From: Candidatus Poribacteria bacterium
Lineage (GTDB): Bacteria; Poribacteria; WGA-4E; WGA-3G
Direction of reading: 5' to 3'
Assembly: GCA_963668035.1 (NCBI GenBank)
Contig: OY764073.1
Location: 565-64,564 of the forward strand
DNA: 64,000 bases
This document shows positions 1-64,000 of the stretch, piece after piece. The notes under the pieces were generated by a model that was not told the origin of the DNA, ran no database searches, and worked only from the letters and a program-made list of their open reading frames with translations. Numbering within the stretch: position 1 is the first letter of the stretch; the number at the start of each line of letters is the position of its first letter. The position numbers and the translations under genes are program-made.

Positions 1-3000
1 GTCCGAGATAGTTTGAATCTTTACGTACGCGTGCCGGCACCATCAGCAAACATCGGCGGTGTTACGTTTGGCTCCAGTGATGGAACTCTACAAAAAGAGG
101 GTCGATTAGTTTATGATTCCACTGACCTCCGTTCCGAGTTCATTAGTTACACCTTCCGATTAGAGGAGGCATTGGCTGCGACAAACTTGCCGGCATGGCC
201 CGCTTTGGAAGATAGCCTCGAACAACTTTTTGAAAGCGTTAAGCTTTACTACTCAGATGACGGCCCGAATGGGGATACGACTGGCGTTGACATGCTACCT
301 ACATTCACGGAAAATGGCGTTGTTTGGGAAGCTATGATAGATGTCACACCCGGTAATAGTTATTACTACTATTATCACGTGGAACTTGCTCATCCGCTAA
401 CGCTAACGACTCTGGATCGCGAAAAGCTCGCTAAAATGGCTACAGACGCAGCTGCCGGTGGTGTGCTTCCGACAGCATTAGATATCCTGAACGCAACGAG
501 GTCTTATCCGATTACCGAATGGTCAATGCCAGACCCCCGCAATCTTCAATTGGCGGATCGCGGCATTCTTGAGACTTTATTTGACGACGATTTCCGAACA
601 GCTCTTACAGATGTTTTAACCCCCGTACTTGCAACCGAAAGCAATAGTCAAATACCTGTAGGTGAACGGCTGTGGAACGCGGTTGCAAAAAATCGGAGGA
701 GACTTCAGAATATACTTCTGAGTAATACTGAAGAATGGACGAGGGAATTTGAGACTGCATTCGACCCGAAATTGTCTTCTGTTTTCAGTATCCCTAAAAT
801 TGATCCAGCAGCCGAATCGCTCTGGGTCGCTGAATTGACAGATATTGAGGATGGCAACTATTTCGTCGGTGCTGTTGTCCATGATGCCGATCGGAACCCG
901 TTGGATCAGATGTGGAGCGATGTTACGGTTGATACCAAAGCACCGGAAGCCGATGTTATAATAGATGAAGGCAGCGACAACACAGCCGTTTATCGAAATG
1001 GCGAGGGCGTTTATGTTGCGACTACTTTAGATTCTGGTCCTGCGACCTTGAAGGTCACGGGTGTACCAAAGGATTATGTGGGGCTGCCGATTTATGATCA
1101 GAACTTTAATCAAGGTGCGTATCTCCTTTATCAAATAGTTGGGTTGAATCCAGATGGAACACCTTACATAGGTGAAGCATCGCTGCAACGCCCCAACACT
1201 TGGATGCCGTTGACTCCGGAGTCAATTATGCTCGCCTCAGCGGTATGGGAACAAACCATAACACAACTTCTAGATCAAAATCTGCTCCCTGAGGAGATTG
1301 ATTTAGGGACAGGTCCAGTGCCTACTGAAACCTTAAAAAGTTTGGACCTTGTGAGGACGGTATTGCCGCTTCTTGCGACAGCGGACGCACTTGCCCGTCT
1401 AGAGAAGGATCCCATGATTGGCGGCGCAATTAAATCCACGGAAGAATTCTTAGGCGTGACTCTATTGGATCCTAAAGTAATGGACTTGCTCATTCAGATT
1501 TTCGGGGCAACAGTAGACATTATTGATCACATTCCGATTACTTACTCGAATCCGGATAATGAAGTGATGATGCTTGCCCAATTGAATGAAGATGTGCTTG
1601 CAGGCGACTACGGTATCCGCGCATTAGGGATTGATACGCTTTTCAATGTCAGTTCTCATACGCCACCAACGCGACTCAGAATCGTTGATTCAAGTATGCC
1701 CGAACATTATGATAAGGCAAGTGTAACGTTTGCTATAGTCGGTGATTGTAACCTTGATGGCGATACGGACGACCTCTTTGAGAGTGGTGCTATCGGTGAT
1801 GTGACGATTTTCAAGAATACCACAGAAAATGTTATGTTAACCGTTAAATTTGACCAACGCTCAGTACATCCAGTCGACGTTAGGGTGCAGTACATGGATG
1901 CAAGTGGTGCCTGGCAAGATATTGAGGTAGTCAAGTTAGATGAAGGCATGGCTGACATTCCGACGATCCTTTGGAACGTCGCTGACTTTGATGCATTAGT
2001 AGCAGCGGGCGACTCCGTAATGGTACGTGCTGTAGCCACTAACGCGCTACAACTCACCGATCCCGAACCGATGGCCGGTGCTATTAGTTTAGACGCAGGT
2101 ATCTGTCCGCTTGATCCTGAGGTTATCGCAATTACAGTGGATCCTGCCACGACTACCAATTCGGATAGCGGCGCACCACAAGGCATGCTAACCCTTAATG
2201 CCTATACGCCGAGCCGAACTTCTACGCCGATTGATTCTGTCCGCTTGGTGGCTAAAGGTCCCCAAGATGCCGAATGGACAATTGAAACCAGTGAAGCTGT
2301 TGAAAATATTGGTGGCCAAACACTGGCGGATGTCCTTGGAGACCTCGTCAACACTGTAGGACCTGACAAACCAATTCTCAATATTGATAGTAACTATCAG
2401 AAATGGGTTGTTACTATAGATACCACAGCACTGGCAGATACTATCACAGCGGATGCAGACGAAATTCAGTATGTGGTCATGGGATATGCGAACACCGATG
2501 GAACTGAAGTCCCACCGATTCCAGGCGTTGAGGCAAAGTTCTCGGTTGACAACATCGGACCCACAAAAATTACGGCTGTTGCTGATGCCAGTGGCGCACT
2601 TGAAGCAAACGAAGATGGCAGTTATTCTGTCGGCGGACTCGTGGATAAATACGACGACTCTGTCGAATCCCCAATGGTTACCTTTACTATCGACCCGGTG
2701 TCTTATCGGGGATCCTACGAAAACGTTATGATCGTAACGGATGCTGAAGGGGCTGCTATCGGAGAAGCAACCGAAGACAACGGCGTTTTTAAGATAACAG
2801 TTGATGCAGGTATACTTGCTGACGGTACCACATACTTGGGAAATGGTACCTATACCTTCCATGCTGTCGTTGTTGATGAAGACGAAGCAGAGATAGCCGA
2901 AACGGCTGGTCCCTCAGTTTCAGTAAATGTTGAAAACACTTACCGACCAGAACCTGAAATTTTGGCGATCGCAGTGGATCCCGAAAGTATTACAAAGACG

Positions 3001-6000
3001 AACCCGGATAGTGGTGCACCTCAGGGAACTATCACTGTTAACGTTTACGCGCACGAAATAAGCTCTCCGCCCACGACAAAGGTTATCGTTAAAGTCGGCA
3101 CAGACCCAAGCGATCCAGAATCCTGGACGGAGTTCGAGTCCACCGCTGAACCGACGACTACGACCGAGATTTCGGATGCAACCCTCACCGACTTCATTGG
3201 TGACTTAGCCAATACGGCAGTGAGTGAAACCGAAGCGAGTGAAGGTGGTGAAGCGACAGTCTCGATCAATCGGACTTACCAAATGTGGTCGATTGATATA
3301 GATACCAAAACACTTGACGATACCATTACTGCTGAAAGCGCTGCAGCACGCGATGCTTCTAAAGACGATAACCAATATATGGTACGTGCCGTTGCAATCG
3401 CTGAAGCAGATGAAAGTAAAAATGCTGAATCCGCAGAGGGTATTACGGCTAAGTTCTCGGTTGACAATGTTGATGATGTCCCGCCGATAGGCCCAACGAA
3501 CATCGTCAATGTTGCTGATGTGGCTGGTGATATTACAGCAACTGAAAGCGAAGATGGTATGCTTAGTTACACTGTCGGCGGAATTGTTGATGATACAGTT
3601 CCTTCACCGGTAGCGATATTTACCGCTGAACCGGCTGCTGATGCTAAGACCTATGCCTCAGTCAACTTGGTGCAAACCACTGAAGATGGCACGGAAACTG
3701 TTACCGAAGGCGAAGCCGGTGTTCTTGACATTACGATTGATGTCGGGATGCTTGAAAATGGCACTTATATGTTCCACGCTTTAGCCGTTGATGAATTCGG
3801 TAATGTACAGACCGATGAGTCGCCTCAGATAACGGTGCATGTCCTGAACTTCCGACTCGATGATGTTACGGAAAAAGCGGTCATCGCCGTTGATGGTACG
3901 GACGTTGAAGCACCCGCAGAACCGATTTCACTTCGCGAATCTGTCACTGCAAGTTTCATGGTCGCTAACGGTTCATTGGATGCTGAAGAACTCAGTGGCG
4001 CAGTAGACGGTAGTGAAATGCCGAGTGAAAGTGCTGAAGACCCCGAAAATACCTTCTCACTGATGGTAACGGTCGGCGCACTTGCAGACGGTGTCTATAC
4101 ACCACATGCTGTGGTCACAAAACGCAACGGTTCAGTTTCATTCCCTGTAGCAGAAGTGAAGGTGGATAACACCGGTCCGATGGTTAACATTGAATCACCT
4201 ACCGATGGTGATACAGTAGATAGCCTGCCGACTGTTCACGCAACCTACAACGATGGTGACGGCAGTGGTACCGACAGTGACGGTCAGGAAGTCTTACCGT
4301 GGGCAACTACGGAACTCGCTGACGGTCCGACAGTCGATATAACACGTCTCCAACCGGAACAAGGGAACACCGATGTTGAAGTTGATCAGGACGCTATTGA
4401 AACTGATAACGGTACGTTGGTTTACACCCGCACTGAGCAACTCCCCGGGGGTGCCTATAAAATAACTGTTCAAGTCGCTGATGTCCTCGGTAACGTCGGG
4501 ACAGCCTCACGCGAATTCGTTATCAACGGTACGCTCCCGACAGTCGCGATTGATTCACCGGCTGCAGGCGCAACCTTAGATCACGGTGAACCCATGATCA
4601 GTGGTGCGTTTACGGGCGTAGGAGATGTTGAAGTAACAACCTTTACTATCAATGATGTTGAAGCAACCCCAGAGGTAGATGGAAATCAATTCTCCTATAC
4701 TCCTGAGGAAGCATTGACCAATGGTGATTACACGGTTGTTGTCGCAGTCACTGACGCTGATGGCAATATGACGCAGACATCTCTCACTTTCATGGTGGAT
4801 ATACCAGAAGAACCAAAAGACACGTCGCCGCCTGTTATCTCTACAGCGGCTCCGTCTGGGCTCATTAAAATCGGTACGCATGGTGCTGTGATCACGCTTT
4901 CTGCTGTTGTGTCTGACGAACAATCCGATATTACCGTCGTGAAGTTCCGCGTGGCGGATGTGGGTGCCTCTATAGGTGATGTACCCTTCCGTTCCGTGTC
5001 AGCTGCACACATCAAAGCGGGTGAAATAAGCAGTGCGCATCTGCTTGAGCCAGGGAGTTATACGGCAGAAGTCGTTGCAACCAGCCAAGGGGGTACAACC
5101 AAATATTCATGGACCTTCAGTCTGGACTTTGATGGTGCCAAGCCTACGATCAGTTCGATCACGCCAAGCGGAACTATCCGTGCTGGACTCCCGGTCATCT
5201 CCGCGAGTGCAAGCGACGAGTCAGGTATTGATAAAATGACTATCGCTGTTATGGATAGTGCAGGTAAAGCGGTAAAAGGTAAGGCACAAAACGATTCCGA
5301 AGAAGGTGTCGAAGGTATCACCCGTTTGGATTTCAACCTTGAAGAACCTCTTGACGAGGGAACTTACACGATTGAAGTTCGGGCGACGGATACGGTTGGT
5401 AATTCTACCACTGCAAAAGGGACCTTCTCGATTGACTTTGATACCGCTGCACCGATTATTACGATGGCATCACCGCATCAGAATGCGCGTCTCGTATTGA
5501 AACCAGGCGATAAGGCACCGACAGTTTCAATCAGTTATGCCGATGCCGAATCTGGCATAAATGCTGACTCTGTCACTCTGGTTATAGAGGGTGTTGCTTC
5601 TCAATACAAGGCTACCCCGAGTGGTACGAAGATCACGCTTACGCCCCAACAGAAGTCAGCGAGCCAAGTGATGTATCCGCTTTCAGTGGATACAAAAGCG
5701 AAGCCTGAAACTTGGGCGGGCGAGTATGTCGTTCGGTTTGAAGTGGCGGATAACGCGCACTCGGAGGGCAATGTCTCTGAGAAGAACAAAGGCGCACGTG
5801 AAGCGAATAGGACAGTCCACACCTTCAGTTTCTTCCTTGAGGCTGCGGAAGGTCCAATAATGGCAGCGCGACCGCTTAACTACCCCAACCCGTTCAAAGA
5901 CAAGACTCGCATCTCCTTCACGCTGGCACGGCAAGCAACAGTCTCGATTGTCATTTATGACATGACGTTGCGTCCGGTTCGCGTGCTTGTAGATAACACC

Positions 6001-6174
6001 TTATTTGATGCCGGTCAGTATACGCTGAAAGATAACGGTTCGGATGCGATCGGTTGGGATGGAAAATCAAGCAATGGTGAAGATTTAGCTCGAGGCATTT
6101 ACTTCTGTGAAATTATCGTAACAGACGGTTTCGAGCCAGAATACGCCGTTCTCAAACTTGCACTGACGCGCTAA
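1..6174 (+). CDS. Giant acidic surface/secreted protein with Ig-like (Big) repeats and C-terminal T9SS-type A/FlgD-like sorting domain; 5' partial
   Basis: The frame is open from base 1, so the true start lies outside the window. It has many D-x-T-x-P / DG.YT..V.A.D..GN Ig-like repeats. The C-terminus NYPNPFKDKTRISFTL...IYDMTLRPVRVL...WDGK...LARGIYF is typical of secretion C-terminal domains. Confidence 0.85.
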   Translation, partial: VRDSLNLYVRVPAPSANIGGVTFGSSDGTLQKEGRLVYDSTDLRSEFISYTFRLEEALAATNLPAWPALEDSLEQLFESVKLYYSDDGPNGDTTGVDMLPTFTENGVVWEAMIDVTPGNSYYYYYHVELAHPLTLTTLDREKLAKMATDAAAGGVLPTALDILNATRSYPITEWSMPDPRNLQLADRGILETLFDDDFRTALTDVLTPVLATESNSQIPVGERLWNAVAKNRRRLQNILLSNTEEWTREFETAFDPKLSSVFSIPKIDPAAESLWVAELTDIEDGNYFVGAVVHDADRNPLDQMWSDVTVDTKAPEADVIIDEGSDNTAVYRNGEGVYVATTLDSGPATLKVTGVPKDYVGLPIYDQNFNQGAYLLYQIVGLNPDGTPYIGEASLQRPNTWMPLTPESIMLASAVWEQTITQLLDQNLLPEEIDLGTGPVPTETLKSLDLVRTVLPLLATADALARLEKDPMIGGAIKSTEEFLGVTLLDPKVMDLLIQIFGATVDIIDHIPITYSNPDNEVMMLAQLNEDVLAGDYGIRALGIDTLFNVSSHTPPTRLRIVDSSMPEHYDKASVTFAIVGDCNLDGDTDDLFESGAIGDVTIFKNTTENVMLTVKFDQRSVHPVDVRVQYMDASGAWQDIEVVKLDEGMADIPTILWNVADFDALVAAGDSVMVRAVATNALQLTDPEPMAGAISLDAGICPLDPEVIAITVDPATTTNSDSGAPQGMLTLNAYTPSRTSTPIDSVRLVAKGPQDAEWTIETSEAVENIGGQTLADVLGDLVNTVGPDKPILNIDSNYQKWVVTIDTTALADTITADADEIQYVVMGYANTDGTEVPPIPGVEAKFSVDNIGPTKITAVADASGALEANEDGSYSVGGLVDKYDDSVESPMVTFTIDPVSYRGSYENVMIVTDAEGAAIGEATEDNGVFKITVDAGILADGTTYLGNGTYTFHAVVVDEDEAEIAETAGPSVSVNVENTYRPEPEILAIAVDPESITKTNPDSGAPQGTITVNVYAHEISSPPTTKVIVKVGTDPSDPESWTEFESTAEPTTTTEISDATLTDFIGDLANTAVSETEASEGGEATVSINRTYQMWSIDIDTKTLDDTITAESAAARDASKDDNQYMVRAVAIAEADESKNAESAEGITAKFSVDNVDDVPPIGPTNIVNVADVAGDITATESEDGMLSYTVGGIVDDTVPSPVAIFTAEPAADAKTYASVNLVQTTEDGTETVTEGEAGVLDITIDVGMLENGTYMFHALAVDEFGNVQTDESPQITVHVLNFRLDDVTEKAVIAVDGTDVEAPAEPISLRESVTASFMVANGSLDAEELSGAVDGSEMPSESAEDPENTFSLMVTVGALADGVYTPHAVVTKRNGSVSFPVAEVKVDNTGPMVNIESPTDGDTVDSLPTVHATYNDGDGSGTDSDGQEVLPWATTELADGPTVDITRLQPEQGNTDVEVDQDAIETDNGTLVYTRTEQLPGGAYKITVQVADVLGNVGTASREFVINGTLPTVAIDSPAAGATLDHGEPMISGAFTGVGDVEVTTFTINDVEATPEVDGNQFSYTPEEALTNGDYTVVVAVTDADGNMTQTSLTFMVDIPEEPKDTSPPVISTAAPSGLIKIGTHGAVITLSAVVSDEQSDITVVKFRVADVGASIGDVPFRSVSAAHIKAGEISSAHLLEPGSYTAEVVATSQGGTTKYSWTFSLDFDGAKPTISSITPSGTIRAGLPVISASASDESGIDKMTIAVMDSAGKAVKGKAQNDSEEGVEGITRLDFNLEEPLDEGTYTIEVRATDTVGNSTTAKGTFSIDFDTAAPIITMASPHQNARLVLKPGDKAPTVSISYADAESGINADSVTLVIEGVASQYKATPSGTKITLTPQQKSASQVMYPLSVDTKAKPETWAGEYVVRFEVADNAHSEGNVSEKNKGAREANRTVHTFSFFLEAAEGPIMAARPLNYPNPFKDKTRISFTLARQATVSIVIYDMTLRPVRVLVDNTLFDAGQYTLKDNGSDAIGWDGKSSNGEDLARGIYFCEIIVTDGFEPEYAVLKLALTR

Positions 6175-6248
6175 GTAAATGGCAGTCCGCATATCGGGAA
6201 TTGGACATCTATCCAATTCCCGACGCGGACAGTCTTTTGGAGGATATA

Positions 6249-7247
6249 ATGTTAATGACGAAACACAATTTTAAATGGGCTTTGAGAAAATGCCCGAAAT
6301 TGTTATGCGGTTTAATACCGGTTTTATTTCTTATCCTAACGGTGTCGCCGGTCAGTTTTGCCGGAGTGGATGCTATGCCGCATTTACGGCTTGGTGCCGG
6401 TGCACGCTCAATCGGGTTAGGCGGTGCCTTCACAGCGATCGCCGATGATGCTACCGCAACTGTCTGGAACCCAGCAGGTCTCGGCTCCGCAGCGGATTTA
6501 AGTCTCAACTTTTCGACGCAACGCCTCGATTTGGATAGAAGCCACAACTTCATCGCAGTGACGAAGGCACTCGGTTCCGCTGGGTCTATCGGGCTTGCAG
6601 TTACGAACGCCGGTGTCAGTGGTATCTCACAGTATGATAAGAATGAAAATTATGGGGGCGAATTCGACTACAGCGCGAACGCCTACTCCCTCTCTTACGG
6701 CATCGGCATCGGCAACTTCAGCTTCGGGCTAACAGGACGCATGCTATCCGATAATTTCGGCTTAGACAGTGTGGAAAACCAGAGCGGTTTCGGCGGTGTA
6801 GATATCGGATTAATGGGACATGCTCTCCACATAGATGTCGGTGAAGAGAAAGTTCCGACTTTCCATTACGGCATCGCTGCTAAGTACCTCGGCGCATCCA
6901 TCGGTGATGACACTGTCCCAATGGTGGTCAATGTCGGGTTAGCTTACAACCTCTATATGGGCAATGTCGTCACATTCGCAGCGGACCTTGAACAGGAATT
7001 CGTCAATCTTGACGAGAGTGCTACGAGTCTGCGACTCGGTGCTGAATACACGCTTGTCAATTACAAATCTACTGCCTTATCCATCCGTGGCGGTGCAAAA
7101 GCTTCACGCGACACGCGGAGCCTTTTCGGTGGGTTTGGTGTGGACATAGGTGGGCTGCGGATTGACTATGCTATCCAAGATGGCATGGCGAGTGAAATCA
7201 ACGGTGCCGGATCAACGCACTTTGCTTCCCTCTCTTACAGCTTCTAG
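6249..7247 (+). CDS. PorV/PorQ-family outer-membrane beta-barrel protein
   Basis: Signal peptide, then the family signature GAGARSIGLGGAFTAIADDATATVWNPAGL and a C-terminal HFASLSYSF. GGAGGA RBS precedes ATG 6249/6255. Confidence 0.85.
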   Translation: MLMTKHNFKWALRKCPKLLCGLIPVLFLILTVSPVSFAGVDAMPHLRLGAGARSIGLGGAFTAIADDATATVWNPAGLGSAADLSLNFSTQRLDLDRSHNFIAVTKALGSAGSIGLAVTNAGVSGISQYDKNENYGGEFDYSANAYSLSYGIGIGNFSFGLTGRMLSDNFGLDSVENQSGFGGVDIGLMGHALHIDVGEEKVPTFHYGIAAKYLGASIGDDTVPMVVNVGLAYNLYMGNVVTFAADLEQEFVNLDESATSLRLGAEYTLVNYKSTALSIRGGAKASRDTRSLFGGFGVDIGGLRIDYAIQDGMASEINGAGSTHFASLSYSF

Positions 7248-7306
7248 CAGATTTTTTTGGAGGGCGCGTGCTTCGCAAGCGCGCCCCCTTAAAGGAGAAA
7301 GAAATT

Positions 7307-8167
7307 ATGAAAATTATCAAAGGCACGCTGAAGCTAACGCTGATTCTCTACATCTGCGCAGCACTCAGTGGCGTTTATGTCTTATCCGCCTCAGCACGGA
7401 TCACCCCGCACGGCGAGGGGGATGAAAGCACGATACTCATCACCATTGAAAAAGGCGATACGCTTTGGGACCTCTGCCAAGAACATCTCAAAGACCCGCT
7501 CCGCTGGCGCGAGCTGAGCAAGTATAACGACTTCACGAACCCGCACCTCATCTACCCCGGCGAAAAGTTACGTATTCCCGTGGATATGGTGAAAAATATC
7601 GTTGAACTCGCCGAAGACGAGACGGTTGTAAAGACATCTGAGCTTGAAGAGTTGCAAAACGCGTTGGAGCTGCTTGAAGAAGCACAACTGAAGCTCGCTG
7701 AAGAACAAGCAGAGCGGAAAAAGGAAGAAGAGGCTTATGCAGCTAAACTGGCTAAGCTCCAGGCAGAACTGGAAGCAGCAGCTCAGTCCAGCAAAACTAT
7801 AGGGGATCTCGAACAAGAAGTTAAAGAGAGGATAAGCGAGGTTGAGAAGGAGATTAGCAAAACCATAGGGGATCTTCAGAACGAGTTCGAACAGAAATCT
7901 GAGGAGACAGGAAAGGAACTCTCCGCCATAGAAGCGCAGCTAAAAGCAAACGGCGAACTTCTCGTCTCAATCCAAGCGGAAATGGCGAAACTCTTGAAAG
8001 AAATTGAGATCAACCAACAGGGTATTAATGAGCTGAAGAGCCTGATAATTGCAGCCGAAGGCATTCATGAGAAACCTTCTAAGGCAAAGCGCGCACTCGT
8101 CTTTCTGACGACAGCCGCCGCTGGCATCGGCTGGTTTGCTATGAATGCTATTGGTGGGCGGAAGTAA
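7307..8167 (+). CDS. LysM domain + long coiled-coil + C-terminal hydrophobic segment protein
   Basis: IEKGDTLWDL...WRELSKYN..TNPHLIYPGEKLRIP is a LysM motif, followed by E/K/L heptads and a hydrophobic tail. AAGGAG RBS precedes ATG 7307. Confidence 0.85.
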   Translation: MKIIKGTLKLTLILYICAALSGVYVLSASARITPHGEGDESTILITIEKGDTLWDLCQEHLKDPLRWRELSKYNDFTNPHLIYPGEKLRIPVDMVKNIVELAEDETVVKTSELEELQNALELLEEAQLKLAEEQAERKKEEEAYAAKLAKLQAELEAAAQSSKTIGDLEQEVKERISEVEKEISKTIGDLQNEFEQKSEETGKELSAIEAQLKANGELLVSIQAEMAKLLKEIEINQQGINELKSLIIAAEGIHEKPSKAKRALVFLTTAAAGIGWFAMNAIGGRK

Positions 8168-8198
8168 CTACTCTGCTTTTGATCCCGTATCTCGCTAT

Positions 8199-8240
8199 AA
8201 AAACAGGGTGGGTGTTTCAAACCCCTGCCCTGTTTTTTTT
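8199..8240 (+). terminator. Intrinsic terminator (possibly bidirectional)
   Basis: AAAACAGGGTGGG...CCCTGCCCTGTTTTTTTT stem-loop with a T-tract, just after the LysM gene. Confidence 0.75.
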
Positions 8241-8274
8241 ATAGCATTTGCTACCCGTTAAGGTATTTTCGTCT

Positions 8275-8847
8275 ATGTTATCAAATACCGCGAAATACCC
8301 GCAACCTCCCTTCACCCAAGCGATTGAACTTTATGGCGATAGAGCCGGCAGTAAAGGGACTTTTAAATTCGCCGGCTTCGCGTGGATACAACGCACGAAG
8401 GTCGTCCTTATCCAAGGGGACGTGCAGAGCCTAAAAAGTGCTGCTGAATGGCGATGTTTACTCCGCCTAATCGCGCTTGCACATCGCCTCAAAAAACCTA
8501 TCGTTTTGTGGGAGCTCCCTATCCTACAGATCGCAGCGGTCCAACGCAGCACTTCATTGGCTTGCGCACAAGCAATCCAGAAAACCGAATTGGAACTGCT
8601 CAAACTGCCACACCCGATCATTACCGTTTTTGATCGGACGGAGGCTCCCGAACTGATATGGAATGATGGGAGCGTCCTGATCACAGCACCTGACGCTCAA
8701 TTTTCTGAACAGCAAAACATCAGAATCGCACGGCACCCGACAGACATCGCGCCTGCAATCTTGGAACTTCTGTGTCAAGCAGAGGCGATTCCCGCCACAG
8801 AATTGATCAAAAGCCGGCGAGAATCCTTATCACGAATTTTCCGGTAG
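8275..8847 (+). CDS. Degenerate, shortened acetyl-CoA carboxylase carboxyltransferase alpha (AccA)-like protein
   Basis: ELYGDRAG, LRLIALAHRLKKPIV and AQAIQK..LLKLPHPIITV echo AccA motifs, but the DTPGA and GEGGSGGA motifs are absent. Confidence 0.55.
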   Translation: MLSNTAKYPQPPFTQAIELYGDRAGSKGTFKFAGFAWIQRTKVVLIQGDVQSLKSAAEWRCLLRLIALAHRLKKPIVLWELPILQIAAVQRSTSLACAQAIQKTELELLKLPHPIITVFDRTEAPELIWNDGSVLITAPDAQFSEQQNIRIARHPTDIAPAILELLCQAEAIPATELIKSRRESLSRIFR

Positions 8848-8875
8848 GAATCGCGACTTTGAGGAGACGTTGCAA

Positions 8876-9499
8876 ATGTTTGAAGCGAAATTAAAACCCC
8901 GCCTTGAGACGATCCTGTCTGCTATTGCCAATAAAATGGTCGCATTCGGTATTACAGCGAATATGGTAACGCTTTTCGGGTTCCTCGTGAACCTCATCGC
9001 GACCTTTTATTTCGCAACGGGACACCTGATTACCGGGGGGATCCTTATTCTGTTCGGAGGCAGTTTTGATATGATGGACGGTGCCGTTGCCCGCGCACAA
9101 AGAAACTTACGCGCCTCTGGCGCACTCTTGGATTCTGTGATTGATCGCTACTCGGAAGGTTTTCTCTTCCTCGGCGCACTCATCTATTTTTACAGTTTGG
9201 AGAGTCTGTTGGGGATAATTTTAGCGTTTGCAGCGTGGTTCGGTTCAATCCTTGTGAGTTATGTCAGAGCAAGGGCGGAGGGGCTCCAAATTACCTGTAA
9301 GGTAGGGCTCATGCAACGTCCTGAACGCATCATCCTACTCGGTACGGGGACACTAATACAAGGGGGGCTCTGGTACAAATTTCCGATTATCCAAAGCACT
9401 GGCATGATCCTGCTCTGTACGCTCGGTATTCTCACGCTCACCTCACATATTACTGCCGTTCACCGCCTGATTTTCTCCTATCACGAATTAGAGCGTTAA
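8876..9499 (+). CDS. CDP-alcohol phosphatidyltransferase (PgsA/PIP-synthase-like)
   Basis: TANMVT and DMMDGAVAR...GALLDSVIDR signature, plus SYVRARAEG and GLMQRPER. Confidence 0.9.
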   Translation: MFEAKLKPRLETILSAIANKMVAFGITANMVTLFGFLVNLIATFYFATGHLITGGILILFGGSFDMMDGAVARAQRNLRASGALLDSVIDRYSEGFLFLGALIYFYSLESLLGIILAFAAWFGSILVSYVRARAEGLQITCKVGLMQRPERIILLGTGTLIQGGLWYKFPIIQSTGMILLCTLGILTLTSHITAVHRLIFSYHELER

Positions 9500-10290
9500 C
9501 CGAGCCCAAGCAACGATATAATATCCAAATTGAACGGCTTTAGCGTAAGGTTCGTCGCGAAGACCAGCACAGTTACAACGAGAACCACTTTAATCCATTT
9601 ATCGCCTTTTTCAACTGCCCAATGGCTGCCGATCCATGCCCCCGTAGCATTCCCTAACGCTAACGTCACACCTAAGGCCCAATCAACCTGTTTGTTCATA
9701 ATAAAAATACCGAGCGCGAGCACCGTATAAGCGAGGATAACCAAAACTTTAATCGCATTCGTCTGAACGAGATCGATACCTGTCAAAAGGCGCAGAGCCG
9801 TTATAACAAGCAACCCGACACCGGCTTGAATGAAGCCCCCATAAATCCCGATAAAGAAGAATACAACCATCGCGATGACTTTAGAACCTGTCCCGCTACT
9901 TTCAATCCTGTCCTTTAACCGTGCTGTCGGGTTCAGCAATGTTAGGGCGAGCATAATCAGCATCACAGCTGCAAGAATGAATTGGAACAGGGCCGCACCC
10001 GTACCAATCGCAATTTGAGCACCGATCCCCGCCCCGATAACTGCAGGGACAGCGAGTAAGATGCCGTACCGAAAATTAGAGACCCCCTTACGCCTGAAAC
10101 CGATAATGGCACTGACGTTTTGAAAGAAAATGGCGATCCGGTTTGTGCCGTTTGCTAATATTGGATCGGAGGTAAGGAAGATAAGCATCGGAAGTGCTAA
10201 CAGGGATCCCCCAGCGGCAACCGTATTTATGAAACCGGCGCAAATACCTGTACCAAAGAGTAAAAGGGTGTGCAAAAGGTTAAAGTCCAC
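9496..10290 (-). CDS. Sulfite exporter TauE/SafE family membrane protein
   Basis: AGFINTVAAGGSLLALP, ANGTN, GIYGGFIQAGVG; multiple transmembrane segments. Confidence 0.88.
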   Translation of the reverse strand: MDFNLLHTLLLFGTGICAGFINTVAAGGSLLALPMLIFLTSDPILANGTNRIAIFFQNVSAIIGFRRKGVSNFRYGILLAVPAVIGAGIGAQIAIGTGAALFQFILAAVMLIMLALTLLNPTARLKDRIESSGTGSKVIAMVVFFFIGIYGGFIQAGVGLLVITALRLLTGIDLVQTNAIKVLVILAYTVLALGIFIMNKQVDWALGVTLALGNATGAWIGSHWAVEKGDKWIKVVLVVTVLVFATNLTLKPFNLDIISLLGLG

Positions 10291-10299
10291 TTTAGGTTT

Positions 10300-10581
10300 C
10301 TATTGTCTCCTTTTTTTTGATGAGTCGGATAACATCCGACGGGATTTCGCAATCCCAATTAAGATGAGCCCTGTAAGGTTTCCCACAATAATGGCACTAC
10401 CGAGCCCCGTGAGTGCTATAAAACCACCAATTTGAAGAATGCCATCCCCAAACGGACAGTGCCAATGTAGACTGAAAATAGCCACGGCAGGGATCAGTAC
10501 ACCGAGGACGAAACCTATGCCTGCAGCAATGCCAGCGATATTTTGAAATTTCTTTAACCCTGGGAGTTGGATTTCAAACAT
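10300..10581 (-). CDS. Small membrane protein (2 TM), hypothetical
   Basis: 93-aa ORF with two hydrophobic segments and an AAGGA RBS; co-oriented with its neighbours. Confidence 0.6.
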   Translation of the reverse strand: MFEIQLPGLKKFQNIAGIAAGIGFVLGVLIPAVAIFSLHWHCPFGDGILQIGGFIALTGLGSAIIVGNLTGLILIGIAKSRRMLSDSSKKRRQ

Positions 10582-10626
10582 CGGTGTCCTTTTTTAGACC
10601 GTCAGGATTCTGCAAACCGCAAAGGT

Positions 10627-10727
10627 GTTGGGTTTCTCTCTGTTTCTGGTTGATGTATCGTCTCTTAAAAAAGTTTCGTTTTCTATGATTTGTGCGTTTT
10701 TGGTGGTATTCGTTCAACCCAACCTAC
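10627..10727. repeat. About 100-bp REP-like element (GTAG family), single copy
   Basis: Bounded by GTTGGGTTTC and CGTTCAACCCAACCTAC; alignable along its length to 62988-63089 (inverted) and sharing its ends with 63125-63225. Confidence 0.75.
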
Positions 10728-10743
10728 AATACTACCATTTTGG

Positions 10744-11763
10744 TTAAGCACGCCCTAAGTATTTATCCCTGCCTTGCACGAGGGCTTCTATCTTACGGTC
10801 TACCACGGAGCGTTGCAGCATCCAAAACCCGCAATCCGGGTGGACCCAGCCGATCCGGCCGCCGCCTAACACTTTTTCAGCGTTTTCTATGCTGGAGGCT
10901 ACGGCATCAGGAGTCTCAATCGGATTGACCTTCACATCAATAACCCCGATACCGAGGACAATATCCGACGTAATCGCCTTAAGTGCCTCAAGATCCGCTT
11001 TGGGACGGTGCTGCAGCTCCAAAACGAGATGATCGCATCGGAGCGTATTCAAGAAGTCGATGAGTGCCTTCCAGTTCCCTTTTTGGATAACTTGACCGCC
11101 ATAATTGCCGAAGCAGAAATGGACAGCCTTTTCTCCATCAAACGCATCAAGGACAATATTGATAGCCTCGGCGGCACGCGGTGCGTCTTGTGGGTTACCG
11201 GGTATATTGGCTTCGTCAATTTGGAGACAAGCGCACTCAAGGTCTTGCACCTGTGCTGCTAAAATTGTCGCCAAAGCAGTCAGCAGCGCGTCGAAGTCGC
11301 CGTAGTATCTATCCAATAATGTCCGTGCCAGCATATATGGACTTGTTACCGTAAATTTAATGTTTTTACCGGCAACAGCAACAGCGCGCTCACAATCGGA
11401 AACGAGATTTAGCGCGCCCTCTGCTAACGGTCCTTCAACAACTCCGGCGGGTTTCGCCCGAAAAGCCATCGTTTGCAGCTGCCGAAATTCCTGCCATTCT
11501 TGTCTACCGACTGCTGCCCTTATACCTGAAAGTGGACGGATGAAATAATCAATCATTCCGTTGGTGTCTGGATGGTTCGGGTCAAAACGGTAGAGTTCAC
11601 CGTCTGTCGGCAGGTCGATGCCACGCTGCCGCTGAATATCCACGACAACCCGGGTCGCGTCAAGCAGCGACTGTTCCGTCGGCATTGACAGCAGCCATGC
11701 CGGCACCGGATAAGAGCCGACAGTTGTGGTTAAGATTTCTGGTTTATTGGATAAATTTTTCAC
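10744..11763 (-). CDS. Cobalamin-independent methionine synthase II family (single-barrel MetE-like)
   Basis: TTTVGSYP, TDGE, LQIDE, Zn ligands HFC...E...PDCG. Confidence 0.88.
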   Translation of the reverse strand: MKNLSNKPEILTTTVGSYPVPAWLLSMPTEQSLLDATRVVVDIQRQRGIDLPTDGELYRFDPNHPDTNGMIDYFIRPLSGIRAAVGRQEWQEFRQLQTMAFRAKPAGVVEGPLAEGALNLVSDCERAVAVAGKNIKFTVTSPYMLARTLLDRYYGDFDALLTALATILAAQVQDLECACLQIDEANIPGNPQDAPRAAEAINIVLDAFDGEKAVHFCFGNYGGQVIQKGNWKALIDFLNTLRCDHLVLELQHRPKADLEALKAITSDIVLGIGVIDVKVNPIETPDAVASSIENAEKVLGGGRIGWVHPDCGFWMLQRSVVDRKIEALVQGRDKYLGRA

Positions 11764-11775
11764 CCGTACAACCCC

Positions 11776-12786
11776 TTAATTGTTCATCAACTCAAACGAT
11801 TCAAGTTCAAAAACGGTGTCGACTGTCTCATCATTCCGAGTCTGCGACTGTGTAAATTTGACAATACCGACATCCGGCGCAATCCACTTTTTCACAACAG
11901 TGATGTCAAGTGGGAAATCTTGGTTTCCAATATCGAAACCCCACCGAAATGATTCTTGAACCTGAAAAACATGTTCAAAAGTCCCAGCTGGCACAGTCAC
12001 TGTCTCTTCTGAAAGCACCTCAAATTCGTCAAGTCCAGCACCAAGCGGGAAAAGTTCCGGCACCAATTTTGCCTGAAAGCTAACATCCCATTTCTCGCCC
12101 GGGATAAGTGGAAATTGATATAAAGGCAGGAACGGCTCGAACAAAATTGTGTCGCCTGTCCCGGATGTGGTATTCTGGGCGTGCTGCACGATACCTGCTA
12201 CCTCACCTTTTTCATCAAGACTCGGTCCCAGGTAAGAGTAGTTTACAATGTTTTCCAAACGCTCATCTGTGCTGGATTTCTGAAGTACAAAACTCTCGAT
12301 GGTTTTTCCATCTGCCTGTTGAATCTGAATAGTATCTATGATTTCGAAAGTAATTTGGCTGCCATTTTCGTCGCGGTAGTGCCAGGCGTTCCCAACAGCC
12401 AGTGGATAATAATTCCCGGGTCGAGTTTGCCACACTTGGATATCCAGCGTGCTGGTTGTCGTTTTTTCGCCATCGCTGATTGTAACTGTGACCTGATACT
12501 TCTGTTCGGTTTCCGGGGCACGCCAGACCGCACCTGAGGTGTTTTCTGTGAGTTCGCCGCCTGTGACGGACCACGTATATGACAAAACATCGTTCTCAAG
12601 GTCACCTGCTACCAAGTGGATTGTCACCTCTGTCCCAGGGGCGACTATATCTGATTCTACTTCAAAGGTTAAAATCTGGGGGGCGCGATTTGAGCTGCCC
12701 GGCTCATCGACGCCGCAACCGAACCCGATACATATCAGTGGAAGCCAAAAGAGTTTCCAGACATCTGTCATTTTTGGGGTTTTCAT
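11776..12786 (-). CDS. Lipoprotein with PKD/Ig-like domain and DUF3108/TapB-like beta domain
   Basis: Lipobox-like GFGC; NRAP...DLENDVLSYTW...VTISDG (PKD-like); YYPLAVGNAWHY and ETVTVPAGTF...WIAPDVGIVK. Confidence 0.7.
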   Translation of the reverse strand: MKTPKMTDVWKLFWLPLICIGFGCGVDEPGSSNRAPQILTFEVESDIVAPGTEVTIHLVAGDLENDVLSYTWSVTGGELTENTSGAVWRAPETEQKYQVTVTISDGEKTTTSTLDIQVWQTRPGNYYPLAVGNAWHYRDENGSQITFEIIDTIQIQQADGKTIESFVLQKSSTDERLENIVNYSYLGPSLDEKGEVAGIVQHAQNTTSGTGDTILFEPFLPLYQFPLIPGEKWDVSFQAKLVPELFPLGAGLDEFEVLSEETVTVPAGTFEHVFQVQESFRWGFDIGNQDFPLDITVVKKWIAPDVGIVKFTQSQTRNDETVDTVFELESFELMNN

Positions 12787-12798
12787 GATATTTTCTCC

Positions 12799-13539
12799 TT
12801 AGCTCTCAAAAGGTTGACCGCGTAAGACTTCACGAGATTGCGTCGTGCCATTTCCTGTCACATTGTAAGCGAAGGTGTTCATCAATCGGTCGTTTGCCGA
12901 ATTATTCGGTGCGGAACCGTGGATAATCAGCGCGTTAAAAAAGACACCATCCCCCGGTTCCATTTCGACGGCTACAGCGTCTTCGCGTTCTTGGTAGTGA
13001 CCGGGTAGGAATACGCCAAAAGTCTGGTGTTTTCTTTCATGTTCTTGCAAGCCCCAATTGTGGCTGCCGGGAACAAACTGAATACAGCCGTTCTCAAGGT
13101 TCGCCTCGCTGATAGCCAACTGGCAGTTAATCATAACAGGTTTGTTGTTATCATTTTTCCAGTAAGCGTAATCCTGATGCCACGGGATAGCTGTCCCATC
13201 TCCGCCCGCTTTCGGGAGCAATTTGCTATGATACAGTGAAATGTTTTCACCCATCATCACTTCCAATATATCTAATACGGCATCACAACGCAGCAGACGA
13301 TCGAGCGTTGGGCTTACCAACTCACTGTGCATGAGCTGCTTAATACGCGGCGGATGGTCCTCTGAATCGTAGACTTCCCAAGAAATGCCGATCCCGTCAG
13401 TCGGTTGTGCCGCCATACGATTGTGTATATCTTCGATTTCTTCCTGAATGCGCGCAATATCTTCTGAGGAGACCAGTCCTTTTTTTAAGAAATAGCCATT
13501 TGCCTCATAAAACTGTTGTTCTTCGTGCGTAAGTCCCAT
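12799..13539 (-). CDS. Phytanoyl-CoA dioxygenase (PhyH) family Fe/2OG dioxygenase
   Basis: PWHQD, NGCIQFVPGSH, PGDGVFF...HGS.PN...R. Confidence 0.92.
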   Translation of the reverse strand: MGLTHEEQQFYEANGYFLKKGLVSSEDIARIQEEIEDIHNRMAAQPTDGIGISWEVYDSEDHPPRIKQLMHSELVSPTLDRLLRCDAVLDILEVMMGENISLYHSKLLPKAGGDGTAIPWHQDYAYWKNDNNKPVMINCQLAISEANLENGCIQFVPGSHNWGLQEHERKHQTFGVFLPGHYQEREDAVAVEMEPGDGVFFNALIIHGSAPNNSANDRLMNTFAYNVTGNGTTQSREVLRGQPFES

Positions 13540-13729
13540 TATGATTTTTCCTCCCAAATAAAATGTGCATTTAAGAGTATACACCACGTTTCCAGAAAAA
13601 TCAAGGAATTTCTGTTTTGATTGTCTATTTCAACGGGCACGAAAAGAAAAAAGTTTACTTTCATTGCATAAGCTGCTACAATATAGAAAGTTTAAGATTC
13701 ACGCAAAATCTGGAGATGAACTGATAACT

Positions 13730-14068
13730 ATGGACTACACACTCGAAAATTGCCAAAAGATTGTAGACGACTGGATCGGCGACATCGGAATCCGGTATTT
13801 TTCAGAATTAACCAATACTGCCATCCTCATGGAAGAAGTAGGTGAATTAGCACGGCTTATGGCGCGTCAATATGGCGAGCAGAGCTTCAAGGAAAATGAA
13901 AAAGACTTAGACCTTGGTGAGGAAATGGCAGATATCCTGTTTGTGCTTATCTGTCTTGCGAATCAGACAGGTGTTGAACTTGAAGATGCTTTTAAAAGAA
14001 ACATAGAGAAAAAGACACGCCGAGATAGAGAACGCCACACGAGAAACCCGAAACTCCAGAAAAACTGA
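13730..14068 (+). CDS. MazG-like nucleotide pyrophosphohydrolase (YpjD-like)
   Basis: LMEEVGELAR...YGEQSFK...EEMADILFVL.CLANQTG. Confidence 0.9.
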   Translation: MDYTLENCQKIVDDWIGDIGIRYFSELTNTAILMEEVGELARLMARQYGEQSFKENEKDLDLGEEMADILFVLICLANQTGVELEDAFKRNIEKKTRRDRERHTRNPKLQKN

Positions 14069-14102
14069 GTAGCAAGCATCTAACCGCTGAGGAAGATGAA
14101 CA

Positions 14103-16823
14103 ATGATGTTTCATAAAAACCATACATTTTGGCTCCTAAGTCTCCTTTTTGTCATCGCCGGATGCACGTTCTTCCCGAAAAATCCATCTTCTACGCCCGT
14201 GATTGACCCCCTGGTTGAGCGCAACCGTCAGTGGCAGGGGCAGGTTGAGGCAGGCAATAGGGAACTAAAGCAGGGGGACCTGCGCGCAGCACTTGCCGCT
14301 TACGAGACTGCTCTTGCTATCCGACCGGACACAAGTGAAGTGCAGCACAAAATAGCGGAAATATACCTTCAACTTGAAGAATACGAAAACGCAAGAAATG
14401 CCTTCGTTGTATTTTTGGCACTTGAACCGAAAAATATCACTGCGCTAAACTATGCCGGATATATTTCTGAAAAATTAATGGACTATGCCGCCGCCGCGGG
14501 ATACTATGAGCGCGTTCTCGGTGTTTCGGGAGATAACCTGTATGCCCTAAACCATCTCGGTTTAGCCTACAAACAGCTCGAACGCTATGATGAAGCGGTC
14601 GAAGTCCTCTACAAAGCACTATCGCTTGATCCGAAATGTGAACGTCCTGAAAGTGAAAATCTGCACAATTACTTGGGATTAATCTATCTTGAACAAGGCA
14701 AACTCGGCGAGGCGATCGCAGAGTTACGGGAATCCATTCGCTTGTTTCCGAAGGATACCTGGGCAGGCGAACAACTCGCTGCACTCTATGAGGATCAAGG
14801 GCGTTACTTTGAAGCGCAACTGTTATACCAAAGCCTTTTGGAAATTGAACCCGACAACCTCCTCGCCTTGACACGCCTCCAGGCACTTGCACAATTAAAT
14901 CTCGGTGCGGTACAGGTTACCGATGTGCCACCTGTCACGCTCCTGAATCCGGATGTTGAACATATCATTGTGAGCGCCCCAGCCGCGAGCGACTATCCTG
15001 ACGCTGACACGCTCGTGCTCTTCAACCATTTCAGCCACGACGTTTTGCCGACGGGACAGTCGCGGTACACGACACACCAAGTCGTTAAGATCCTCACCGA
15101 AAGAGGTATCCAGAGGTACGGGGACATTGCTATTCCCTACCAACCCACGGCGCAGAATATTGAGGTGAACATTGCAAGGACAATCACAGCGGATGGTACG
15201 GTACTACACCCCCCAGATGAAGCGTTTAACGACGTAACACCGCCCGGATTGTTATCCCACAACCTCTATTCCGATGCAATGTGGAAAGTCATCTCTATGG
15301 TGGGTCTCGCGCCCGGAGTCTGCATTGAGTACCAGGTAACGCTTGAAGATAAAGTCCCAGGCGGCGAGACATGGATTACAGGCGGATATAATTTTCAGAC
15401 AACAGAGGCGACATTGGAAACCAGCTACGCGCTTCAGATGCCGAAGACGTGGCATCTTCAATGGGAAATCGCTAACGACCCAAATCCACAAGTACCTATG
15501 GTATCCGACGCAGAAAATGATACTGTTATCTATATATGGAAGTACGGCGAGACGCCCGCGCTGACGTTGGAAGATGGTATGCCGCATCTTAACGGCATCG
15601 TGCCACGTTTGCGGTATTCCTCAATCAAAGATTGGAGCAGCGTCTATAGGTGGTATAGGGACCTCGCGAAGGGGAGATATACCGCGGATGCCAACATTGA
15701 GGCAAAGGTCCAGGAACTAACCAACGATCTAAAGACGGAGGCAGCGAAAGGACGCGCGATCTACCATTTTGTCACCACAAAGATCCGTTACGTCGGGATT
15801 GAACTCGGGCAGAGTGCTTACCAACCTTCGCATGCCACCGAGGTGTTTCGGACGCAATACGGGGATTGCAAAGATAAAATTACGCTCCTGATTTCAATGC
15901 TCGATCTGATCGGTATCAAAGCCTATCCTGTCCTAATGAGTGTCGCACCGCACGAACGCGTTGATACCACCCTACCGTTGCTCAGCCAGTTTAATCATGT
16001 AATTGCCGCGATTCCTACCACGCCAAATGCTTATATATGGCTGGACCCTACAGCTGCAACTTGTAGTTATGGCGATCTCCCGTATAATACACAAGGACGT
16101 ACAGGATTTTTGATCGCTGATACACACGGCGAGTTTGTCCAGACACCTGTTTATCCATCAGAAACCAATCGTTTTGTAAGCACAACGGAATTGACGTTAG
16201 AAAACGACGGTAGTGTGGAAGGCACGCTCTACATCCAAACAGATGGACAGTATGACCTAAATACCCGATGGGCATATCAGCAGATACATCCCAACGCTCT
16301 GAAAACGACTTTAGCGACTGAACTCAGCCAGCAATTTCCGGGCATCCAAGTGGCATGGACGGAGATGTCCGACCTTGGCGATCTAAATGTGCCGGTGACA
16401 ATCGATCTTGGGTTCCATGTTGAGAATTACGGGACGTGGGTGGGAAATGAGATGCTATTGCCCTTACCGATTGATGAATTCGCGGATTACGCTGAAACTT
16501 TTGCGGATGAACAACGCACTTATTCATTGGATTTAGGTTACCCGATGCAAATCGAGAAGGCGATCCGTATTCAGATGCCAGACGGGTGGACAGCTACGCT
16601 CCCGAAAGATATTCACTACGCTATAGCGCATGCGGAACTCGTGAGGCAGTACAAACAGGTTGGGAATATTCTCACTTATCAACTCATGTTTACGCTTAAA
16701 AGTCAGATACTTCCAGCGGAGGCGTATTCAGCAGCGAGGTCGCTTTTTACGGCACTTGCAAGCGAAGATGGCAGTCGTGTGTTATTAAATACAGATGGCG
16801 ATAATCAGATGTCACGAAGATGA
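14103..16823 (+). CDS. Lipoprotein: TPR repeats + DUF3857 + transglutaminase-like domain
   Basis: Lipobox IAGC and about 6 TPRs; YGDCKDK (Cys), FNHVI (His) and WLDPT (Asp) form the triad. Confidence 0.88.
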   Translation: MMFHKNHTFWLLSLLFVIAGCTFFPKNPSSTPVIDPLVERNRQWQGQVEAGNRELKQGDLRAALAAYETALAIRPDTSEVQHKIAEIYLQLEEYENARNAFVVFLALEPKNITALNYAGYISEKLMDYAAAAGYYERVLGVSGDNLYALNHLGLAYKQLERYDEAVEVLYKALSLDPKCERPESENLHNYLGLIYLEQGKLGEAIAELRESIRLFPKDTWAGEQLAALYEDQGRYFEAQLLYQSLLEIEPDNLLALTRLQALAQLNLGAVQVTDVPPVTLLNPDVEHIIVSAPAASDYPDADTLVLFNHFSHDVLPTGQSRYTTHQVVKILTERGIQRYGDIAIPYQPTAQNIEVNIARTITADGTVLHPPDEAFNDVTPPGLLSHNLYSDAMWKVISMVGLAPGVCIEYQVTLEDKVPGGETWITGGYNFQTTEATLETSYALQMPKTWHLQWEIANDPNPQVPMVSDAENDTVIYIWKYGETPALTLEDGMPHLNGIVPRLRYSSIKDWSSVYRWYRDLAKGRYTADANIEAKVQELTNDLKTEAAKGRAIYHFVTTKIRYVGIELGQSAYQPSHATEVFRTQYGDCKDKITLLISMLDLIGIKAYPVLMSVAPHERVDTTLPLLSQFNHVIAAIPTTPNAYIWLDPTAATCSYGDLPYNTQGRTGFLIADTHGEFVQTPVYPSETNRFVSTTELTLENDGSVEGTLYIQTDGQYDLNTRWAYQQIHPNALKTTLATELSQQFPGIQVAWTEMSDLGDLNVPVTIDLGFHVENYGTWVGNEMLLPLPIDEFADYAETFADEQRTYSLDLGYPMQIEKAIRIQMPDGWTATLPKDIHYAIAHAELVRQYKQVGNILTYQLMFTLKSQILPAEAYSAARSLFTALASEDGSRVLLNTDGDNQMSRR

Positions 16824-16875
16824 TAACTGTTAGTCCTTAAGCATTCCCCTTTGATAAGCGGTGCCAACTTCCTCG

Positions 16876-17478
16876 TTACTCTTTGACATATTTCCAACCG
16901 TCAATTAAAACAGGAAGACCGCGAATAAGACACATCGCGACGGTCACGACGGAGAGGATCACACCTGCCAATTCCAGCCCGACCACTAATTCGGGATGGA
17001 TGCCAGAATTCTTGAAAGCGATAATACCGCCGAGATAGATGAAGGCGACTGCTTTCGCAATGCCGTAGATACTGCGACTCATGCGTGAACTGGTAAGGGC
17101 ACGGGTCCATTTGGAAGACATCATAGTGTTCTCACCGAAGGCAGTCTTCCCTTGCGCAAAGGCGGCACTTCGCAAACCGTCTGTGAAAAACCCGCGCGCA
17201 ATCACGATGACAGGAATCCAGAACGGGATCAATCCGACGACGGCGAAGTAAACCCAGAAGATGCATTCGACAATTCGGTCGCCGATTATATCAAATAGCG
17301 CCCCAAAATCGGAAGTCTGATTCAGTTTGCGAGCAACGTAACCGTCGACCGCATCGAGAAACAGGATCAAACCGATGAGCGCGACAAGCAAAACGTCTAA
17401 GTATATGTGATATCCAAAAAGCGAAATTACAACAAAGGCGAGGATCAGGCGGAAGAGCGTAATTAAATTCGCAATCAT
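16876..17478 (-). CDS. CDP-alcohol phosphatidyltransferase (PgsA-like)
   Basis: ANLITLFR, DAVDGYVAR..NQTSDFGALFDIIGDR. Confidence 0.9.
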   Translation of the reverse strand: MIANLITLFRLILAFVVISLFGYHIYLDVLLVALIGLILFLDAVDGYVARKLNQTSDFGALFDIIGDRIVECIFWVYFAVVGLIPFWIPVIVIARGFFTDGLRSAAFAQGKTAFGENTMMSSKWTRALTSSRMSRSIYGIAKAVAFIYLGGIIAFKNSGIHPELVVGLELAGVILSVVTVAMCLIRGLPVLIDGWKYVKE

Positions 17479-17608
17479 GTTTTACTCCTTTGCGCGTCTG
17501 GATTTCCGTGCTTCAATTTTATTCAAGTTGAGTGTCTTCCCTTTAATACTAACATACTGTCCGATTGAAAACAATATTAATTTTCCAAACGAAAAAAGGA
17601 TTTGTGCT

Positions 17609-19213
17609 ATGAGCGAAAACAGAAAACCGAATATTGTCCTCATTCTGAACGACGATATGGGTTTTTCAGACTTAGGCTGCTATGGTGGCGAAGTCTACAC
17701 GCCGAATCTTGACCGGCTCGCCGCTGGCGGGCTGCGATTTACGCAGTTTTACAATACCGCACGCTGCTGCCCCTCGCGTGCCTCTATGCTGACCGGGCTA
17801 CATCCGCATCAAACCGGCGTTGGACACATGATGGGCGACGATGGACTTGAAGGGTATCGCGGGGACCTCAATGACCGCTGTGTTACGATTGCCGATGTCG
17901 TCCGTTCTGAAGGCTACGGCACTTATATGAGTGGTAAATGGCATATCTCTCGCCACACCGGGCCCGATGGTCCTAAACACAGCTGGCCCTGTCAACGCGG
18001 GTTTGACGCGTACTACGGTATCATCACGGGTGCTGCAAACTTCTGGAAACCGAATACACTCACGCGCGGTAACACGCGCATCCAGCACGATGAACTGCCC
18101 GAAGGATACTTCTTCACGGATGCTGTGAGTGATGAAGCGGCGACGTATATCCGAAACCATACCGAGAAAACACCGGAACGTCCCTTCTTTACTTATGTCG
18201 CTTACACGGCACCGCATTGGCCCCTACATGCCCACGAAGAGGACATCGCACCCTACAATGGGCGGTTTGCCGCCGGGTGGGACGAACTCCGAGAAGAACG
18301 ACTTGCACGGATGCGGGAGATGAAAATTTTAGATGAGGCTTGGCAGCTCACAGCACGCGACCCCTCACAACTCCCTTGGGGTGAGGCAGAATATAAGGCG
18401 TGGAATCAACGCCGCATGGAAGTCTACGCAGCACAAATCACCCGGATGGATGCAGGCATCGGACGCATTATCGACACGTTGGAAGAGACCGGACAACTTG
18501 ACAATACGCTCATCCTGTTTTTAGCTGATAACGGGGGCTGTGCTGAAGAACTCGGAGGACCGCCGGCAAAACGCGACAGCGGTTCACTCATCAGTACCGA
18601 GACCACCTCCGATGGAAAACCGGTCTATCGGGGCAATGACCCTACCATCATGCCGGGGCCCGAAACGACCTATCAGAGTTACGGGGTTCCGTGGGCGAAC
18701 TTATCCAATACACCCTTCCGATTGTACAAGCACTGGGTCCATGAAGGCGGTATCGCTACGCCGTTAATAGCGCATTGGCCAGATGCCATAAAATCCGCCG
18801 GAGAATTACGACATCAGCCCGGGCAACTGCCGGACATTATGGCGACATGCCTCGAAGTTTCAGGTGCGACGTATCCTGAAGAACACAATGAAAGACCGAT
18901 TTTGCCGTTAGCGGGAACAAGCTTGATGCCGATTTTTGATGGCAAGGATAACGGTAAAGAGGTACTCTATTGGGAACATGAAGGGAATTGTGCGGTTCGT
19001 CAAGATAACTGGAAACTGGTTTGTCGGTTCCCCGGGGATTGGGAACTCTACGATCTGGCGGCGGAGCGGACAGAAATTAACGATCTCGCTGCTCAGCATC
19101 CGCAAAAAGTCGAAGAGCTTTCGGGACTTTACCGAGATTGGGCGGACCGCTCTCTCATCTATCCGTGGGATAAACTCCAAGAACATCGTAGACAGCGGCG
19201 CCACGAACGGTAA
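17609..19213 (+). CDS. Arylsulfatase (Cys-type)
   Basis: KPNIVLILNDDMG, CCPSRASMLTG, GKWH, APHWPLHA. Confidence 0.95.
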   Translation: MSENRKPNIVLILNDDMGFSDLGCYGGEVYTPNLDRLAAGGLRFTQFYNTARCCPSRASMLTGLHPHQTGVGHMMGDDGLEGYRGDLNDRCVTIADVVRSEGYGTYMSGKWHISRHTGPDGPKHSWPCQRGFDAYYGIITGAANFWKPNTLTRGNTRIQHDELPEGYFFTDAVSDEAATYIRNHTEKTPERPFFTYVAYTAPHWPLHAHEEDIAPYNGRFAAGWDELREERLARMREMKILDEAWQLTARDPSQLPWGEAEYKAWNQRRMEVYAAQITRMDAGIGRIIDTLEETGQLDNTLILFLADNGGCAEELGGPPAKRDSGSLISTETTSDGKPVYRGNDPTIMPGPETTYQSYGVPWANLSNTPFRLYKHWVHEGGIATPLIAHWPDAIKSAGELRHQPGQLPDIMATCLEVSGATYPEEHNERPILPLAGTSLMPIFDGKDNGKEVLYWEHEGNCAVRQDNWKLVCRFPGDWELYDLAAERTEINDLAAQHPQKVEELSGLYRDWADRSLIYPWDKLQEHRRQRRHER

Positions 19214-19228
19214 GGAATTATGCTGTCT

Positions 19229-19260
19229 GTTCGGGCAGGTCGATGTTTTCCTGCCCGAAC
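19229..19260. terminator. Stem-loop between convergent genes
   Basis: GTTCGGGCAGG-N10-CCTGCCCGAAC perfect 11-bp stem. Confidence 0.6.
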
Positions 19261-19310
19261 CACACTTCACGCTGTTGATTAGGTGAACAGACACCGTATC
19301 TACGGGTGTT

Positions 19311-20633
19311 TCAATGAGATTTTTTGGTGGAAGACTTTCTGGCGGCGAACTTCGCACGCAGTGCCTTGTGTGCTTGCGCTACCGGAATAGTATCTGTCCA
19401 TGTGATCTCACCTCTGATGTCGCGGCGGGTGAATTCCTTGTTGTGGTCGATAGTCCCACTGATGAGTTCCATCCGTGGGATAGAAACTTCTTCCGCGTCG
19501 CCAAAGACGAAGAGCGTAGCGTTTCCTTCGTGGGCGGGGCACTCCATGTTAAATTCGGATATCCGCGCGCGGTCTTTGCTTACTAACAGATGTCCCCTGA
19601 ATTGCTTCGGCGTGAGGTAGACACCTTCGTTGTAAGCTTGCGATCCTTTGAGGTGCTTTATTTCCAGGGTTAATGTGTTGAGTGTATGCTTTTGTGCGTT
19701 TAATACCGCCTTTAGCGTGTTAAACTCTGCATCAAGGTATGTAGCCAACGCTGTTTCGAGATCATCAACGTTTTCAGTTAGCTCCTTTTCGAGTTTATCG
19801 AGCCGCGCATCAAAAGTAGCGGTTAGTTCCTTTTTGAATTCATTGAGCCGCGCATCAAAGTTTGACACCAGTTCTTCTAACGCTGTTATTGTCGTCGTAA
19901 GTTCCGCGAGCCTCGTCTTAAGGTCTCCCGATAAACCTTCCAATGTAGTCGTTACCTCTGTCAGTGAAGCCAGGACTTCGGCAAGTTCCTTTTTCAGGTT
20001 AGCTAAGTCCTTTTCGGTCTCAGTGGCAAGGTCCGCCGGCAATAAGGCAACTTTCTTCTTCACTGAGCTAAGTTTATCCTCTACCGCTTCTTGTAGATCT
20101 CCGATTTCCTGTTTGATTTTCTGTTCTTCGAACCGCTGCTGGAGCTCCCCGATAGTCCGCCGTAGAGTTGCTTGTTCCATCTCGTCTGTCATCTTCGCGA
20201 CGGCCTCGGTTTCTTCTCTTATCTCAAGGTTGAAATCTGCGTGAAATTGGAAAATGATCTCGTAATAATCTGGTGAGACTGCTCGTAAACACGCGTAAGC
20301 ACCTTGCTGTCCCGATAGAGAGACGGTTGCCCCAGGATGAAACTGTTGAAGGAGCGGGAGCATCTGCCGCACATCAAACGCCCATGTGTCCCCGACAACG
20401 TTGTCGTGCCTGGGCGGTAAAAGCGATACAAGTGCCTCGTCAACAAGCATCCGCTGAGGGTGTGCCGGTTTGAGATCGGACAGATTCTTATATTGTGGTG
20501 GCGGCTTCCAGTGGGCTGCTATTGTCAATACTCGCTCGAGACCGCACTGTCCAACGTTGGCATGTAGTCCGAACATGGATAACGCGGCACAGCAGAAGAC
20601 TAAAACGTTAGCAAATCTAAATGAACGATTCAT
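19311..20633 (-). CDS. Secreted selenoprotein N (SELENON)-like protein interrupted by a ~190-aa coiled coil; lacks the Sec-containing C-terminal domain
   Basis: LLQQFHP...QGAYACLRAVSPDYYEIIFQFHADFNL and TPKQFRGHLLVSKD...IPRMEL...EITW match, from memory, SELENON blocks LLSMFHP...[27 protein letters not shown] and SPAQFTGHIILSKD...IPQMEL...EIKW. It has an N-terminal signal peptide. Confidence 0.75.
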   Translation of the reverse strand: MNRSFRFANVLVFCCAALSMFGLHANVGQCGLERVLTIAAHWKPPPQYKNLSDLKPAHPQRMLVDEALVSLLPPRHDNVVGDTWAFDVRQMLPLLQQFHPGATVSLSGQQGAYACLRAVSPDYYEIIFQFHADFNLEIREETEAVAKMTDEMEQATLRRTIGELQQRFEEQKIKQEIGDLQEAVEDKLSSVKKKVALLPADLATETEKDLANLKKELAEVLASLTEVTTTLEGLSGDLKTRLAELTTTITALEELVSNFDARLNEFKKELTATFDARLDKLEKELTENVDDLETALATYLDAEFNTLKAVLNAQKHTLNTLTLEIKHLKGSQAYNEGVYLTPKQFRGHLLVSKDRARISEFNMECPAHEGNATLFVFGDAEEVSIPRMELISGTIDHNKEFTRRDIRGEITWTDTIPVAQAHKALRAKFAARKSSTKKSH

Positions 20634-20726
20634 TATTTTCTCCCTATCCGCGGCGTGTTTGTGCCGCAAATTGTTAGTTTTAGGTTATTCAATCGAAATA
20701 TACCGCTGAAAACAGGCAAAAAATCA

Positions 20727-22973
20727 TCACTTTGTAGGTGGCGGTGCAAAGTCTTTTTGTATAAAGACGAACGCCTTATCTGTTGTTTTGCTGCTCCCGA
20801 ATGGACCAAAAGAAGGAGTGTAGTCAGTAATTTCACCGTCCCCGTAGAGTTCTTTTAACTGATCAAGTTCATCCTTAAAGTTTGAAGGGAGTCGCCGCTC
20901 AAGCTCAGGTAAGGTCAGAACACCATCGGGGTCGTCTCTATTTTCTAACAGCGTCAACAATGCCAAGGTAAATGGGGAATGTTCAATACCGGCCTGGACC
21001 TCCTCCTTCCCGCCGGCACTCACGTACCAGCGTGTCTTGACTTTCAGCGTCTCCGCAAGATCTAATTGTGGTTGGTTCGGCATTGCGTTTACTGCCTGGA
21101 AAACTGTTGAGGGACCTTTGTCGAGGGCGATGTTATGGTCAAACGTCCCGCCATAATCGACATCAAGTATCACCATGATGCGTTCGCACGGAAAATTGTT
21201 AAGAGCAGATTTTAATCTGCTATATGAGAGGTAGGTGGTAAGATTCGCATCCGCATCTGGAAGCTGTGACTCTGTTCCAGCGATGTGTCCCTCCTGCAAG
21301 GTTTTGTCAAAATGTCCATGTCCATTGAAATAGACGAGCAGTTGATCGCCGGGATCATATTTCTTTTCTTTGTATTCGGCGAGTGCGGCAAGTATCTGCT
21401 TTATCGTCAGGTTTGTGCGAATATCGACGTTAAACCCATATCGGTTTTGCAATTTCGCGCCGATAGCCCTTGCATCCGCTATTGGTGTGTAGGAATCGCC
21501 CCAATGCGTATACGTGTCCGTGGCGAACAGGAGTGCGTAATCCGTGCCTGTTCTGACAAATCCACTTCTATCGTAAGTACCATCGAAGGGTGATATTAGG
21601 TTAGGGTTGGCTACTTGCCATCCGTCAGCTTTGAGTGCTTCCATAAGAGGATTTTTCGTGTTTTCTACTTTCTCTGCCGGCACCCAAGTATGTTTGGACG
21701 TGGAAGCTGTTTCTATAGAAGCAAGTCTTCTGCGCATATCTTGCAACTGCGTCTGCAGATCTTCTACCAAATCTTCCTGTGTGCCTTTGCGTTTTAAAAC
21801 CTGCTTCATTCCGTTGGTGTTCGTCAAGGTGAGTGTGTTTCCGTTTAGATTCGCCTCCCAATTTTCTATGTTATCGTTTCCAAAGAGCCAATTCCGGGGA
21901 ATTATTTTCTGGACATCCTCTTCCGTGATACCGGACGACAACCAGAAGTCTTCGGGTTCAAGTCGGATCTCAAGATTCTCTTGAGCCGTGATGATGGTCC
22001 CTTCTGTCGATGTGAAGGAGCTGTTGTAGGAACCTTTTTCTGCCAGACTTACTTCTGGTAACAAAGCCATACCGCCCCCTAAATCGATCTTTATATCAAA
22101 CGCAAGTATCCGGGCCCAAGAACCGTTCGTAAAGAAAATAAGGTCATTCTGGATGTCCTTGGCCTCTATGCTATCCCAGAAGAATTCTTTACCAAGGTAT
22201 TCTATTAAAGGTTTCCCATCTAAAGGTTTCCCATTTACCGTTATCCTTTCCGCCAGGTATTCCATTAAAGGTTTCCCATCAGGTGTTGGCATTTTCAAAA
22301 AACGCTCTGTAACAGGTTTACCATCAATAGATACCATTTCCCAAGAGTCAGCTATAATTTTGCCGGACTGAACTGCCGCTTCCAGGTCTGCCTTGAGTTT
22401 AGCCAGTTCAGCTGCATAAGTCTCTCGTTCCTTTTTCCACTTTGCTTTTTCTTTAACGAGCTGCTGTTCTAATGCATTAGACTGCTCCAACGCGTTTTGT
22501 AACGCTTTAAGTGACTCATATTCGTCGAGTTGGACCACTTCAACTGCCTCTGCTTTTACAACTGACTCATCTTCGGCGAGTTCAGTGAAGTTTTTCCCTT
22601 GTCTTTGGGGAGTATTGAAGACAGACTTGACATCCCTAAAAATCTTCTGGGCGACCTCTCTCTTAGCAGCTGCTATAGTATCTTCTAACGTGCTATCCAC
22701 GGGAATACGCAACTGCTCGCCGGGGTAGATGAAGTGCGGATTTGTGAAGTCGTTATACTTGCTCAGCTCACGCCACCGGAGCGGGTCTTTGAGATGTTCT
22801 TGGCAGAGGTTCCAAAGCGTATCACCTTTTTTGATGGTGATGAGTATAGTGCTTTGATCTCCCTCGTCGTGTGGGGTGATCCGTGCCGAGGTGGATAAGA
22901 CATAAACGGCACAGAGTGCTGTGCAGATGTAGAGGATCAGCGTTATCTTCAGCGTGCTTTTGATAATTTTCAT
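20727..22973 (-). CDS. Mosaic protein: signal/anchor + LysM + coiled coil + lipocalin-like + caspase-like (C14) domain with catalytic Cys replaced by Asp
   Basis: DYALLFATD, DQLLVYFNGHG, VILDVDYGG, HSPFT. The start was reassigned to MKIIKS, which has an AAGGAG RBS. Confidence 0.85.
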   Translation of the reverse strand: MKIIKSTLKITLILYICTALCAVYVLSTSARITPHDEGDQSTILITIKKGDTLWNLCQEHLKDPLRWRELSKYNDFTNPHFIYPGEQLRIPVDSTLEDTIAAAKREVAQKIFRDVKSVFNTPQRQGKNFTELAEDESVVKAEAVEVVQLDEYESLKALQNALEQSNALEQQLVKEKAKWKKERETYAAELAKLKADLEAAVQSGKIIADSWEMVSIDGKPVTERFLKMPTPDGKPLMEYLAERITVNGKPLDGKPLIEYLGKEFFWDSIEAKDIQNDLIFFTNGSWARILAFDIKIDLGGGMALLPEVSLAEKGSYNSSFTSTEGTIITAQENLEIRLEPEDFWLSSGITEEDVQKIIPRNWLFGNDNIENWEANLNGNTLTLTNTNGMKQVLKRKGTQEDLVEDLQTQLQDMRRRLASIETASTSKHTWVPAEKVENTKNPLMEALKADGWQVANPNLISPFDGTYDRSGFVRTGTDYALLFATDTYTHWGDSYTPIADARAIGAKLQNRYGFNVDIRTNLTIKQILAALAEYKEKKYDPGDQLLVYFNGHGHFDKTLQEGHIAGTESQLPDADANLTTYLSYSRLKSALNNFPCERIMVILDVDYGGTFDHNIALDKGPSTVFQAVNAMPNQPQLDLAETLKVKTRWYVSAGGKEEVQAGIEHSPFTLALLTLLENRDDPDGVLTLPELERRLPSNFKDELDQLKELYGDGEITDYTPSFGPFGSSKTTDKAFVFIQKDFAPPPTK

Positions 22974-23065
22974 ACTTTTCTCCTTATTCTCGGCGTATTT
23001 GTGCCGGGAAGTGTTATTTTTAGGTTGTTGTATTGAAACATAGGGTTCAAAACAGTCAAAGATCC

Positions 23066-25009
23066 TCACTTTGTAGGTGGCGGTGCAAAGTCTTTTTGTA
23101 TAAAGACGAACGCCTTATCTGTTGTTTTGCTGCTCCCGAATGGACCAAAAGAAGGAGTGTAGTCAGTAATTTCACCGTCCCCGTAGAGTTCTTTTAACTG
23201 ATCAAGTTCATCCTTAAAGTTTGAAGGGAGTCGCCGTTCAAGCTCAGGTAAGGTCAGAACACCATCGGGGTCGTCTCTATTTTCTAACAGCGTCAACAGT
23301 GCCAAGGTAAATGGGGAGTGTTCAATACCGGCCAGGACCTCCTCCTTCCCGCCGGCACTCACGTACCAGCGTGTCTTGACTTTCAGCGTCTCCGCAAGAT
23401 CTAATTGTGGTTGGTTCAGCATTGCGTTTACTGCCTGGAAAACTGTTGAAGGAGCTTTGTCGAGGGCGATGTTATGGTCAAACGTCCCGCCATAATCGAC
23501 ATCAAGTATCACCATGATGCGTTCGCACGGAAAATTGTTAAGAGCAGATTTTAATCTGCTATATGAGAGGTAGGTGGTAAGATTCTCATCCGCATCTGGA
23601 AGCTGTGACTCTGTTCCAGCGATGTGTCCCTCCTGCAAGGTTTTGTCAAAATGTCCATGTCCATTGAAATAGACGAGCAGTTGATCGCCGGGATCATATT
23701 TCTTTTCTTTGTATTCGGCGAGTGCGGCAAGTATCTGCTTTATCGTCACATTTTTCCGAATATCCACTTCAAACCCGTATCGGTCTTGCAATTCCTCTCC
23801 GATAGCCTTCGCATCTCCTATCGGGGTTTCGATATACGGCCAATGCGTATATGCGTCTGTGGCGAACAGGAGTGCGTAATCCGTGCCTGTTCTGACAAAT
23901 CCACTTCTATCGTAATTACCGTCGAAGGGTGATATTTGGTTAGGGTTGGCTACTTGCCATCCGTCAGCCTTGAGTGCTTCCGTCAATTTTTCATTAGCCT
24001 GTTTCTCTGCCGGCCCCCAAGTATTTTTGAACGTGGAACGCCAAGTATTTTCGGCTGTCTCTATAGAAGCAAGCCTTCTGCGCATATCTTGCAACTTCGT
24101 GTGCAGATCTTCTGCCAAATCTGCCTGTGTGACTTTGCGTTTTAAAACCTGCTTTATTCCCTTGGTGTTCGTCAAGGTGAGTGTGTCTTCGTTTAGACTC
24201 GCCTCCCAATTTTCATCGTTTCCAAAGAGCCAATTCGGGCGAATTACTTTCAGGACATCCTCTTCCGTGATGCCGGAGGACTTCTTCCAGAAGTCTTCGG
24301 GTTCAAGTCGGATCTCAAGCTTCTCTTGAGCTGTGATGATGGTCCCGCCTGTCGGTGTGAAGGAGCCGTTGGAGGAACCTTTTTCTGCCAGACTTACTTT
24401 TGGTAGCAAACTCACACCGCCCCCTAAATCGATCTTTATATCAAACATAAGTGTCCGGAACCACGAACCGTTCGGAAAGAAAATAAGGTCATTCTGGATG
24501 TCCTTGGCCTCTATGCTATCCCAGAAGAATTCTTTACCAAGAAGTTCCGTAACAGATTGCCCTTTAAGAAACTCTAACGTTATCCTTTCCGCCAGGTATT
24601 CCATTAAAGGTTTACCGTCAGGTGTTGGCATTTTCAAAAAATGCTCTGTAACAGGTTTATCATCAATTGATACCATTTCCCAAGAGCCAGTTATAATTTT
24701 GCCGGACTGAACTTCTGCTTCCACTTCTGCCTTGAGCTTAGCCAGTTCAGCTGCATAAGTCTCTCGCTCCTTTTTCCACTTTGCTTTTTCTTCCAGGAGC
24801 TGCTGTTGTAATGCATCAAGCTCCTCCAACGTTTTTTGTAACGCTTCAAGTCCCTCTGCCTTTAAGACTACCTCGTCTTCGGTGAGTTCAACGACTACCT
24901 CGTCTTCGGCGGGTTCAACAGCCGAGGTGGATAAGACATAAACGGCACAGAGTGCTGTGCAGATGTAAAGGATCAGCGTTATCTTCAGCGTGCTTTTGAT
25001 AATTTTCAT
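23066..25009 (-). CDS. Mosaic protein: signal/anchor + coiled coil + lipocalin-like + caspase-like domain (Cys replaced by Asp)
   Basis: Tandem paralog of 20727-22973 without LysM; YFNGHG and LDVDYGG. Confidence 0.85.
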   Translation of the reverse strand: MKIIKSTLKITLILYICTALCAVYVLSTSAVEPAEDEVVVELTEDEVVLKAEGLEALQKTLEELDALQQQLLEEKAKWKKERETYAAELAKLKAEVEAEVQSGKIITGSWEMVSIDDKPVTEHFLKMPTPDGKPLMEYLAERITLEFLKGQSVTELLGKEFFWDSIEAKDIQNDLIFFPNGSWFRTLMFDIKIDLGGGVSLLPKVSLAEKGSSNGSFTPTGGTIITAQEKLEIRLEPEDFWKKSSGITEEDVLKVIRPNWLFGNDENWEASLNEDTLTLTNTKGIKQVLKRKVTQADLAEDLHTKLQDMRRRLASIETAENTWRSTFKNTWGPAEKQANEKLTEALKADGWQVANPNQISPFDGNYDRSGFVRTGTDYALLFATDAYTHWPYIETPIGDAKAIGEELQDRYGFEVDIRKNVTIKQILAALAEYKEKKYDPGDQLLVYFNGHGHFDKTLQEGHIAGTESQLPDADENLTTYLSYSRLKSALNNFPCERIMVILDVDYGGTFDHNIALDKAPSTVFQAVNAMLNQPQLDLAETLKVKTRWYVSAGGKEEVLAGIEHSPFTLALLTLLENRDDPDGVLTLPELERRLPSNFKDELDQLKELYGDGEITDYTPSFGPFGSSKTTDKAFVFIQKDFAPPPTK

Positions 25010-25101
25010 ACTTTTCTCCTTATTCTCGGCGTATTTGTGCCGGGAAGTGTTATTTTTAGATTGTTGTGTTGAAACATAGGGTTCAAAACAGTCAAAGATC
25101 C

Positions 25102-26529
25102 TCACTTTGTAGGTGGTGGTGCAAAATCTTTTTGTATAAAGACGAACGCCTGGTCTGTTATTTTCCTGCGCCTGAGGGGGCTCCCGAAGGGTCCTGAAGC
25201 GGGGGTTTGCTCAACTTCGCTTTCTTTGTCCAGGGATCTTAACCTGTCAAGTTCACTTTCAAGTTTTGATGGGAGCTGGCGTTCAATTTCGGGTATGGTT
25301 AGCACCCCGTCGGCTAAAATCTCATCACTACTGTTTAAAATCTGCAGGAGTGCCGAAGTAAAAGGGGAATGTTCTATACCGGCCTGGACCGGCTCCTTCC
25401 CGCCGGCACTCAGGTACCAGCGTGTCTTGGCTTTCAGCGTCTCCGCAAGATCTAATTGTGGCTGGTTCCGTTTTTCTTTTCCTACTCGGTGATATCTTGA
25501 GGGAGCTTTGTCCAAGGCTTTGTCCAAGGCGATGTTAGCGTCAAACGTCCCGCCATAAGAGACGTCAAGTATCACTATGATGCGTTTGCACGGAAAATTG
25601 TTAAGAGCAGATTTTAATCTGCTATATGAGAGGTAAGTGGTAAGATGCACATCTGTCTCTGGAAGCTGTGACTCTGTTCCAGCGATGTGTCCCTCCTGCA
25701 AAGTTGCATCAAAATATCCATGTCCAGTGAAATAGACGAGCAGTTGATCGCCGGGGGCATATTCCTTTTTGTTGTATTCGGCGAGTGCGACAAGTATCTG
25801 CCTTATCGTCAGATTTTCCCGAATATCGACGTTAAACCCATATCGGTTTTCCAATACCGCGCCGATAGTCTTTGCGTCCGCTATTGGGGTATTGAGATTG
25901 TTCCAATGCGTATACATGTCCGTGGCGAACAGGAGTGCGTAATCCGTGCCTGTTCTGACAAATCCACTTCTATCGTAATTGCCATCGAAGTCGTTTCTGG
26001 ACACGTTTCCGGGTATCTGCAACAGATGTTCATTCGGAACCCGGTATCTGTAGAAGTTTATCTGTTTCGTATCCGCTTTACTGATTTTGTGATAGATACC
26101 GTCATTTTCTTCGGCGGACGCAGAGAGGATCTCCCCACTACCAAAATCCTGAACGATTTTAAAATTCTTTTCAGGATGAACAAGATAATACCCGGATCCC
26201 GTTACGTTGGAGCCACTGAATGAGCCACTGAATACTGTTCCGTTCGACAGTTCACCCGCTACACCGAGGTCAACATAACTCGTCTTAGGGATATCTATTT
26301 TCATATAACGTCCAGATGGAACGTGCACCCACCCTCTCACGTGATACCCAGCTACTTCCCCGATCTTATCAACGTCTTCAGGGTCAACGGCATACCAGTA
26401 TGCAAAACGAGCTTCGGAATCGCTTCTATTTTTGATGGTCAGCGTTCGTTTCTGTTCCGCCGCTATTACCGAGTTGGCGAAGAGCGACAATAGCACCAAA
26501 AAAAGACTGAAAAAACTGCTTCGTTTCAT
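25102..26529 (-). CDS. Secreted DUF1036-like + caspase-like protein (Cys replaced by Ser)
   Basis: Signal peptide; TLTIKN...RFAYWY...GYHVRGWVHVPSG; YFTGHG and LDVSYGG. Confidence 0.82.
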   Translation of the reverse strand: MKRSSFFSLFLVLLSLFANSVIAAEQKRTLTIKNRSDSEARFAYWYAVDPEDVDKIGEVAGYHVRGWVHVPSGRYMKIDIPKTSYVDLGVAGELSNGTVFSGSFSGSNVTGSGYYLVHPEKNFKIVQDFGSGEILSASAEENDGIYHKISKADTKQINFYRYRVPNEHLLQIPGNVSRNDFDGNYDRSGFVRTGTDYALLFATDMYTHWNNLNTPIADAKTIGAVLENRYGFNVDIRENLTIRQILVALAEYNKKEYAPGDQLLVYFTGHGYFDATLQEGHIAGTESQLPETDVHLTTYLSYSRLKSALNNFPCKRIIVILDVSYGGTFDANIALDKALDKAPSRYHRVGKEKRNQPQLDLAETLKAKTRWYLSAGGKEPVQAGIEHSPFTSALLQILNSSDEILADGVLTIPEIERQLPSKLESELDRLRSLDKESEVEQTPASGPFGSPLRRRKITDQAFVFIQKDFAPPPTK

Positions 26530-26666
26530 GAGTACCTCCTTATATATGTTTACACTTGTAGCATAGGCTGTTAGCCTGTGCCGTAAGATTTCGGAGTTCG
26601 GAAGATGCGCAAGGGATTAGGGGATCCACTATAATCCGAGAGTTTTCGCCACATTTTTGAGACACG

Positions 26667-26695
26667 CGTAGAGGTTGGGTTACCCAACCCCTACG
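26667..26695. repeat. GTAG-type palindrome (REP-like)
   Basis: CGTAG-A-GGTTGGG-TTA-CCCAACC-C-CTACG hairpin in an intergenic gap. Confidence 0.6.
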
Positions 26696-26725
26696 ATTGG
26701 CTAAATTCTCAGGCACAAGGCTGTA

Positions 26726-27733
26726 TCATTTACTTTTACGAAAAACATCCCGTATCGATTTGCTAACTACAGGCATCTTATGAAATACAAACGCCTTATC
26801 TGTTGGTTCGCTGTTCCCGAAGGGTCCAGAAGCCGCGGTTAGCTTGATCTCAAGATCTGGGTTTTCCGCTAAATCCTCTACAACTCCCTTTCTAATTGGA
26901 TAGCTTGGCGTGGAGATTACCTCGACCTTGAGATATGGATTTTCCTTCCAGAACTTGTTAATCGAAAGCGCGAATTCAATTTCGGGTATTGTCAATCTAT
27001 GATCAGCTAACAGCAGTATTTGTGTCCCTCCACCAATATCTAAAGGTATATCCCTTAAAATCTGCAGGAGTGCCGAGGCAAATGGAGAATGTTCAATACC
27101 GTCCTGGACCGCCTCTGTCCGACCAGAACTCAGGTACCATCGCGTCTTTTTATCCGGATCGGCAACGCTTAGATCTAGCGGCTTCATGAGATTATCCAAT
27201 GACTGCGCAGCATCCAGTCCTCTTTCCTCATCAAATGTTCCGCCATAGCAGACATCAAGTATCAGCATGATGTTTGTACACGGAAAAGCGTCAAGGTCCG
27301 CTCTCAATTTGCTAAAGGAGAGGTAAGTGGTAAGATTCTTATCTACTTCTGGAGGCTCTGACTCTATCCCAGCGATGTATCCGTCCTGCAAAGTTTCATC
27401 AAAATGTCCATGTCCATTGAAATAGACGAGCAGTTGAGCTCCGGTGGCATATTTCTTTTGCTTGTATTCGGCGAGTGCGGCAAGTATCTGCTTTATCGTC
27501 AGGTTTGTGCGAGTATCGACGTCAAACCCGTATTGGTTTTGCAATTCCTCTCCGATAGCCTTTGCGTCCGCTATTGGTGTGTCAAGATTCTGCCAATACA
27601 CATACGCGTCTGTGGCGAATAGCAGGGCGTAATCCGATCTACTTGCTTTAAGAGGTAATGCAGCTCCAAATGCTGTGCTTGCGGAGAGTGTGACGAATAC
27701 CAAAAAAAGACTAAAAAAACGGAAGCGTTTCAT
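26726..27733 (-). CDS. Secreted caspase family (peptidase C14/orthocaspase-like) protein with intact His-Cys dyad
   Basis: Signal peptide ending AFG-A; YFNGHG and LILDVCYGG. Confidence 0.88.
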   Translation of the reverse strand: MKRFRFFSLFLVFVTLSASTAFGAALPLKASRSDYALLFATDAYVYWQNLDTPIADAKAIGEELQNQYGFDVDTRTNLTIKQILAALAEYKQKKYATGAQLLVYFNGHGHFDETLQDGYIAGIESEPPEVDKNLTTYLSFSKLRADLDAFPCTNIMLILDVCYGGTFDEERGLDAAQSLDNLMKPLDLSVADPDKKTRWYLSSGRTEAVQDGIEHSPFASALLQILRDIPLDIGGGTQILLLADHRLTIPEIEFALSINKFWKENPYLKVEVISTPSYPIRKGVVEDLAENPDLEIKLTAASGPFGNSEPTDKAFVFHKMPVVSKSIRDVFRKSK

Positions 27734-27806
27734 GTGTTTTCTCCTTTTCTCTGTAATAAAAAGTGTTAGGTAGTCTGTAGAAAAAACGGCTGGGTAGTCG
27801 CTAACA

Positions 27807-28271
27807 TCACGGTTTAGTCAAAATGGCAAGGCTCTTATGTGTGATCGGGGTTTCCCGAATCTTGGTGGCTTCTGAATCAGCCAAGTAGTAATATCCGTCG
27901 CGCGTAATAGTTTTGATCGGTGAAAACGGCTGTTCTTGTGCTAAAACGATCAACTGTTCTGAACCGAAGGGTGGGGTGGCCACAAACCTCCCAATCACTA
28001 CATCACTGCCAACCTGTGTCTGCTGAATATGGGTGCTGTCGTGAAGGAGCGTGTATTTTAGACCGTCTTGATCACCGGTGGCAAGCACATAGATTAATCG
28101 GATGTAGGCGGGTTGATTCACGCGACAAGAAACAATCATGCGTTCGCCCTCGGCGTAAACCTTTTTGTCTGTCCAAGCGTCAAGTTTCAGTGCCTGTTTA
28201 CTGCATCCGGTCATAGAAAAGCAGCCAATAATGGAAAGGGTGAATAACGTGATGCCTCTCAATTTTTTCAT
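27807..28271 (-). CDS. Lipoprotein with stand-alone DUF4384-like domain
   Basis: Lipobox MTGC; AWTDKKVYAEGE...VNQPAYIRLIY...PPFGSEQLIVLA; a close copy of the C-terminus of 28420-30057. Confidence 0.78.
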   Translation of the reverse strand: MKKLRGITLFTLSIIGCFSMTGCSKQALKLDAWTDKKVYAEGERMIVSCRVNQPAYIRLIYVLATGDQDGLKYTLLHDSTHIQQTQVGSDVVIGRFVATPPFGSEQLIVLAQEQPFSPIKTITRDGYYYLADSEATKIRETPITHKSLAILTKP

Positions 28272-28419
28272 CGGTGGTGTTTCCTTCTATGGATGCAAGA
28301 ACCTTTTCAAGTCTGGGACGAGTCAGTCCATGCTTAGAAAAAAAGCGGGACATAGGAGCCCCGCTTCTGTATGTGGGTACAACAACTGGTAGTCTGTCAA
28401 GTCTAACGCGTGACAACTA

Positions 28420-37842: not shown

Positions 37843-39315
37843 TCACATCCGACTGTGGCCCTCCTGCTTAAATCTCTCCAGCAACCCTGTCAAGCGTTCC
37901 ACAATCTCTGGGTACGTTTCCCATACATTATTCGTCTCACCCGGGTCATCGTAGATATGGTAGAGTTGCCCCGGTGTCCCCGGTTTAGGTGCTCCATCTC
38001 TTGGTGGGGGCCATCCGCCTGAGCCTTGCGTCTCCAGTATTAACTTCCAATCGCCGTGCCGGATAGAAAAAACACCCGTACTGGAGTGGTGCACAATCGC
38101 TTCCCGCAACGGGGTTTCTATGTCTTCACCGACTAACGCTGGCAAAATGTTACAACTGTCCTGTCCTGCGTCGGCTGGCACTTCTGTCCCGACAATCGCT
38201 GCGCAGGTCGCCATCAAATCGGTGAGACAAGTGAGCGCGTCGGTTTCGGTATTCGGTGCGATGACTCCGGGCCAACGCGCAATCAGCGGTTCACGATGTC
38301 CGCCCTCCCAGATATGTGCCTTGTAGCCGCGCCAGTCGCCGCACGATTTATGGTCGTAGAGATGATAGGGCATTGCGCTGCTATCTCCCTGAATCCTGTC
38401 GCCGGGCAAGGCACCGTTATCGCTCGTGACAAAGATCAACGTCTCATCGGTTTTGCCAGTGCGCTCTAATGCATCCATAACTTCACCGACCATCCAATCC
38501 ACAAGCCAGACCAGATCACCACGGGGACCAGCACGACTCTGCCCGCGTGCGAAGTCCGGGACGACCGTTTCTGTGCAAGGTTCATGCGGTGCGGAGGGGG
38601 TCAGATAGAGAAAGAAGGGGGCATCCGCATCGGCTTGACTTTCAATGTATTCGACGGCTTTCTGTGCTATCATCGGATCCGCATCTTTATGTTCCCAGCC
38701 TGGGGTCATCATACCGGGACGGCTCGTAAACTCTGGCACTTCATGATAGACGCTCGGGATGTCGACGAAGGTGTCGTTTTCAATAAAACCATAAGGCGGT
38801 TGACATGTCGGGCAACCGGAGTTTCCGTAAAAATAGTCAAAACCGAGATCAATCGGACCCCCGGTTAGCGGGGCAGTGAAATCTATGTGCTCTTCCAACG
38901 CACGGCCTGCGTTTGCCCAAGGCAGTGGGGCATTGAAATCGAAGTCGTATCCTTGCACCGTCGAAAACCCAAGCCCTAAATGCCATTTGCCGATACATGC
39001 TGTATTATACCCTACATCTTTCAGTAATCCTGCGACTGTCAAGCGTTCGGGTTCTATGAGGGGCGGTTCGTACCCGTAAAGCACACCGTGTTTAAGACGG
39101 CTCCGCCAGCAATAGCGACCTGTTAGCACACCGTATCGTGTCGGTGTACAGACAGCTGAGGGCGAATGTGCATCTGTAAAGCGGATACCCTCTTGCGCGA
39201 GTCTATCCATATTCGGAGTCGGAATCTTGGAGTCCGGGTTATAGCAGCCGACATCACCGTATCCCATATCGTCTGCCATGATAAAGACAATGTTTGGAGA
39301 AGTGTTTGTGTCCAT
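37843..39315 (-). CDS. Arylsulfatase (Cys-type)
   Basis: PNIVFIMADDMGYGD, CTPTRYGVLTG, GKWHLG, SDNG, WEGGHR. Confidence 0.95.
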   Translation of the reverse strand: MDTNTSPNIVFIMADDMGYGDVGCYNPDSKIPTPNMDRLAQEGIRFTDAHSPSAVCTPTRYGVLTGRYCWRSRLKHGVLYGYEPPLIEPERLTVAGLLKDVGYNTACIGKWHLGLGFSTVQGYDFDFNAPLPWANAGRALEEHIDFTAPLTGGPIDLGFDYFYGNSGCPTCQPPYGFIENDTFVDIPSVYHEVPEFTSRPGMMTPGWEHKDADPMIAQKAVEYIESQADADAPFFLYLTPSAPHEPCTETVVPDFARGQSRAGPRGDLVWLVDWMVGEVMDALERTGKTDETLIFVTSDNGALPGDRIQGDSSAMPYHLYDHKSCGDWRGYKAHIWEGGHREPLIARWPGVIAPNTETDALTCLTDLMATCAAIVGTEVPADAGQDSCNILPALVGEDIETPLREAIVHHSSTGVFSIRHGDWKLILETQGSGGWPPPRDGAPKPGTPGQLYHIYDDPGETNNVWETYPEIVERLTGLLERFKQEGHSRM

Positions 39316-39358
39316 TATGATAGCTCCTAAGTGGGGGTATGACGATAAGACATCGCGT

Positions 39359-40474
39359 CTACTCTAATTTCGCCTTTAATTCAGCGAGGTCTTTGTCAAT
39401 GGATGCGTCTTCCGCGTATCCAGCAAATTCACGTTGTAATTTCACATCCTTAAACGCTACGTCCACCTCAGAAGCCGCTTGTGCTAACGCATCAGCTTCG
39501 GTGGCGTTTTGCTCTACTTGCCTCAGGATCTCAAAAGCCTTGCTATCTTGGAGTTCGGTCAACGCTTGGTGCAGATGTTCCTCGGCATCTACATTTGTAT
39601 GCTGTACAATCACTTGATCCCTTTTTCTTTCTGTTTCCTCAGTCTTCTGTTGAAGCGTTTCAAAGAGTGTTGTCAGGTGTGCAACGACCCGTTTCTGCTC
39701 ATCCCATTGGTTTTTGTAGGTGCTGGCGAGTTGTCGGTACTCGTTGCGTTCTGCTAAATCTTCGCGCGCGAGATCTTCACGTCCAGCTTGGAGAGCGATA
39801 ATCGCCCGCTCTTCACAACGTTCCGCCTGCGCAAGTGCTCCCTGATGAGCGTTTTGAAACTGTTTTTCAATGCCGATAGAGGCATCAACCTTCTGCTTCG
39901 CTTCCGAAAACCGATTTGTAATTTCACTAATAACATCCCCTAAAACCTGTTCTAAATCCCTCGTTTTGATACCGACCTTATCTTCGGATTCTGATTCAGA
40001 GACAAATTCCACAGCTTTTGTGTCTAACTGAACCACAATTGTCTTGGCAAGTTTATCCCCCATCCGCCGTCTCTCTTTTCCGCATGCAAATAACCAGTCA
40101 ACCGGTTGGAATATACCGGCAAAACGCCGAACGAAAGCATCTTTAAAGTTCGCAGGTTTCCCATCAGCCAAACGCACGATCTGCAGAGATAACAACCGCT
40201 TTCCAAACCCGCCGCCCCGCTTGAAGCCATCCATAAGAAATAGACCAAATCCCCACAAAATAACAGTGAGGGTCCTAATACTCATTGAGCTTATATCTGA
40301 TGCTTCCCCAAAGCCAATAGTAGCCTCAAGAATTTCACGGAGTTCAAAATTGAGGAAAATTAAAAGGGTTTGAATAAGCCCCAAGAGTCCTACATCCAGT
40401 AAGAACGCGCCGAGTCGGGCCCATCGCGAAGCCAACTTAAACTTTTTTTCTGCAACCTTAATAATGGATGCCAT
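39359..40474 (-). CDS. RDD domain-PspA/IM30 fusion (paralog 4)
   Basis: LASRWARLGAFLLD...GKRLLSLQIV...GDKLAKTIVV, then ERA.IALQAGREDLARE...IDKDLAELKAKL. Confidence 0.85.
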   Translation of the reverse strand: MASIIKVAEKKFKLASRWARLGAFLLDVGLLGLIQTLLIFLNFELREILEATIGFGEASDISSMSIRTLTVILWGFGLFLMDGFKRGGGFGKRLLSLQIVRLADGKPANFKDAFVRRFAGIFQPVDWLFACGKERRRMGDKLAKTIVVQLDTKAVEFVSESESEDKVGIKTRDLEQVLGDVISEITNRFSEAKQKVDASIGIEKQFQNAHQGALAQAERCEERAIIALQAGREDLAREDLAERNEYRQLASTYKNQWDEQKRVVAHLTTLFETLQQKTEETERKRDQVIVQHTNVDAEEHLHQALTELQDSKAFEILRQVEQNATEADALAQAASEVDVAFKDVKLQREFAGYAEDASIDKDLAELKAKLE

Positions 40475-40521
40475 CTGAAATGTCTCCCCTTGAATAAATC
40501 GCCATTCAAAATACCCAATGG

Positions 40522-41700
40522 CTACTCCAGCTTTGACTTTAATTCAGCGAGGTCTTTTTCAATGGATGCGTCTTCTGCGTGTTCAGAAAATTCGCGCTCT
40601 AATTTCGCGTCCTGATAGGCGACATCCACTTCGACGGCGGCTTTCGCCAAATTGGAAGCTTCAGTTGCTTCCTCTTCCATCTTTTTAAGCGTTTCAAACG
40701 CTTTGTTATCCTGAACCTCTGCCAACATCTCGCGCAGATGGGTTTCGGCATCAAGGTTTCTATGTTTCGCGACGACAACCGCTTTTTTCCCTTCTGCCTC
40801 CACCATTTTCTGTTGGAGATGATCAAGCAGGTCTCTAAGTGCGCGAACAATCTGCTGCTGTTCTTCCCATTGTTTTTTGTATTGGGCTGCTAATCGCTGG
40901 TATTCATTGCGTTTTTCCAAATCTTCGCGTGCCAAATCCTCACGTCCTGCTTTCAAAGAGATAACAGCGCGCTCTTGCCATTGTTCTGCTTGAACCGTCG
41001 CGCCTTCATAAGCATCTTGAAACTGTTTTTCGATGCCGATAGAGGCATCAACTTTCTCGCGCGCCTCTGAAAGCCGATGTTGCATCTCAACGATGGCATT
41101 TTCTAAAACAGCTTCCGGGTTTTCAGTTTTAGGCTTGATCGGTTCCGGCTCATGCTTCACATCATCTTTCCCTCCGAGTGTCTGGCGTGCCTCTGAAAAT
41201 AGATTTTTCATCTCAGTGAGGACATTTTCTAAAACATCTTCTGTGTCTTCGGTTTGGGTTGCCATCTGTTCGTTTTGCGGTTTATAGTTTACAACAGCTG
41301 TCTCTGCCAACTTATCTCCGAGGCGTTGCCGTTTTTCACCGAGTAACCAGATTAAGTCAAACGGTTGGAGGATAAGACCCGCGAAACGCCGAACAAAAGA
41401 GTCTTTGTAAGTACATGGTTTTCCATCTTTCAAACGCAGTACTTGTAGGGAAAGCAACCGCTTTCCTATGCCCCGCCCCTTTTGGAAACCATCTATAAAA
41501 AGCAGGCCTACAATAAAAAAGAGGCTGCTCAAAGGTTCAGATAGGAAATAGGAAAACGGGAGTAGTGCCCCTAAGAAACCTCCTACAATTAAGGAGACGA
41601 TACTAATAAGCGTGAAGTCTATGATAAAGGCGTATAGCCTTTTCGATCGGGATCCTAATCTGAGTTTTTTTCCTGCAATTGTGATAGATACCATCCGCAA
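40522..41700 (-). CDS. RDD domain-PspA/IM30 fusion (paralog 3)
   Basis: RLYAFIID...GKRLLSLQV...QRLGDKLAET; ENPEAVLENAIVEM...QWQERA..SLKAGREDLARE. Confidence 0.87.
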   Translation of the reverse strand: MRMVSITIAGKKLRLGSRSKRLYAFIIDFTLISIVSLIVGGFLGALLPFSYFLSEPLSSLFFIVGLLFIDGFQKGRGIGKRLLSLQVLRLKDGKPCTYKDSFVRRFAGLILQPFDLIWLLGEKRQRLGDKLAETAVVNYKPQNEQMATQTEDTEDVLENVLTEMKNLFSEARQTLGGKDDVKHEPEPIKPKTENPEAVLENAIVEMQHRLSEAREKVDASIGIEKQFQDAYEGATVQAEQWQERAVISLKAGREDLAREDLEKRNEYQRLAAQYKKQWEEQQQIVRALRDLLDHLQQKMVEAEGKKAVVVAKHRNLDAETHLREMLAEVQDNKAFETLKKMEEEATEASNLAKAAVEVDVAYQDAKLEREFSEHAEDASIEKDLAELKSKLE

Positions 41701-41723
41701 ACTCCAGAAATCTTTATGAACGT

Positions 41724-42881
41724 TTATGTCTCTAATTTCGCTTTCAATTCAGCGAGGTCTTTGTCAATAGTGGCTTCTTCAGCGTACTGCGCGAATTCTT
41801 CCTCTAATTCCACACTCTGTGATGCAAGGGCTGTCTCTGCCTCCACCTGCGCCAAAGTGATGACTTCAGTGGCATCCAGCTCGACTTGCATCAGCGCGTT
41901 TTCTTGTATCTCTTTGAGTATTTCACGCAGATGCGCTTGGGCATCAACGTTTCTATGTTGTGCCACGGTGCCTACTTTTCTGTCTTCCATCTCTATTACC
42001 TTCTGTTGCAGGTGCGCCAACAGATTATTGAATGCCCCGATGACCTGTTTCTGTGCTTCGCAATGCTGTTTACATTGTTCTGCAAGTTGCTGGTATCCGC
42101 TGCGTTTTCGAAGTTCTTCGCGTGCGGAGTCTTCACGTTGTGCTTGCAAAGCGGTCATTGCGTTGGCATAATACCGGTCTGCTTGTGCAAGCGAACTTTC
42201 GTGGGCGGCTTGAAGTTGTTCTTCAGCTTCAATAGATTCATCGACCTTCTGGCGACCTTCTAAAAGCCAGTCTTTCATCTCACGGATAGCAGCTTCCAGC
42301 ACCTGCTCTGGGTCTTCCGCTTGATTGAGGGCATCAGCGTCCTCACTCTCAATGACTGTTTCTACTGTTTCTACTGTTTTTGTTTGCGGCACGAGTTCCA
42401 CGTCCCGCGCGCGCACCACAACTGTTCCGGCTAGCTTGTCAGCGAGGCGTTGTCGCTCCGGCCAGAAGACACAGAAAATATCTATGGGTTGAAATAATCC
42501 TACCAGTTTGCGAAGCATAGTCTCTTTAAAGGTGAGCCGTCTGCCATCTTTCAGTCGGATCACATGTATTTCCATAAATCCGCTACCGAGTTTGACGAAA
42601 TATGAGCCTACCATCAGGGCTGGCAGCACTATATAAGGTATAAGATACTCAAAGTAATCTTCTATCCCCGGCCCAGACGAGTCAGGAAAGTCCATAAAGA
42701 TATCTAAAATACCGACTATAATGACGACAGGGATCATCAAGATCGCCCCTGCAATTGAGACAATTACCGTAATTATGAAGGCGGCAATAAACAAACATAC
42801 AAGGTCTATGCCGAACGCAGCGAACCGCGCCCATCGCGGTGCGAGTTCAAAATTTCTCTCTGCAATTTTAATATGTTTCAT
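41724..42881 (-). CDS. RDD domain-PspA/IM30 fusion (paralog 2)
   Basis: LAPRWARFAAFGID...QRLADKLAGTVVV; AEDPEQVLEAAIREM...IDKDLAELKAKL. Confidence 0.85.
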   Translation of the reverse strand: MKHIKIAERNFELAPRWARFAAFGIDLVCLFIAAFIITVIVSIAGAILMIPVVIIVGILDIFMDFPDSSGPGIEDYFEYLIPYIVLPALMVGSYFVKLGSGFMEIHVIRLKDGRRLTFKETMLRKLVGLFQPIDIFCVFWPERQRLADKLAGTVVVRARDVELVPQTKTVETVETVIESEDADALNQAEDPEQVLEAAIREMKDWLLEGRQKVDESIEAEEQLQAAHESSLAQADRYYANAMTALQAQREDSAREELRKRSGYQQLAEQCKQHCEAQKQVIGAFNNLLAHLQQKVIEMEDRKVGTVAQHRNVDAQAHLREILKEIQENALMQVELDATEVITLAQVEAETALASQSVELEEEFAQYAEEATIDKDLAELKAKLET

Positions 42882-42962
42882 CTTGAAAGCCCCTCAGTAT
42901 GGATGAACGCTGGTGTGAAACGGCGCGAGAGTCGTGTCAAAGCTGGGATATCCCTATCGCGC

Positions 42963-45602
42963 CTACTGTAGTTTCGCCTTTAGTTCAGCAAGTTCTTTAT
43001 CAATTGTGGCCTCCTCGGCATTTCCCGCAAATTCACGTTCTAATTCTGCGTCCTGATATGCGGTATCCATTTCAGCCGCTGCTTTTTCTAAAGCGGATTC
43101 TTTGGTCACGCGCTGCTCCGTTTCCACGAACGTTTCAAAGGGTTCGCTCTCCTCTATCTCTGCAAGCATCTTACGGAGATGTGTTTGGGCATTCGTGTTC
43201 TTGTGTTGTGCAACGATGACGGCTTTTTTGACTTGTGCCTCCATCATTTTCCGCTGAAGATATTCAAGCGTATTTTTAAAGGATTGCACGACCTGTTTCT
43301 GTTCTTCATACTGCTTTTCGTAGCCGTCTGCCAGTCGGCGGTGTTTGTTCCGTTTTTGCAGTGCTTCGCGTGCGGTGTTTTCATCTTCTGCTTGTAGGGC
43401 AGCGACTGCACTCGCTTGAGCCTGCTCTGCTTGTGCCACCGCGTCTTCATAGGAGATTTGGAACTGTTTTTCCGCTTCGATAGACGCGTCAACCTGCTCG
43501 CGCGCTTTTGACAGCCTGCTTTTCATCTCAAGAATAGCAACCCCTAACACCTCTTCTGGCTCCCCAATGGGGCTGTTCTCTGCCTCAAGGTCTACGATAA
43601 CGACTTCCTGCTCGGATTTCACGACGGCTGTTCCGGCGAGTTTGTCGCCGAGCCGTTGCCGCTTTTTTCCAAGGCTCGGAATAAGATCCAAAGGTGCAAG
43701 GACACTTGCGATTCGCCGCAGAAAAGCGTCTTTAAAGCCGCCCGGTCTGCCATTTTTTAATCGGACGACCTGTATGGACATCGCGCGCTTACCAGGGCCG
43801 CATCCGTTGAATCCATCCATAAAAAATAACCCGAATATCCATAATCCAAGATTAATAGATTGAACAGTCCTGAAAGGAAGCAAAGCAATCTCAGGATTCG
43901 GATAGGCAATTAAAGTAACAAAAAAGGTAATATAAAGTAAGCAGCTTACGTCTATCAAAAATGCGGACAGCCGCAGCTTTAGCGGTGCTAATTCAAACTC
44001 TTGTCTTGCAATTCTAATAGACGGTTCTGTCTCTGGCACAACTTCCGCTACAGTGGTTGCTACGACGACCGTTCCTGCGAGTTTATCCCCGATCCGTTGC
44101 CATTTTGGCCCAAAGGTTGAGATCAGATCGAAAGGTTGAAGCACGATTGTGAGTCTACGCAGAAAGGCATTTTTGAGATTACAAGGGTTGCCATCTTTCA
44201 ATCGGAGTACCTGAATCCCTATCATTGCTTTGCCGGGGCTGCGTCCGCTGAATCCATCGAGAAAGAGTAGCCCGAGTATCCATAAACTGACAGTTGCAGT
44301 ATAAAAGACGATAGGCACTATGCCGAACATAGGAAGTATGTCGTTTGTTTCTATTATAGCAGGATCAACTGTAGAAGGGTTAGAATAGTAGATGGCACGT
44401 TCACGCGCAAAATAATACGCGGATACAGCAAATGCCAGCAAGCGTAAAATCACGGTGGCGGAGATTAAGAGCAGTACATCCGTGGAAAAAGCGAAAAACC
44501 GTGCCAAGCGATCCGCCAACGCAAACTCTTTTCCGCCGATTCTGATAGATTGTGCGGATGAGCGTGCTGTCCACTTTGTCAATTCGGGATCTTTTCCCGC
44601 CATTTCGAGGACCTCTTCTGGAGTCCTCCGCAGAGGCTTCGCGGCAGTTGCCGGGTCAAATTTCACGACGATCGTTCCGGCTAACCGATCGCCGATGCGT
44701 TGCCCTTTTGGGTGAAGTATACAGATAATAACATCGAAGGGTTGAAGCACGATTGTGAGTCTGCGCCAAAAGGCGCTTTTGAGATTACACGGTGTACCAT
44801 CTTTCAATCGGATCACCCGGAGTTTCATCAGTGCTTTGCCGGGACTGCGGCCGTTGAACCCATCAAGAAAGAGGAGTCCAAATATCCATAAACCGATGCT
44901 TATGGCATAAACGACGGTATGGATTATGTTGACCGTGTACTCTATAGTGTCTTTTTCTATGATAACCCCAGGATCAACATAGTAACTACGATCAATATAA
45001 GAGCTGTATACCTCAAGGGCCAGCCAGAGTAAGATCATCGGGATGAAAACTAAGGGCAGCACATCTATGAAAAAAGCGAAAAGGCGTGCGAACCGATCCC
45101 CCAATTCGAAATCTCTGCCTACGATCTTAATAGACATTTCCGGGGCCGGCGATCCAAATTTCGTATAATGTTCATGGATAAGACTGAATTTGACGATGAC
45201 CGTTTTGACGAGCTGATCTCCCAAGCGTTGCCGTTTTTCGCTGAACATCCAGATGAGATCCAGGGGGAGAAGGATCATTGTGAGTCGGCGAAAAAAAGCA
45301 TCTGTAAAATTGCTCGGTCTGCCATCTTTCAATCGGAGTACCCGGATATCCATTAGGTCTTTGCCGGGGCTGCGTCCGCTGAAGCCTTCCATAAAAGTCA
45401 GCCCGAATAGCCATAACAGAAGGCTGGCGATCTGAAAAAGTTTTGGGTGCCACGTCCTGATCCCAAGCCAGCCTAAAACCCAGTATAAAATCAAGGTGGC
45501 GACAGATAAGATCAGTGCATCTATGAAAAACGCCCAGAACCGTCGGCTTAGGGAAGCTAATTGAAAATTTCTGCCTGCAATTTTGATACTAACAGTTTTC
45601 AT
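42963..45602 (-). CDS. Four tandem RDD domains fused to PspA/IM30 (paralog 1)
   Basis: Four repeats of F.LA...R..AF.ID...GRSPGK...QR.GD.LAGT.VV, followed by EPEEVL..AILEM...IDKELAELKAKL. Confidence 0.87.
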   Translation of the reverse strand: MKTVSIKIAGRNFQLASLSRRFWAFFIDALILSVATLILYWVLGWLGIRTWHPKLFQIASLLLWLFGLTFMEGFSGRSPGKDLMDIRVLRLKDGRPSNFTDAFFRRLTMILLPLDLIWMFSEKRQRLGDQLVKTVIVKFSLIHEHYTKFGSPAPEMSIKIVGRDFELGDRFARLFAFFIDVLPLVFIPMILLWLALEVYSSYIDRSYYVDPGVIIEKDTIEYTVNIIHTVVYAISIGLWIFGLLFLDGFNGRSPGKALMKLRVIRLKDGTPCNLKSAFWRRLTIVLQPFDVIICILHPKGQRIGDRLAGTIVVKFDPATAAKPLRRTPEEVLEMAGKDPELTKWTARSSAQSIRIGGKEFALADRLARFFAFSTDVLLLISATVILRLLAFAVSAYYFARERAIYYSNPSTVDPAIIETNDILPMFGIVPIVFYTATVSLWILGLLFLDGFSGRSPGKAMIGIQVLRLKDGNPCNLKNAFLRRLTIVLQPFDLISTFGPKWQRIGDKLAGTVVVATTVAEVVPETEPSIRIARQEFELAPLKLRLSAFLIDVSCLLYITFFVTLIAYPNPEIALLPFRTVQSINLGLWIFGLFFMDGFNGCGPGKRAMSIQVVRLKNGRPGGFKDAFLRRIASVLAPLDLIPSLGKKRQRLGDKLAGTAVVKSEQEVVIVDLEAENSPIGEPEEVLGVAILEMKSRLSKAREQVDASIEAEKQFQISYEDAVAQAEQAQASAVAALQAEDENTAREALQKRNKHRRLADGYEKQYEEQKQVVQSFKNTLEYLQRKMMEAQVKKAVIVAQHKNTNAQTHLRKMLAEIEESEPFETFVETEQRVTKESALEKAAAEMDTAYQDAELEREFAGNAEEATIDKELAELKAKLQ

Positions 45603-45715
45603 CGTGAAAACCCCTGTCTGTCCTCAGGATATATTATATAGAGTCTGCAGCGCCAAAAAGGATAGTCCAATTTTTTTATCTACAACCTAAAACTTTGACA
45701 GGCTGTAGATGACAT

Positions 45716-46321
45716 TTATGCCTTCTGTTCGACCATACTTGAGAGAATACCCAGAATCTTATCGCATTGTGTGATTGTGTAGATCGCCATGTCAATATGC
45801 AGCCGGTGTCCTTCTAATTTGAGGAATTGCCATTCTGTTCCTGTCGTGCTGGCACCATAAACAGAAGCTATATTGTTCTGCTTCTCGTGATTAAAGCGTT
45901 GTGCAGCGAACATCTCGGCAACACATTGACCTAATCCAAGTTTAGGTTCAGCTTTCTTTGCCTCAACAAGTGCGATAACCGGTGCCTCTAGGAAAAATTG
46001 TTCCGGTGATAAACTTATCAAAAAATCGCATACACCAACTAAGCCGTTTTCGGCATCAACGCTGAATTCAATCCCTGAAAAGAAACTGATACGGCGATCG
46101 AAGTGCTCACGGAGTTCGAAGAGAACATTCGCGACAATCAGTTCTGATCGTGCTTTTTCTGTCCCTATCGCAACAGCTAATGGAACTTTTTTACGCAACT
46201 CGGCTGTGAAGTGCGGACTCGGCGTTACCACCTCTATTTCAGAAAAGAGGTCTATGGACTCAACTGTTTCCAATTCAAATGCTGCCCGCACGGATTCTAA
46301 AGTAAAATTGCTGTAAGCCAT
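45716..46321 (-). CDS. Conserved hypothetical protein, PD-(D/E)XK-like
   Basis: MAYSNFTL, TEKARSE, GVCDFLI, VEAKK, GQCVAEM.AAQ.FN, YGA.TTG.EWQFLKL. Confidence 0.7.
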   Translation of the reverse strand: MAYSNFTLESVRAAFELETVESIDLFSEIEVVTPSPHFTAELRKKVPLAVAIGTEKARSELIVANVLFELREHFDRRISFFSGIEFSVDAENGLVGVCDFLISLSPEQFFLEAPVIALVEAKKAEPKLGLGQCVAEMFAAQRFNHEKQNNIASVYGASTTGTEWQFLKLEGHRLHIDMAIYTITQCDKILGILSSMVEQKA

Positions 46322-46370
46322 TTATAGACCTCGTAAGTATGATAGCCCCTTTGTCCACAAAGTCCACAAA

Positions 46371-47429
46371 TCATAAGCTCGGTACTGTGACAGCGACTTC
46401 GCGTCCACCCGCATTTGAAGAATCGATAACGCCTTGGATGATAACGTTGGTAAGCATCACGCCGTACGGATCGATCGGTGAGGGTTTACCTTCACGAACA
46501 GCGTCAATGAACGCCGAATCTTCTTCGTGGAATACGCTCACGGATTCAAACTCGGTGAACTCTTGGTCAAAAATCTCGCCATCTTTATCGCCATAGACGC
46601 GTACGCCTTCTTGTGGTCCCCGGACTTCGCCGATACCGAGCCGTAACCCCGCTTTTTTGCCGAGAAAGATCGTTCCACCGAGTGAATCCATGTTCATGCA
46701 CCAACACGTCTTGAAGACCATACGCGCCCCGTTCTCAAAAACCACCCAACCGACACCGAAATCTTCTACCTCCGTCTCTCTAAGCGCAGGATTCCATGTA
46801 TTGTGCAGACTCAAATAGTTGGAGGTGATACCGGAGACCGCAACGGGTTTCGGGTGTCCCATCAGATAGAGAGCTGTGTCAAGTGCATAGACGCCGATAT
46901 CCGCGGACGCGCCTAAACCCGCAGTCGCTTTTCGGATAAAACTGCCGCCCGGGTTCCCGCGCCGCCGGTCTGCGACGGTTTCAACATAGTAAATGTCGCC
47001 GAGCGTGCCAGCGTCAACGATTTCTTTCGCCTTAATCACTTGTGGTGAATACCGGAGTTTCAAACCGATCATCAAAATTTTGTCGTTCTCTTTTGCGGCG
47101 CGCCACATTGAAGCGGCAGCGTCCAACGTCGCTTCCATCGGTTTCTCACAAAAAACGTGTTTACCGGCGTTCAGCGCAGCGACCGTAGGGGCTGCATGTA
47201 CACCTGTAGGCGTACAGACGTAGACCGCCTCGATTTCGTCCATTTTGAGCATTTCGTTGTAATCGGTGAACGTGCGTTTGATGCCCCATTGCTCTTTCGC
47301 GCGTTCCAAATTTGCGGGGGCGATGTCGGCAGCAGCGATAATCTCGGCACCTTCAATATCCGTAAGCGTTCGACAGTGTGCCCCTGAAATGCCCCCTGCA
47401 CCAATCAAACCTAATTTAACTGTTCTCAT
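46371..47429 (-). CDS. Gfo/Idh/MocA family oxidoreductase
   Basis: GLIGAGGI, VCTP, GKHVFCEKP. Confidence 0.92.
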   Translation of the reverse strand: MRTVKLGLIGAGGISGAHCRTLTDIEGAEIIAAADIAPANLERAKEQWGIKRTFTDYNEMLKMDEIEAVYVCTPTGVHAAPTVAALNAGKHVFCEKPMEATLDAAASMWRAAKENDKILMIGLKLRYSPQVIKAKEIVDAGTLGDIYYVETVADRRRGNPGGSFIRKATAGLGASADIGVYALDTALYLMGHPKPVAVSGITSNYLSLHNTWNPALRETEVEDFGVGWVVFENGARMVFKTCWCMNMDSLGGTIFLGKKAGLRLGIGEVRGPQEGVRVYGDKDGEIFDQEFTEFESVSVFHEEDSAFIDAVREGKPSPIDPYGVMLTNVIIQGVIDSSNAGGREVAVTVPSL

Positions 47430-47533
47430 TTACATCTCCCTGTTACGTATTGTATGCTTTTCATTCTAATGTATTTTGGCTTAGAAGTCAAGAAAATTTT
47501 TATCGTGGACGGAAATGAACCCGAAATTGCCGT

Positions 47534-47562
47534 TTGACACAATTCGTCGGCTGTGCTATATT
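47534..47562 (+). promoter_or_regulatory. Putative sigma70 promoter
   Basis: TTGACA-17 bp-TATATT with an extended -10 TG. Confidence 0.6.
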
Positions 47563-47595
47563 GCAAATAGACTACAAACTTTTGAGGAGACTGTT

Positions 47596-48627
47596 GTGAA
47601 AGCTGCACAATTTTATGGCGGAAAAGATATAAGAGTCGAAACGGTCCCCAACCCTACGCCTGAAGCAGGACAAGTCTTGGTTCAAGTAGAGGCATCGGGG
47701 ATCTGTGGCAGTGATCTGCACGGGTATCATCACCCACCCGATAAGCCCCTATCGCCGCGCATCGGCGGACACGAATTAGCAGGACTCGTTATGGATACGG
47801 GTAAAGATGTTACAGGGTATAACAGAGGCGCGCGCGTGGCGGTTGAACCGATTAGTCCCTGCAACAATTGTCCGGAATGCTATAACGGTTACTATAATAT
47901 CTGCGGAAATTTACGACACGGTGGCGGCGGCTTCGCAGAATTTATGGTCGCACGCACAGCAAACGTGTATCCGTTGCCGGAGAGCGTCTCTGCTGAAGGG
48001 GGCGCGTTGGCGGAGGTCTATGCGGTCGCGGTGCATGCTGTCAACAGAGCGATGGTGTCGCCTGGGGATCGCGTTGCCATTATCGGAAGTGGTCCCGTGG
48101 GATTGACAATCGCGCAGGTCGCGGATGTCGCCGGCGCAACTGCTATCGCCATGCTCGGGAAGCCTGACGGACCGATACAGATTGCCCATGAAGCCGTGGG
48201 AGCAGTGCCTATCAATGTGGATAAAACAGACGCTGTGGCGGCTATCATGGAGTGGAGCGATGGACGCGGCGCGGATGTCGTCTTTGAGGCAGTCGGCGGC
48301 ACCGCGAATACACTGGAACAGGCGACGGAGATCGCAGCGAAACGCGGACGCGTCTGTATGGTCGGTGGACATCGGACACCGCTCACCTTTTCGGAACGGT
48401 TCGCACGGAGCAGAGAACTGACAGTCATTTGGTCGTTCTGTTACGGGAGACGTGGCGGGAAAACCGAGTTCCAAGTCGCTATTGATCTACTCGCCGCTGG
48501 CAAGCTGGATCCGAACCCACTCGTCACGCACCGGTTCGACTTAGACGATATTAACGAGGCGTTCGCTGTCGCCGCAGGGCGCGATGAACACGGGTCTGTC
48601 AAAGTGCTCGTGATGCCTAACAATTAA
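47596..48627 (+). CDS. Zinc-dependent medium-chain dehydrogenase (threonine/sorbitol dehydrogenase-like)
   Basis: GICGSDLH, GHE, CNNCPEC...C, G.GPVGL; GAGGAG RBS before GTG. Confidence 0.92.
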   Translation: MKAAQFYGGKDIRVETVPNPTPEAGQVLVQVEASGICGSDLHGYHHPPDKPLSPRIGGHELAGLVMDTGKDVTGYNRGARVAVEPISPCNNCPECYNGYYNICGNLRHGGGGFAEFMVARTANVYPLPESVSAEGGALAEVYAVAVHAVNRAMVSPGDRVAIIGSGPVGLTIAQVADVAGATAIAMLGKPDGPIQIAHEAVGAVPINVDKTDAVAAIMEWSDGRGADVVFEAVGGTANTLEQATEIAAKRGRVCMVGGHRTPLTFSERFARSRELTVIWSFCYGRRGGKTEFQVAIDLLAAGKLDPNPLVTHRFDLDDINEAFAVAAGRDEHGSVKVLVMPNN

Positions 48628-48637
48628 AGGAGACGAA

Positions 48638-49276
48638 ATGAAAACGCTTAAATCGCTTGTATTTGTCGGGACAGAAGGCATCTATCACGATCATGCAGGG
48701 AACGGACAATTTCTCACATCACTGCTTAACGACACTGATACCATTGAAGCCGATTTCTCACAAGACTACGATGTGCTTGCGGATGGGCTTGAAGGGTATA
48801 ACACTGTGCTTTTCTACACGGATGTCGGGGAACTCACGGCAGCACAAGAGACAGGCTTACTCGACTATATCCGGACAGGCGGAGGGTTCTTCGGGCTACA
48901 TACCGCTGCCGCTTCGTTCAGGGAAGCTGAAGGTTACCACGGCATGCTCAACGGATTTTTCAACGGGCACAGTCCGTATATGGACTTCACCGTTAATGTC
49001 AGCGACTCTAATCACCCGATTACCGAAGGGTTGTCTGATTTTGAGGCGACAGATGAACTCTATTATCTGAAGCATAACCCCGATGCATCGCACCATCTGA
49101 TGCACGCCTATGATGAGACGAAAGATGAAACCCACGTCATGGCATTTCACCATACGTACGGGGACGGGAGAGTCTTCTACTTCGCACTCGGTCACGATAT
49201 GGCAGTGCTTGAAAATTCGAGTTTTCAGACGGTTATCCGCCGCGGTGCCTTATGGGTAGGACACGGAACCCCGTAG
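48638..49276 (+). CDS. ThuA-like (class I glutamine amidotransferase-like) domain protein
   Basis: GGGFFGLH, HPITEGL, DELY, YGDGRVFYFALGHD. Confidence 0.9.
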   Translation: MKTLKSLVFVGTEGIYHDHAGNGQFLTSLLNDTDTIEADFSQDYDVLADGLEGYNTVLFYTDVGELTAAQETGLLDYIRTGGGFFGLHTAAASFREAEGYHGMLNGFFNGHSPYMDFTVNVSDSNHPITEGLSDFEATDELYYLKHNPDASHHLMHAYDETKDETHVMAFHHTYGDGRVFYFALGHDMAVLENSSFQTVIRRGALWVGHGTP

Positions 49277-49303
49277 GGGCGAGGTCACCGCGTCCCGTCT
49301 TTA

Positions 49304-50632
49304 CTACACCATTTCGCGGGCAGGATAGTGCTTATCACCGGGTGATACGTCCGTCGGATCGTTCAGCACAGCTGTCTCCGGCGGCACCATAATCTCGTGC
49401 TCGTTCACTGGGTCGTCTGTCTCTGCGCGCCACTGTTCTAAACGGTCTTGCATCTCTGCCAAGACATCCGCATAATCGGGATCCGCTGCGAGGTTATGCG
49501 CCTCTGCTGCATCGTAGACGACATCGTACAACCGCTCCGATTCAACGGGTTGATCTGCCCAACCGTGTTCCAGCATAAAGGTTTTACTGATACTATCGTC
49601 ACAGTTCGGCAACGCCCATTTTTCCGCATCATCATAGCGTTGGATGTATTTCCACCGCTTGGTACGGACAGCGCGTTGCGGTTCGTAACAGCAGTGATAG
49701 TTAACCTCGGCGAAAATAGTGTCCCGAATGTCGTCCGCCTCGCCGCGAACCAATGGTAAAACGGAGGTGCCTTGTAACCATGCGGGTGCATCAATACCTG
49801 CTACTTCGCAGATGGTGGGAAACAGATCAATTTGGCTAACCAGTCCGTCTATGACTTGTCCGCCGTCAAATCCACCAGGACCCCGGACGATAAGCATTAC
49901 ACCGATACCGTGGTCGCTGAGATGGCATTTCATTCGGGGGAAAGCGAGTCCGTGGTCGGTTGTGCATATCACAAGCGTATTATCAGCGATGCCATTTTCT
50001 TCAAGAGCATCGAAAACCACGCCCATTTTTCTATCCAGTGTCCGGGCGGCGTCTATGTATTCCGCCATATCCTGACGTGTGACAGGTGTATCGGGGAAAG
50101 GCGCAGGCGGTTGGACATAACGTGGATCGGTTTTCGGTTCGCCCGCTGGCGGCGGATCGAACCCTTTCGCGCGGCGGTGCGTCTCGCCAAACCCGATGTC
50201 CAAGAAGAACGGGGCATCGTGGTTTTCAGCAATGAAGTCGCGTGCGCGTTCTTCGGCACCTGCCGGTCTGTTATTTTCCGCTAAAATTCGCTGGTAACCT
50301 GTCTCTTTGACATCTCGGACAACGTGCTGAAAGCCTGCTAAGGCAGTGGTGTACCCCGCGCTATTCAGGGTGTGTGGTATGAGATGCTCTGGTACGGGGA
50401 GGCTCCACCCGCGGTTTGCCAATCCGCCCATACCGCAGCTGTGTGCCCACTGTCCGGTGAGCAGTGCGGCGCGCGAGGGTGAACAGGTCGGGTTCGCACA
50501 GAACGCGTTTCGGAACAGTACACCCTCTTCCGCGAGTTTTTGTATATTCGGAGTCGGAATGGCGTGTCCGTAAGGTTGCACATACCGTCCCGTATCGTGT
50601 GAATGGATATAGATTATATTTGGTCTGCTCAT
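49304..50632 (-). CDS. Sulfatase (sulfamidase-like)
   Basis: RPNIIYIHSHD, CSPSRAALLTG, TTDHG. Confidence 0.93.
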   Translation of the reverse strand: MSRPNIIYIHSHDTGRYVQPYGHAIPTPNIQKLAEEGVLFRNAFCANPTCSPSRAALLTGQWAHSCGMGGLANRGWSLPVPEHLIPHTLNSAGYTTALAGFQHVVRDVKETGYQRILAENNRPAGAEERARDFIAENHDAPFFLDIGFGETHRRAKGFDPPPAGEPKTDPRYVQPPAPFPDTPVTRQDMAEYIDAARTLDRKMGVVFDALEENGIADNTLVICTTDHGLAFPRMKCHLSDHGIGVMLIVRGPGGFDGGQVIDGLVSQIDLFPTICEVAGIDAPAWLQGTSVLPLVRGEADDIRDTIFAEVNYHCCYEPQRAVRTKRWKYIQRYDDAEKWALPNCDDSISKTFMLEHGWADQPVESERLYDVVYDAAEAHNLAADPDYADVLAEMQDRLEQWRAETDDPVNEHEIMVPPETAVLNDPTDVSPGDKHYPAREMV

Positions 50633-50640
50633 TTTCGATA

Positions 50641-50850
50641 TTAGACACCTATGCCGGTTGAATGTATGTCCATGGGACTATCTTCCTCTGTCGGAACATA
50701 GTTCTCAGCAAGCGTAACTTCACTGAGCAAGGCAATCTCAGGGATTTGGAGTTCCTCCCTGAAGATTGTCACAAATGTCCATCTCGGTTTTGGCAACTGA
50801 GTCGGTTCAGTTGATTTTACGTCGCTGTGTTTATCAAAAGTTTTTAGCAT
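50641..50850 (-). CDS. Small hypothetical protein, possible antitoxin-like remnant
   Basis: GAGGTGG RBS and an upstream promoter; IALLSEVTLAENY.PTEED resembles ALLSE..LA.DW..PEED tails of small antitoxin-like proteins. Confidence 0.4.
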   Translation of the reverse strand: MLKTFDKHSDVKSTEPTQLPKPRWTFVTIFREELQIPEIALLSEVTLAENYVPTEEDSPMDIHSTGIGV

Positions 50851-50948
50851 GATTCCACCTCATTTACAATACGCGCAAAGCGCGGTTTTCAAAAGGATAA
50901 CGACGAGGCGTGTACGAAAACGGTTAACCTCATGCAATGGATGCGCCA

Positions 50949-50977
50949 AGTATATAGTAGAACATTAAAAATGTCAA
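50949..50977 (-). promoter_or_regulatory. Putative sigma70 promoter
   Basis: Minus-strand TTGACA-17 bp-TATACT. Confidence 0.6.
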
Positions 50978-51068
50978 GAAATTTTTATTTTTACTATCTT
51001 TTTTCACCTGAATGGAGTCTATTTAATCAAATAGCACCTACCGTTTGATAATATTGGAGGAATTCGGT

Positions 51069-51962
51069 ATGTTGAAGAAATTTTGCACTGTGTTTACACT
51101 TTTACTCATCTTCGGTTTCAGCACTGTCATCATCGGAGATGAATCGGGAACATATTTTCCAAGGACACCCGACAGTTATTGGGTTTACGTGGACCAAGAT
51201 GGTAACGAGCTAACACGTCATGCTGTTGAAGGCGAGGAGATCGCTGGCGAGGTGTATGACGCTTTTAGTTATGAACCTGCTTTGGAAAATTGGCTGGATT
51301 ATAACTATCATTTTCGCCCGGATCTCTACCAAGTCGGTGAAGAGTGGATTACATTTTGGGTCGGTGATGCAGCCGAAAAATTAGTCGAAGCACGTTTTGA
51401 TAAAGAAATAACGGATTTTATTACAATAGCGAAGCAAATGGCACCGCCCGGAGTGGAGGCAGATTTTGATTTCCTGTACGAGATTGAGGTAACAGCACAA
51501 GATCAGTTTTATATGCTGCCAATATCTGGTACTGTCGATGAAGAGTGGGAGGTAACGCAGATAAACGTTAAACTCCCACTGAGACCTGATCCGCCCCCGC
51601 CACCAGGAGAACCTGAAGAGGTCACATTTGATTTTACTATTGTTGAAACAGGGCGTATCCTCGGCACGGAAAACGTTGAAACACCTGCTGGGATTTTTGA
51701 GGACTGTTTAAAGATTGAGTACCGGACGGAGACGGAACTTGTAATATCGCATCCGGAGGCGGCAGAAGGGACGCATCCGCCCGGCGAATCTGTCACAACC
51801 GTGTGGTTGGCACCGAATGTTGGGATCGTCAAGTTCCATCAAGAAGCGGAGGATATATTTCTGAAAATAGTTCCGATGCCTGAGGTTCAGGCTGCAACTA
51901 CAGTCAAAACGCTTGAACTGAAGGCGTATGAGATCGAAACCGCTGATGTGGAGGATAACTAA
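51069..51962 (+). CDS. Secreted DUF3108/TapB-like protein
   Basis: Signal peptide; YFP....YWVY, ENVETPAGIFEDCLKI, WLAPNVGIVK; the same motifs occur in the C-terminal domain of 11776-12786. Confidence 0.7.
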   Translation: MLKKFCTVFTLLLIFGFSTVIIGDESGTYFPRTPDSYWVYVDQDGNELTRHAVEGEEIAGEVYDAFSYEPALENWLDYNYHFRPDLYQVGEEWITFWVGDAAEKLVEARFDKEITDFITIAKQMAPPGVEADFDFLYEIEVTAQDQFYMLPISGTVDEEWEVTQINVKLPLRPDPPPPPGEPEEVTFDFTIVETGRILGTENVETPAGIFEDCLKIEYRTETELVISHPEAAEGTHPPGESVTTVWLAPNVGIVKFHQEAEDIFLKIVPMPEVQAATTVKTLELKAYEIETADVEDN

Positions 51963-51971
51963 GGCACAGTC

Positions 51972-52985
51972 CTATTGCCATGGGGCAAGCACAACTTTCC
52001 CGCAGTTATGCGTACACTGCAACGCCCACGCCTCCTGAATCTGGTGCATAGGGAAACTGTGCGTGATGAATGTATCCAGCTGCGCCTTCACCTGTGTAAT
52101 CATCTGCATCATAGCAGGTGTGTCTATCAGGTTGTAGTGCCGCGTACCGTGTACTGTCAAGCCTTTATTGATAATGGCACCTCCCTGAATTTCCACGTCA
52201 CCAATGCCACCAATCAATGCGATATGTCCCTTCGGGCGTGTTGCATCGATCAATAATTGGACTGCTCCAGCGGCTGCTGAGCATTCGATCCCTTTGTCTG
52301 GACCTCTGCCACCGGTCAAATCTTGAATTTGATCCAGGGCATCTTCATCTTGTGGATTGACGACCTCCGCTGCACCGAGTTTTTTCGCGAGCGAGGCACG
52401 ATACGGATGGCTTTCAACGGCGATGACGCGCGCACCTCTATACACAGCATTAATCACACCGCCAAGCCCAATAGGGCCCATCCCGGTGATGAGAACAGTA
52501 TCAAGCGCGTTGACATTCATCAATCGCATGGCATTAAACGTCGAGCCAAGTCCACAGCATGCCATTCCGGCATGATGGTAGGAGACTTCCTCCGGAATTG
52601 GCACTAACTGCCAATCTCGTTTAAGGATATACTGTGCATAAGTCGCCGTCACACCCGCCTGTTCAGGGACGTTTGGACCCTGGTGGTCCTGCTGACAGTG
52701 CACATATTCGCCTGCTAAGCAGAGGTAACACTTTCCGCAGGGATAGTGTGGCATCACCACAACGCGGTCCCCTACCTTGACAGTGCCTTCTTGTGCGATT
52801 TCTACGACTTCACCAGCGGCTTCATGTCCGAAACTCTCGCTTGTCCCTTCATTTTTGAAACCTTTGTATTCCGTACACATCGGTGCTGAATGAATTTTAA
52901 CGACAGCGAACTCGCCCTTAGCAATCGGGTCGGGTTTGTCAATTAATCCTGCCCTTTCGGGACCGAATTTTGCAACGACTTTCAT
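51972..52985 (-). CDS. Zinc-binding medium-chain dehydrogenase
   Basis: MCTE, GHEAAG, CGKCYLC...C, GMGPIGL. Confidence 0.9.
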   Translation of the reverse strand: MKVVAKFGPERAGLIDKPDPIAKGEFAVVKIHSAPMCTEYKGFKNEGTSESFGHEAAGEVVEIAQEGTVKVGDRVVVMPHYPCGKCYLCLAGEYVHCQQDHQGPNVPEQAGVTATYAQYILKRDWQLVPIPEEVSYHHAGMACCGLGSTFNAMRLMNVNALDTVLITGMGPIGLGGVINAVYRGARVIAVESHPYRASLAKKLGAAEVVNPQDEDALDQIQDLTGGRGPDKGIECSAAAGAVQLLIDATRPKGHIALIGGIGDVEIQGGAIINKGLTVHGTRHYNLIDTPAMMQMITQVKAQLDTFITHSFPMHQIQEAWALQCTHNCGKVVLAPWQ

Positions 52986-53046
52986 CAATTTTCTCCAATA
53001 GAACAGTTGTAGCATAATCTGTTAGATTGTGCTTGCTATAAGTATG

Positions 53047-53421
53047 CTATCCCGGCATGCCGTGTTTATGAAAGCCGTTCGCGACAGCCAACACGATCAA
53101 AGCGATCATTGCTAACCCGAGGAGCCCAACGGCGACATAAAGATCCATGTTTCCTTGGGAAGCGAAACTTTTTGCCAAACGTTCATTTCCGGATTGCCGA
53201 ACCTTTTTCGTTAGTACCTGTTTATCGTACGTTGTCAGTTTCTGATCGCTTGGCGATGCGAGTGCTGCCCGTTGTTCGAGAAACCGTTGTGTCCGCCAGG
53301 ATTGCCATTTCCGCCACAAGGCTCGGCATAGGATAACAGTGCCAGTGGTGGCGAATAGCACCATTGCACCGATACACCAATCTGTCAAAGGGAGGTGCCA
53401 AGGTAGATGTTTACCGTCCAT
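53047..53421 (-). CDS. Small membrane protein (2 TM)
   Basis: AGGAG RBS and two hydrophobic segments. Confidence 0.55.
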   Translation of the reverse strand: MDGKHLPWHLPLTDWCIGAMVLFATTGTVILCRALWRKWQSWRTQRFLEQRAALASPSDQKLTTYDKQVLTKKVRQSGNERLAKSFASQGNMDLYVAVGLLGLAMIALIVLAVANGFHKHGMPG

Positions 53422-53520
53422 GGTTTTCTCCTAAAAGCACGCGACTGCCGCGTGAATTCATCTGTTATGAAATTATAGCAAATTTTGATGCCTGAATCTA
53501 ATTAAATTGGGAAATTCTGC

Positions 53521-53549
53521 TTGACATTACGCATATCCTATAATAAAAT
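53521..53549 (+). promoter_or_regulatory. Putative sigma70 promoter for the TPR operon
   Basis: TTGACA-17 bp-TAAAAT, 30 bp upstream of ATG 53580. Confidence 0.6.
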
Positions 53550-53579
53550 AGCGCAAATTTAACTTTACGCTGTCAGGAT

Positions 53580-54740
53580 ATGCAACTGTTCAAATCAACC
53601 TTCACACTTCTCATATTTCTCCACACACTGCTTGCGATTGGCGCGCCGCGATATCATCCCGAAGCGGCGCGGTTGTATGACGCAGGGGTCCGCGCGCTCA
53701 CACACGGCGAACAGGAGAAGGCACGAACGGCTTTAGAGAAGGCGGTCGAACTTGATGCCTCTATAGCGGATGCACACTGCGTTTTAGGCGTGATTTATAA
53801 AGATGCCGAGGAAATCCATGCAGCAGCAGAGGCGTTTCGACGGGCAACGACCGCAGATGAAAATTATATTGAGGCGTATTATGAATTGGGGGATGTGCTA
53901 CTCACGCACTTAGGGGACACCGCACAGGCTATACACGTCCTAAAGAAAGTGGTCGCGATGGATGCCGAGCATGCGCGCACACGGACCCTATTAGGTATCG
54001 CCTATTTTCGTGATAACCGAACCGATGCTGCTATCCGTGAACTTCAACACGCTATCCAACGCGACCCAACTTCCCTGATGGCACGCTACACGCTCGGTAC
54101 TGCCTTTCTTCAACAAGAGGCGTGGCAATCCGCTATTGATACTTTCAAAAAACTCATTAAGATGGATCCGTTTCACGCGAAGGCACATTTTAGCTTAGGC
54201 ACAGCGTATCGCCGGATTGCGGAAACAGAGGTGGCACAGAAGCATTTACAACGTTTTGAGGTGCTATCTGTTGAAGAAGAAAAGTTGACGCATCTTAAGC
54301 GATTTGTACAGCAAAACCCTACCGATCCCGAAGCCTGGTACCGACTCGGTAGAATCCAGCTAAAGCGGCAACTATGGCACGAGGCAACGCAATCTTTGGA
54401 ACATTCTGTCACACTCGCGCCCCAAGAGACACGCGGCTATGAAGCACTCGGTTATGTTCAATTTCAACGGCAAAACTATAAGCAGGCCGTGGCGATGTAT
54501 CGGAAAGTTATTCAGCAGAAACCGAACGTCGCAACTTACCGCAACAGTCTCGGTGGTGCTTATTTGATGCTAAAGCAGTATCCTAAAGCGATAGAACAGT
54601 ATCAAGCCGCTATCCGCTTAAAGCCTTCCGAACCGCGCTTCTATCTGAACCTCTCTAAAGTATATCAACTCGCGGGTGCGGACGCGGAAGCCGAGAAAAC
54701 CTATAAAGCGTATGAACGTCTTAAATCAGAGCCAAAATAA
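53580..54740 (+). CDS. Secreted tetratricopeptide repeat protein
   Basis: Signal peptide and about 9-10 TPRs (A...LG......A...F..A....P). Confidence 0.9.
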   Translation: MQLFKSTFTLLIFLHTLLAIGAPRYHPEAARLYDAGVRALTHGEQEKARTALEKAVELDASIADAHCVLGVIYKDAEEIHAAAEAFRRATTADENYIEAYYELGDVLLTHLGDTAQAIHVLKKVVAMDAEHARTRTLLGIAYFRDNRTDAAIRELQHAIQRDPTSLMARYTLGTAFLQQEAWQSAIDTFKKLIKMDPFHAKAHFSLGTAYRRIAETEVAQKHLQRFEVLSVEEEKLTHLKRFVQQNPTDPEAWYRLGRIQLKRQLWHEATQSLEHSVTLAPQETRGYEALGYVQFQRQNYKQAVAMYRKVIQQKPNVATYRNSLGGAYLMLKQYPKAIEQYQAAIRLKPSEPRFYLNLSKVYQLAGADAEAEKTYKAYERLKSEPK

Positions 54741-55560
54741 GACAAATTTTGGTGTCTATCCGTGGATAAAATACCTAATCCTACTTTTCGCAATTGTGGG
54801 ATTTTTACCTGATGCTTTGGCAGGACCCGAGCTGTGCCGCATTCCTGCTGGCACCTTCACAATGGGGAGTGATAACGACCTTCCGAATGAAGCGCCCGCG
54901 CGTAAAGTCTATCTGGATGCCTACTATATCGGTAAAACCGAGGTGACCAACGCAGAATATTATCTGTTTTGGCTTGAGAGCGGGGGTGCTGGTAGTGAAC
55001 ATACACCTATCAGTTATGAAGGTGCGTTCGGGACTTGGCCCGAGATCGCGAAGACAAAACCGAACCACCCTGTCGTCGGCGTTTCGTGGGGTTCTGCTAC
55101 GGCTTATGCGGCGTGGCGAGGCATGCGATTGCCGACTGAAGCGGAATGGGAGAAAGCCGCACGCGGCACGACTGCGCGACGATGGCCCTGGGGCAATACC
55201 TTCACACAACGAATTAAAGACACAACCCTCCACGCAAACGTTTGGAAACTGGATGGAGCACACCTACAACCCGTTGGCACTTATCCGACGGGGATAAGTC
55301 CTTACGGCGCACACGATATGGCAGGTAATGTCTGGGAATGGGTGTCGGACTGGTATTCCGAGAACTTCTACCACCACAGCCCCGATCGGAACCCGAAAGG
55401 ACCCGCGGGTGGGAGCCGGCGCGTTGTGAAAGGTGGTTCGTGGTTAAATCCTGAAACGTTCGCCCGGTGTTCCGTACGTTTCGGTCAGCACCCCGCAATC
55501 GGCACCAGCTTTATCGGATTCCGCCTCGCGAAAGATGCAACCCCCGCGTATGAAAAGTAA
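54712..55560 (+). CDS. Formylglycine-generating enzyme (SUMF1/FGE) family domain protein; start uncertain
   Basis: FTMGS, EVTNAEY, HPVVGVSW, RLPTEAEWEKAARG, DMAGNVWEW, KGGSW, GFR. Confidence 0.9.
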   Translation: MNVLNQSQNKTNFGVYPWIKYLILLFAIVGFLPDALAGPELCRIPAGTFTMGSDNDLPNEAPARKVYLDAYYIGKTEVTNAEYYLFWLESGGAGSEHTPISYEGAFGTWPEIAKTKPNHPVVGVSWGSATAYAAWRGMRLPTEAEWEKAARGTTARRWPWGNTFTQRIKDTTLHANVWKLDGAHLQPVGTYPTGISPYGAHDMAGNVWEWVSDWYSENFYHHSPDRNPKGPAGGSRRVVKGGSWLNPETFARCSVRFGQHPAIGTSFIGFRLAKDATPAYEK

Positions 55561-57682
55561 AAGTACACTCCTTTTAATGATATGTCTTATATGGACATCG
55601 TCCGTGTTCGGGGCTGCTGCGATTCAATTCGTTGATGCAACCGAAAAAGCAGGTCTCCATTTCCGACACATCAACGGTGCTGAAGGCGCGTACCATCTGC
55701 CCGAAACACTTGGTGCCGGCGGCGCGTTCTTTGATGCAGATAGCGATGGATACCTTGACATCTACCTCGTCAACGGCGGTTATTGGAACAAACCACCATC
55801 AGCGAAACAGGCGATAAGCACCCTCTATCGCAACAATCGGGATGGCACGTTTACTGACATCACAGAGACTGCAAAGGTCGCAAATCTCGGCAACTATGGA
55901 CAAGGTGTGGCATGTGCAGATTATGACAACGATGGAAACGTCGATCTTTATGTGACCAATTTCGGTGCGAATGTGCTGTACCGCAACAACGGCGATGGGA
56001 CGTTTACAGGTGTAACGGACACCGCAGGGGTAGGGGATCCGGGCTGGAGTAGCAGCGCATGCTTTCTTGATTACAACGCTGATGGACATCTCGATCTGTT
56101 TGTCGTCAACTATCTTGTGTATTCATTAGATATTACCTACCTGCCGTGTGGAGAAGATGGCGAACACACGTATTGCCATCCCTCGCTCTTTGAAGGCGCG
56201 CCCGATCGACTCTATCGCAATAATGGAGACGGGACGTTCACCGATGTCAGTCAAGCGGCGGGTGTCGGTGGGATCGGTGGCATGTTTCACGGGAAAGGCT
56301 TAGGTGTCGTCTCGGCAGACTTTAACAACGACGGCGCGCCCGACCTTTACATTGCCAATGACGATACCCGAAACGATTTCTTTTATAATAATGGCGATGG
56401 TACATTTAGTGAAATCTCGCTCCTCGCCGGATGCGCTTATAGCTTTAACGGGGTCGCGCAAGCAGGTATGGGGGTTACTGTCGGTGACTATAACAGCGAC
56501 AGTTGGCTCGATATTTTTGTTACGAATCTCTCTTATGAAACCAATGCGCTCTATCGGAACAACGGCGATGGGACCTTCACAGACGTAATTTATGAGGCAC
56601 ATCTCGGAAAAGAGAGTTATCTATATGTCGGGTTCGGTACGGGTTTCTTTGATGCGGATAATGATGGCTGGTTAGACCTCTTCATTGCAAATGGACATAT
56701 CCTTGATAACATTGAAGCCACACACGACATTCTTACGTATCGCCAACCCGATCAGGTGTTCCGTAATAACGGAGATGGCACATTTCAGGAGGTTTCGGAG
56801 AACGCAGGGAACTATTTTAAAGGTGTTGCGGTGAGCCGTGGAACACTCTTCGGCGATTATGATAACGACGGCGATATTGACATGCTCGTTACGGAGAATA
56901 ATGGGCCCGTAACTTTATTGCGAAATGAGACGCAAACGCAAAACAATTGGATAGCCATTAAAACGCTTGGAATTATCAGCAACCGAGACGGTATTGGGAC
57001 GCGTATCACTCTCGCAGCGGATGGACATACACAGACGCGGGAAGTCAATTCGGGATCAAGTTACATGTCTGCCCATGACACTCGGTGCTATTTCGGATTA
57101 GGGACACAGACGACTGTTGATAGACTTGAGTTACGGTGGCAGAGCGGCGTTGTGCAAGTCTTTGAAAATCTTCCGGTCAATCAAGAACACGTCATTTCCG
57201 AATTTGCTGATACACCCGAGGATAGAGTCTTCAAGGCAGTATGGACAGGCGATATTGCAGCCCTTCGGGATACAGACATAGATGTCCACATAAAAGATGC
57301 GGTAGGGCGGACTCCCTTACGTATTGCAGCGGAGCGCGGCGCTATTCATATCGTGACGTTTCTCATTGAAAATGGGGCGGATGTCAACGTAACGGATGCC
57401 AACGGGAATACACCCCTGATTTTCATTATCAACAAGACAGGCGATCTGGCGATAACCAAAAGATTGCTTGAGAAAGGCGCGGCGGTAAACACGCAAAACC
57501 GCACAGGTGAAACTGCGTTGATGTATGCGGCGTGGCGTGGACATGCGAATATCGTTCGACTTCTACTTGAGAACCGCGCCGATGTTACGCTGAAAAATAG
57601 GCGCGGCGGGACAGCATTGACACTTGCCGAATCAAAGGGACATCAAGAAATCGTGGAGATGCTCAAAGCGGTCATGGAATAG
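55550..57682 (+). CDS. CRTAC1 family (FG-GAP repeats + ASPIC/UnbV) protein with C-terminal ankyrin repeats
   Basis: Repeated D.DNDG.LDL and LYRNNGDGTF; SNRDGIG.R...FGLG...RWQSG; GRTPL, GNTPL, GETAL and GGTAL ankyrin repeats. Confidence 0.9.
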   Translation: MKSKSTLLLMICLIWTSSVFGAAAIQFVDATEKAGLHFRHINGAEGAYHLPETLGAGGAFFDADSDGYLDIYLVNGGYWNKPPSAKQAISTLYRNNRDGTFTDITETAKVANLGNYGQGVACADYDNDGNVDLYVTNFGANVLYRNNGDGTFTGVTDTAGVGDPGWSSSACFLDYNADGHLDLFVVNYLVYSLDITYLPCGEDGEHTYCHPSLFEGAPDRLYRNNGDGTFTDVSQAAGVGGIGGMFHGKGLGVVSADFNNDGAPDLYIANDDTRNDFFYNNGDGTFSEISLLAGCAYSFNGVAQAGMGVTVGDYNSDSWLDIFVTNLSYETNALYRNNGDGTFTDVIYEAHLGKESYLYVGFGTGFFDADNDGWLDLFIANGHILDNIEATHDILTYRQPDQVFRNNGDGTFQEVSENAGNYFKGVAVSRGTLFGDYDNDGDIDMLVTENNGPVTLLRNETQTQNNWIAIKTLGIISNRDGIGTRITLAADGHTQTREVNSGSSYMSAHDTRCYFGLGTQTTVDRLELRWQSGVVQVFENLPVNQEHVISEFADTPEDRVFKAVWTGDIAALRDTDIDVHIKDAVGRTPLRIAAERGAIHIVTFLIENGADVNVTDANGNTPLIFIINKTGDLAITKRLLEKGAAVNTQNRTGETALMYAAWRGHANIVRLLLENRADVTLKNRRGGTALTLAESKGHQEIVEMLKAVME

Positions 57683-57709
57683 ACATTAAGAGAACGATAG
57701 GAGAACGCA

Positions 57710-59614
57710 ATGGTTCTGACACGTGGTGTCACCCTAAAATCGGTAGCAGTGGCACTTATCTTAATCCCGATCAACTGCTATTGGATTATGTATACCGAGA
57801 TGGTCTGGTGGGGGCTCTTTCCGACAACGATGTCGCTCTTTTTCAATGCGGTCTTTTTTCTTTTTCTTATCACCCTCCTGAACCTGCTGCTTCGGCGCCT
57901 CAAACAACAGTGGGCATTGACACACGGCGAGCTGCTCGTTATCTATGTGATGCTTTGTATGGCGAGTGCTATCGCCTCACACGATCACGCGCAGGTGCTG
58001 ATCCCGATGATCGGACACGTTTTTTGGTTCGATACACCGGAAAACGAGTGGCGAGAACTGTTATACCGATACATGCCGACATGGGGGACAGTCCAAGATA
58101 AACGGATCTTGGAGGGATTTTACGAGGGACAATCCACGGTTTATGACACAGAGGTTTTACAGGCGTGGTTAGGCCCCACATTGTGGTGGACAAGTTTTAT
58201 TGTCGTGCTTGTCTTTGTTATGCTGTGCATCAACGTTGTGCTACGCAAACAGTGGACAGAACGCGAGAAACTCGCGTATCCGATCATCCAACTGCCGTTA
58301 GAAATGACGCGGGACAGCGGTGCCAACTTCTTCCGGGGCAGGGTCTTTTGGACAGCATTTATCCTCGTTTCACTCCTGAATCTTATTAACGGACTCAGTT
58401 ATCTCTTTCCAACGATCCCGATCATCGGGGTTCGGTTTCGGAATATCAGCCAGTTTTTCACTGAAAAACCGTGGAACGCCATCGGCTGGACACCGTTCTC
58501 TATCTATCCGTTTGTGATCGGACTCGGATTCTTTATGCCGTTGGATTTGTCGTTTTCTTGTTGGTTCTTTTATCTGTTTCGCAAGATGCAACGGGTCGGC
58601 GGCGCGATCATCGGGGTTCGCGGTTTACCGGGGTTCCCCTATGACCGACAGCAATCCTTGGGGGCATATCTCGGACTCGCGATTTTCGCGGTATGGGCGA
58701 GTCGCAAATACCTCGCTGAAGTCTTCAAACAGGTCATCACGGGGCGTTCGAGTCTTGATGAATCGGTTGAACCGATGCGGTACCGTGCCGCTATCATCGG
58801 TATTGTGTTGGGATGCATCTATCTTATAGCGTTTTCTGTGAAGATAGGCATCAGCATTTCGCTCGGTATCGCCTTTTTCGTCATGTATTTCGCGCTGTCA
58901 ACGGGGATCACACGGATGCGGGTGGAATCTGGCGCACCCGCCCATGACTTACACTTTATGGGACCCGATTACGCCTTGCCGGCGATTTTAGGGTCACGCC
59001 GCATGGGTGGCTCCAATCTCACCGCGCTCACCTTTCTATTTTTCTTCAATCGCGCCCACCGCAGCCATCCGATGCCGCATCAGTTGGAGGGTTTCCAACT
59101 CGCGTCACGGGCGCGATTTAACCCGAAACCGTTGGTGTGGGTCATGCTGTTGGCGGTGTTTGTGGGGTCTATCGGCTCTTTCTGGGCATATCTGCATGAT
59201 GTCTACCGCTTCGGGTCATCGGGCAGTTTCGCACACCACCCTTTCAATCGCCTCCAGCAGCAGCTCAATTTCCCGACGAACACGAACATCCCTGAAGTGA
59301 CGTTTATGGGTATCGGGATGGGGTTCACGTTTCTGCTGATGTTTCTACGGATGCGTTTCTTTTGGTGGCCCTTTCATGCTGTCGGTTATGCTGTATCCGG
59401 GGCAGCGGATTGGTGTATGAACTGGCTCTGGATCTCCCTCATGATTAGCACAATCGCGAAATGGTTGATTATCAAACAGGGCGGGTTGCAGCTACACCGG
59501 AAAGCAGCACCTTTTTTCCTCGGTTTGATTCTGGGCGAGTTCGTGGCAGGGAGTTTATGGAGTTTCTACGGTATGGCAACGGAGACCCGTATATTTCCAT
59601 TTAAGGATTGGTGA
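57710..59614 (+). CDS. Polytopic membrane protein, DUF6785/DUF6784-like putative transporter
   Basis: ELLVIYVML, RKQWTEREKLAYP, RMRVESG, WWPFHAVGY, PFFLGLILGE; many TMs. Confidence 0.72.
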   Translation: MVLTRGVTLKSVAVALILIPINCYWIMYTEMVWWGLFPTTMSLFFNAVFFLFLITLLNLLLRRLKQQWALTHGELLVIYVMLCMASAIASHDHAQVLIPMIGHVFWFDTPENEWRELLYRYMPTWGTVQDKRILEGFYEGQSTVYDTEVLQAWLGPTLWWTSFIVVLVFVMLCINVVLRKQWTEREKLAYPIIQLPLEMTRDSGANFFRGRVFWTAFILVSLLNLINGLSYLFPTIPIIGVRFRNISQFFTEKPWNAIGWTPFSIYPFVIGLGFFMPLDLSFSCWFFYLFRKMQRVGGAIIGVRGLPGFPYDRQQSLGAYLGLAIFAVWASRKYLAEVFKQVITGRSSLDESVEPMRYRAAIIGIVLGCIYLIAFSVKIGISISLGIAFFVMYFALSTGITRMRVESGAPAHDLHFMGPDYALPAILGSRRMGGSNLTALTFLFFFNRAHRSHPMPHQLEGFQLASRARFNPKPLVWVMLLAVFVGSIGSFWAYLHDVYRFGSSGSFAHHPFNRLQQQLNFPTNTNIPEVTFMGIGMGFTFLLMFLRMRFFWWPFHAVGYAVSGAADWCMNWLWISLMISTIAKWLIIKQGGLQLHRKAAPFFLGLILGEFVAGSLWSFYGMATETRIFPFKDW

Positions 59615-60098
59615 TTCCTTCTGTATGCAATTTCATAGGTCGGTTAGATGAAATTTAGAGAACCATTAACTTCATCTAAATATCTGCCGATTTATGATTA
59701 TTGATAATGAAACCCAGTATCAAATAAGTTTTTCCAAAGTAATGATATTTTACGATAAACCCTTATGAGACCAGGGTTTATGGACTTTCTATTCTGAAAA
59801 TCTAACACTCGGATTTTGAGTGGCGGGTGTGATACTGAAAGCGTTGGTATTTGGTTATCTCTCGGATGTGCTGTCGGGGAGAGGGCGGCAGCAGGGTAAA
59901 AATTCAGGGTGCGGGCCCGCTAAAATAAATTCACAATATGATAAATTATTTCAGTTCGTCGTAGGGTGTTTTTGATAGGGTATTTCTGCGAAGTTCATTC
60001 GCCTAGTGGTCAAAAAAAAGGGCGAGGTTAGGAATGCACGTCGCATTTGGGCGAGTACGCCGCAAAACCTCGCCAGCGAATACATAGGGATCCGGGTT

Positions 60099-61442
60099 TT
60101 AAGACAGGTCTCGTAAACTGCCGGTGCTATCGCCTATTTGTGCCAAATTGACATCCATACGGTTGAGCATCGAGAGCCAGAGATTGTTCAGCGGTGTCTC
60201 TTTCGGATAGCGGATATGGCGACCACTTTTAAGCGTACCACAACCGTTGCCTGCAAGCAGGATCGGGAGGTCGTGGTGGCTGTGTCGGTTGCCATCTGCG
60301 TTTCCGCTGCCGTACAAGATCATTGAATGGTCGAGGAGCGAGCCGTCCGCTTCGGGGGTCGCGTTCAACTTTTCTAAGAAGTATGCCAACTGCTGTATGT
60401 GGAAGACGTTGATTTTACGGATTTTCGCTTTCTTCTCTTCGTCGCCCCCGTGATGCGACAAGTTGTGATGTCCTTCAGTGACGTTGACAGCCGGATACGA
60501 TTTATTGCTCCCTTCATTTGCCATCACAAACGTCACAACGCGGGTCACGTCTGTCTGGAAGGCGAGGACGATCAGGTCTGTCATGAGGCGGACGTGTTCT
60601 TGGTAATCTTTGGGAATCTCTTCCGGTGCGGTGTAATCGGGGTTTTCGATCGACGGGAATTTTTCAGCCGCGTCGATTCTCAGTTCAATGTCTCGGATAG
60701 CGGAGAAGTATTCATCAAGTTTACGGACATCGTTCCCGCTTACTTGGCGGAGGAGGTCCTTTGAGTCCTGCATAACGAAGTCGAGGATACTTTTTCGTTG
60801 CTGGTCGCGCTCGGCGCGTCCCGCGTCTGGCATGGTGGAGAATAGGCGTTCAAAGGCGAGTTTCGGGTTAACCTCTTTTGGGAGTGGCTGCGTTGCGGAA
60901 CGCCACGACAGCGTTGAGGAGTAGACGCAGCTATAACCCGAGTCACAGTTACCTGATCTGTATCCGGGATCGATACCGAGTTCCAGAGATGGGAGACGGG
61001 TTTGATCGCCGATATTCGCTGCTGCGGCTTGGTCAACGGAAACGCCTGCGTGAATGTCCGCACCGTCGGTTTTACGGGGTTGCGTGCCTGTCAGGAAGGC
61101 TGCCATCGCGCGTGCGTGATCGCCGCCGCCGTCGCCGTTGGCGCGTGCTTTATCCGCTGTGAGACCGCTGAGTACGAGTGTTTTATCCTTCACATTTACC
61201 AAGGGTTTCAAGAGATCCGTGAGTTCGTAGCCGGTCCCTACCTGTTTCGGTGTCCAATCCTCCATAATTTTTCCGTTGGGTACATAGAGGAACGCCATCC
61301 GATTAGGGACTGTCTGTGTCGCGTTTGCGGGCGCGGCTGCCCACGATGTAACAGGTCCCATCACTTCCAACCACGGTAGCGCGATGGTGACTCCCAAACC
61401 TTGTAGAAATGTCCGACGTGAAAGTTGTTTTGAAGTGCTCAT
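60099..61442 (-). CDS. DUF1552 domain protein (Tat-type leader)
   Basis: SRRTFLQGLG..IALPWLE, YVPNG, SVDQ, CDSGYSCVY, NP..AFERLF, HNLSHH. Confidence 0.9.
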   Translation of the reverse strand: MSTSKQLSRRTFLQGLGVTIALPWLEVMGPVTSWAAAPANATQTVPNRMAFLYVPNGKIMEDWTPKQVGTGYELTDLLKPLVNVKDKTLVLSGLTADKARANGDGGGDHARAMAAFLTGTQPRKTDGADIHAGVSVDQAAAANIGDQTRLPSLELGIDPGYRSGNCDSGYSCVYSSTLSWRSATQPLPKEVNPKLAFERLFSTMPDAGRAERDQQRKSILDFVMQDSKDLLRQVSGNDVRKLDEYFSAIRDIELRIDAAEKFPSIENPDYTAPEEIPKDYQEHVRLMTDLIVLAFQTDVTRVVTFVMANEGSNKSYPAVNVTEGHHNLSHHGGDEEKKAKIRKINVFHIQQLAYFLEKLNATPEADGSLLDHSMILYGSGNADGNRHSHHDLPILLAGNGCGTLKSGRHIRYPKETPLNNLWLSMLNRMDVNLAQIGDSTGSLRDLS

Positions 61443-61495
61443 AATAGTTCCTTGAACTGTATGATTTTTTTCGTTTCATAACTACCCGTACCACA

Positions 61496-61527
61496 ATTAT
61501 ACCTTATTTGACAAGGATTGTCAAATA
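61496..61527 (-). promoter_or_regulatory. Consensus sigma70 promoter overlapped by a palindromic operator
   Basis: Minus-strand TTGACA-17 bp-TATAAT; TATTTGACA-N5-TGTCAAATA inverted repeat at 61505-61527. Confidence 0.7.
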
Positions 61528-61546
61528 TTTATTCGGAGCGATACAA

Positions 61547-62587
61547 TTAAAAATACGGTGCCCCTTGTGCTTCGACATAGACCGAGTAAAGTGATTGACT
61601 ACCTGTCATAAAGAGTCTATTCCGTTTCACACCGCCGAAGCAGATATTTGAACAGATCTCTGGGAGATGAATTTTACCGATAAGCGTTCCGTCGGGTGCG
61701 AAAATATGCACGCCATCGTAGTCTTCACCGACCCAACCTGTTCCTGCCCAGACGTTACCATCGGTATCACACCGAAGACCGTCAGCAGCACCGGGTGCCA
61801 TCTCGTGGAATACCTGTTTGTTATCCAGTCGCTCACCGTCTATAACATCGTAGACGACGATCTGTTTGGGCGCGCCTGTGTCAGCGATATAGAGTTTATC
61901 GTAATCGGGTGAAAAGCAGATGCCGTTTGGTTTTTCGAGTGCCTCCGTTACAACAGTGGCTTTCCCTGTATCTGGGTTGAGACGATAGACACAAGTCGGC
62001 AATTCAAAGGGGGCTTTATGGCCTTCATAATTGAACATGATGCCGTATCCCGGATCCGTAAACCAGATATGTCCATCCGGGTGGACGACTGCATCGTTCG
62101 GTGCGTTAAATCGTTTGCCCTCAAAGCTATCAATTAGGACGGTGATTGTCCCATCGTATTCAGTGCGTGTAACGCGGCGTGTGCCGTGTTCGCAGCTGAT
62201 GAGTCTGCCTTGTCGGTCGCGCGTATGACCGTTGGTATGATTAGAGGGTTTGCGGTAGACGCTCACCTTACCGGTGGTTTCTTGCCATTTCAGGATACGG
62301 TTATTCGGAATATCGCTCCAGAGGAGGTATCCGCCATCACCGAACCAGACGGGTCCCTCGGACCAGCGCGCACCTGTCCATAAACGTTCTACGACGGCGT
62401 TCCCGATTTTATATTTCGCAAAACGCGGGTCGATAACTTCAACCGCTGGATCGGGGTAGCGGGTGATGGGTCCCTCTTTTGAGGGGATATCTGCCCAGGG
62501 GGTCAGCGGGTTCAATAACGGTAGAACGGCACTGGCACCTAAACCTTGTAAAAATGTTCGGCGTGAAAGTTGTTTTGATGTATTCAT
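61547..62587 (-). CDS. SMP-30/gluconolactonase/LRE family protein (Tat leader)
   Basis: WSEGPVW, WSDIPNNRI, NAPND, PNGICFSPD, ADGLRCD. Confidence 0.92.
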   Translation of the reverse strand: MNTSKQLSRRTFLQGLGASAVLPLLNPLTPWADIPSKEGPITRYPDPAVEVIDPRFAKYKIGNAVVERLWTGARWSEGPVWFGDGGYLLWSDIPNNRILKWQETTGKVSVYRKPSNHTNGHTRDRQGRLISCEHGTRRVTRTEYDGTITVLIDSFEGKRFNAPNDAVVHPDGHIWFTDPGYGIMFNYEGHKAPFELPTCVYRLNPDTGKATVVTEALEKPNGICFSPDYDKLYIADTGAPKQIVVYDVIDGERLDNKQVFHEMAPGAADGLRCDTDGNVWAGTGWVGEDYDGVHIFAPDGTLIGKIHLPEICSNICFGGVKRNRLFMTGSQSLYSVYVEAQGAPYF

Positions 62588-62617
62588 AAGCCTTTTCCAT
62601 TGTTGATGTTCGGTTTA

Positions 62618-62809
62618 TCATGAGCCATACAAATCATTGCGTGGTAAACTCCCTTGAGCGTTTGCTACATCTCTGACTGCAAGCAAAAAGGCTTCAATGT
62701 TACCATCTGCCTCATATTCCTCAAGGGCTACGGTAAGATATTCCTTCGCATACGCTGAATCTGCCAACCGCACCTTGAGACTCTCTTCGTAGTTTTTGTA
62801 TTTTCTCAT
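62618..62809 (-). pseudogene. Truncated addiction-module antidote protein (HTH missing)
   Basis: AKEYLTVALEE...EAFLLAVRDVANAQG matches the family N-terminus; the ORF stops before the expected HTH. Confidence 0.6.
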
Positions 62810-62987
62810 CGCGTTAACTCCTTAAAATGCTGCCAGTTGGTAGATCCGTATATCCATAAAACAATTATACACCACACGGGAAAAATTCTCAAGGGCGTTG
62901 GCATTGTTGGCCAGAGCCATTCAATTGTCCACTTTTCGATTAGATTTTCACCGCCAGGCCCGGGAGAAAAAACTCTCCCATCACATC

Positions 62988-63225
62988 GTAGGTTGGGTTG
63001 AACGGATACAACCAAAAGCATACAAATCAGAGAAAACCGAAACTGTTTCAAAGACCGGCATATTCACCAGAGACCGAGTGAAACCCAACGCCTTTCGGCT
63101 TTCCTGAACGCCTCGCGTTCTGAAGTTGGGTTTCTCTGCGTTCTTGATTGTGGAGACGATATGTTGAATAGGCGTGTATTGGATGTGGCACATCTATCTT
63201 CTCAGTTGCGTTCAACCCAACCTAC
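62988..63225. repeat. REP doublet / REPIN- or MITE-like element
   Basis: Perfect 17-bp terminal inverted repeats GTAGGTTGGGTTGAACG / CGTTCAACCCAACCTAC, with an inner inverted repeat GAAACCCAAC / GTTGGGTTTC. Confidence 0.8.
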
Positions 63226-63526
63226 TACGCTTAGCATTCGCTTCCAATTTCCTAACCTGCACCGACAATTGAATGTCTCTGCATTGTTGGCCAGGGTTAT
63301 TTAGTTTATATATTTAGTTTACTTTTGTGAATATATTTGCCCCTTTTTCACTCGCAAATGCCGCTGGCGAGGTTTCCTAACCTCGCCATATTCGCAAAAA
63401 AGGTGAAAATCCCAATAATTTCTTAAAACTAAATGGTCCTGCATTGTTGGCAGGTTCATTTAGTTTTCCAATAATTTGTGCAAGGATGCCCGAAACTGAA
63501 AATTGCCCAAAGTTTAGTAAGGCAAT

Positions 63527-64000
63527 CTAAAAGGACATAAAGCTCTTATAGATTTGTTCAACTTCCCTTGGGGAGGTCATGAACCATGCTTTGCCGGGAG
63601 TATCTTTTTTATGCTTACCACGAAGCTCAAGGTGAATCTGTATTAACTTTTCTAATTTTTCGGGATTGTTTGTACGGATTGTCAGTCCTATTACAGGGTA
63701 TTGAAAAGTAGATTCGTTCAACTGCTTCCTCACTCTTTCAGCTGGTGTGTCTTCGGTTTCTCCTATCTTGCATGGATAAGCAGACTGTCCATGCAATTCA
63801 GCAAAATCACGACACATGGGATAATAATAAACATAAACATAACTATCACCGTCTCCGATGGTTTTGCCATCGTCAATAACCTTATTTATATCAGAGAGGT
63901 TTTTAGATCTCGGTTCAGGTTTTGAGTCTATTTCTTTTTTTGATTCTGAAACATCAGAGAATATAGGGTCAAAATAAACTTGCCAAATGCCTTTACCTGT
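63527..64000 (-). CDS. GIY-YIG / T5orf172-like nuclease domain protein; 5' partial
   Basis: The frame is open to the window edge: GDSYVYVYYYP...CKIGET...RV..QL...LEK.I...L...WF. Confidence 0.72.
   Translation of the reverse strand, partial: TGKGIWQVYFDPIFSDVSESKKEIDSKPEPRSKNLSDINKVIDDGKTIGDGDSYVYVYYYPMCRDFAELHGQSAYPCKIGETEDTPAERVRKQLNESTFQYPVIGLTIRTNNPEKLEKLIQIHLELRGKHKKDTPGKAWFMTSPREVEQIYKSFMSF

Follow-up and report, generated by a model that had tools for sequence, protein, structure and literature searches.

Two tandem mosaic genes with caspase-fold domains in a variable island of a Poribacteria genome

Patchwork genes are produced by segmental conversion in the pilin and vls cassette systems, and segmental gene conversion reportedly also operates in the paralogous surface-protein family of the treponemal tpr genes. 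Chimeric genes of eukaryotes are said to originate through illegitimate recombination, and gene fusion serves as a sign of functional linkage ('Rosetta stone' logic). For bacteria, a paper on paralog recombination describes chimeras that form by single crossovers via large deletions and make up easily overlooked genes (PMC13626634). Pseudo-orthocaspases are bacterial C14 p20-domain proteins without the His-Cys dyad; in their description they are presumably inactive, stem from active relatives, account for 8.6% of bacterial orthocaspases, and commonly show Tyr-Ser, Tyr-Ala, Phe-Ser, Gln-Cys, or His-Ala at the dyad, and the word 'aspartate' does not occur in that text (PMC6426788). Here, two adjacent genes of a Poribacteria genome, A and B, are described, which we regard as a clear natural case of bacterial new-protein making by gene-piece shuffling, with old and recent rounds.

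Genes A and B and the sources of their pieces

The window, i.e., the whole stretch of 64,000 nt of DNA analysed, was taken from a genome consisting of one 5.24-Mb contig (G000). The bacterium is a sponge symbiont and not a pathogen facing adaptive immunity. Genes A and B lie in a hypervariable island (19311-32423) of this Poribacteria-type genome that is bounded by conserved core genes; the flanking genes are housekeeping genes, with synteny kept in two congeners. The relatives compared were G127 (another Poribacteria species), G003, G023, and G044. The genes were named as follows.

7268..8167, plus strand: L, LysM gene, donor of the 5' block of A; core gene, conserved, 15 kb from A/B, with signal peptide, LysM, coiled coil, and a hydrophobic segment at the C-terminus
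20727..22973, minus strand: A, ORF of 748 aa; Pfam LysM (33.1 bits) and Peptidase_C14 (49.1 bits); segment map below
22974..23065, minus strand: spacer 5' of A, from alignment; twin spacer 25010-25101 upstream of B
23066..25009, minus strand: B, ORF of 647 aa; same chimera as A, minus LysM and the F insert
25102..26529, minus strand: C, beta-rich N-domain and caspase, Cys to Ser; gene to which the caspase backbone of A/B is mainly related
26726..27733, minus strand: D, signal peptide and caspase, His and Cys kept; origin of short patches in A and B
27807..28271, minus strand: E, old truncated paralog of the DUF4384 end of F (Pfam, synteny; dS 1.19 to F)
28420..30057, minus strand: F, DUF4384 gene with the domain C-terminal; its stretch 29801-29903 gave the 96-nt insert
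30236..30865, minus strand: G, stand-alone lipocalin-like lipoprotein; paralog of the A/B barrel
30876..32423, minus strand: H, beta-rich N-domain and caspase, His and Cys kept; ancestral cluster member, origin of a ~150-nt A/B patch

Gene A encodes, in order, an L-type signal peptide, LysM, an F-derived helix, an L-type coiled coil, a lipocalin-like barrel, an F-like linker, and a caspase-fold domain, in the segments listed below.

22694..22985, minus strand: L-derived 5' block, copied recently and in inverted orientation from L (RBS, signal peptide, and LysM domain)
22598..22693, minus strand: F-derived insert, ~96 nt in frame (TLEDT..SVFN), predicted helix; replaces 2 codons of L-derived sequence
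22350..22597, minus strand: L-derived coiled coil, ending ...SGKII right before SWEMV; 33-nt in-frame insertion specific to A
21786..22343, minus strand: lipocalin-like barrel of the old fused lineage; loop insertion specific to fused genes
21588..21785, minus strand: linker with short F-like motifs K.TWVPAE and L.EALKADGW.V; homologous linker in G127
20727..21587, minus strand: caspase-fold domain; backbone C-like, interrupted by patches resembling D (~21354-21443) and H (~20829-20981)

The sequence-only reading had described A and B as mosaics of other genes in the window. Self-BLASTN of 20601-25200 against the whole window recovered each match described, and A and B are chimeric: L, F, the caspase paralogs, and the lipocalin lineage of G all match pieces of them. 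As had also been stated, every junction keeps the reading frame and A and B have no adjoining mobile element; repeats in the vicinity are limited to two short palindromes of REP-like type (26556-26581 and 26668-26696).

The start of A, noted by eye as an inverted match of about 90% to the RBS, leader, and LysM of L (7293-7586), was measured at 90.2% over 295 nt (22694-22985 vs 7586-7292, E 1e-112), and its 5' junction falls in the common RBS AGGAGAAA (spacer/RBS alignment). After the F insert, A resumes the L sequence as claimed, with matches of 81% (22352-22511 vs 7802-7643) and 83% (22555-22596 vs 7632-7591). LysM (PF01476, cut-off 20.9) was found at residues 45-91 of A (33.1 bits) and in L (32.7 bits) and is absent from B. 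With dS computed from 20-150 synonymous sites per tract, the signal peptide and LysM of A differ from L by dS 0.24 and dN 0.058 (LysM dN/dS ~0.12), and the coiled coil by dS 0.19 and dN 0.25. States specific to the L of G000 (MKIIK, a one-residue insertion, RIPVD, and coiled-coil sequence) also occur in A, and identity is just 67% for the L ortholog of G127, which is the closest relative among the four; together with the two dS values, this points to a young and local L block.

The reported switch to 29824-29904 of the DUF4384 gene was recovered as an 85.4% match over 103 nt (22591-22693 vs 29801-29903, E 6e-28) with a dS of 0.18. At the codon level, the insert junctions show TGGA plus a 7-of-9 microhomology. 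DUF4384 itself (PF14326, cut-off 27) was matched in F (40 bits), E (31.1 bits), and the metagenomic protein P0013 (27.6 bits) and is absent from A and B, both of which carry only pieces of the N-terminal, non-DUF4384 part of F.

Similarity to the lipocalin gene was borne out (70.4% over 358 nt, 21796-22153 vs 30249-30600), but G is a relative of the A/B barrel and not its direct recent donor, since the fusion is already present in G127, a barrel insertion of ~35-45 aa is present in 4/4 fused genes and in none of 5 stand-alone G genes, the A-G barrel dS is ~1.2, and in the lipocalin tree the G of G000 clusters with the G127 ortholog of G, apart from A/B. That tree gave no resolved sister relation between the fused lineages of G000 and G127; a single origin of the two fusions is suggested by their common insertions and linker motifs. 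Gene G had no Pfam match. Its AF2 model (pLDDT 83.2, pTM 0.75) has 8 strands of 5-16 residues plus helices, with best Foldseek matches to fibrillin 5 (E 2e-4, TM 0.52-0.58), ToxS (TM 0.56-0.62), and VtrC, and a further one to a Bacteroides 'lipocalin-like protein' (E 0.02); a lipocalin/calycin-like barrel is a plausible fold for the model, at a TM of only ~0.5-0.6.

The DUF4384-like pieces 'WVP.E' and 'L..DGW.V' are present at the protein level only: no DNA-level donor of the linker and no tblastn match elsewhere in the genome were found. The local score of the linker against the F protein was 56 vs 30.5 ± 5.0 for shuffled sequences (1/1000 shuffles as high), and against three F orthologs 1, 39, and 0 of 1000 shuffles scored as high. 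At the same chromosomal site, G127 carries a lipocalin-linker-caspase fusion with an F-like helix as two tandem genes, which have the KNTWVPAE linker and the barrel insertion in common with A/B. Lipocalin and caspase in one frame were found only in G127 among 112 family genomes, and a pattern scan of GTDB species returned 1/29 loci as fused, G127 again. Judged from these comparisons, F-like helix, coiled coil, lipocalin-like barrel, F-like linker, and caspase form an old layer fused before the recent events. The proposal of recent shuffling thus holds for the L block and F insert (dS ~0.2) and for the caspase patches, but not for the lipocalin-linker-caspase fusion.

A and B are 90.1% identical over 1902 nt (self-BLASTN). 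Relative to A, B is missing LysM and the F-derived insert, with a net gap of 270 nt, in agreement with its description as the same chimera lacking both; past its signal peptide, 27 nt of B are duplicated in tandem (VEPAEDEVV / VELTEDEVV). In the alignment, the spacers before both genes are copied from the 5' leader (20640-20726) native to the 452-aa gene, and each contains a 10-pair hairpin (22987-23010 and 25023-25046). In G023, the block E-D-C-B-A is missing and the gene order is [514-aa gene]-F-G-caspase-caspase, with no counterpart of A-E; the order in G044 is caspase-G-F-F'.

Caspase domains of A and B

Peptidase_C14 (PF00656, cut-off 21.4) was matched in A (see above), B (49.3 bits), C (65.1 bits), D (63.2 bits), and H (55.5 bits), and all five have the catalytic His motif GHG. 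A family profile placed this His, weakly (E 0.002-0.005), at the SHG of caspases with solved structures, and the PDB alignment reached the His only. The D-x-C-x-x-G column, which we take from the family motif to be the catalytic Cys site, reads LDVDYGG in A and B (codon GAT), LDVSYGG in C, and LDVCYGG in D and H. Because the motif-assigned Cys, a defining residue of C14 peptidases, is replaced by Asp, A and B look like pseudo-orthocaspases rather than active proteases. The 21-nt context of the Asp codon is identical in A/B and in G127 (M656/c331), and the Asp variant is also found in a third species.

Gene A had been read as ending in the caspase module of 25102. The C-like backbone was upheld (80.4% over 991 nt, 20629-21588 vs 25005-25990), but the domain in turn is pieced together from tracts resembling C, D, and H. 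Identity of A to H is 90-97% in codons 671-710 vs ~77% elsewhere, and the last ~680 nt of A, from codon 521 on, are 97-100% identical to B by sliding identity (3' end dS 0.03). The PHI statistic of the five caspase paralogs was 0.329 vs 0.456 ± 0.0105 in permuted alignments (0/2000 permutations as low). On this alignment evidence, ongoing gene conversion is trading patches among the five paralogs.

Proposed history and rival explanations

A and B are probably genuine, selectively maintained chimeric genes built in layers by ordinary recombination. They differ by 148 mismatches and by seven indels or indel clusters, each of which nets a multiple of 3 (270, 33, 6, 3, 6, 15, and 6 nt). About 4.6% of random substitutions give a stop, so ~7 stops are predicted; none was seen. 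The in-frame indels, the missing stops, and the low LysM dN/dS indicate that selection has kept both reading frames open.

It is unlikely that they are instead functionless by-products, i.e., junk chimeras of a repeat-rich island drifting to pseudogenes. That explanation would account for the loss of the nucleophile Cys, for an A-type protein seen only in this genome (1/7 matches), for the absence of RNA runs from the list of runs carrying the sequence, and for a dN/dS near 1 across much of A/B, including the linker (barrel, 0.106/0.116; A-C caspase tract, 0.127/0.125; coiled coil, >1). Such ratios and the Cys loss are compatible with relaxed constraint and with diversification alike, and the explanation is opposed by ORFs of 748 and 647 codons intact despite the 148 differences, by the 7/7 in-frame indel events, by purifying selection on LysM, by the Asp variant kept in identical codon context in a second species, and by intact B-type orthologs in two other assemblies. 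We give hardly any credence to an assembly chimera or to an ancestral long gene from which L, F, and G arose by fission, even though tandem paralogs of 90-100% identity are a typical trouble spot for assemblers. The assembly artefact was rejected on two grounds: contigs of 562 nt from run X1 and run X2, which belong to two studies and one of which may be the sample behind the genome assembly, span 22245-22806 across the LysM/F/coil/barrel junctions with 0 and 3 differences, and the fused A/B-like architecture recurs in G127 as well as in three proteins, P0002, P0003, and P0005. Fission was rejected as L is stand-alone (~290 aa; frames 286-294 aa) in 24/24 congeners, with LysM matches of L in 16/16 other genomes of the order, and F, G, and the H-type caspase are separate genes in G127, G003, G023, and G044.

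Programmed diversification, by cassette-type gene conversion or a diversity-generating retroelement, with an expression locus that would draw on L, F, G, C, D, and H as its donor cassettes, is very improbable. It would fit the conversion tracts from several donors and the alternative mosaics found in relatives, where the same modules occur in other orders: P0003 joins the N-part of B to a C-type caspase end, and P0013 comprises signal peptide, barrel, F-like helix, coil, and DUF4384, both being proteins of metagenome assemblies, seen at the protein level. One contig each in runs X2 and X3 (one study) joins the N-part of H to a B-like caspase start, which would also fit. The donors, however, are conserved as whole genes, each with a start codon, an RBS, and a signal peptide of its own, and are not promoterless silent cassettes, and the dS of ~0.2 of the young pieces makes the events rare on a generational scale. 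The adenine-biased repeat pair and nearby reverse transcriptase of a diversity-generating retroelement are absent from the locus: the donor base was A at 6/27 (L to LysM), 9/30 (L to coil), 3/15 (F to A), and 20/67 (C to A) mismatches, transitions dominate, no recombinase or reverse transcriptase was found among the 10 flanking proteins scanned, and all island ORFs are accounted for.

For layered origin by ordinary recombination, the following history is proposed. Before the G127 split, pieces of each of the three genes of the ancestral cluster, namely an H-type caspase, a G-type barrel, and N-terminal bits of F, would have fused into one secreted protein. In this lineage only, its 5' end would have been swapped for a ~640-nt inverted ectopic copy of L, from RBS to mid coiled coil, joined by RBS microhomology on one side and with almost no homology on the other. 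A copy of about 96 nt of F may then have entered the L-derived part, in frame and by way of short microhomologies, which would restore the F helix at its place in the older architecture; alternatively, the helix could reflect three events, with the old helix retained through two separate L conversions and converted by F. Tandem duplication of the gene would have come before or after the F insert, with B subsequently losing LysM by a net 270-nt in-frame deletion. Tracts would have been exchanged among the five caspase paralogs, the latest event homogenising the last ~680 nt of A/B. The non-homologous junctions may have formed by illegitimate microhomology-mediated joining or template switching, and the paralog tracts by RecA-type gene conversion, so that ordinary illegitimate recombination and gene conversion, and not a dedicated element, appear to be the cause of the mosaics. 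A more tentative suggestion, which we hold with less than even confidence, is that the products are exported, non-proteolytic caspase-fold scaffolds (His kept, Cys to Asp), that A is newly tethered to peptidoglycan via LysM, and that intact H and D plus G and F are their partners.

Comparison with described systems

Compared with the described pseudo-orthocaspases, A and B are alike in the Peptidase_C14 domain, the substituted dyad, and the presence of extra domains. They differ in keeping the His and replacing Cys by Asp (Ser in gene C), in their signal peptide and N-terminal LysM (A only), coiled-coil, and barrel modules, and in having beside them paralogs that are catalytically intact and trade DNA with them (PMC6426788). 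As in the work on bacterial paralog chimeras, existing gene pieces were recombined into a new frame, but the junctions of A/B also unite a non-homologous LysM gene, DUF4384 gene, barrel, and caspase, and there are an inverted ectopic copy, a 96-nt insertion, and several time layers (PMC13626634).

The short tracts between paralogs, seen in the PHI test and in the block-wise identity of the five caspase genes, resemble those of the tpr, pilin, and vls systems, whereas A and B have no silent cassettes, show no sign of high frequency, and have functional genes as donors. Under the Rosetta stone logic, the three neighbouring genes H, G, and F, which are conserved together, have their modules joined in the A/B polypeptide, and this fusion suggests, by analogy, that the products of H, G, and F work together.

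Gene layout of the island

The source contig, of which the window is bases 565-64564, is a single sequence of 5.24 Mb and is 96% complete. The public runs holding the stretch (n = 11) are labelled sponge metagenome, with no RNA run listed among them. The genes are listed in their order of transcription on the minus strand (H, G, F, E, D, C, B, A, 452-aa gene), followed by L.

H, 30876-32423, minus strand, beta-rich N-domain and Peptidase_C14
G, 30236-30865, minus strand, small lipoprotein (lipocalin-like barrel) with no Pfam match
F, 28420-30057, minus strand, DUF4384 at the C-terminus
E, 27807-28271, minus strand, DUF4384 only
D, 26726-27733, minus strand, signal peptide and C14
C, 25102-26529, minus strand, H-like
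B, 23066-25009, minus strand, mosaic
A, 20727-22973, minus strand, mosaic
452-aa gene, 19311-20639, minus strand, coiled-coil protein
L, 7268-8167, plus strand, signal peptide, LysM, long coiled coil and C-terminal hydrophobic segment

The island at 19311-32423, including the 452-aa gene, is hypervariable, with proteins 47-71% identical to those of the relative G127 (locus L025); it was also compared with locus L011 of the relative G023. Core genes on both flanks are 79-94% identical to G127 and lie at the same chromosomal site. A promoter and terminator scan stayed below shuffle level (14 vs 18.1 in shuffles, and 11 vs 15.1).

The C-D gap holds two short REP-like palindromes (26556-26581 and 26668-26696, with ~30 and ~15 copies in the genome); they account for the peak in depth and the numerous loose ends there in all four runs. 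At 13-6174 is a repetitive surface-type protein of 2053 aa, followed at 6201-7247 by one of 348 aa that matches nothing in Pfam; the two genes adjoin L in G023 too. Three tandem paralogs at 39359-42881 (371, 392 and 385 aa), whose N-part spans the membrane and whose C-part is a long coiled coil ending ..DKDLAELKAKLE, are a further local gene triplication.

Mosaic structure and the young layer

The sequence-only reading took A and B for recent in-frame mosaics of at least four genes in the window. Self-BLASTN recovered the proposed blocks of A: the 5' block of the LysM gene L (22694-22985 matching 7586-7292, inverted, 90.2% over 295 nt), the insert from the DUF4384 gene F (22591-22693 matching 29801-29903, 85.4% over 103 nt), the return to L (22352-22511 matching 7802-7643 and 22555-22596 matching 7632-7591, 81-83%) and the caspase end (20629-21588 matching 25005-25990, 80.4%). 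B is A without LysM and the F piece, as had been read, and keeps the L-type signal peptide and coiled coil; A and B are 90.1% identical over 1902 nt. The short F-like pieces are found in the linker at the protein level, but not as a DNA-level match in the genome. The linker (A residues 397-462) has no match elsewhere in the genome by tblastn; it scores 56 against the F protein vs 30.5 +/- 5.0 for shuffled sequences (1 of 1000 shuffles reaches 56), and against the F orthologs of three other genomes 1, 39 and 0 of 1000 shuffles reach its score.

A chimeric assembly, which would leave the junctions without independent support, fails as an explanation. Contigs of 562 nt in the metagenome runs X1 and X2, which are from different studies and one of which may be the source sample of the genome, span 22245-22806 with 0 and 3 differences. 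Within this interval fall the two ends of the F insert and the junction from coiled coil to barrel, and a 366-nt X2 contig spans 21600-21965, including the barrel-to-linker junction. Absence of A from other populations was considered for runs X3 and X5, which show little or no cover of the A-specific part (~21500-22900) with B and the flanks covered; this is not readable as absence, because no contig joins across A and because A and B have ~680 near-identical bases in common. One contig each in X2 and X3 (same study) joins 23886 to 31691, leading from the N-part of H into a B-like caspase start and skipping 7804 bases; it may be a strain with an alternative H mosaic or an assembly-graph artefact.

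The L and F material is young. A and B share states unique to the L of their own genome (MKIIK, a one-residue insertion, RIPVD and the coiled-coil sequence); the MKIIK position reads MKMIR or MKIIR in the 10 L orthologs aligned. The L of G127 is, at 67%, the closest of four orthologs compared, and the fused genes of G127 have another signal peptide and another coil than A and B. Divergence from L is dS 0.24 for the signal peptide and LysM and 0.19 for the coiled coil, with dN of 0.058 for the former vs 0.25 for the coil, so the lower DNA identity of the coil to L is due to amino-acid changes. The similar dS of its parts fits a single capture of a contiguous L block of ~640 nt. Its 5' end lies inside the RBS; the spacers upstream of A and B duplicate the leader native to the 452-aa gene, and that leader has AGGAGAAA in common with the one of L. 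Its 3' end falls between ..KII and SWEMV, where no more than 2-3 bases are shared.

The F piece (dS 0.18) breaks the L block exactly where L runs uninterrupted. A reads GAT/AGC ACG ... CAA GGG/AAA AAC there (slashes at the junctions), and 33 codons replace ATG GTG of L. Microhomology consists of TGGA near the 5' junction and of 7/9 bases shared by F and L at the 3' junction. The states of the piece match the F lineage of this genome and not the G127 fused genes; it sits where the older architecture has an F-like helix. Retention of that helix with several conversions could also produce this arrangement; going by the sequences, we read the helix in A as probably re-inserted after loss.

Smaller features were seen beside these. 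The barrel insertion of A holds a repeated DGKPL.EYL unit (22195-22220 and 22255-22280), a small internal tandem duplication, and B has a 15-nt duplication in the linker giving ENTW..KNTW (counterpart of 21730-21760) and another of 27 nt following the signal peptide. Just 5' of the RBS there is a hairpin of 10 pairs, at 22987-23010 (A), 25023-25046 (B) and ~20650-20675 (native leader of the 452-aa gene); before A and B it could be a leader structure with a regulatory role that was copied with the spacer.

Direction of transfer and the older fusion

If the long genes were ancestral, the apparent donors would be fission products. This fails, since in congener and order genomes, and by synteny, the donors stand alone and the long genes are derived. 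L-type genes are frames of 286-294 aa in 24/24 congeners, LysM matches fall in frames of 293-354 aa in 16/16 genomes from other families of the order, and LysM is joined to a caspase in 0/40 of these genomes. At the G023 locus the order is an ortholog (514 aa) of the 452-aa gene, then F, G and two caspases, between flanks of 71-94% protein identity, with no counterparts of E, D, C, B or A; G044, of another genus, has caspase-G-F-F' and G003 has caspase-G-F. From these orders, H-G-F is ancestral and E through A were added.

Recent shuffling holds for the L block and the F insert but not for the barrel, F-like and caspase fusion, which is older than the split from G127. At E <= 1e-20, 29/112 family genomes have a match, with barrel and caspase in one frame only in G127; likewise, a pattern scan with one genome per GTDB species found 29 loci, only that of G127 being fused. 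It has two fused genes in tandem (664 and 656 aa) at the same site, adjoining the ortholog of the 452-aa gene, in the order signal peptide, F-like helix, coiled coil, barrel, linker and caspase. With A and B they have in common the linker motif KNTWVPAE, an identical 21-nt context of the Asp codon and a barrel start nearly identical in DNA, unlike that of G. A barrel insertion of ~35-45 aa is present in 4/4 fused genes and 0/5 stand-alone G genes. In a barrel tree of 10/11 rows (the G of G003, whose start was not found by pattern, was left out), G pairs with the G of G127 (96/94), not with A and B; the tree leaves the sister status of the two fused lineages unsettled. The fusion is therefore older than the separation of the two species, given the shared derived characters, the dS between A and G (1.2) and the tree. 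The gene at 30236 had been named as a recent donor of the barrel: the resemblance is there (21796-22153 to 30249-30600, 70.4% by self-BLASTN), but by the dS, the tree and the insertion G is a paralog.

Protein collections hold few relatives. A residues 1-470 gave 7 hits among 5.8 billion proteins: A, B, P0002 (B with 7 changes), P0003, P0005 (G127-type) and two unrelated LysM proteins. P0003 is 95-100% B-like up to residue 380 and 95-100% C-like from residue 541. The barrel profile found only 35 clusters (50% identity) among 1.84 billion representatives. P0013 (496 aa) has a signal peptide, a barrel with the fused-type insertion, the F-like helix, a coiled coil and DUF4384 (27.6 bits vs 27), with no caspase. 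P0002, P0003, P0005, P0012 and P0013 were compared as protein sequences; a metagenome contig collection scanned with B and with alignment A2 yielded no relative. In P0012 (318 aa), an H-type N-domain fragment runs straight into a G-type gene, the signal peptide of G included. The G127 array (L025 4805-9968) also has, beside the fused genes, a 331-aa gene with the same signal peptide directly on the caspase domain, and near-identical tracts link its caspase genes M656 with c331 and M664 with c542.

Caspase paralogs, open frames and interpretation

The caspase paralogs have exchanged sequence patchwise.

Table. Identity and dS of A with its caspase paralogs, by tract
A vs B, A codons 521 to end: 97-100% identity, dS 0.033
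A vs B, A codons 481-520: 70-80% identity
A vs C, A codons 461-660: 83-98% identity, dS 0.125
A vs C, A codons 661-720: 60-73% identity, dS 1.2
A vs H, A codons 671-710: 90-97% identity
A vs H, A codons 665-715: dS 0.26, vs 0.80 over codons 463-660
A vs D, A codons 511-540: 93% identity

Informative sites group in blocks (ABC; A with C, D or H without B; AB; ABC; ABH; ABC), and PHI is 0.329 vs 0.456 +/- 0.0105 permuted, with 0/2000 permutations as low. The longest exact matches, A-B 171 nt, A-C 62, A-D 51 and A-H 35, suffice in length for homologous exchange; that of A-L is 34 nt. The caspase paralogs of G127 behave likewise.

Aligned over 1926 bases (signal peptide included), A and B show 148 mismatches and 7 indel events of net 270, 33, 6, 3, 6, 15 and 6 nt. 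Under drift ~7 stops would be expected (~4.6% of random substitutions create one) and 0 are seen, a rough argument since tracts imported from intact donors are pre-screened. dN/dS is ~0.12 for LysM and near 1 for the barrel, linker and caspase tracts.

Table. Catalytic dyad
D, H: GHG and DVC kept
C: second residue Ser
A, B: second residue Asp (codon GAT, all three positions differing from TGC)
G127: M656 Arg/Asp, M664 Asn/Cys, c331 His/Asp, c542 His/Ser
G023: c538 His/Asp

The His column is backed by a weak profile match to solved caspases; the Cys column of A/B, C, D and H was placed by what we take to be the family motif, sequence searches of the PDB, one using D by itself and one the G044 caspase domain, giving nothing usable for it. 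Pseudo-orthocaspases are a known class, and His-Asp is not among the common combinations named in PMC6426788. A literature search on Poribacteria and caspases gave, among the matches listed and judged by title and abstract, none on bacterial caspase homologs.

G is modelled (pLDDT 83) as a beta-barrel plus helices; the best structural matches of this model are lipocalin-like proteins and two periplasmic barrels that bind partners, ToxS and VtrC (TM 0.5-0.6). The AF2 model of F is poor (pLDDT 54.2), its helix at residues 54-77 being a low-confidence prediction. Complex prediction for mature H with G returned no answer (score 0.00) and is evidence neither way. A and B might tentatively be seen as exported non-proteolytic scaffolds, A held to peptidoglycan by its borrowed LysM; just as tentatively, the fusion of H-, G- and F-type modules would point to joint action of the three ancestral proteins.

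About seven modules are in play (2-3 signal-peptide types, LysM, F helix, coiled coil, lipocalin-like barrel, F-like linker, caspase fold and DUF4384), in at least five orders across Poribacteria lineages (A-type, B-type, G127 M-type, signal peptide directly on caspase, and P0013). It is possible, if rather unlikely, that the island is a standing module-shuffling hotspot, with new recombinants selectively favoured in a secreted system of caspase, barrel and DUF4384 proteins (H-G-F). Just as doubtfully, that system would act on the sponge host or on phages, the fusions being a Rosetta stone for one machine. The small barrel family is flagged as tied to secreted caspase-fold and DUF4384 proteins in sponge symbionts, long-lived His-Asp pseudo-caspases included.

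The L and F junctions would have arisen by microhomology-mediated illegitimate joining or template switching, the caspase patches probably by gene conversion, and A and B by tandem duplication through unequal exchange. Mismatches between donor and copy have no adenine bias, and no dedicated machinery was seen among ten flanking proteins scanned, which are metabolic or structural. A literature search on templated insertions in bacteria gave mostly papers on eukaryotes.

The analysis shows how the mosaics are laid out, which way the pieces moved, that they fall into two age classes, that the paralogs have recombined and that the frames have been kept open. The locus is a real and unusually readable example of domains and sub-domains shuffled in layers. 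In-frame copying from one gene into a non-homologous one is seen here for a sub-domain piece of no more than 32 codons, with no mobile element involved, and the RBS, signal peptide and LysM domain of a housekeeping gene can be borrowed, re-targeting a protein. To our knowledge, multi-domain bacterial proteins whose origin can be traced stepwise are rare; at this locus the donors adjoin the product, the junctions are legible to the single codon, and sister genomes separate the old and young layers. The process is of a known kind and does not imply new machinery.

What the first reader, a model, noticed from the sequence alone, without database searches (positions are those of the whole stretch)
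39359..45602. Four-gene array of RDD-PspA/IM30 fusions: membrane-integral bacterial ESCRT-III-like proteins
Seen: four tandem co-oriented genes, each with RDD transmembrane domain(s) joined to a PspA-like region that starts at the (E)DPE..L...I.EM motif and ends in I(D/E)K(D/E)LAELK.KL. Known: PspA/Vipp1 are ESCRT-III homologues that polymerise and bind membranes through an N-terminal amphipathic helix, normally as soluble proteins recruited by separate membrane partners. Here that helix is replaced by an integral membrane domain. Inference: a covalently anchored, possibly hetero-polymeric membrane remodelling or repair system; I know of no description of this fusion array.
Basis: partly seen in the sequence, partly recalled or inferred. 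Interest (0 to 1): 0.87.

Follow-up and report, generated by a model that had tools for sequence, protein, structure and literature searches.

The report
Membrane-anchored PspA genes in Poribacteria
Four neighbouring genes of a sponge-symbiont (Poribacteria) genome each join an integral-membrane RDD module to a PspA/Vipp1-type membrane-repair protein that has lost its usual membrane-binding helix, a lineage-specific and apparently undescribed way of fixing such a protein permanently to the membrane.

Summary
Four co-oriented minus-strand genes (371, 392, 385 and 879 aa) all pass Pfam's cut-offs for RDD and PspA_IM30; the 879-aa protein has four RDD units. The PspA match starts at profile position 20-23 (9 in one), so helix alpha0, the usual membrane anchor, is missing. 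An AlphaFold model gives helices alpha1-alpha5, and Foldseek ranks 1-17 are all Vipp1/PspA. Charge patterns and the tandem RDD units place the PspA domain in the cytoplasm on a short acidic tether.

The fusion is confined to one Poribacteria family: 104 of 111 genomes, against plain alpha0-bearing PspAs in five sampled genomes of five other families. It arose once from the resident PspA (one clade, support 100). Arrays hold 1-4 genes, so four is not the conserved unit. PspB and PspC were not found in this genome.

The most likely reading is a permanently tethered PspA that maintains the membrane. Polymerisation, co-assembly of paralogues and expression are untested. I found no description in print. 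It is a new variant of a known kind, of moderate to high interest.

The parts
39359..40474 (-). Gene 4 of the array (P1, 371 aa): RDD module residues 3-149 (40028-40468), acidic tether, PspA alpha1-alpha5 residues 173-371 (39362-39958)
   Evidence: ORF; Pfam RDD 47.8 bits and PspA_IM30 67 bits; domain limits; AlphaFold model; orthologues are the last gene of arrays elsewhere (SH-aLRT 98)
40522..41700 (-). Gene 3 (P2, 392 aa; perhaps 390): RDD residues 3-139 (41284-41694); long linker with a partial duplicate of the first 24 residues of alpha1 (residues 151-174, 41179-41250); PspA residues 193-392 (40525-41124)
   Evidence: family HMM gives a second PspA stretch at residues 151-174 matching HMM positions 1-24, iE 4.4e-6
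41724..42881 (-). Gene 2 (P3, 385 aa): RDD residues 1-157 (42411-42881), PspA residues 189-384 (41730-42317); the most divergent paralogue
   Evidence: end branch 0.72 in the tree
42963..45602 (-). Gene 1 (P4, 879 aa): four tandem RDD units (residues 5-139, 157-315, 351-515, 528-662 = 45186-45590, 44658-45134, 44058-44552, 43617-44021) followed by one PspA domain (residues 681-879 = 42966-43562)
   Evidence: Pfam RDD 194.1 bits in 4 stretches; family HMM gives 4 RDD domains of iE 1e-41 to 1e-43; units are 40-53% identical to each other; only two other full-length clusters (879 aa at 97%, 878 aa at 70%) among 4 proteins at E<=1e-10
45603..45715 (-). 113-bp A+T-rich spacer upstream of gene 1; possible promoter region of the array
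   Evidence: Sequence printed. The consensus scan found no more promoter-like sites in 38800-46400 than in shuffles (13 against 9.4 +/- 3.0) and none inside this spacer; role inferred only

Best explanation
These are membrane-integral PspA proteins. In one family of Candidatus Poribacteria the resident PspA gene lost its N-terminal amphipathic helix alpha0 and gained an RDD membrane module in its place. This happened once, and the gene was then duplicated in tandem. Each RDD unit most likely crosses the membrane twice (N-terminus in), followed by a short re-entrant or interfacial hydrophobic segment and small cytoplasmic strands. That leaves the PspA domain (alpha1-alpha5, the ESCRT-III-like fold) in the cytoplasm, held at the inner face of the cytoplasmic membrane by an acidic tether of about 10-24 residues. 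Inferred mechanism: the tethered PspA domains assemble through the conserved hairpin/alpha5 surfaces into PspA-type polymers on the membrane, with the RDD doing the job of alpha0 and of the separate membrane partners (PspB/PspC, LiaI) of classical systems. They act as this lineage's main PspA for stabilising or reshaping the cytoplasmic membrane. Because the RDD signature residues stay invariant, the RDD probably also keeps its own, still unknown, ligand- or ion-binding activity and may decide where or when assembly occurs. Shown: architecture, fold, loss of alpha0, single origin, lineage restriction. Inferred: topology (strong), polymerisation, membrane maintenance, co-assembly of paralogues.
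For: Architecture: both Pfam families pass their cut-offs in 4 of 4 proteins. Fold: the model has helices 172-229, 233-291, 297-309, 312-344 and 347-370 after a disordered stretch 152-172. Foldseek ranks 1-17 are all Vipp1/PspA, with 9eom at E 6.3e-5, and the hairpin-only chains 6zvs_A at TMt 0.79 and 4whe at TMt 0.75. Alpha0 is lost: the Pfam match starts at profile position 20-23, or 9 in P3; canonical PspAs align their residues 20-220 to query residues 169-370; sister-family PspAs have alpha0 (MGIFDR..FK.N.NA.LDK) directly before AEDPEK. Alpha0 is the membrane anchor of Vipp1/PspA (annotated reference in the review PMC7619361, passages). Topology: over 40 family members the mean net charge is +6.1 for the N-terminus, -0.2 for the TM1-TM2 loop, +6.4 after TM2 and +2.3 after the short hydrophobic segment. 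The same pattern holds in all 7 RDD units of the window, and the four units of P4 are joined without an extra hydrophobic span, which requires an even number of crossings per unit. Tether: 10-24 residues (median 12) and net negative in 154 of 156 distinct fusion ORFs. Conserved surfaces: the alpha1/alpha2 hairpin and the alpha5 block (D360 K361 D362 L363 A364 E365 L366 K367 K369) are invariant or nearly so in 40 sequences; the hairpin-H5 interface is the conserved polymer contact (PMC7619361 passage). The RDD signature is kept: R20 and D27 are invariant, and D82, P124, D126 and R137 nearly so, in 35 RDD units; D140 is invariant in A2. Single origin from the resident PspA: 47 of 47 fusion PspA domains form one clade (SH-aLRT 100), next to stand-alone PspAs of other Poribacteria families (support 93). 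Replacement: in 41 sampled genomes of the family, the 71 best matches to a sister-family PspA (36-45% identity) all start at query residue 15-26, and 67 of them lie in frames of 352 aa or more; stand-alone PspAs there are only 24-34% identical. No PspC and no PspB in this 96%-complete single-contig genome. An independent analogue exists: a PspC membrane domain fused to an alpha0-less PspA (P0241, PspA profile from position 20).
Against: Nothing shows that these proteins polymerise or act on membranes. The stem of the fusion clade is long (1.16 changes per column). The fusion PspA domains are more acidic (mean net charge -13.6, n=153) than the 13 stand-alone Poribacteria PspA rows compared (+3 to -11). 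Both fit changed constraints, possibly a changed function. NCBIfam's PspA and LiaH equivalog models score far below cut-off (54-64 bits against 242.95). 7 of 111 genomes of the family have no match at E<=1e-20, among them two single-contig genomes, so the fusion is dispensable. 17 of 76 loci have a single gene, so co-assembly of paralogues is not required. The third hydrophobic segment is 7 residues shorter than in this genome's stand-alone RDD (20-21 against 27 residues between the flanking basic residues), so canonical RDD topology may differ. My topology rests on charge bias and repeat logic, not on coordinates or experiment. No conserved partner gene gives a functional hint: the flanks are sulfatase, PhyH and oxidoreductase genes. 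The genome also keeps two divergent stand-alone PspA-like genes that might carry the classical function.
Confidence: 0.6

Rival explanations
1. The RDD module is the working part (an ion transporter or a ligand-binding membrane device), and the attached PspA domain is its regulator or sensor. For instance it could report membrane stress or proton leakage to the RDD, or gate it, without building a membrane-shaping coat.
For: The RDD signature residues are invariant or nearly so across the fusions, so the RDD is under its own selection and is more than a passive anchor. One RDD protein was reported to act as a Na+(Li+,K+)/H+ antiporter (PMC5996927, abstract). Another analysis infers a conserved intramembrane binding site facing the cytoplasm (PMC12419801, passage). 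Four RDD units with a single PspA domain in P4 fit a membrane device with one regulatory tail.
Against: The whole alpha1-alpha5 PspA domain, including the alpha5 block, is conserved, which is more than a regulatory tail would need. The fusion took the place of the lineage's canonical PspA. The RDD-only model found no transporter-like relative above background: best Z 8.9, to a peroxisomal ubiquitin-ligase membrane subunit, then generic helical hairpins. This absence is not evidence. The antiporter claim rests on a single study, of which I saw only the abstract.
Confidence: 0.2
2. The PspA-derived domain has lost ESCRT-III-like assembly and now serves as a long coiled-coil spacer or scaffold on the cytoplasmic face, for example to recruit other proteins. 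The family would then be neofunctionalised.
For: Long stem branch of the fusion clade (1.16); higher acidity than stand-alone relatives; modest Pfam scores (44.6-84.9 bits) against 144-183 bits for ordinary PspAs in the same scan type.
Against: All five helices and the C-terminal alpha5 motif typical of PspA/Vipp1 are retained and strongly conserved. A mere spacer would not need alpha5.
Confidence: 0.12
3. The PspA domain faces the periplasm, with each RDD unit crossing the membrane three times.
For: Stand-alone RDD proteins have a longer third hydrophobic segment that could span the membrane (27 residues in this genome's stand-alone copy).
Against: Both flanks of the short third segment are positively charged (+6.4 and +2.3 on average). 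Four RDD units in tandem would alternate in orientation, yet all keep the same charge pattern. PspA-family proteins act on the cytoplasmic face (established knowledge of the family).
Confidence: 0.03

Closest known systems
PspA / Vipp1 (IM30) / LiaH, the bacterial ESCRT-III-like family (Pfam PF04012)
   Same: Profile match above cut-off over positions about 20-217 of 220; five-helix fold with the alpha1/alpha2 hairpin; Foldseek ranks 1-17; canonical AEDPE-type start of alpha1 and canonical alpha5 motif.
   Different: No helix alpha0; an integral-membrane RDD module and an acidic tether precede alpha1; far below NCBIfam's equivalog cut-offs for PspA and LiaH; more acidic; encoded in tandem arrays of 1-4.
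Classical two-part arrangements: PspA with PspB/PspC (E. coli) and LiaH with LiaI (B. subtilis)
   Same: [quoted passage not shown] I propose the same logic here.
   Different: Here anchor and effector are one polypeptide, so recruitment cannot be switched by binding and release. PspB and PspC families were not found in this genome. No PspF-type regulator context was seen next to the array.
PspC-PspA fusion (representative P0241, 274 aa, unnamed source)
   Same: A membrane domain (PspC, residues 3-59) directly precedes a PspA domain that starts at profile position 20, so alpha0 is replaced by a membrane module.
   Different: A different membrane domain, and one already known as a PspA partner. 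I did not examine its spread or whether it is described in print.
Snf7 (ESCRT-III) fused to an RND-family transporter in some Actinobacteria
   Same: [quoted passage not shown]
   Different: A different branch of the superfamily (Snf7, not PspA), a different membrane partner (12-TM RND transporter) and a different phylum. That paper's text lists NlpC/P60 and PspAA as the PspA fusions and has no occurrence of 'RDD'.
RDD family proteins (Pfam PF06271), including VanZ-RDD fusions and the Halobacillus andaensis RDD protein
   Same: Profile match above cut-off with the arginine and aspartates of the signature conserved.
   Different: The third hydrophobic segment is shorter than in the stand-alone copy of this genome. 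The fusion partner is PspA, not VanZ or a kinase (PMC12419801 passage). Up to four RDD units occur in one chain.

Membership tests
PspA/IM30 family (PF04012) | Match to the family profile above the curated cut-off | tested here: met
   67, 84.9, 44.6 and 70.8 bits against a cut-off of 33.9, covering profile positions about 20-217 of 220
PspA/IM30 family (PF04012) | ESCRT-III-like fold: alpha1/alpha2-3 hairpin followed by alpha4 and alpha5 | tested here: met
   Model helices 172-229, 233-291, 297-309, 312-344, 347-370; Foldseek ranks 1-17 all Vipp1/PspA, probability 1.00; hairpin chains TMt 0.75-0.79
PspA/IM30 family (PF04012) | N-terminal amphipathic helix alpha0 that binds the membrane | tested here: not met
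   Profile positions 1-19 are unmatched in 3 of 4 proteins and 1-8 in P3. Residues 152-172 before alpha1 are disordered with pLDDT below 50. Canonical PspAs align only from their residue 20-21.
PspA/IM30 family (PF04012) | Self-assembly into rings, rods or carpets | not testable with these tools
   Needs purified protein and electron microscopy. The interface residues are conserved, but that is indirect.
PspA or LiaH orthologue in NCBI's sense (TIGR02977, NF007974, NF045984 equivalogs) | Score above the equivalog cut-off | tested here: not met
   Best 54.3-64.2 bits against 242.95 for TIGR02977; 17.8-47.9 against 380 for LiaH
RDD family (PF06271) | Match to the family profile above the curated cut-off | tested here: met
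   47.8, 51.5, 35.0 and 194.1 bits (4 stretches) against a cut-off of 24.1; 7 of the genome's 8 RDD matches lie in this array
RDD family (PF06271) | Conserved arginine before the first membrane helix, aspartate within it, and a later aspartate | tested here: met
   R20 and D27 are invariant in 35 RDD units; D140 is invariant and D82 nearly so in 40 family members. Assigning these residues to the 'R-D-D' of the family name is from my recall of the Pfam description.
RDD family (PF06271) | Number of membrane crossings and topology | tested here: inconclusive
   Two clear hydrophobic helices plus a short third segment. Charge bias and tandem repeats favour N-in/C-in. No coordinates or experiment.
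Classical Psp system (PspA with PspB, PspC, PspF) | PspB and PspC membrane partners encoded in the genome | tested here: not met
   PF04024 and PF06667: 0 matches in the 96%-complete single-contig genome, while the controls ring in 7 and 1 of 14 genomes. PspF was not searched.

The most novel reading that the evidence does not exclude
The fusion is a Rosetta stone: RDD domains in general are membrane receptors or nucleation sites for PspA/ESCRT-III-like polymers. In Poribacteria the tandem paralogues (including the 4xRDD form) would co-assemble into a permanently anchored, hetero-polymeric lattice that shapes or partitions the cytoplasmic membrane. That would make it a bacterial ESCRT-III-like coat that never leaves the membrane. 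It would give the enigmatic RDD family a function, and give a phylum long suspected of cell compartmentation a membrane-shaping machine.
Probability: 0.12. Interest if true: 0.85.

Novelty: new variant of a known kind. Interest (0 to 1): 0.6.

Why it matters
PspA, Vipp1 and the ESCRT-III proteins are thought to work by cycling between a soluble pool and the membrane, with helix alpha0 as a reversible membrane anchor. This is a natural lineage in which that anchor was swapped for an integral membrane domain, the result replaced the ordinary PspA, and it was kept and multiplied across more than 100 species-level genomes. It is a ready-made test of whether reversible binding is needed for function. 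It also shows how a tethered protomer can still enter a polymer. And it gives a first functional context for the widespread but unexplained RDD domain. For sponge-symbiont biology it marks a conserved, family-specific membrane trait of unknown role.

Tried and rejected
Complex prediction: the PspA domains of P1 (residues 172-371) and P2 (192-392), each with a 40-row alignment, scored 0.00 and 0.00. The tool's verdict was 'no answer', so it counts neither for nor against binding.

Expression: no RNA holder is listed for 39359-45602. Three runs held as contigs, of unknown kind, hold 0.94, 0.81 and 0.21 of the sampled words. I did not lay reads, because contigs cannot show expression.

Promoter and terminator scan of 38800-46400: 13 promoter-like sites against 9.4 +/- 3.0 in shuffles, and 6 terminator-like sites against 8.3 +/- 2.7. 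Nothing beyond chance, so operon structure is inferred from spacing and orientation only.

RDD fold: the RDD-only model (pLDDT 75.8, pTM 0.57) was aligned to 48,161 PDB representatives. Best was 7t92_B (peroxisomal ubiquitin-ligase retro-translocon subunit), Z 8.9, rmsd 3.3, 128 of 150 residues. The next rows (Z 8.0 and below) are generic helical hairpins. This lies within the background the tool describes for helical models, so I draw no conclusion. No cation/proton antiporter appeared among the 50 rows, which is not evidence of absence.

Origin of the fusion from adjacent genes: no RDD match within the 1.5-kb flanks of 10 stand-alone PspA loci of sister families. In G044 and G022 the RDD matches lie far from the PspA matches. 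So I found no support for an ancestral RDD-PspA neighbourhood or for a general RDD-PspA gene linkage; only two genomes were looked at.

Link to Poribacteria 'compartmentation': the two papers on it contain no occurrence of PspA or phage shock (PMC5087111 and PMC3909097, term search and passages). They attribute compartmentation to protein microcompartments and describe granules that are not membrane-bound. I keep this only as part of the speculative novel case.

LemA preprint (10.64898/2026.10.21.759321, passages): LemA proteins interact with PspA but are not PspA fusions, so it is not a precedent.

Literature searches for a prior description: (RDD + PspA: 108 papers, 20 listed, none on this subject by title; 'RDD' has other meanings there). 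('phage shock protein' + 'RDD domain': 2 papers, 1 listed, the Lipocone paper, which cites the PSP survey only in its references); the two PSP comparative-genomics papers have 0 occurrences of 'RDD' and of 'Poribacteria' in their main text; the 2025 ESCRT-III review has 0 occurrences of RDD, 'fused' and 'transmembrane'; 34 papers, 12 listed. (Poribacteria + phage shock: 3 papers, none on this by title); 85 papers hold at least 2 of 5 terms, and all 15 listed have 0 occurrences of 'RDD'. Supplementary tables and the web app of PMC11237479, which list the under-2% unusual PspA architectures, could not be seen and may include this fusion. InterPro could not be queried.

Full report
WHAT IS THERE. 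The stated interval holds four co-oriented minus-strand ORFs: 42963-45602 (879 aa, first in transcription order), 41724-42881 (385 aa), 40522-41700 (392 aa) and 39359-40474 (371 aa). I call them P4, P3, P2 and P1. They are separated by 81, 23 and 47 bp. All four pass Pfam's curated cut-offs for both RDD (PF06271) and PspA_IM30 (PF04012), and P4 has four RDD stretches. The paralogues are 43-54% identical, and P4's four RDD units are 40-53% identical to each other, so the duplications are old.

THE PspA PART. The Pfam match covers profile positions 20-23 to 217 of 220 (9 to 217 in P3). NCBIfam's PspA and LiaH equivalog models match the same stretch but far below cut-off. An AlphaFold2 model of P1 built on 40 family members (pLDDT 72.6) shows a disordered stretch at 152-172 followed by helices 172-229, 233-291, 297-309, 312-344 and 347-370. 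Foldseek against the PDB returns Vipp1 and PspA chains at ranks 1-17. The full-length chains have high rmsd, as expected for a flexible protomer. The hairpin-only chains fit well (6zvs_A TMt 0.79, E. coli PspA 1-144 TMt 0.75).

In a search of 1.84 billion representatives, scores break sharply. 25 proteins reach E<=1e-30 and are the fusion family and its fragments. Ordinary PspAs then follow from about 1e-19, and they align their residues 20-220 to query residues 169-370. Stand-alone PspAs of other Poribacteria families begin MGIFDR..FK.N.NA.LDKAEDPEK, that is alpha0 followed by the start of alpha1. The fusions keep the (E/D)PE..L motif and everything after it, and lack alpha0. Alpha0 is the membrane-anchoring helix of Vipp1 and PspA (annotated reference in PMC7619361, passage; title of PMC12358876, listing).

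THE RDD PART AND TOPOLOGY. Hydropathy gives two strong hydrophobic helices per unit and a weak third segment. Both models agree on the layout: an N-terminal beta-hairpin (4-14), helices 17-53 and 55/59-80/82, then short helices and strands, with a helix-break-helix at 110-131 around a conserved proline.

Over 40 family members the mean net charge is +6.1 for the N-terminus, -0.2 for the loop between the two helices, +6.4 after the second helix and +2.3 after the short third segment. The linker to PspA is -5.5. All seven RDD units of the window show this pattern. By the positive-inside rule (established knowledge) this gives N-in, two crossings, a re-entrant or interfacial third segment, and C-in. 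The tandem units of P4 are joined without any extra hydrophobic span, so they require an even number of crossings per unit; otherwise alternate units would be inverted.

I could not inspect coordinates, so I did not verify that the short strands form one cytoplasmic sheet. One caveat: this genome's only stand-alone RDD gene has a third segment 7 residues longer, so canonical RDD proteins may differ.

The RDD signature residues are conserved. R20 and D27 are invariant, and D82, P124, D126 and R137 nearly so, in 35 units. D140 is invariant in 40 members. The RDD-only model has no convincing solved relative (best Z 8.9, within background).

THE TETHER. In 156 distinct fusion ORFs from 76 related loci, the stretch between the end of the RDD profile and the start of the PspA profile is 10-24 residues (median 12), and it is net negative in 154. 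By the domain limits, the window's P1 has 23 residues there, P4 18 and P3 31. P2 has 53, because it carries a partial duplicate of the first 24 residues of alpha1 (iE 4.4e-6).

WHERE IT OCCURS. The best 120 of 667 database hits to P2 all carry both Pfam families. Six have a source name: three name Candidatus Poribacteria and three read 'phage shock protein A'. A pattern-based scan of one genome per species gave 76 loci, of which 74 are titled Poribacteria and 2 'uncultured bacterium'. The patterns were family-specific, so this alone does not show restriction. The ESM Atlas has one cluster with both families on 100% of its 115 members, commonest taxon Candidatus Poribacteria; among 30 hits it is the only one with this family set.

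Across 176 genomes of the phylum, family f1 has a match in 104 of 111, with best E-values of 1e-44 or lower. Matches in other families are around 1e-21 to 1e-35. In five sampled genomes from five other families, those matches cover only query residues 169-370, in frames of 221-259 aa. They are plain PspAs with alpha0. The most divergent fusion-like representative, P0144, has a 56%-identical full-length match in a genome of the window's own genus. I therefore found the architecture only in one family of Poribacteria. This is a finding about the collections searched, not proof of absence elsewhere. Seven f1 genomes had no match, two of them single-contig assemblies.

HOW IT AROSE. A maximum-likelihood tree of 66 PspA domains was built from 47 fusion domains (the window's four plus 20 of the 76 loci, chosen by me to span the identity range), 11 stand-alone Poribacteria PspAs and 8 outside representatives. 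It puts all 47 fusion domains on one side of a branch with SH-aLRT 100 and length 1.16. That clade lies inside a group (support 93) with stand-alone PspAs of sister families. P1 has clear orthologues, always the last gene of an array (support 98). P3 and P4 sit on long branches.

In 41 sampled f1 genomes, the 71 best matches to a sister-family PspA (36-45% identity) all begin at query residue 15-26. 67 of them lie in frames of at least 352 aa, and the remaining four lie in shorter frames (211-288 aa). The stand-alone PspAs of these genomes are only 24-34% identical. So the fusion is the f1 orthologue of the phylum's ordinary PspA, formed once, then duplicated and in places lost.

Array size among the 76 loci is one gene in 17, two in 40, three in 17 and four in 2. 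Some loci are cut by contig ends, so these are lower bounds. The 4xRDD form is rare: of 4 proteins at E<=1e-10, two are full-length (879 aa at 97% and 878 aa at 70% identity). Representatives of 504-716 aa with two or three matched stretches also exist.

CONTEXT. Homologues of the flanking sulfatase, oxidoreductase and PhyH genes lie within the flanks of 72, 71 and 65 of 76 loci. The neighbourhood is syntenic, but it contains no known Psp partner. These are large gene families in Poribacteria, so some of these hits may be paralogues. The genome has no PspC or PspB match. Seven of its eight RDD matches lie in this array. Two further, divergent stand-alone PspA-like genes lie elsewhere.

MECHANISM. 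Shown: an intact PspA alpha1-alpha5 domain without alpha0, covalently joined to one or four RDD membrane units, and conserved as the lineage's version of its ordinary PspA. Strongly inferred: the PspA domain is cytoplasmic and held within a few nanometres of the membrane. Inferred: it still assembles through the conserved hairpin/alpha5 contact. That contact is the best-conserved part of the family and is the conserved polymer interface in Vipp1 (PMC7619361 passage). In PspA and Vipp1 assemblies alpha0 precedes alpha1 and faces the bound membrane, so replacing it with a transmembrane anchor on a short tether keeps the same geometry. The proteins would then coat or stabilise the inner face of the cytoplasmic membrane without a soluble pool and without a separate recruiter. 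A PspC-PspA fusion with the same alpha0-less junction (P0241) and the Snf7-RND fusion reported in Actinobacteria (PMC11237479 passage) show that evolution has joined such effectors to membrane proteins before.

The invariant RDD polar residues argue that the RDD is more than an anchor. What it binds is unknown. Published views differ: a cation/proton antiporter in one halophile (PMC5996927, abstract), and an intramembrane binding site facing the cytoplasm (PMC12419801, passage). The long stem branch and the higher acidity of the fusion PspA domains warn that function may have shifted. I put 0.6 on the tethered-PspA reading, 0.2 on an RDD device regulated by PspA, 0.12 on a non-assembling scaffold and 0.03 on a periplasmic orientation.

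NOVELTY. The searches listed under Tried and rejected found no paper that describes an RDD-PspA fusion. The most complete survey states that more than 98% of PspA homologues have the PspA_IM30 domain alone, and names only tandem repeats, NlpC/P60 and PspAA among the rest (PMC11237479 passage). Its supplements could not be opened. The proteins are present in public databases under automatic names. I rate this a new variant of a known kind. It is real, lineage-defining and mechanistically suggestive, but it is built from known parts along a logic (membrane partner plus PspA) that is already familiar.

LIMITS. There are no expression data, and the complex prediction gave no verdict.

Noticed in passing
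window 41179-41250 (minus strand; P2 residues 151-174): P2's linker holds a partial duplicate of the first 24 residues of helix alpha1 (family HMM positions 1-24, iE 4.4e-6), upstream of the complete PspA domain. It makes P2's tether about 53 residues, against a family range of 10-24.
   Followed up: partly
window 44607-44630 (minus strand; P4 residues 325-332): Between RDD units 2 and 3 of the 879-aa protein lies PEEVLEMA, which resembles the start of alpha1 (PEEVLGVAILEM in the same protein). It may be a remnant showing that the multi-RDD gene arose by collapse of neighbouring RDD-PspA genes. It is too short for the HMM to score; seen by eye only.
   Followed up: partly
window 45716-46321 (-) and 37166-37828 (-): Two ORFs of 201 and 220 aa flanking the array have no Pfam family at E<=0.001. 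Homologues occur within the flanks of only 6 and 9 of 76 related loci, unlike the other neighbours. They look like local insertions of unknown function.
   Followed up: no
L004 1432-2136 (+) and 2133-2873 (+) (own genome, about 4.87 Mb): A divergent stand-alone PspA-like gene (234 aa, PF04012 55.4 bits) overlaps by 4 bp the start of a gene whose product carries a Walker-A-like GPNGAGKTT motif, probably an ABC ATPase. This may be a separate PspA-ABC transporter unit.
   Followed up: no
L006 1375-2250 (-) (own genome, about 2.40 Mb): A second PspA-like gene (291 aa, 33.4 bits, just under the 33.9 cut-off) has an alpha0-like N-terminus and a long acidic C-terminal tail.
   Followed up: no
proteins P0241, P0156, P0267 (representative library, unnamed sources): Other N-terminal fusions to PspA turned up among the hits: PspC+PspA (alpha0-less), CesT_Tir_1+PspA, and an adenylate-kinase-like region+PspA. 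None was pursued.
   Followed up: no
genomes G069, G096, G102 (family f1): These near-complete genomes of the fusion-bearing family (two of them single contigs) gave no fusion match, suggesting secondary loss. G174 carries an extra, divergent copy about 330 kb away from its array.
   Followed up: partly
RDD-only model m4caaff0dd7ff: The only PDB representative aligning over nearly the whole RDD model (128 of 150 residues, Z 8.9, rmsd 3.3) is a membrane subunit of the peroxisomal ubiquitin-ligase retro-translocon (7t92_B). This is within background for helical models, but it is the one full-length match.
   Followed up: no
window 34659-39315 and 46371-49276: The array is embedded in sulfatase, PhyH-like dioxygenase, GFO/IDH/MocA oxidoreductase, zinc alcohol dehydrogenase and ThuA-like genes, a carbohydrate- and sulfate-ester-degrading neighbourhood. 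No tRNA gene lies in the whole window.
   Followed up: no
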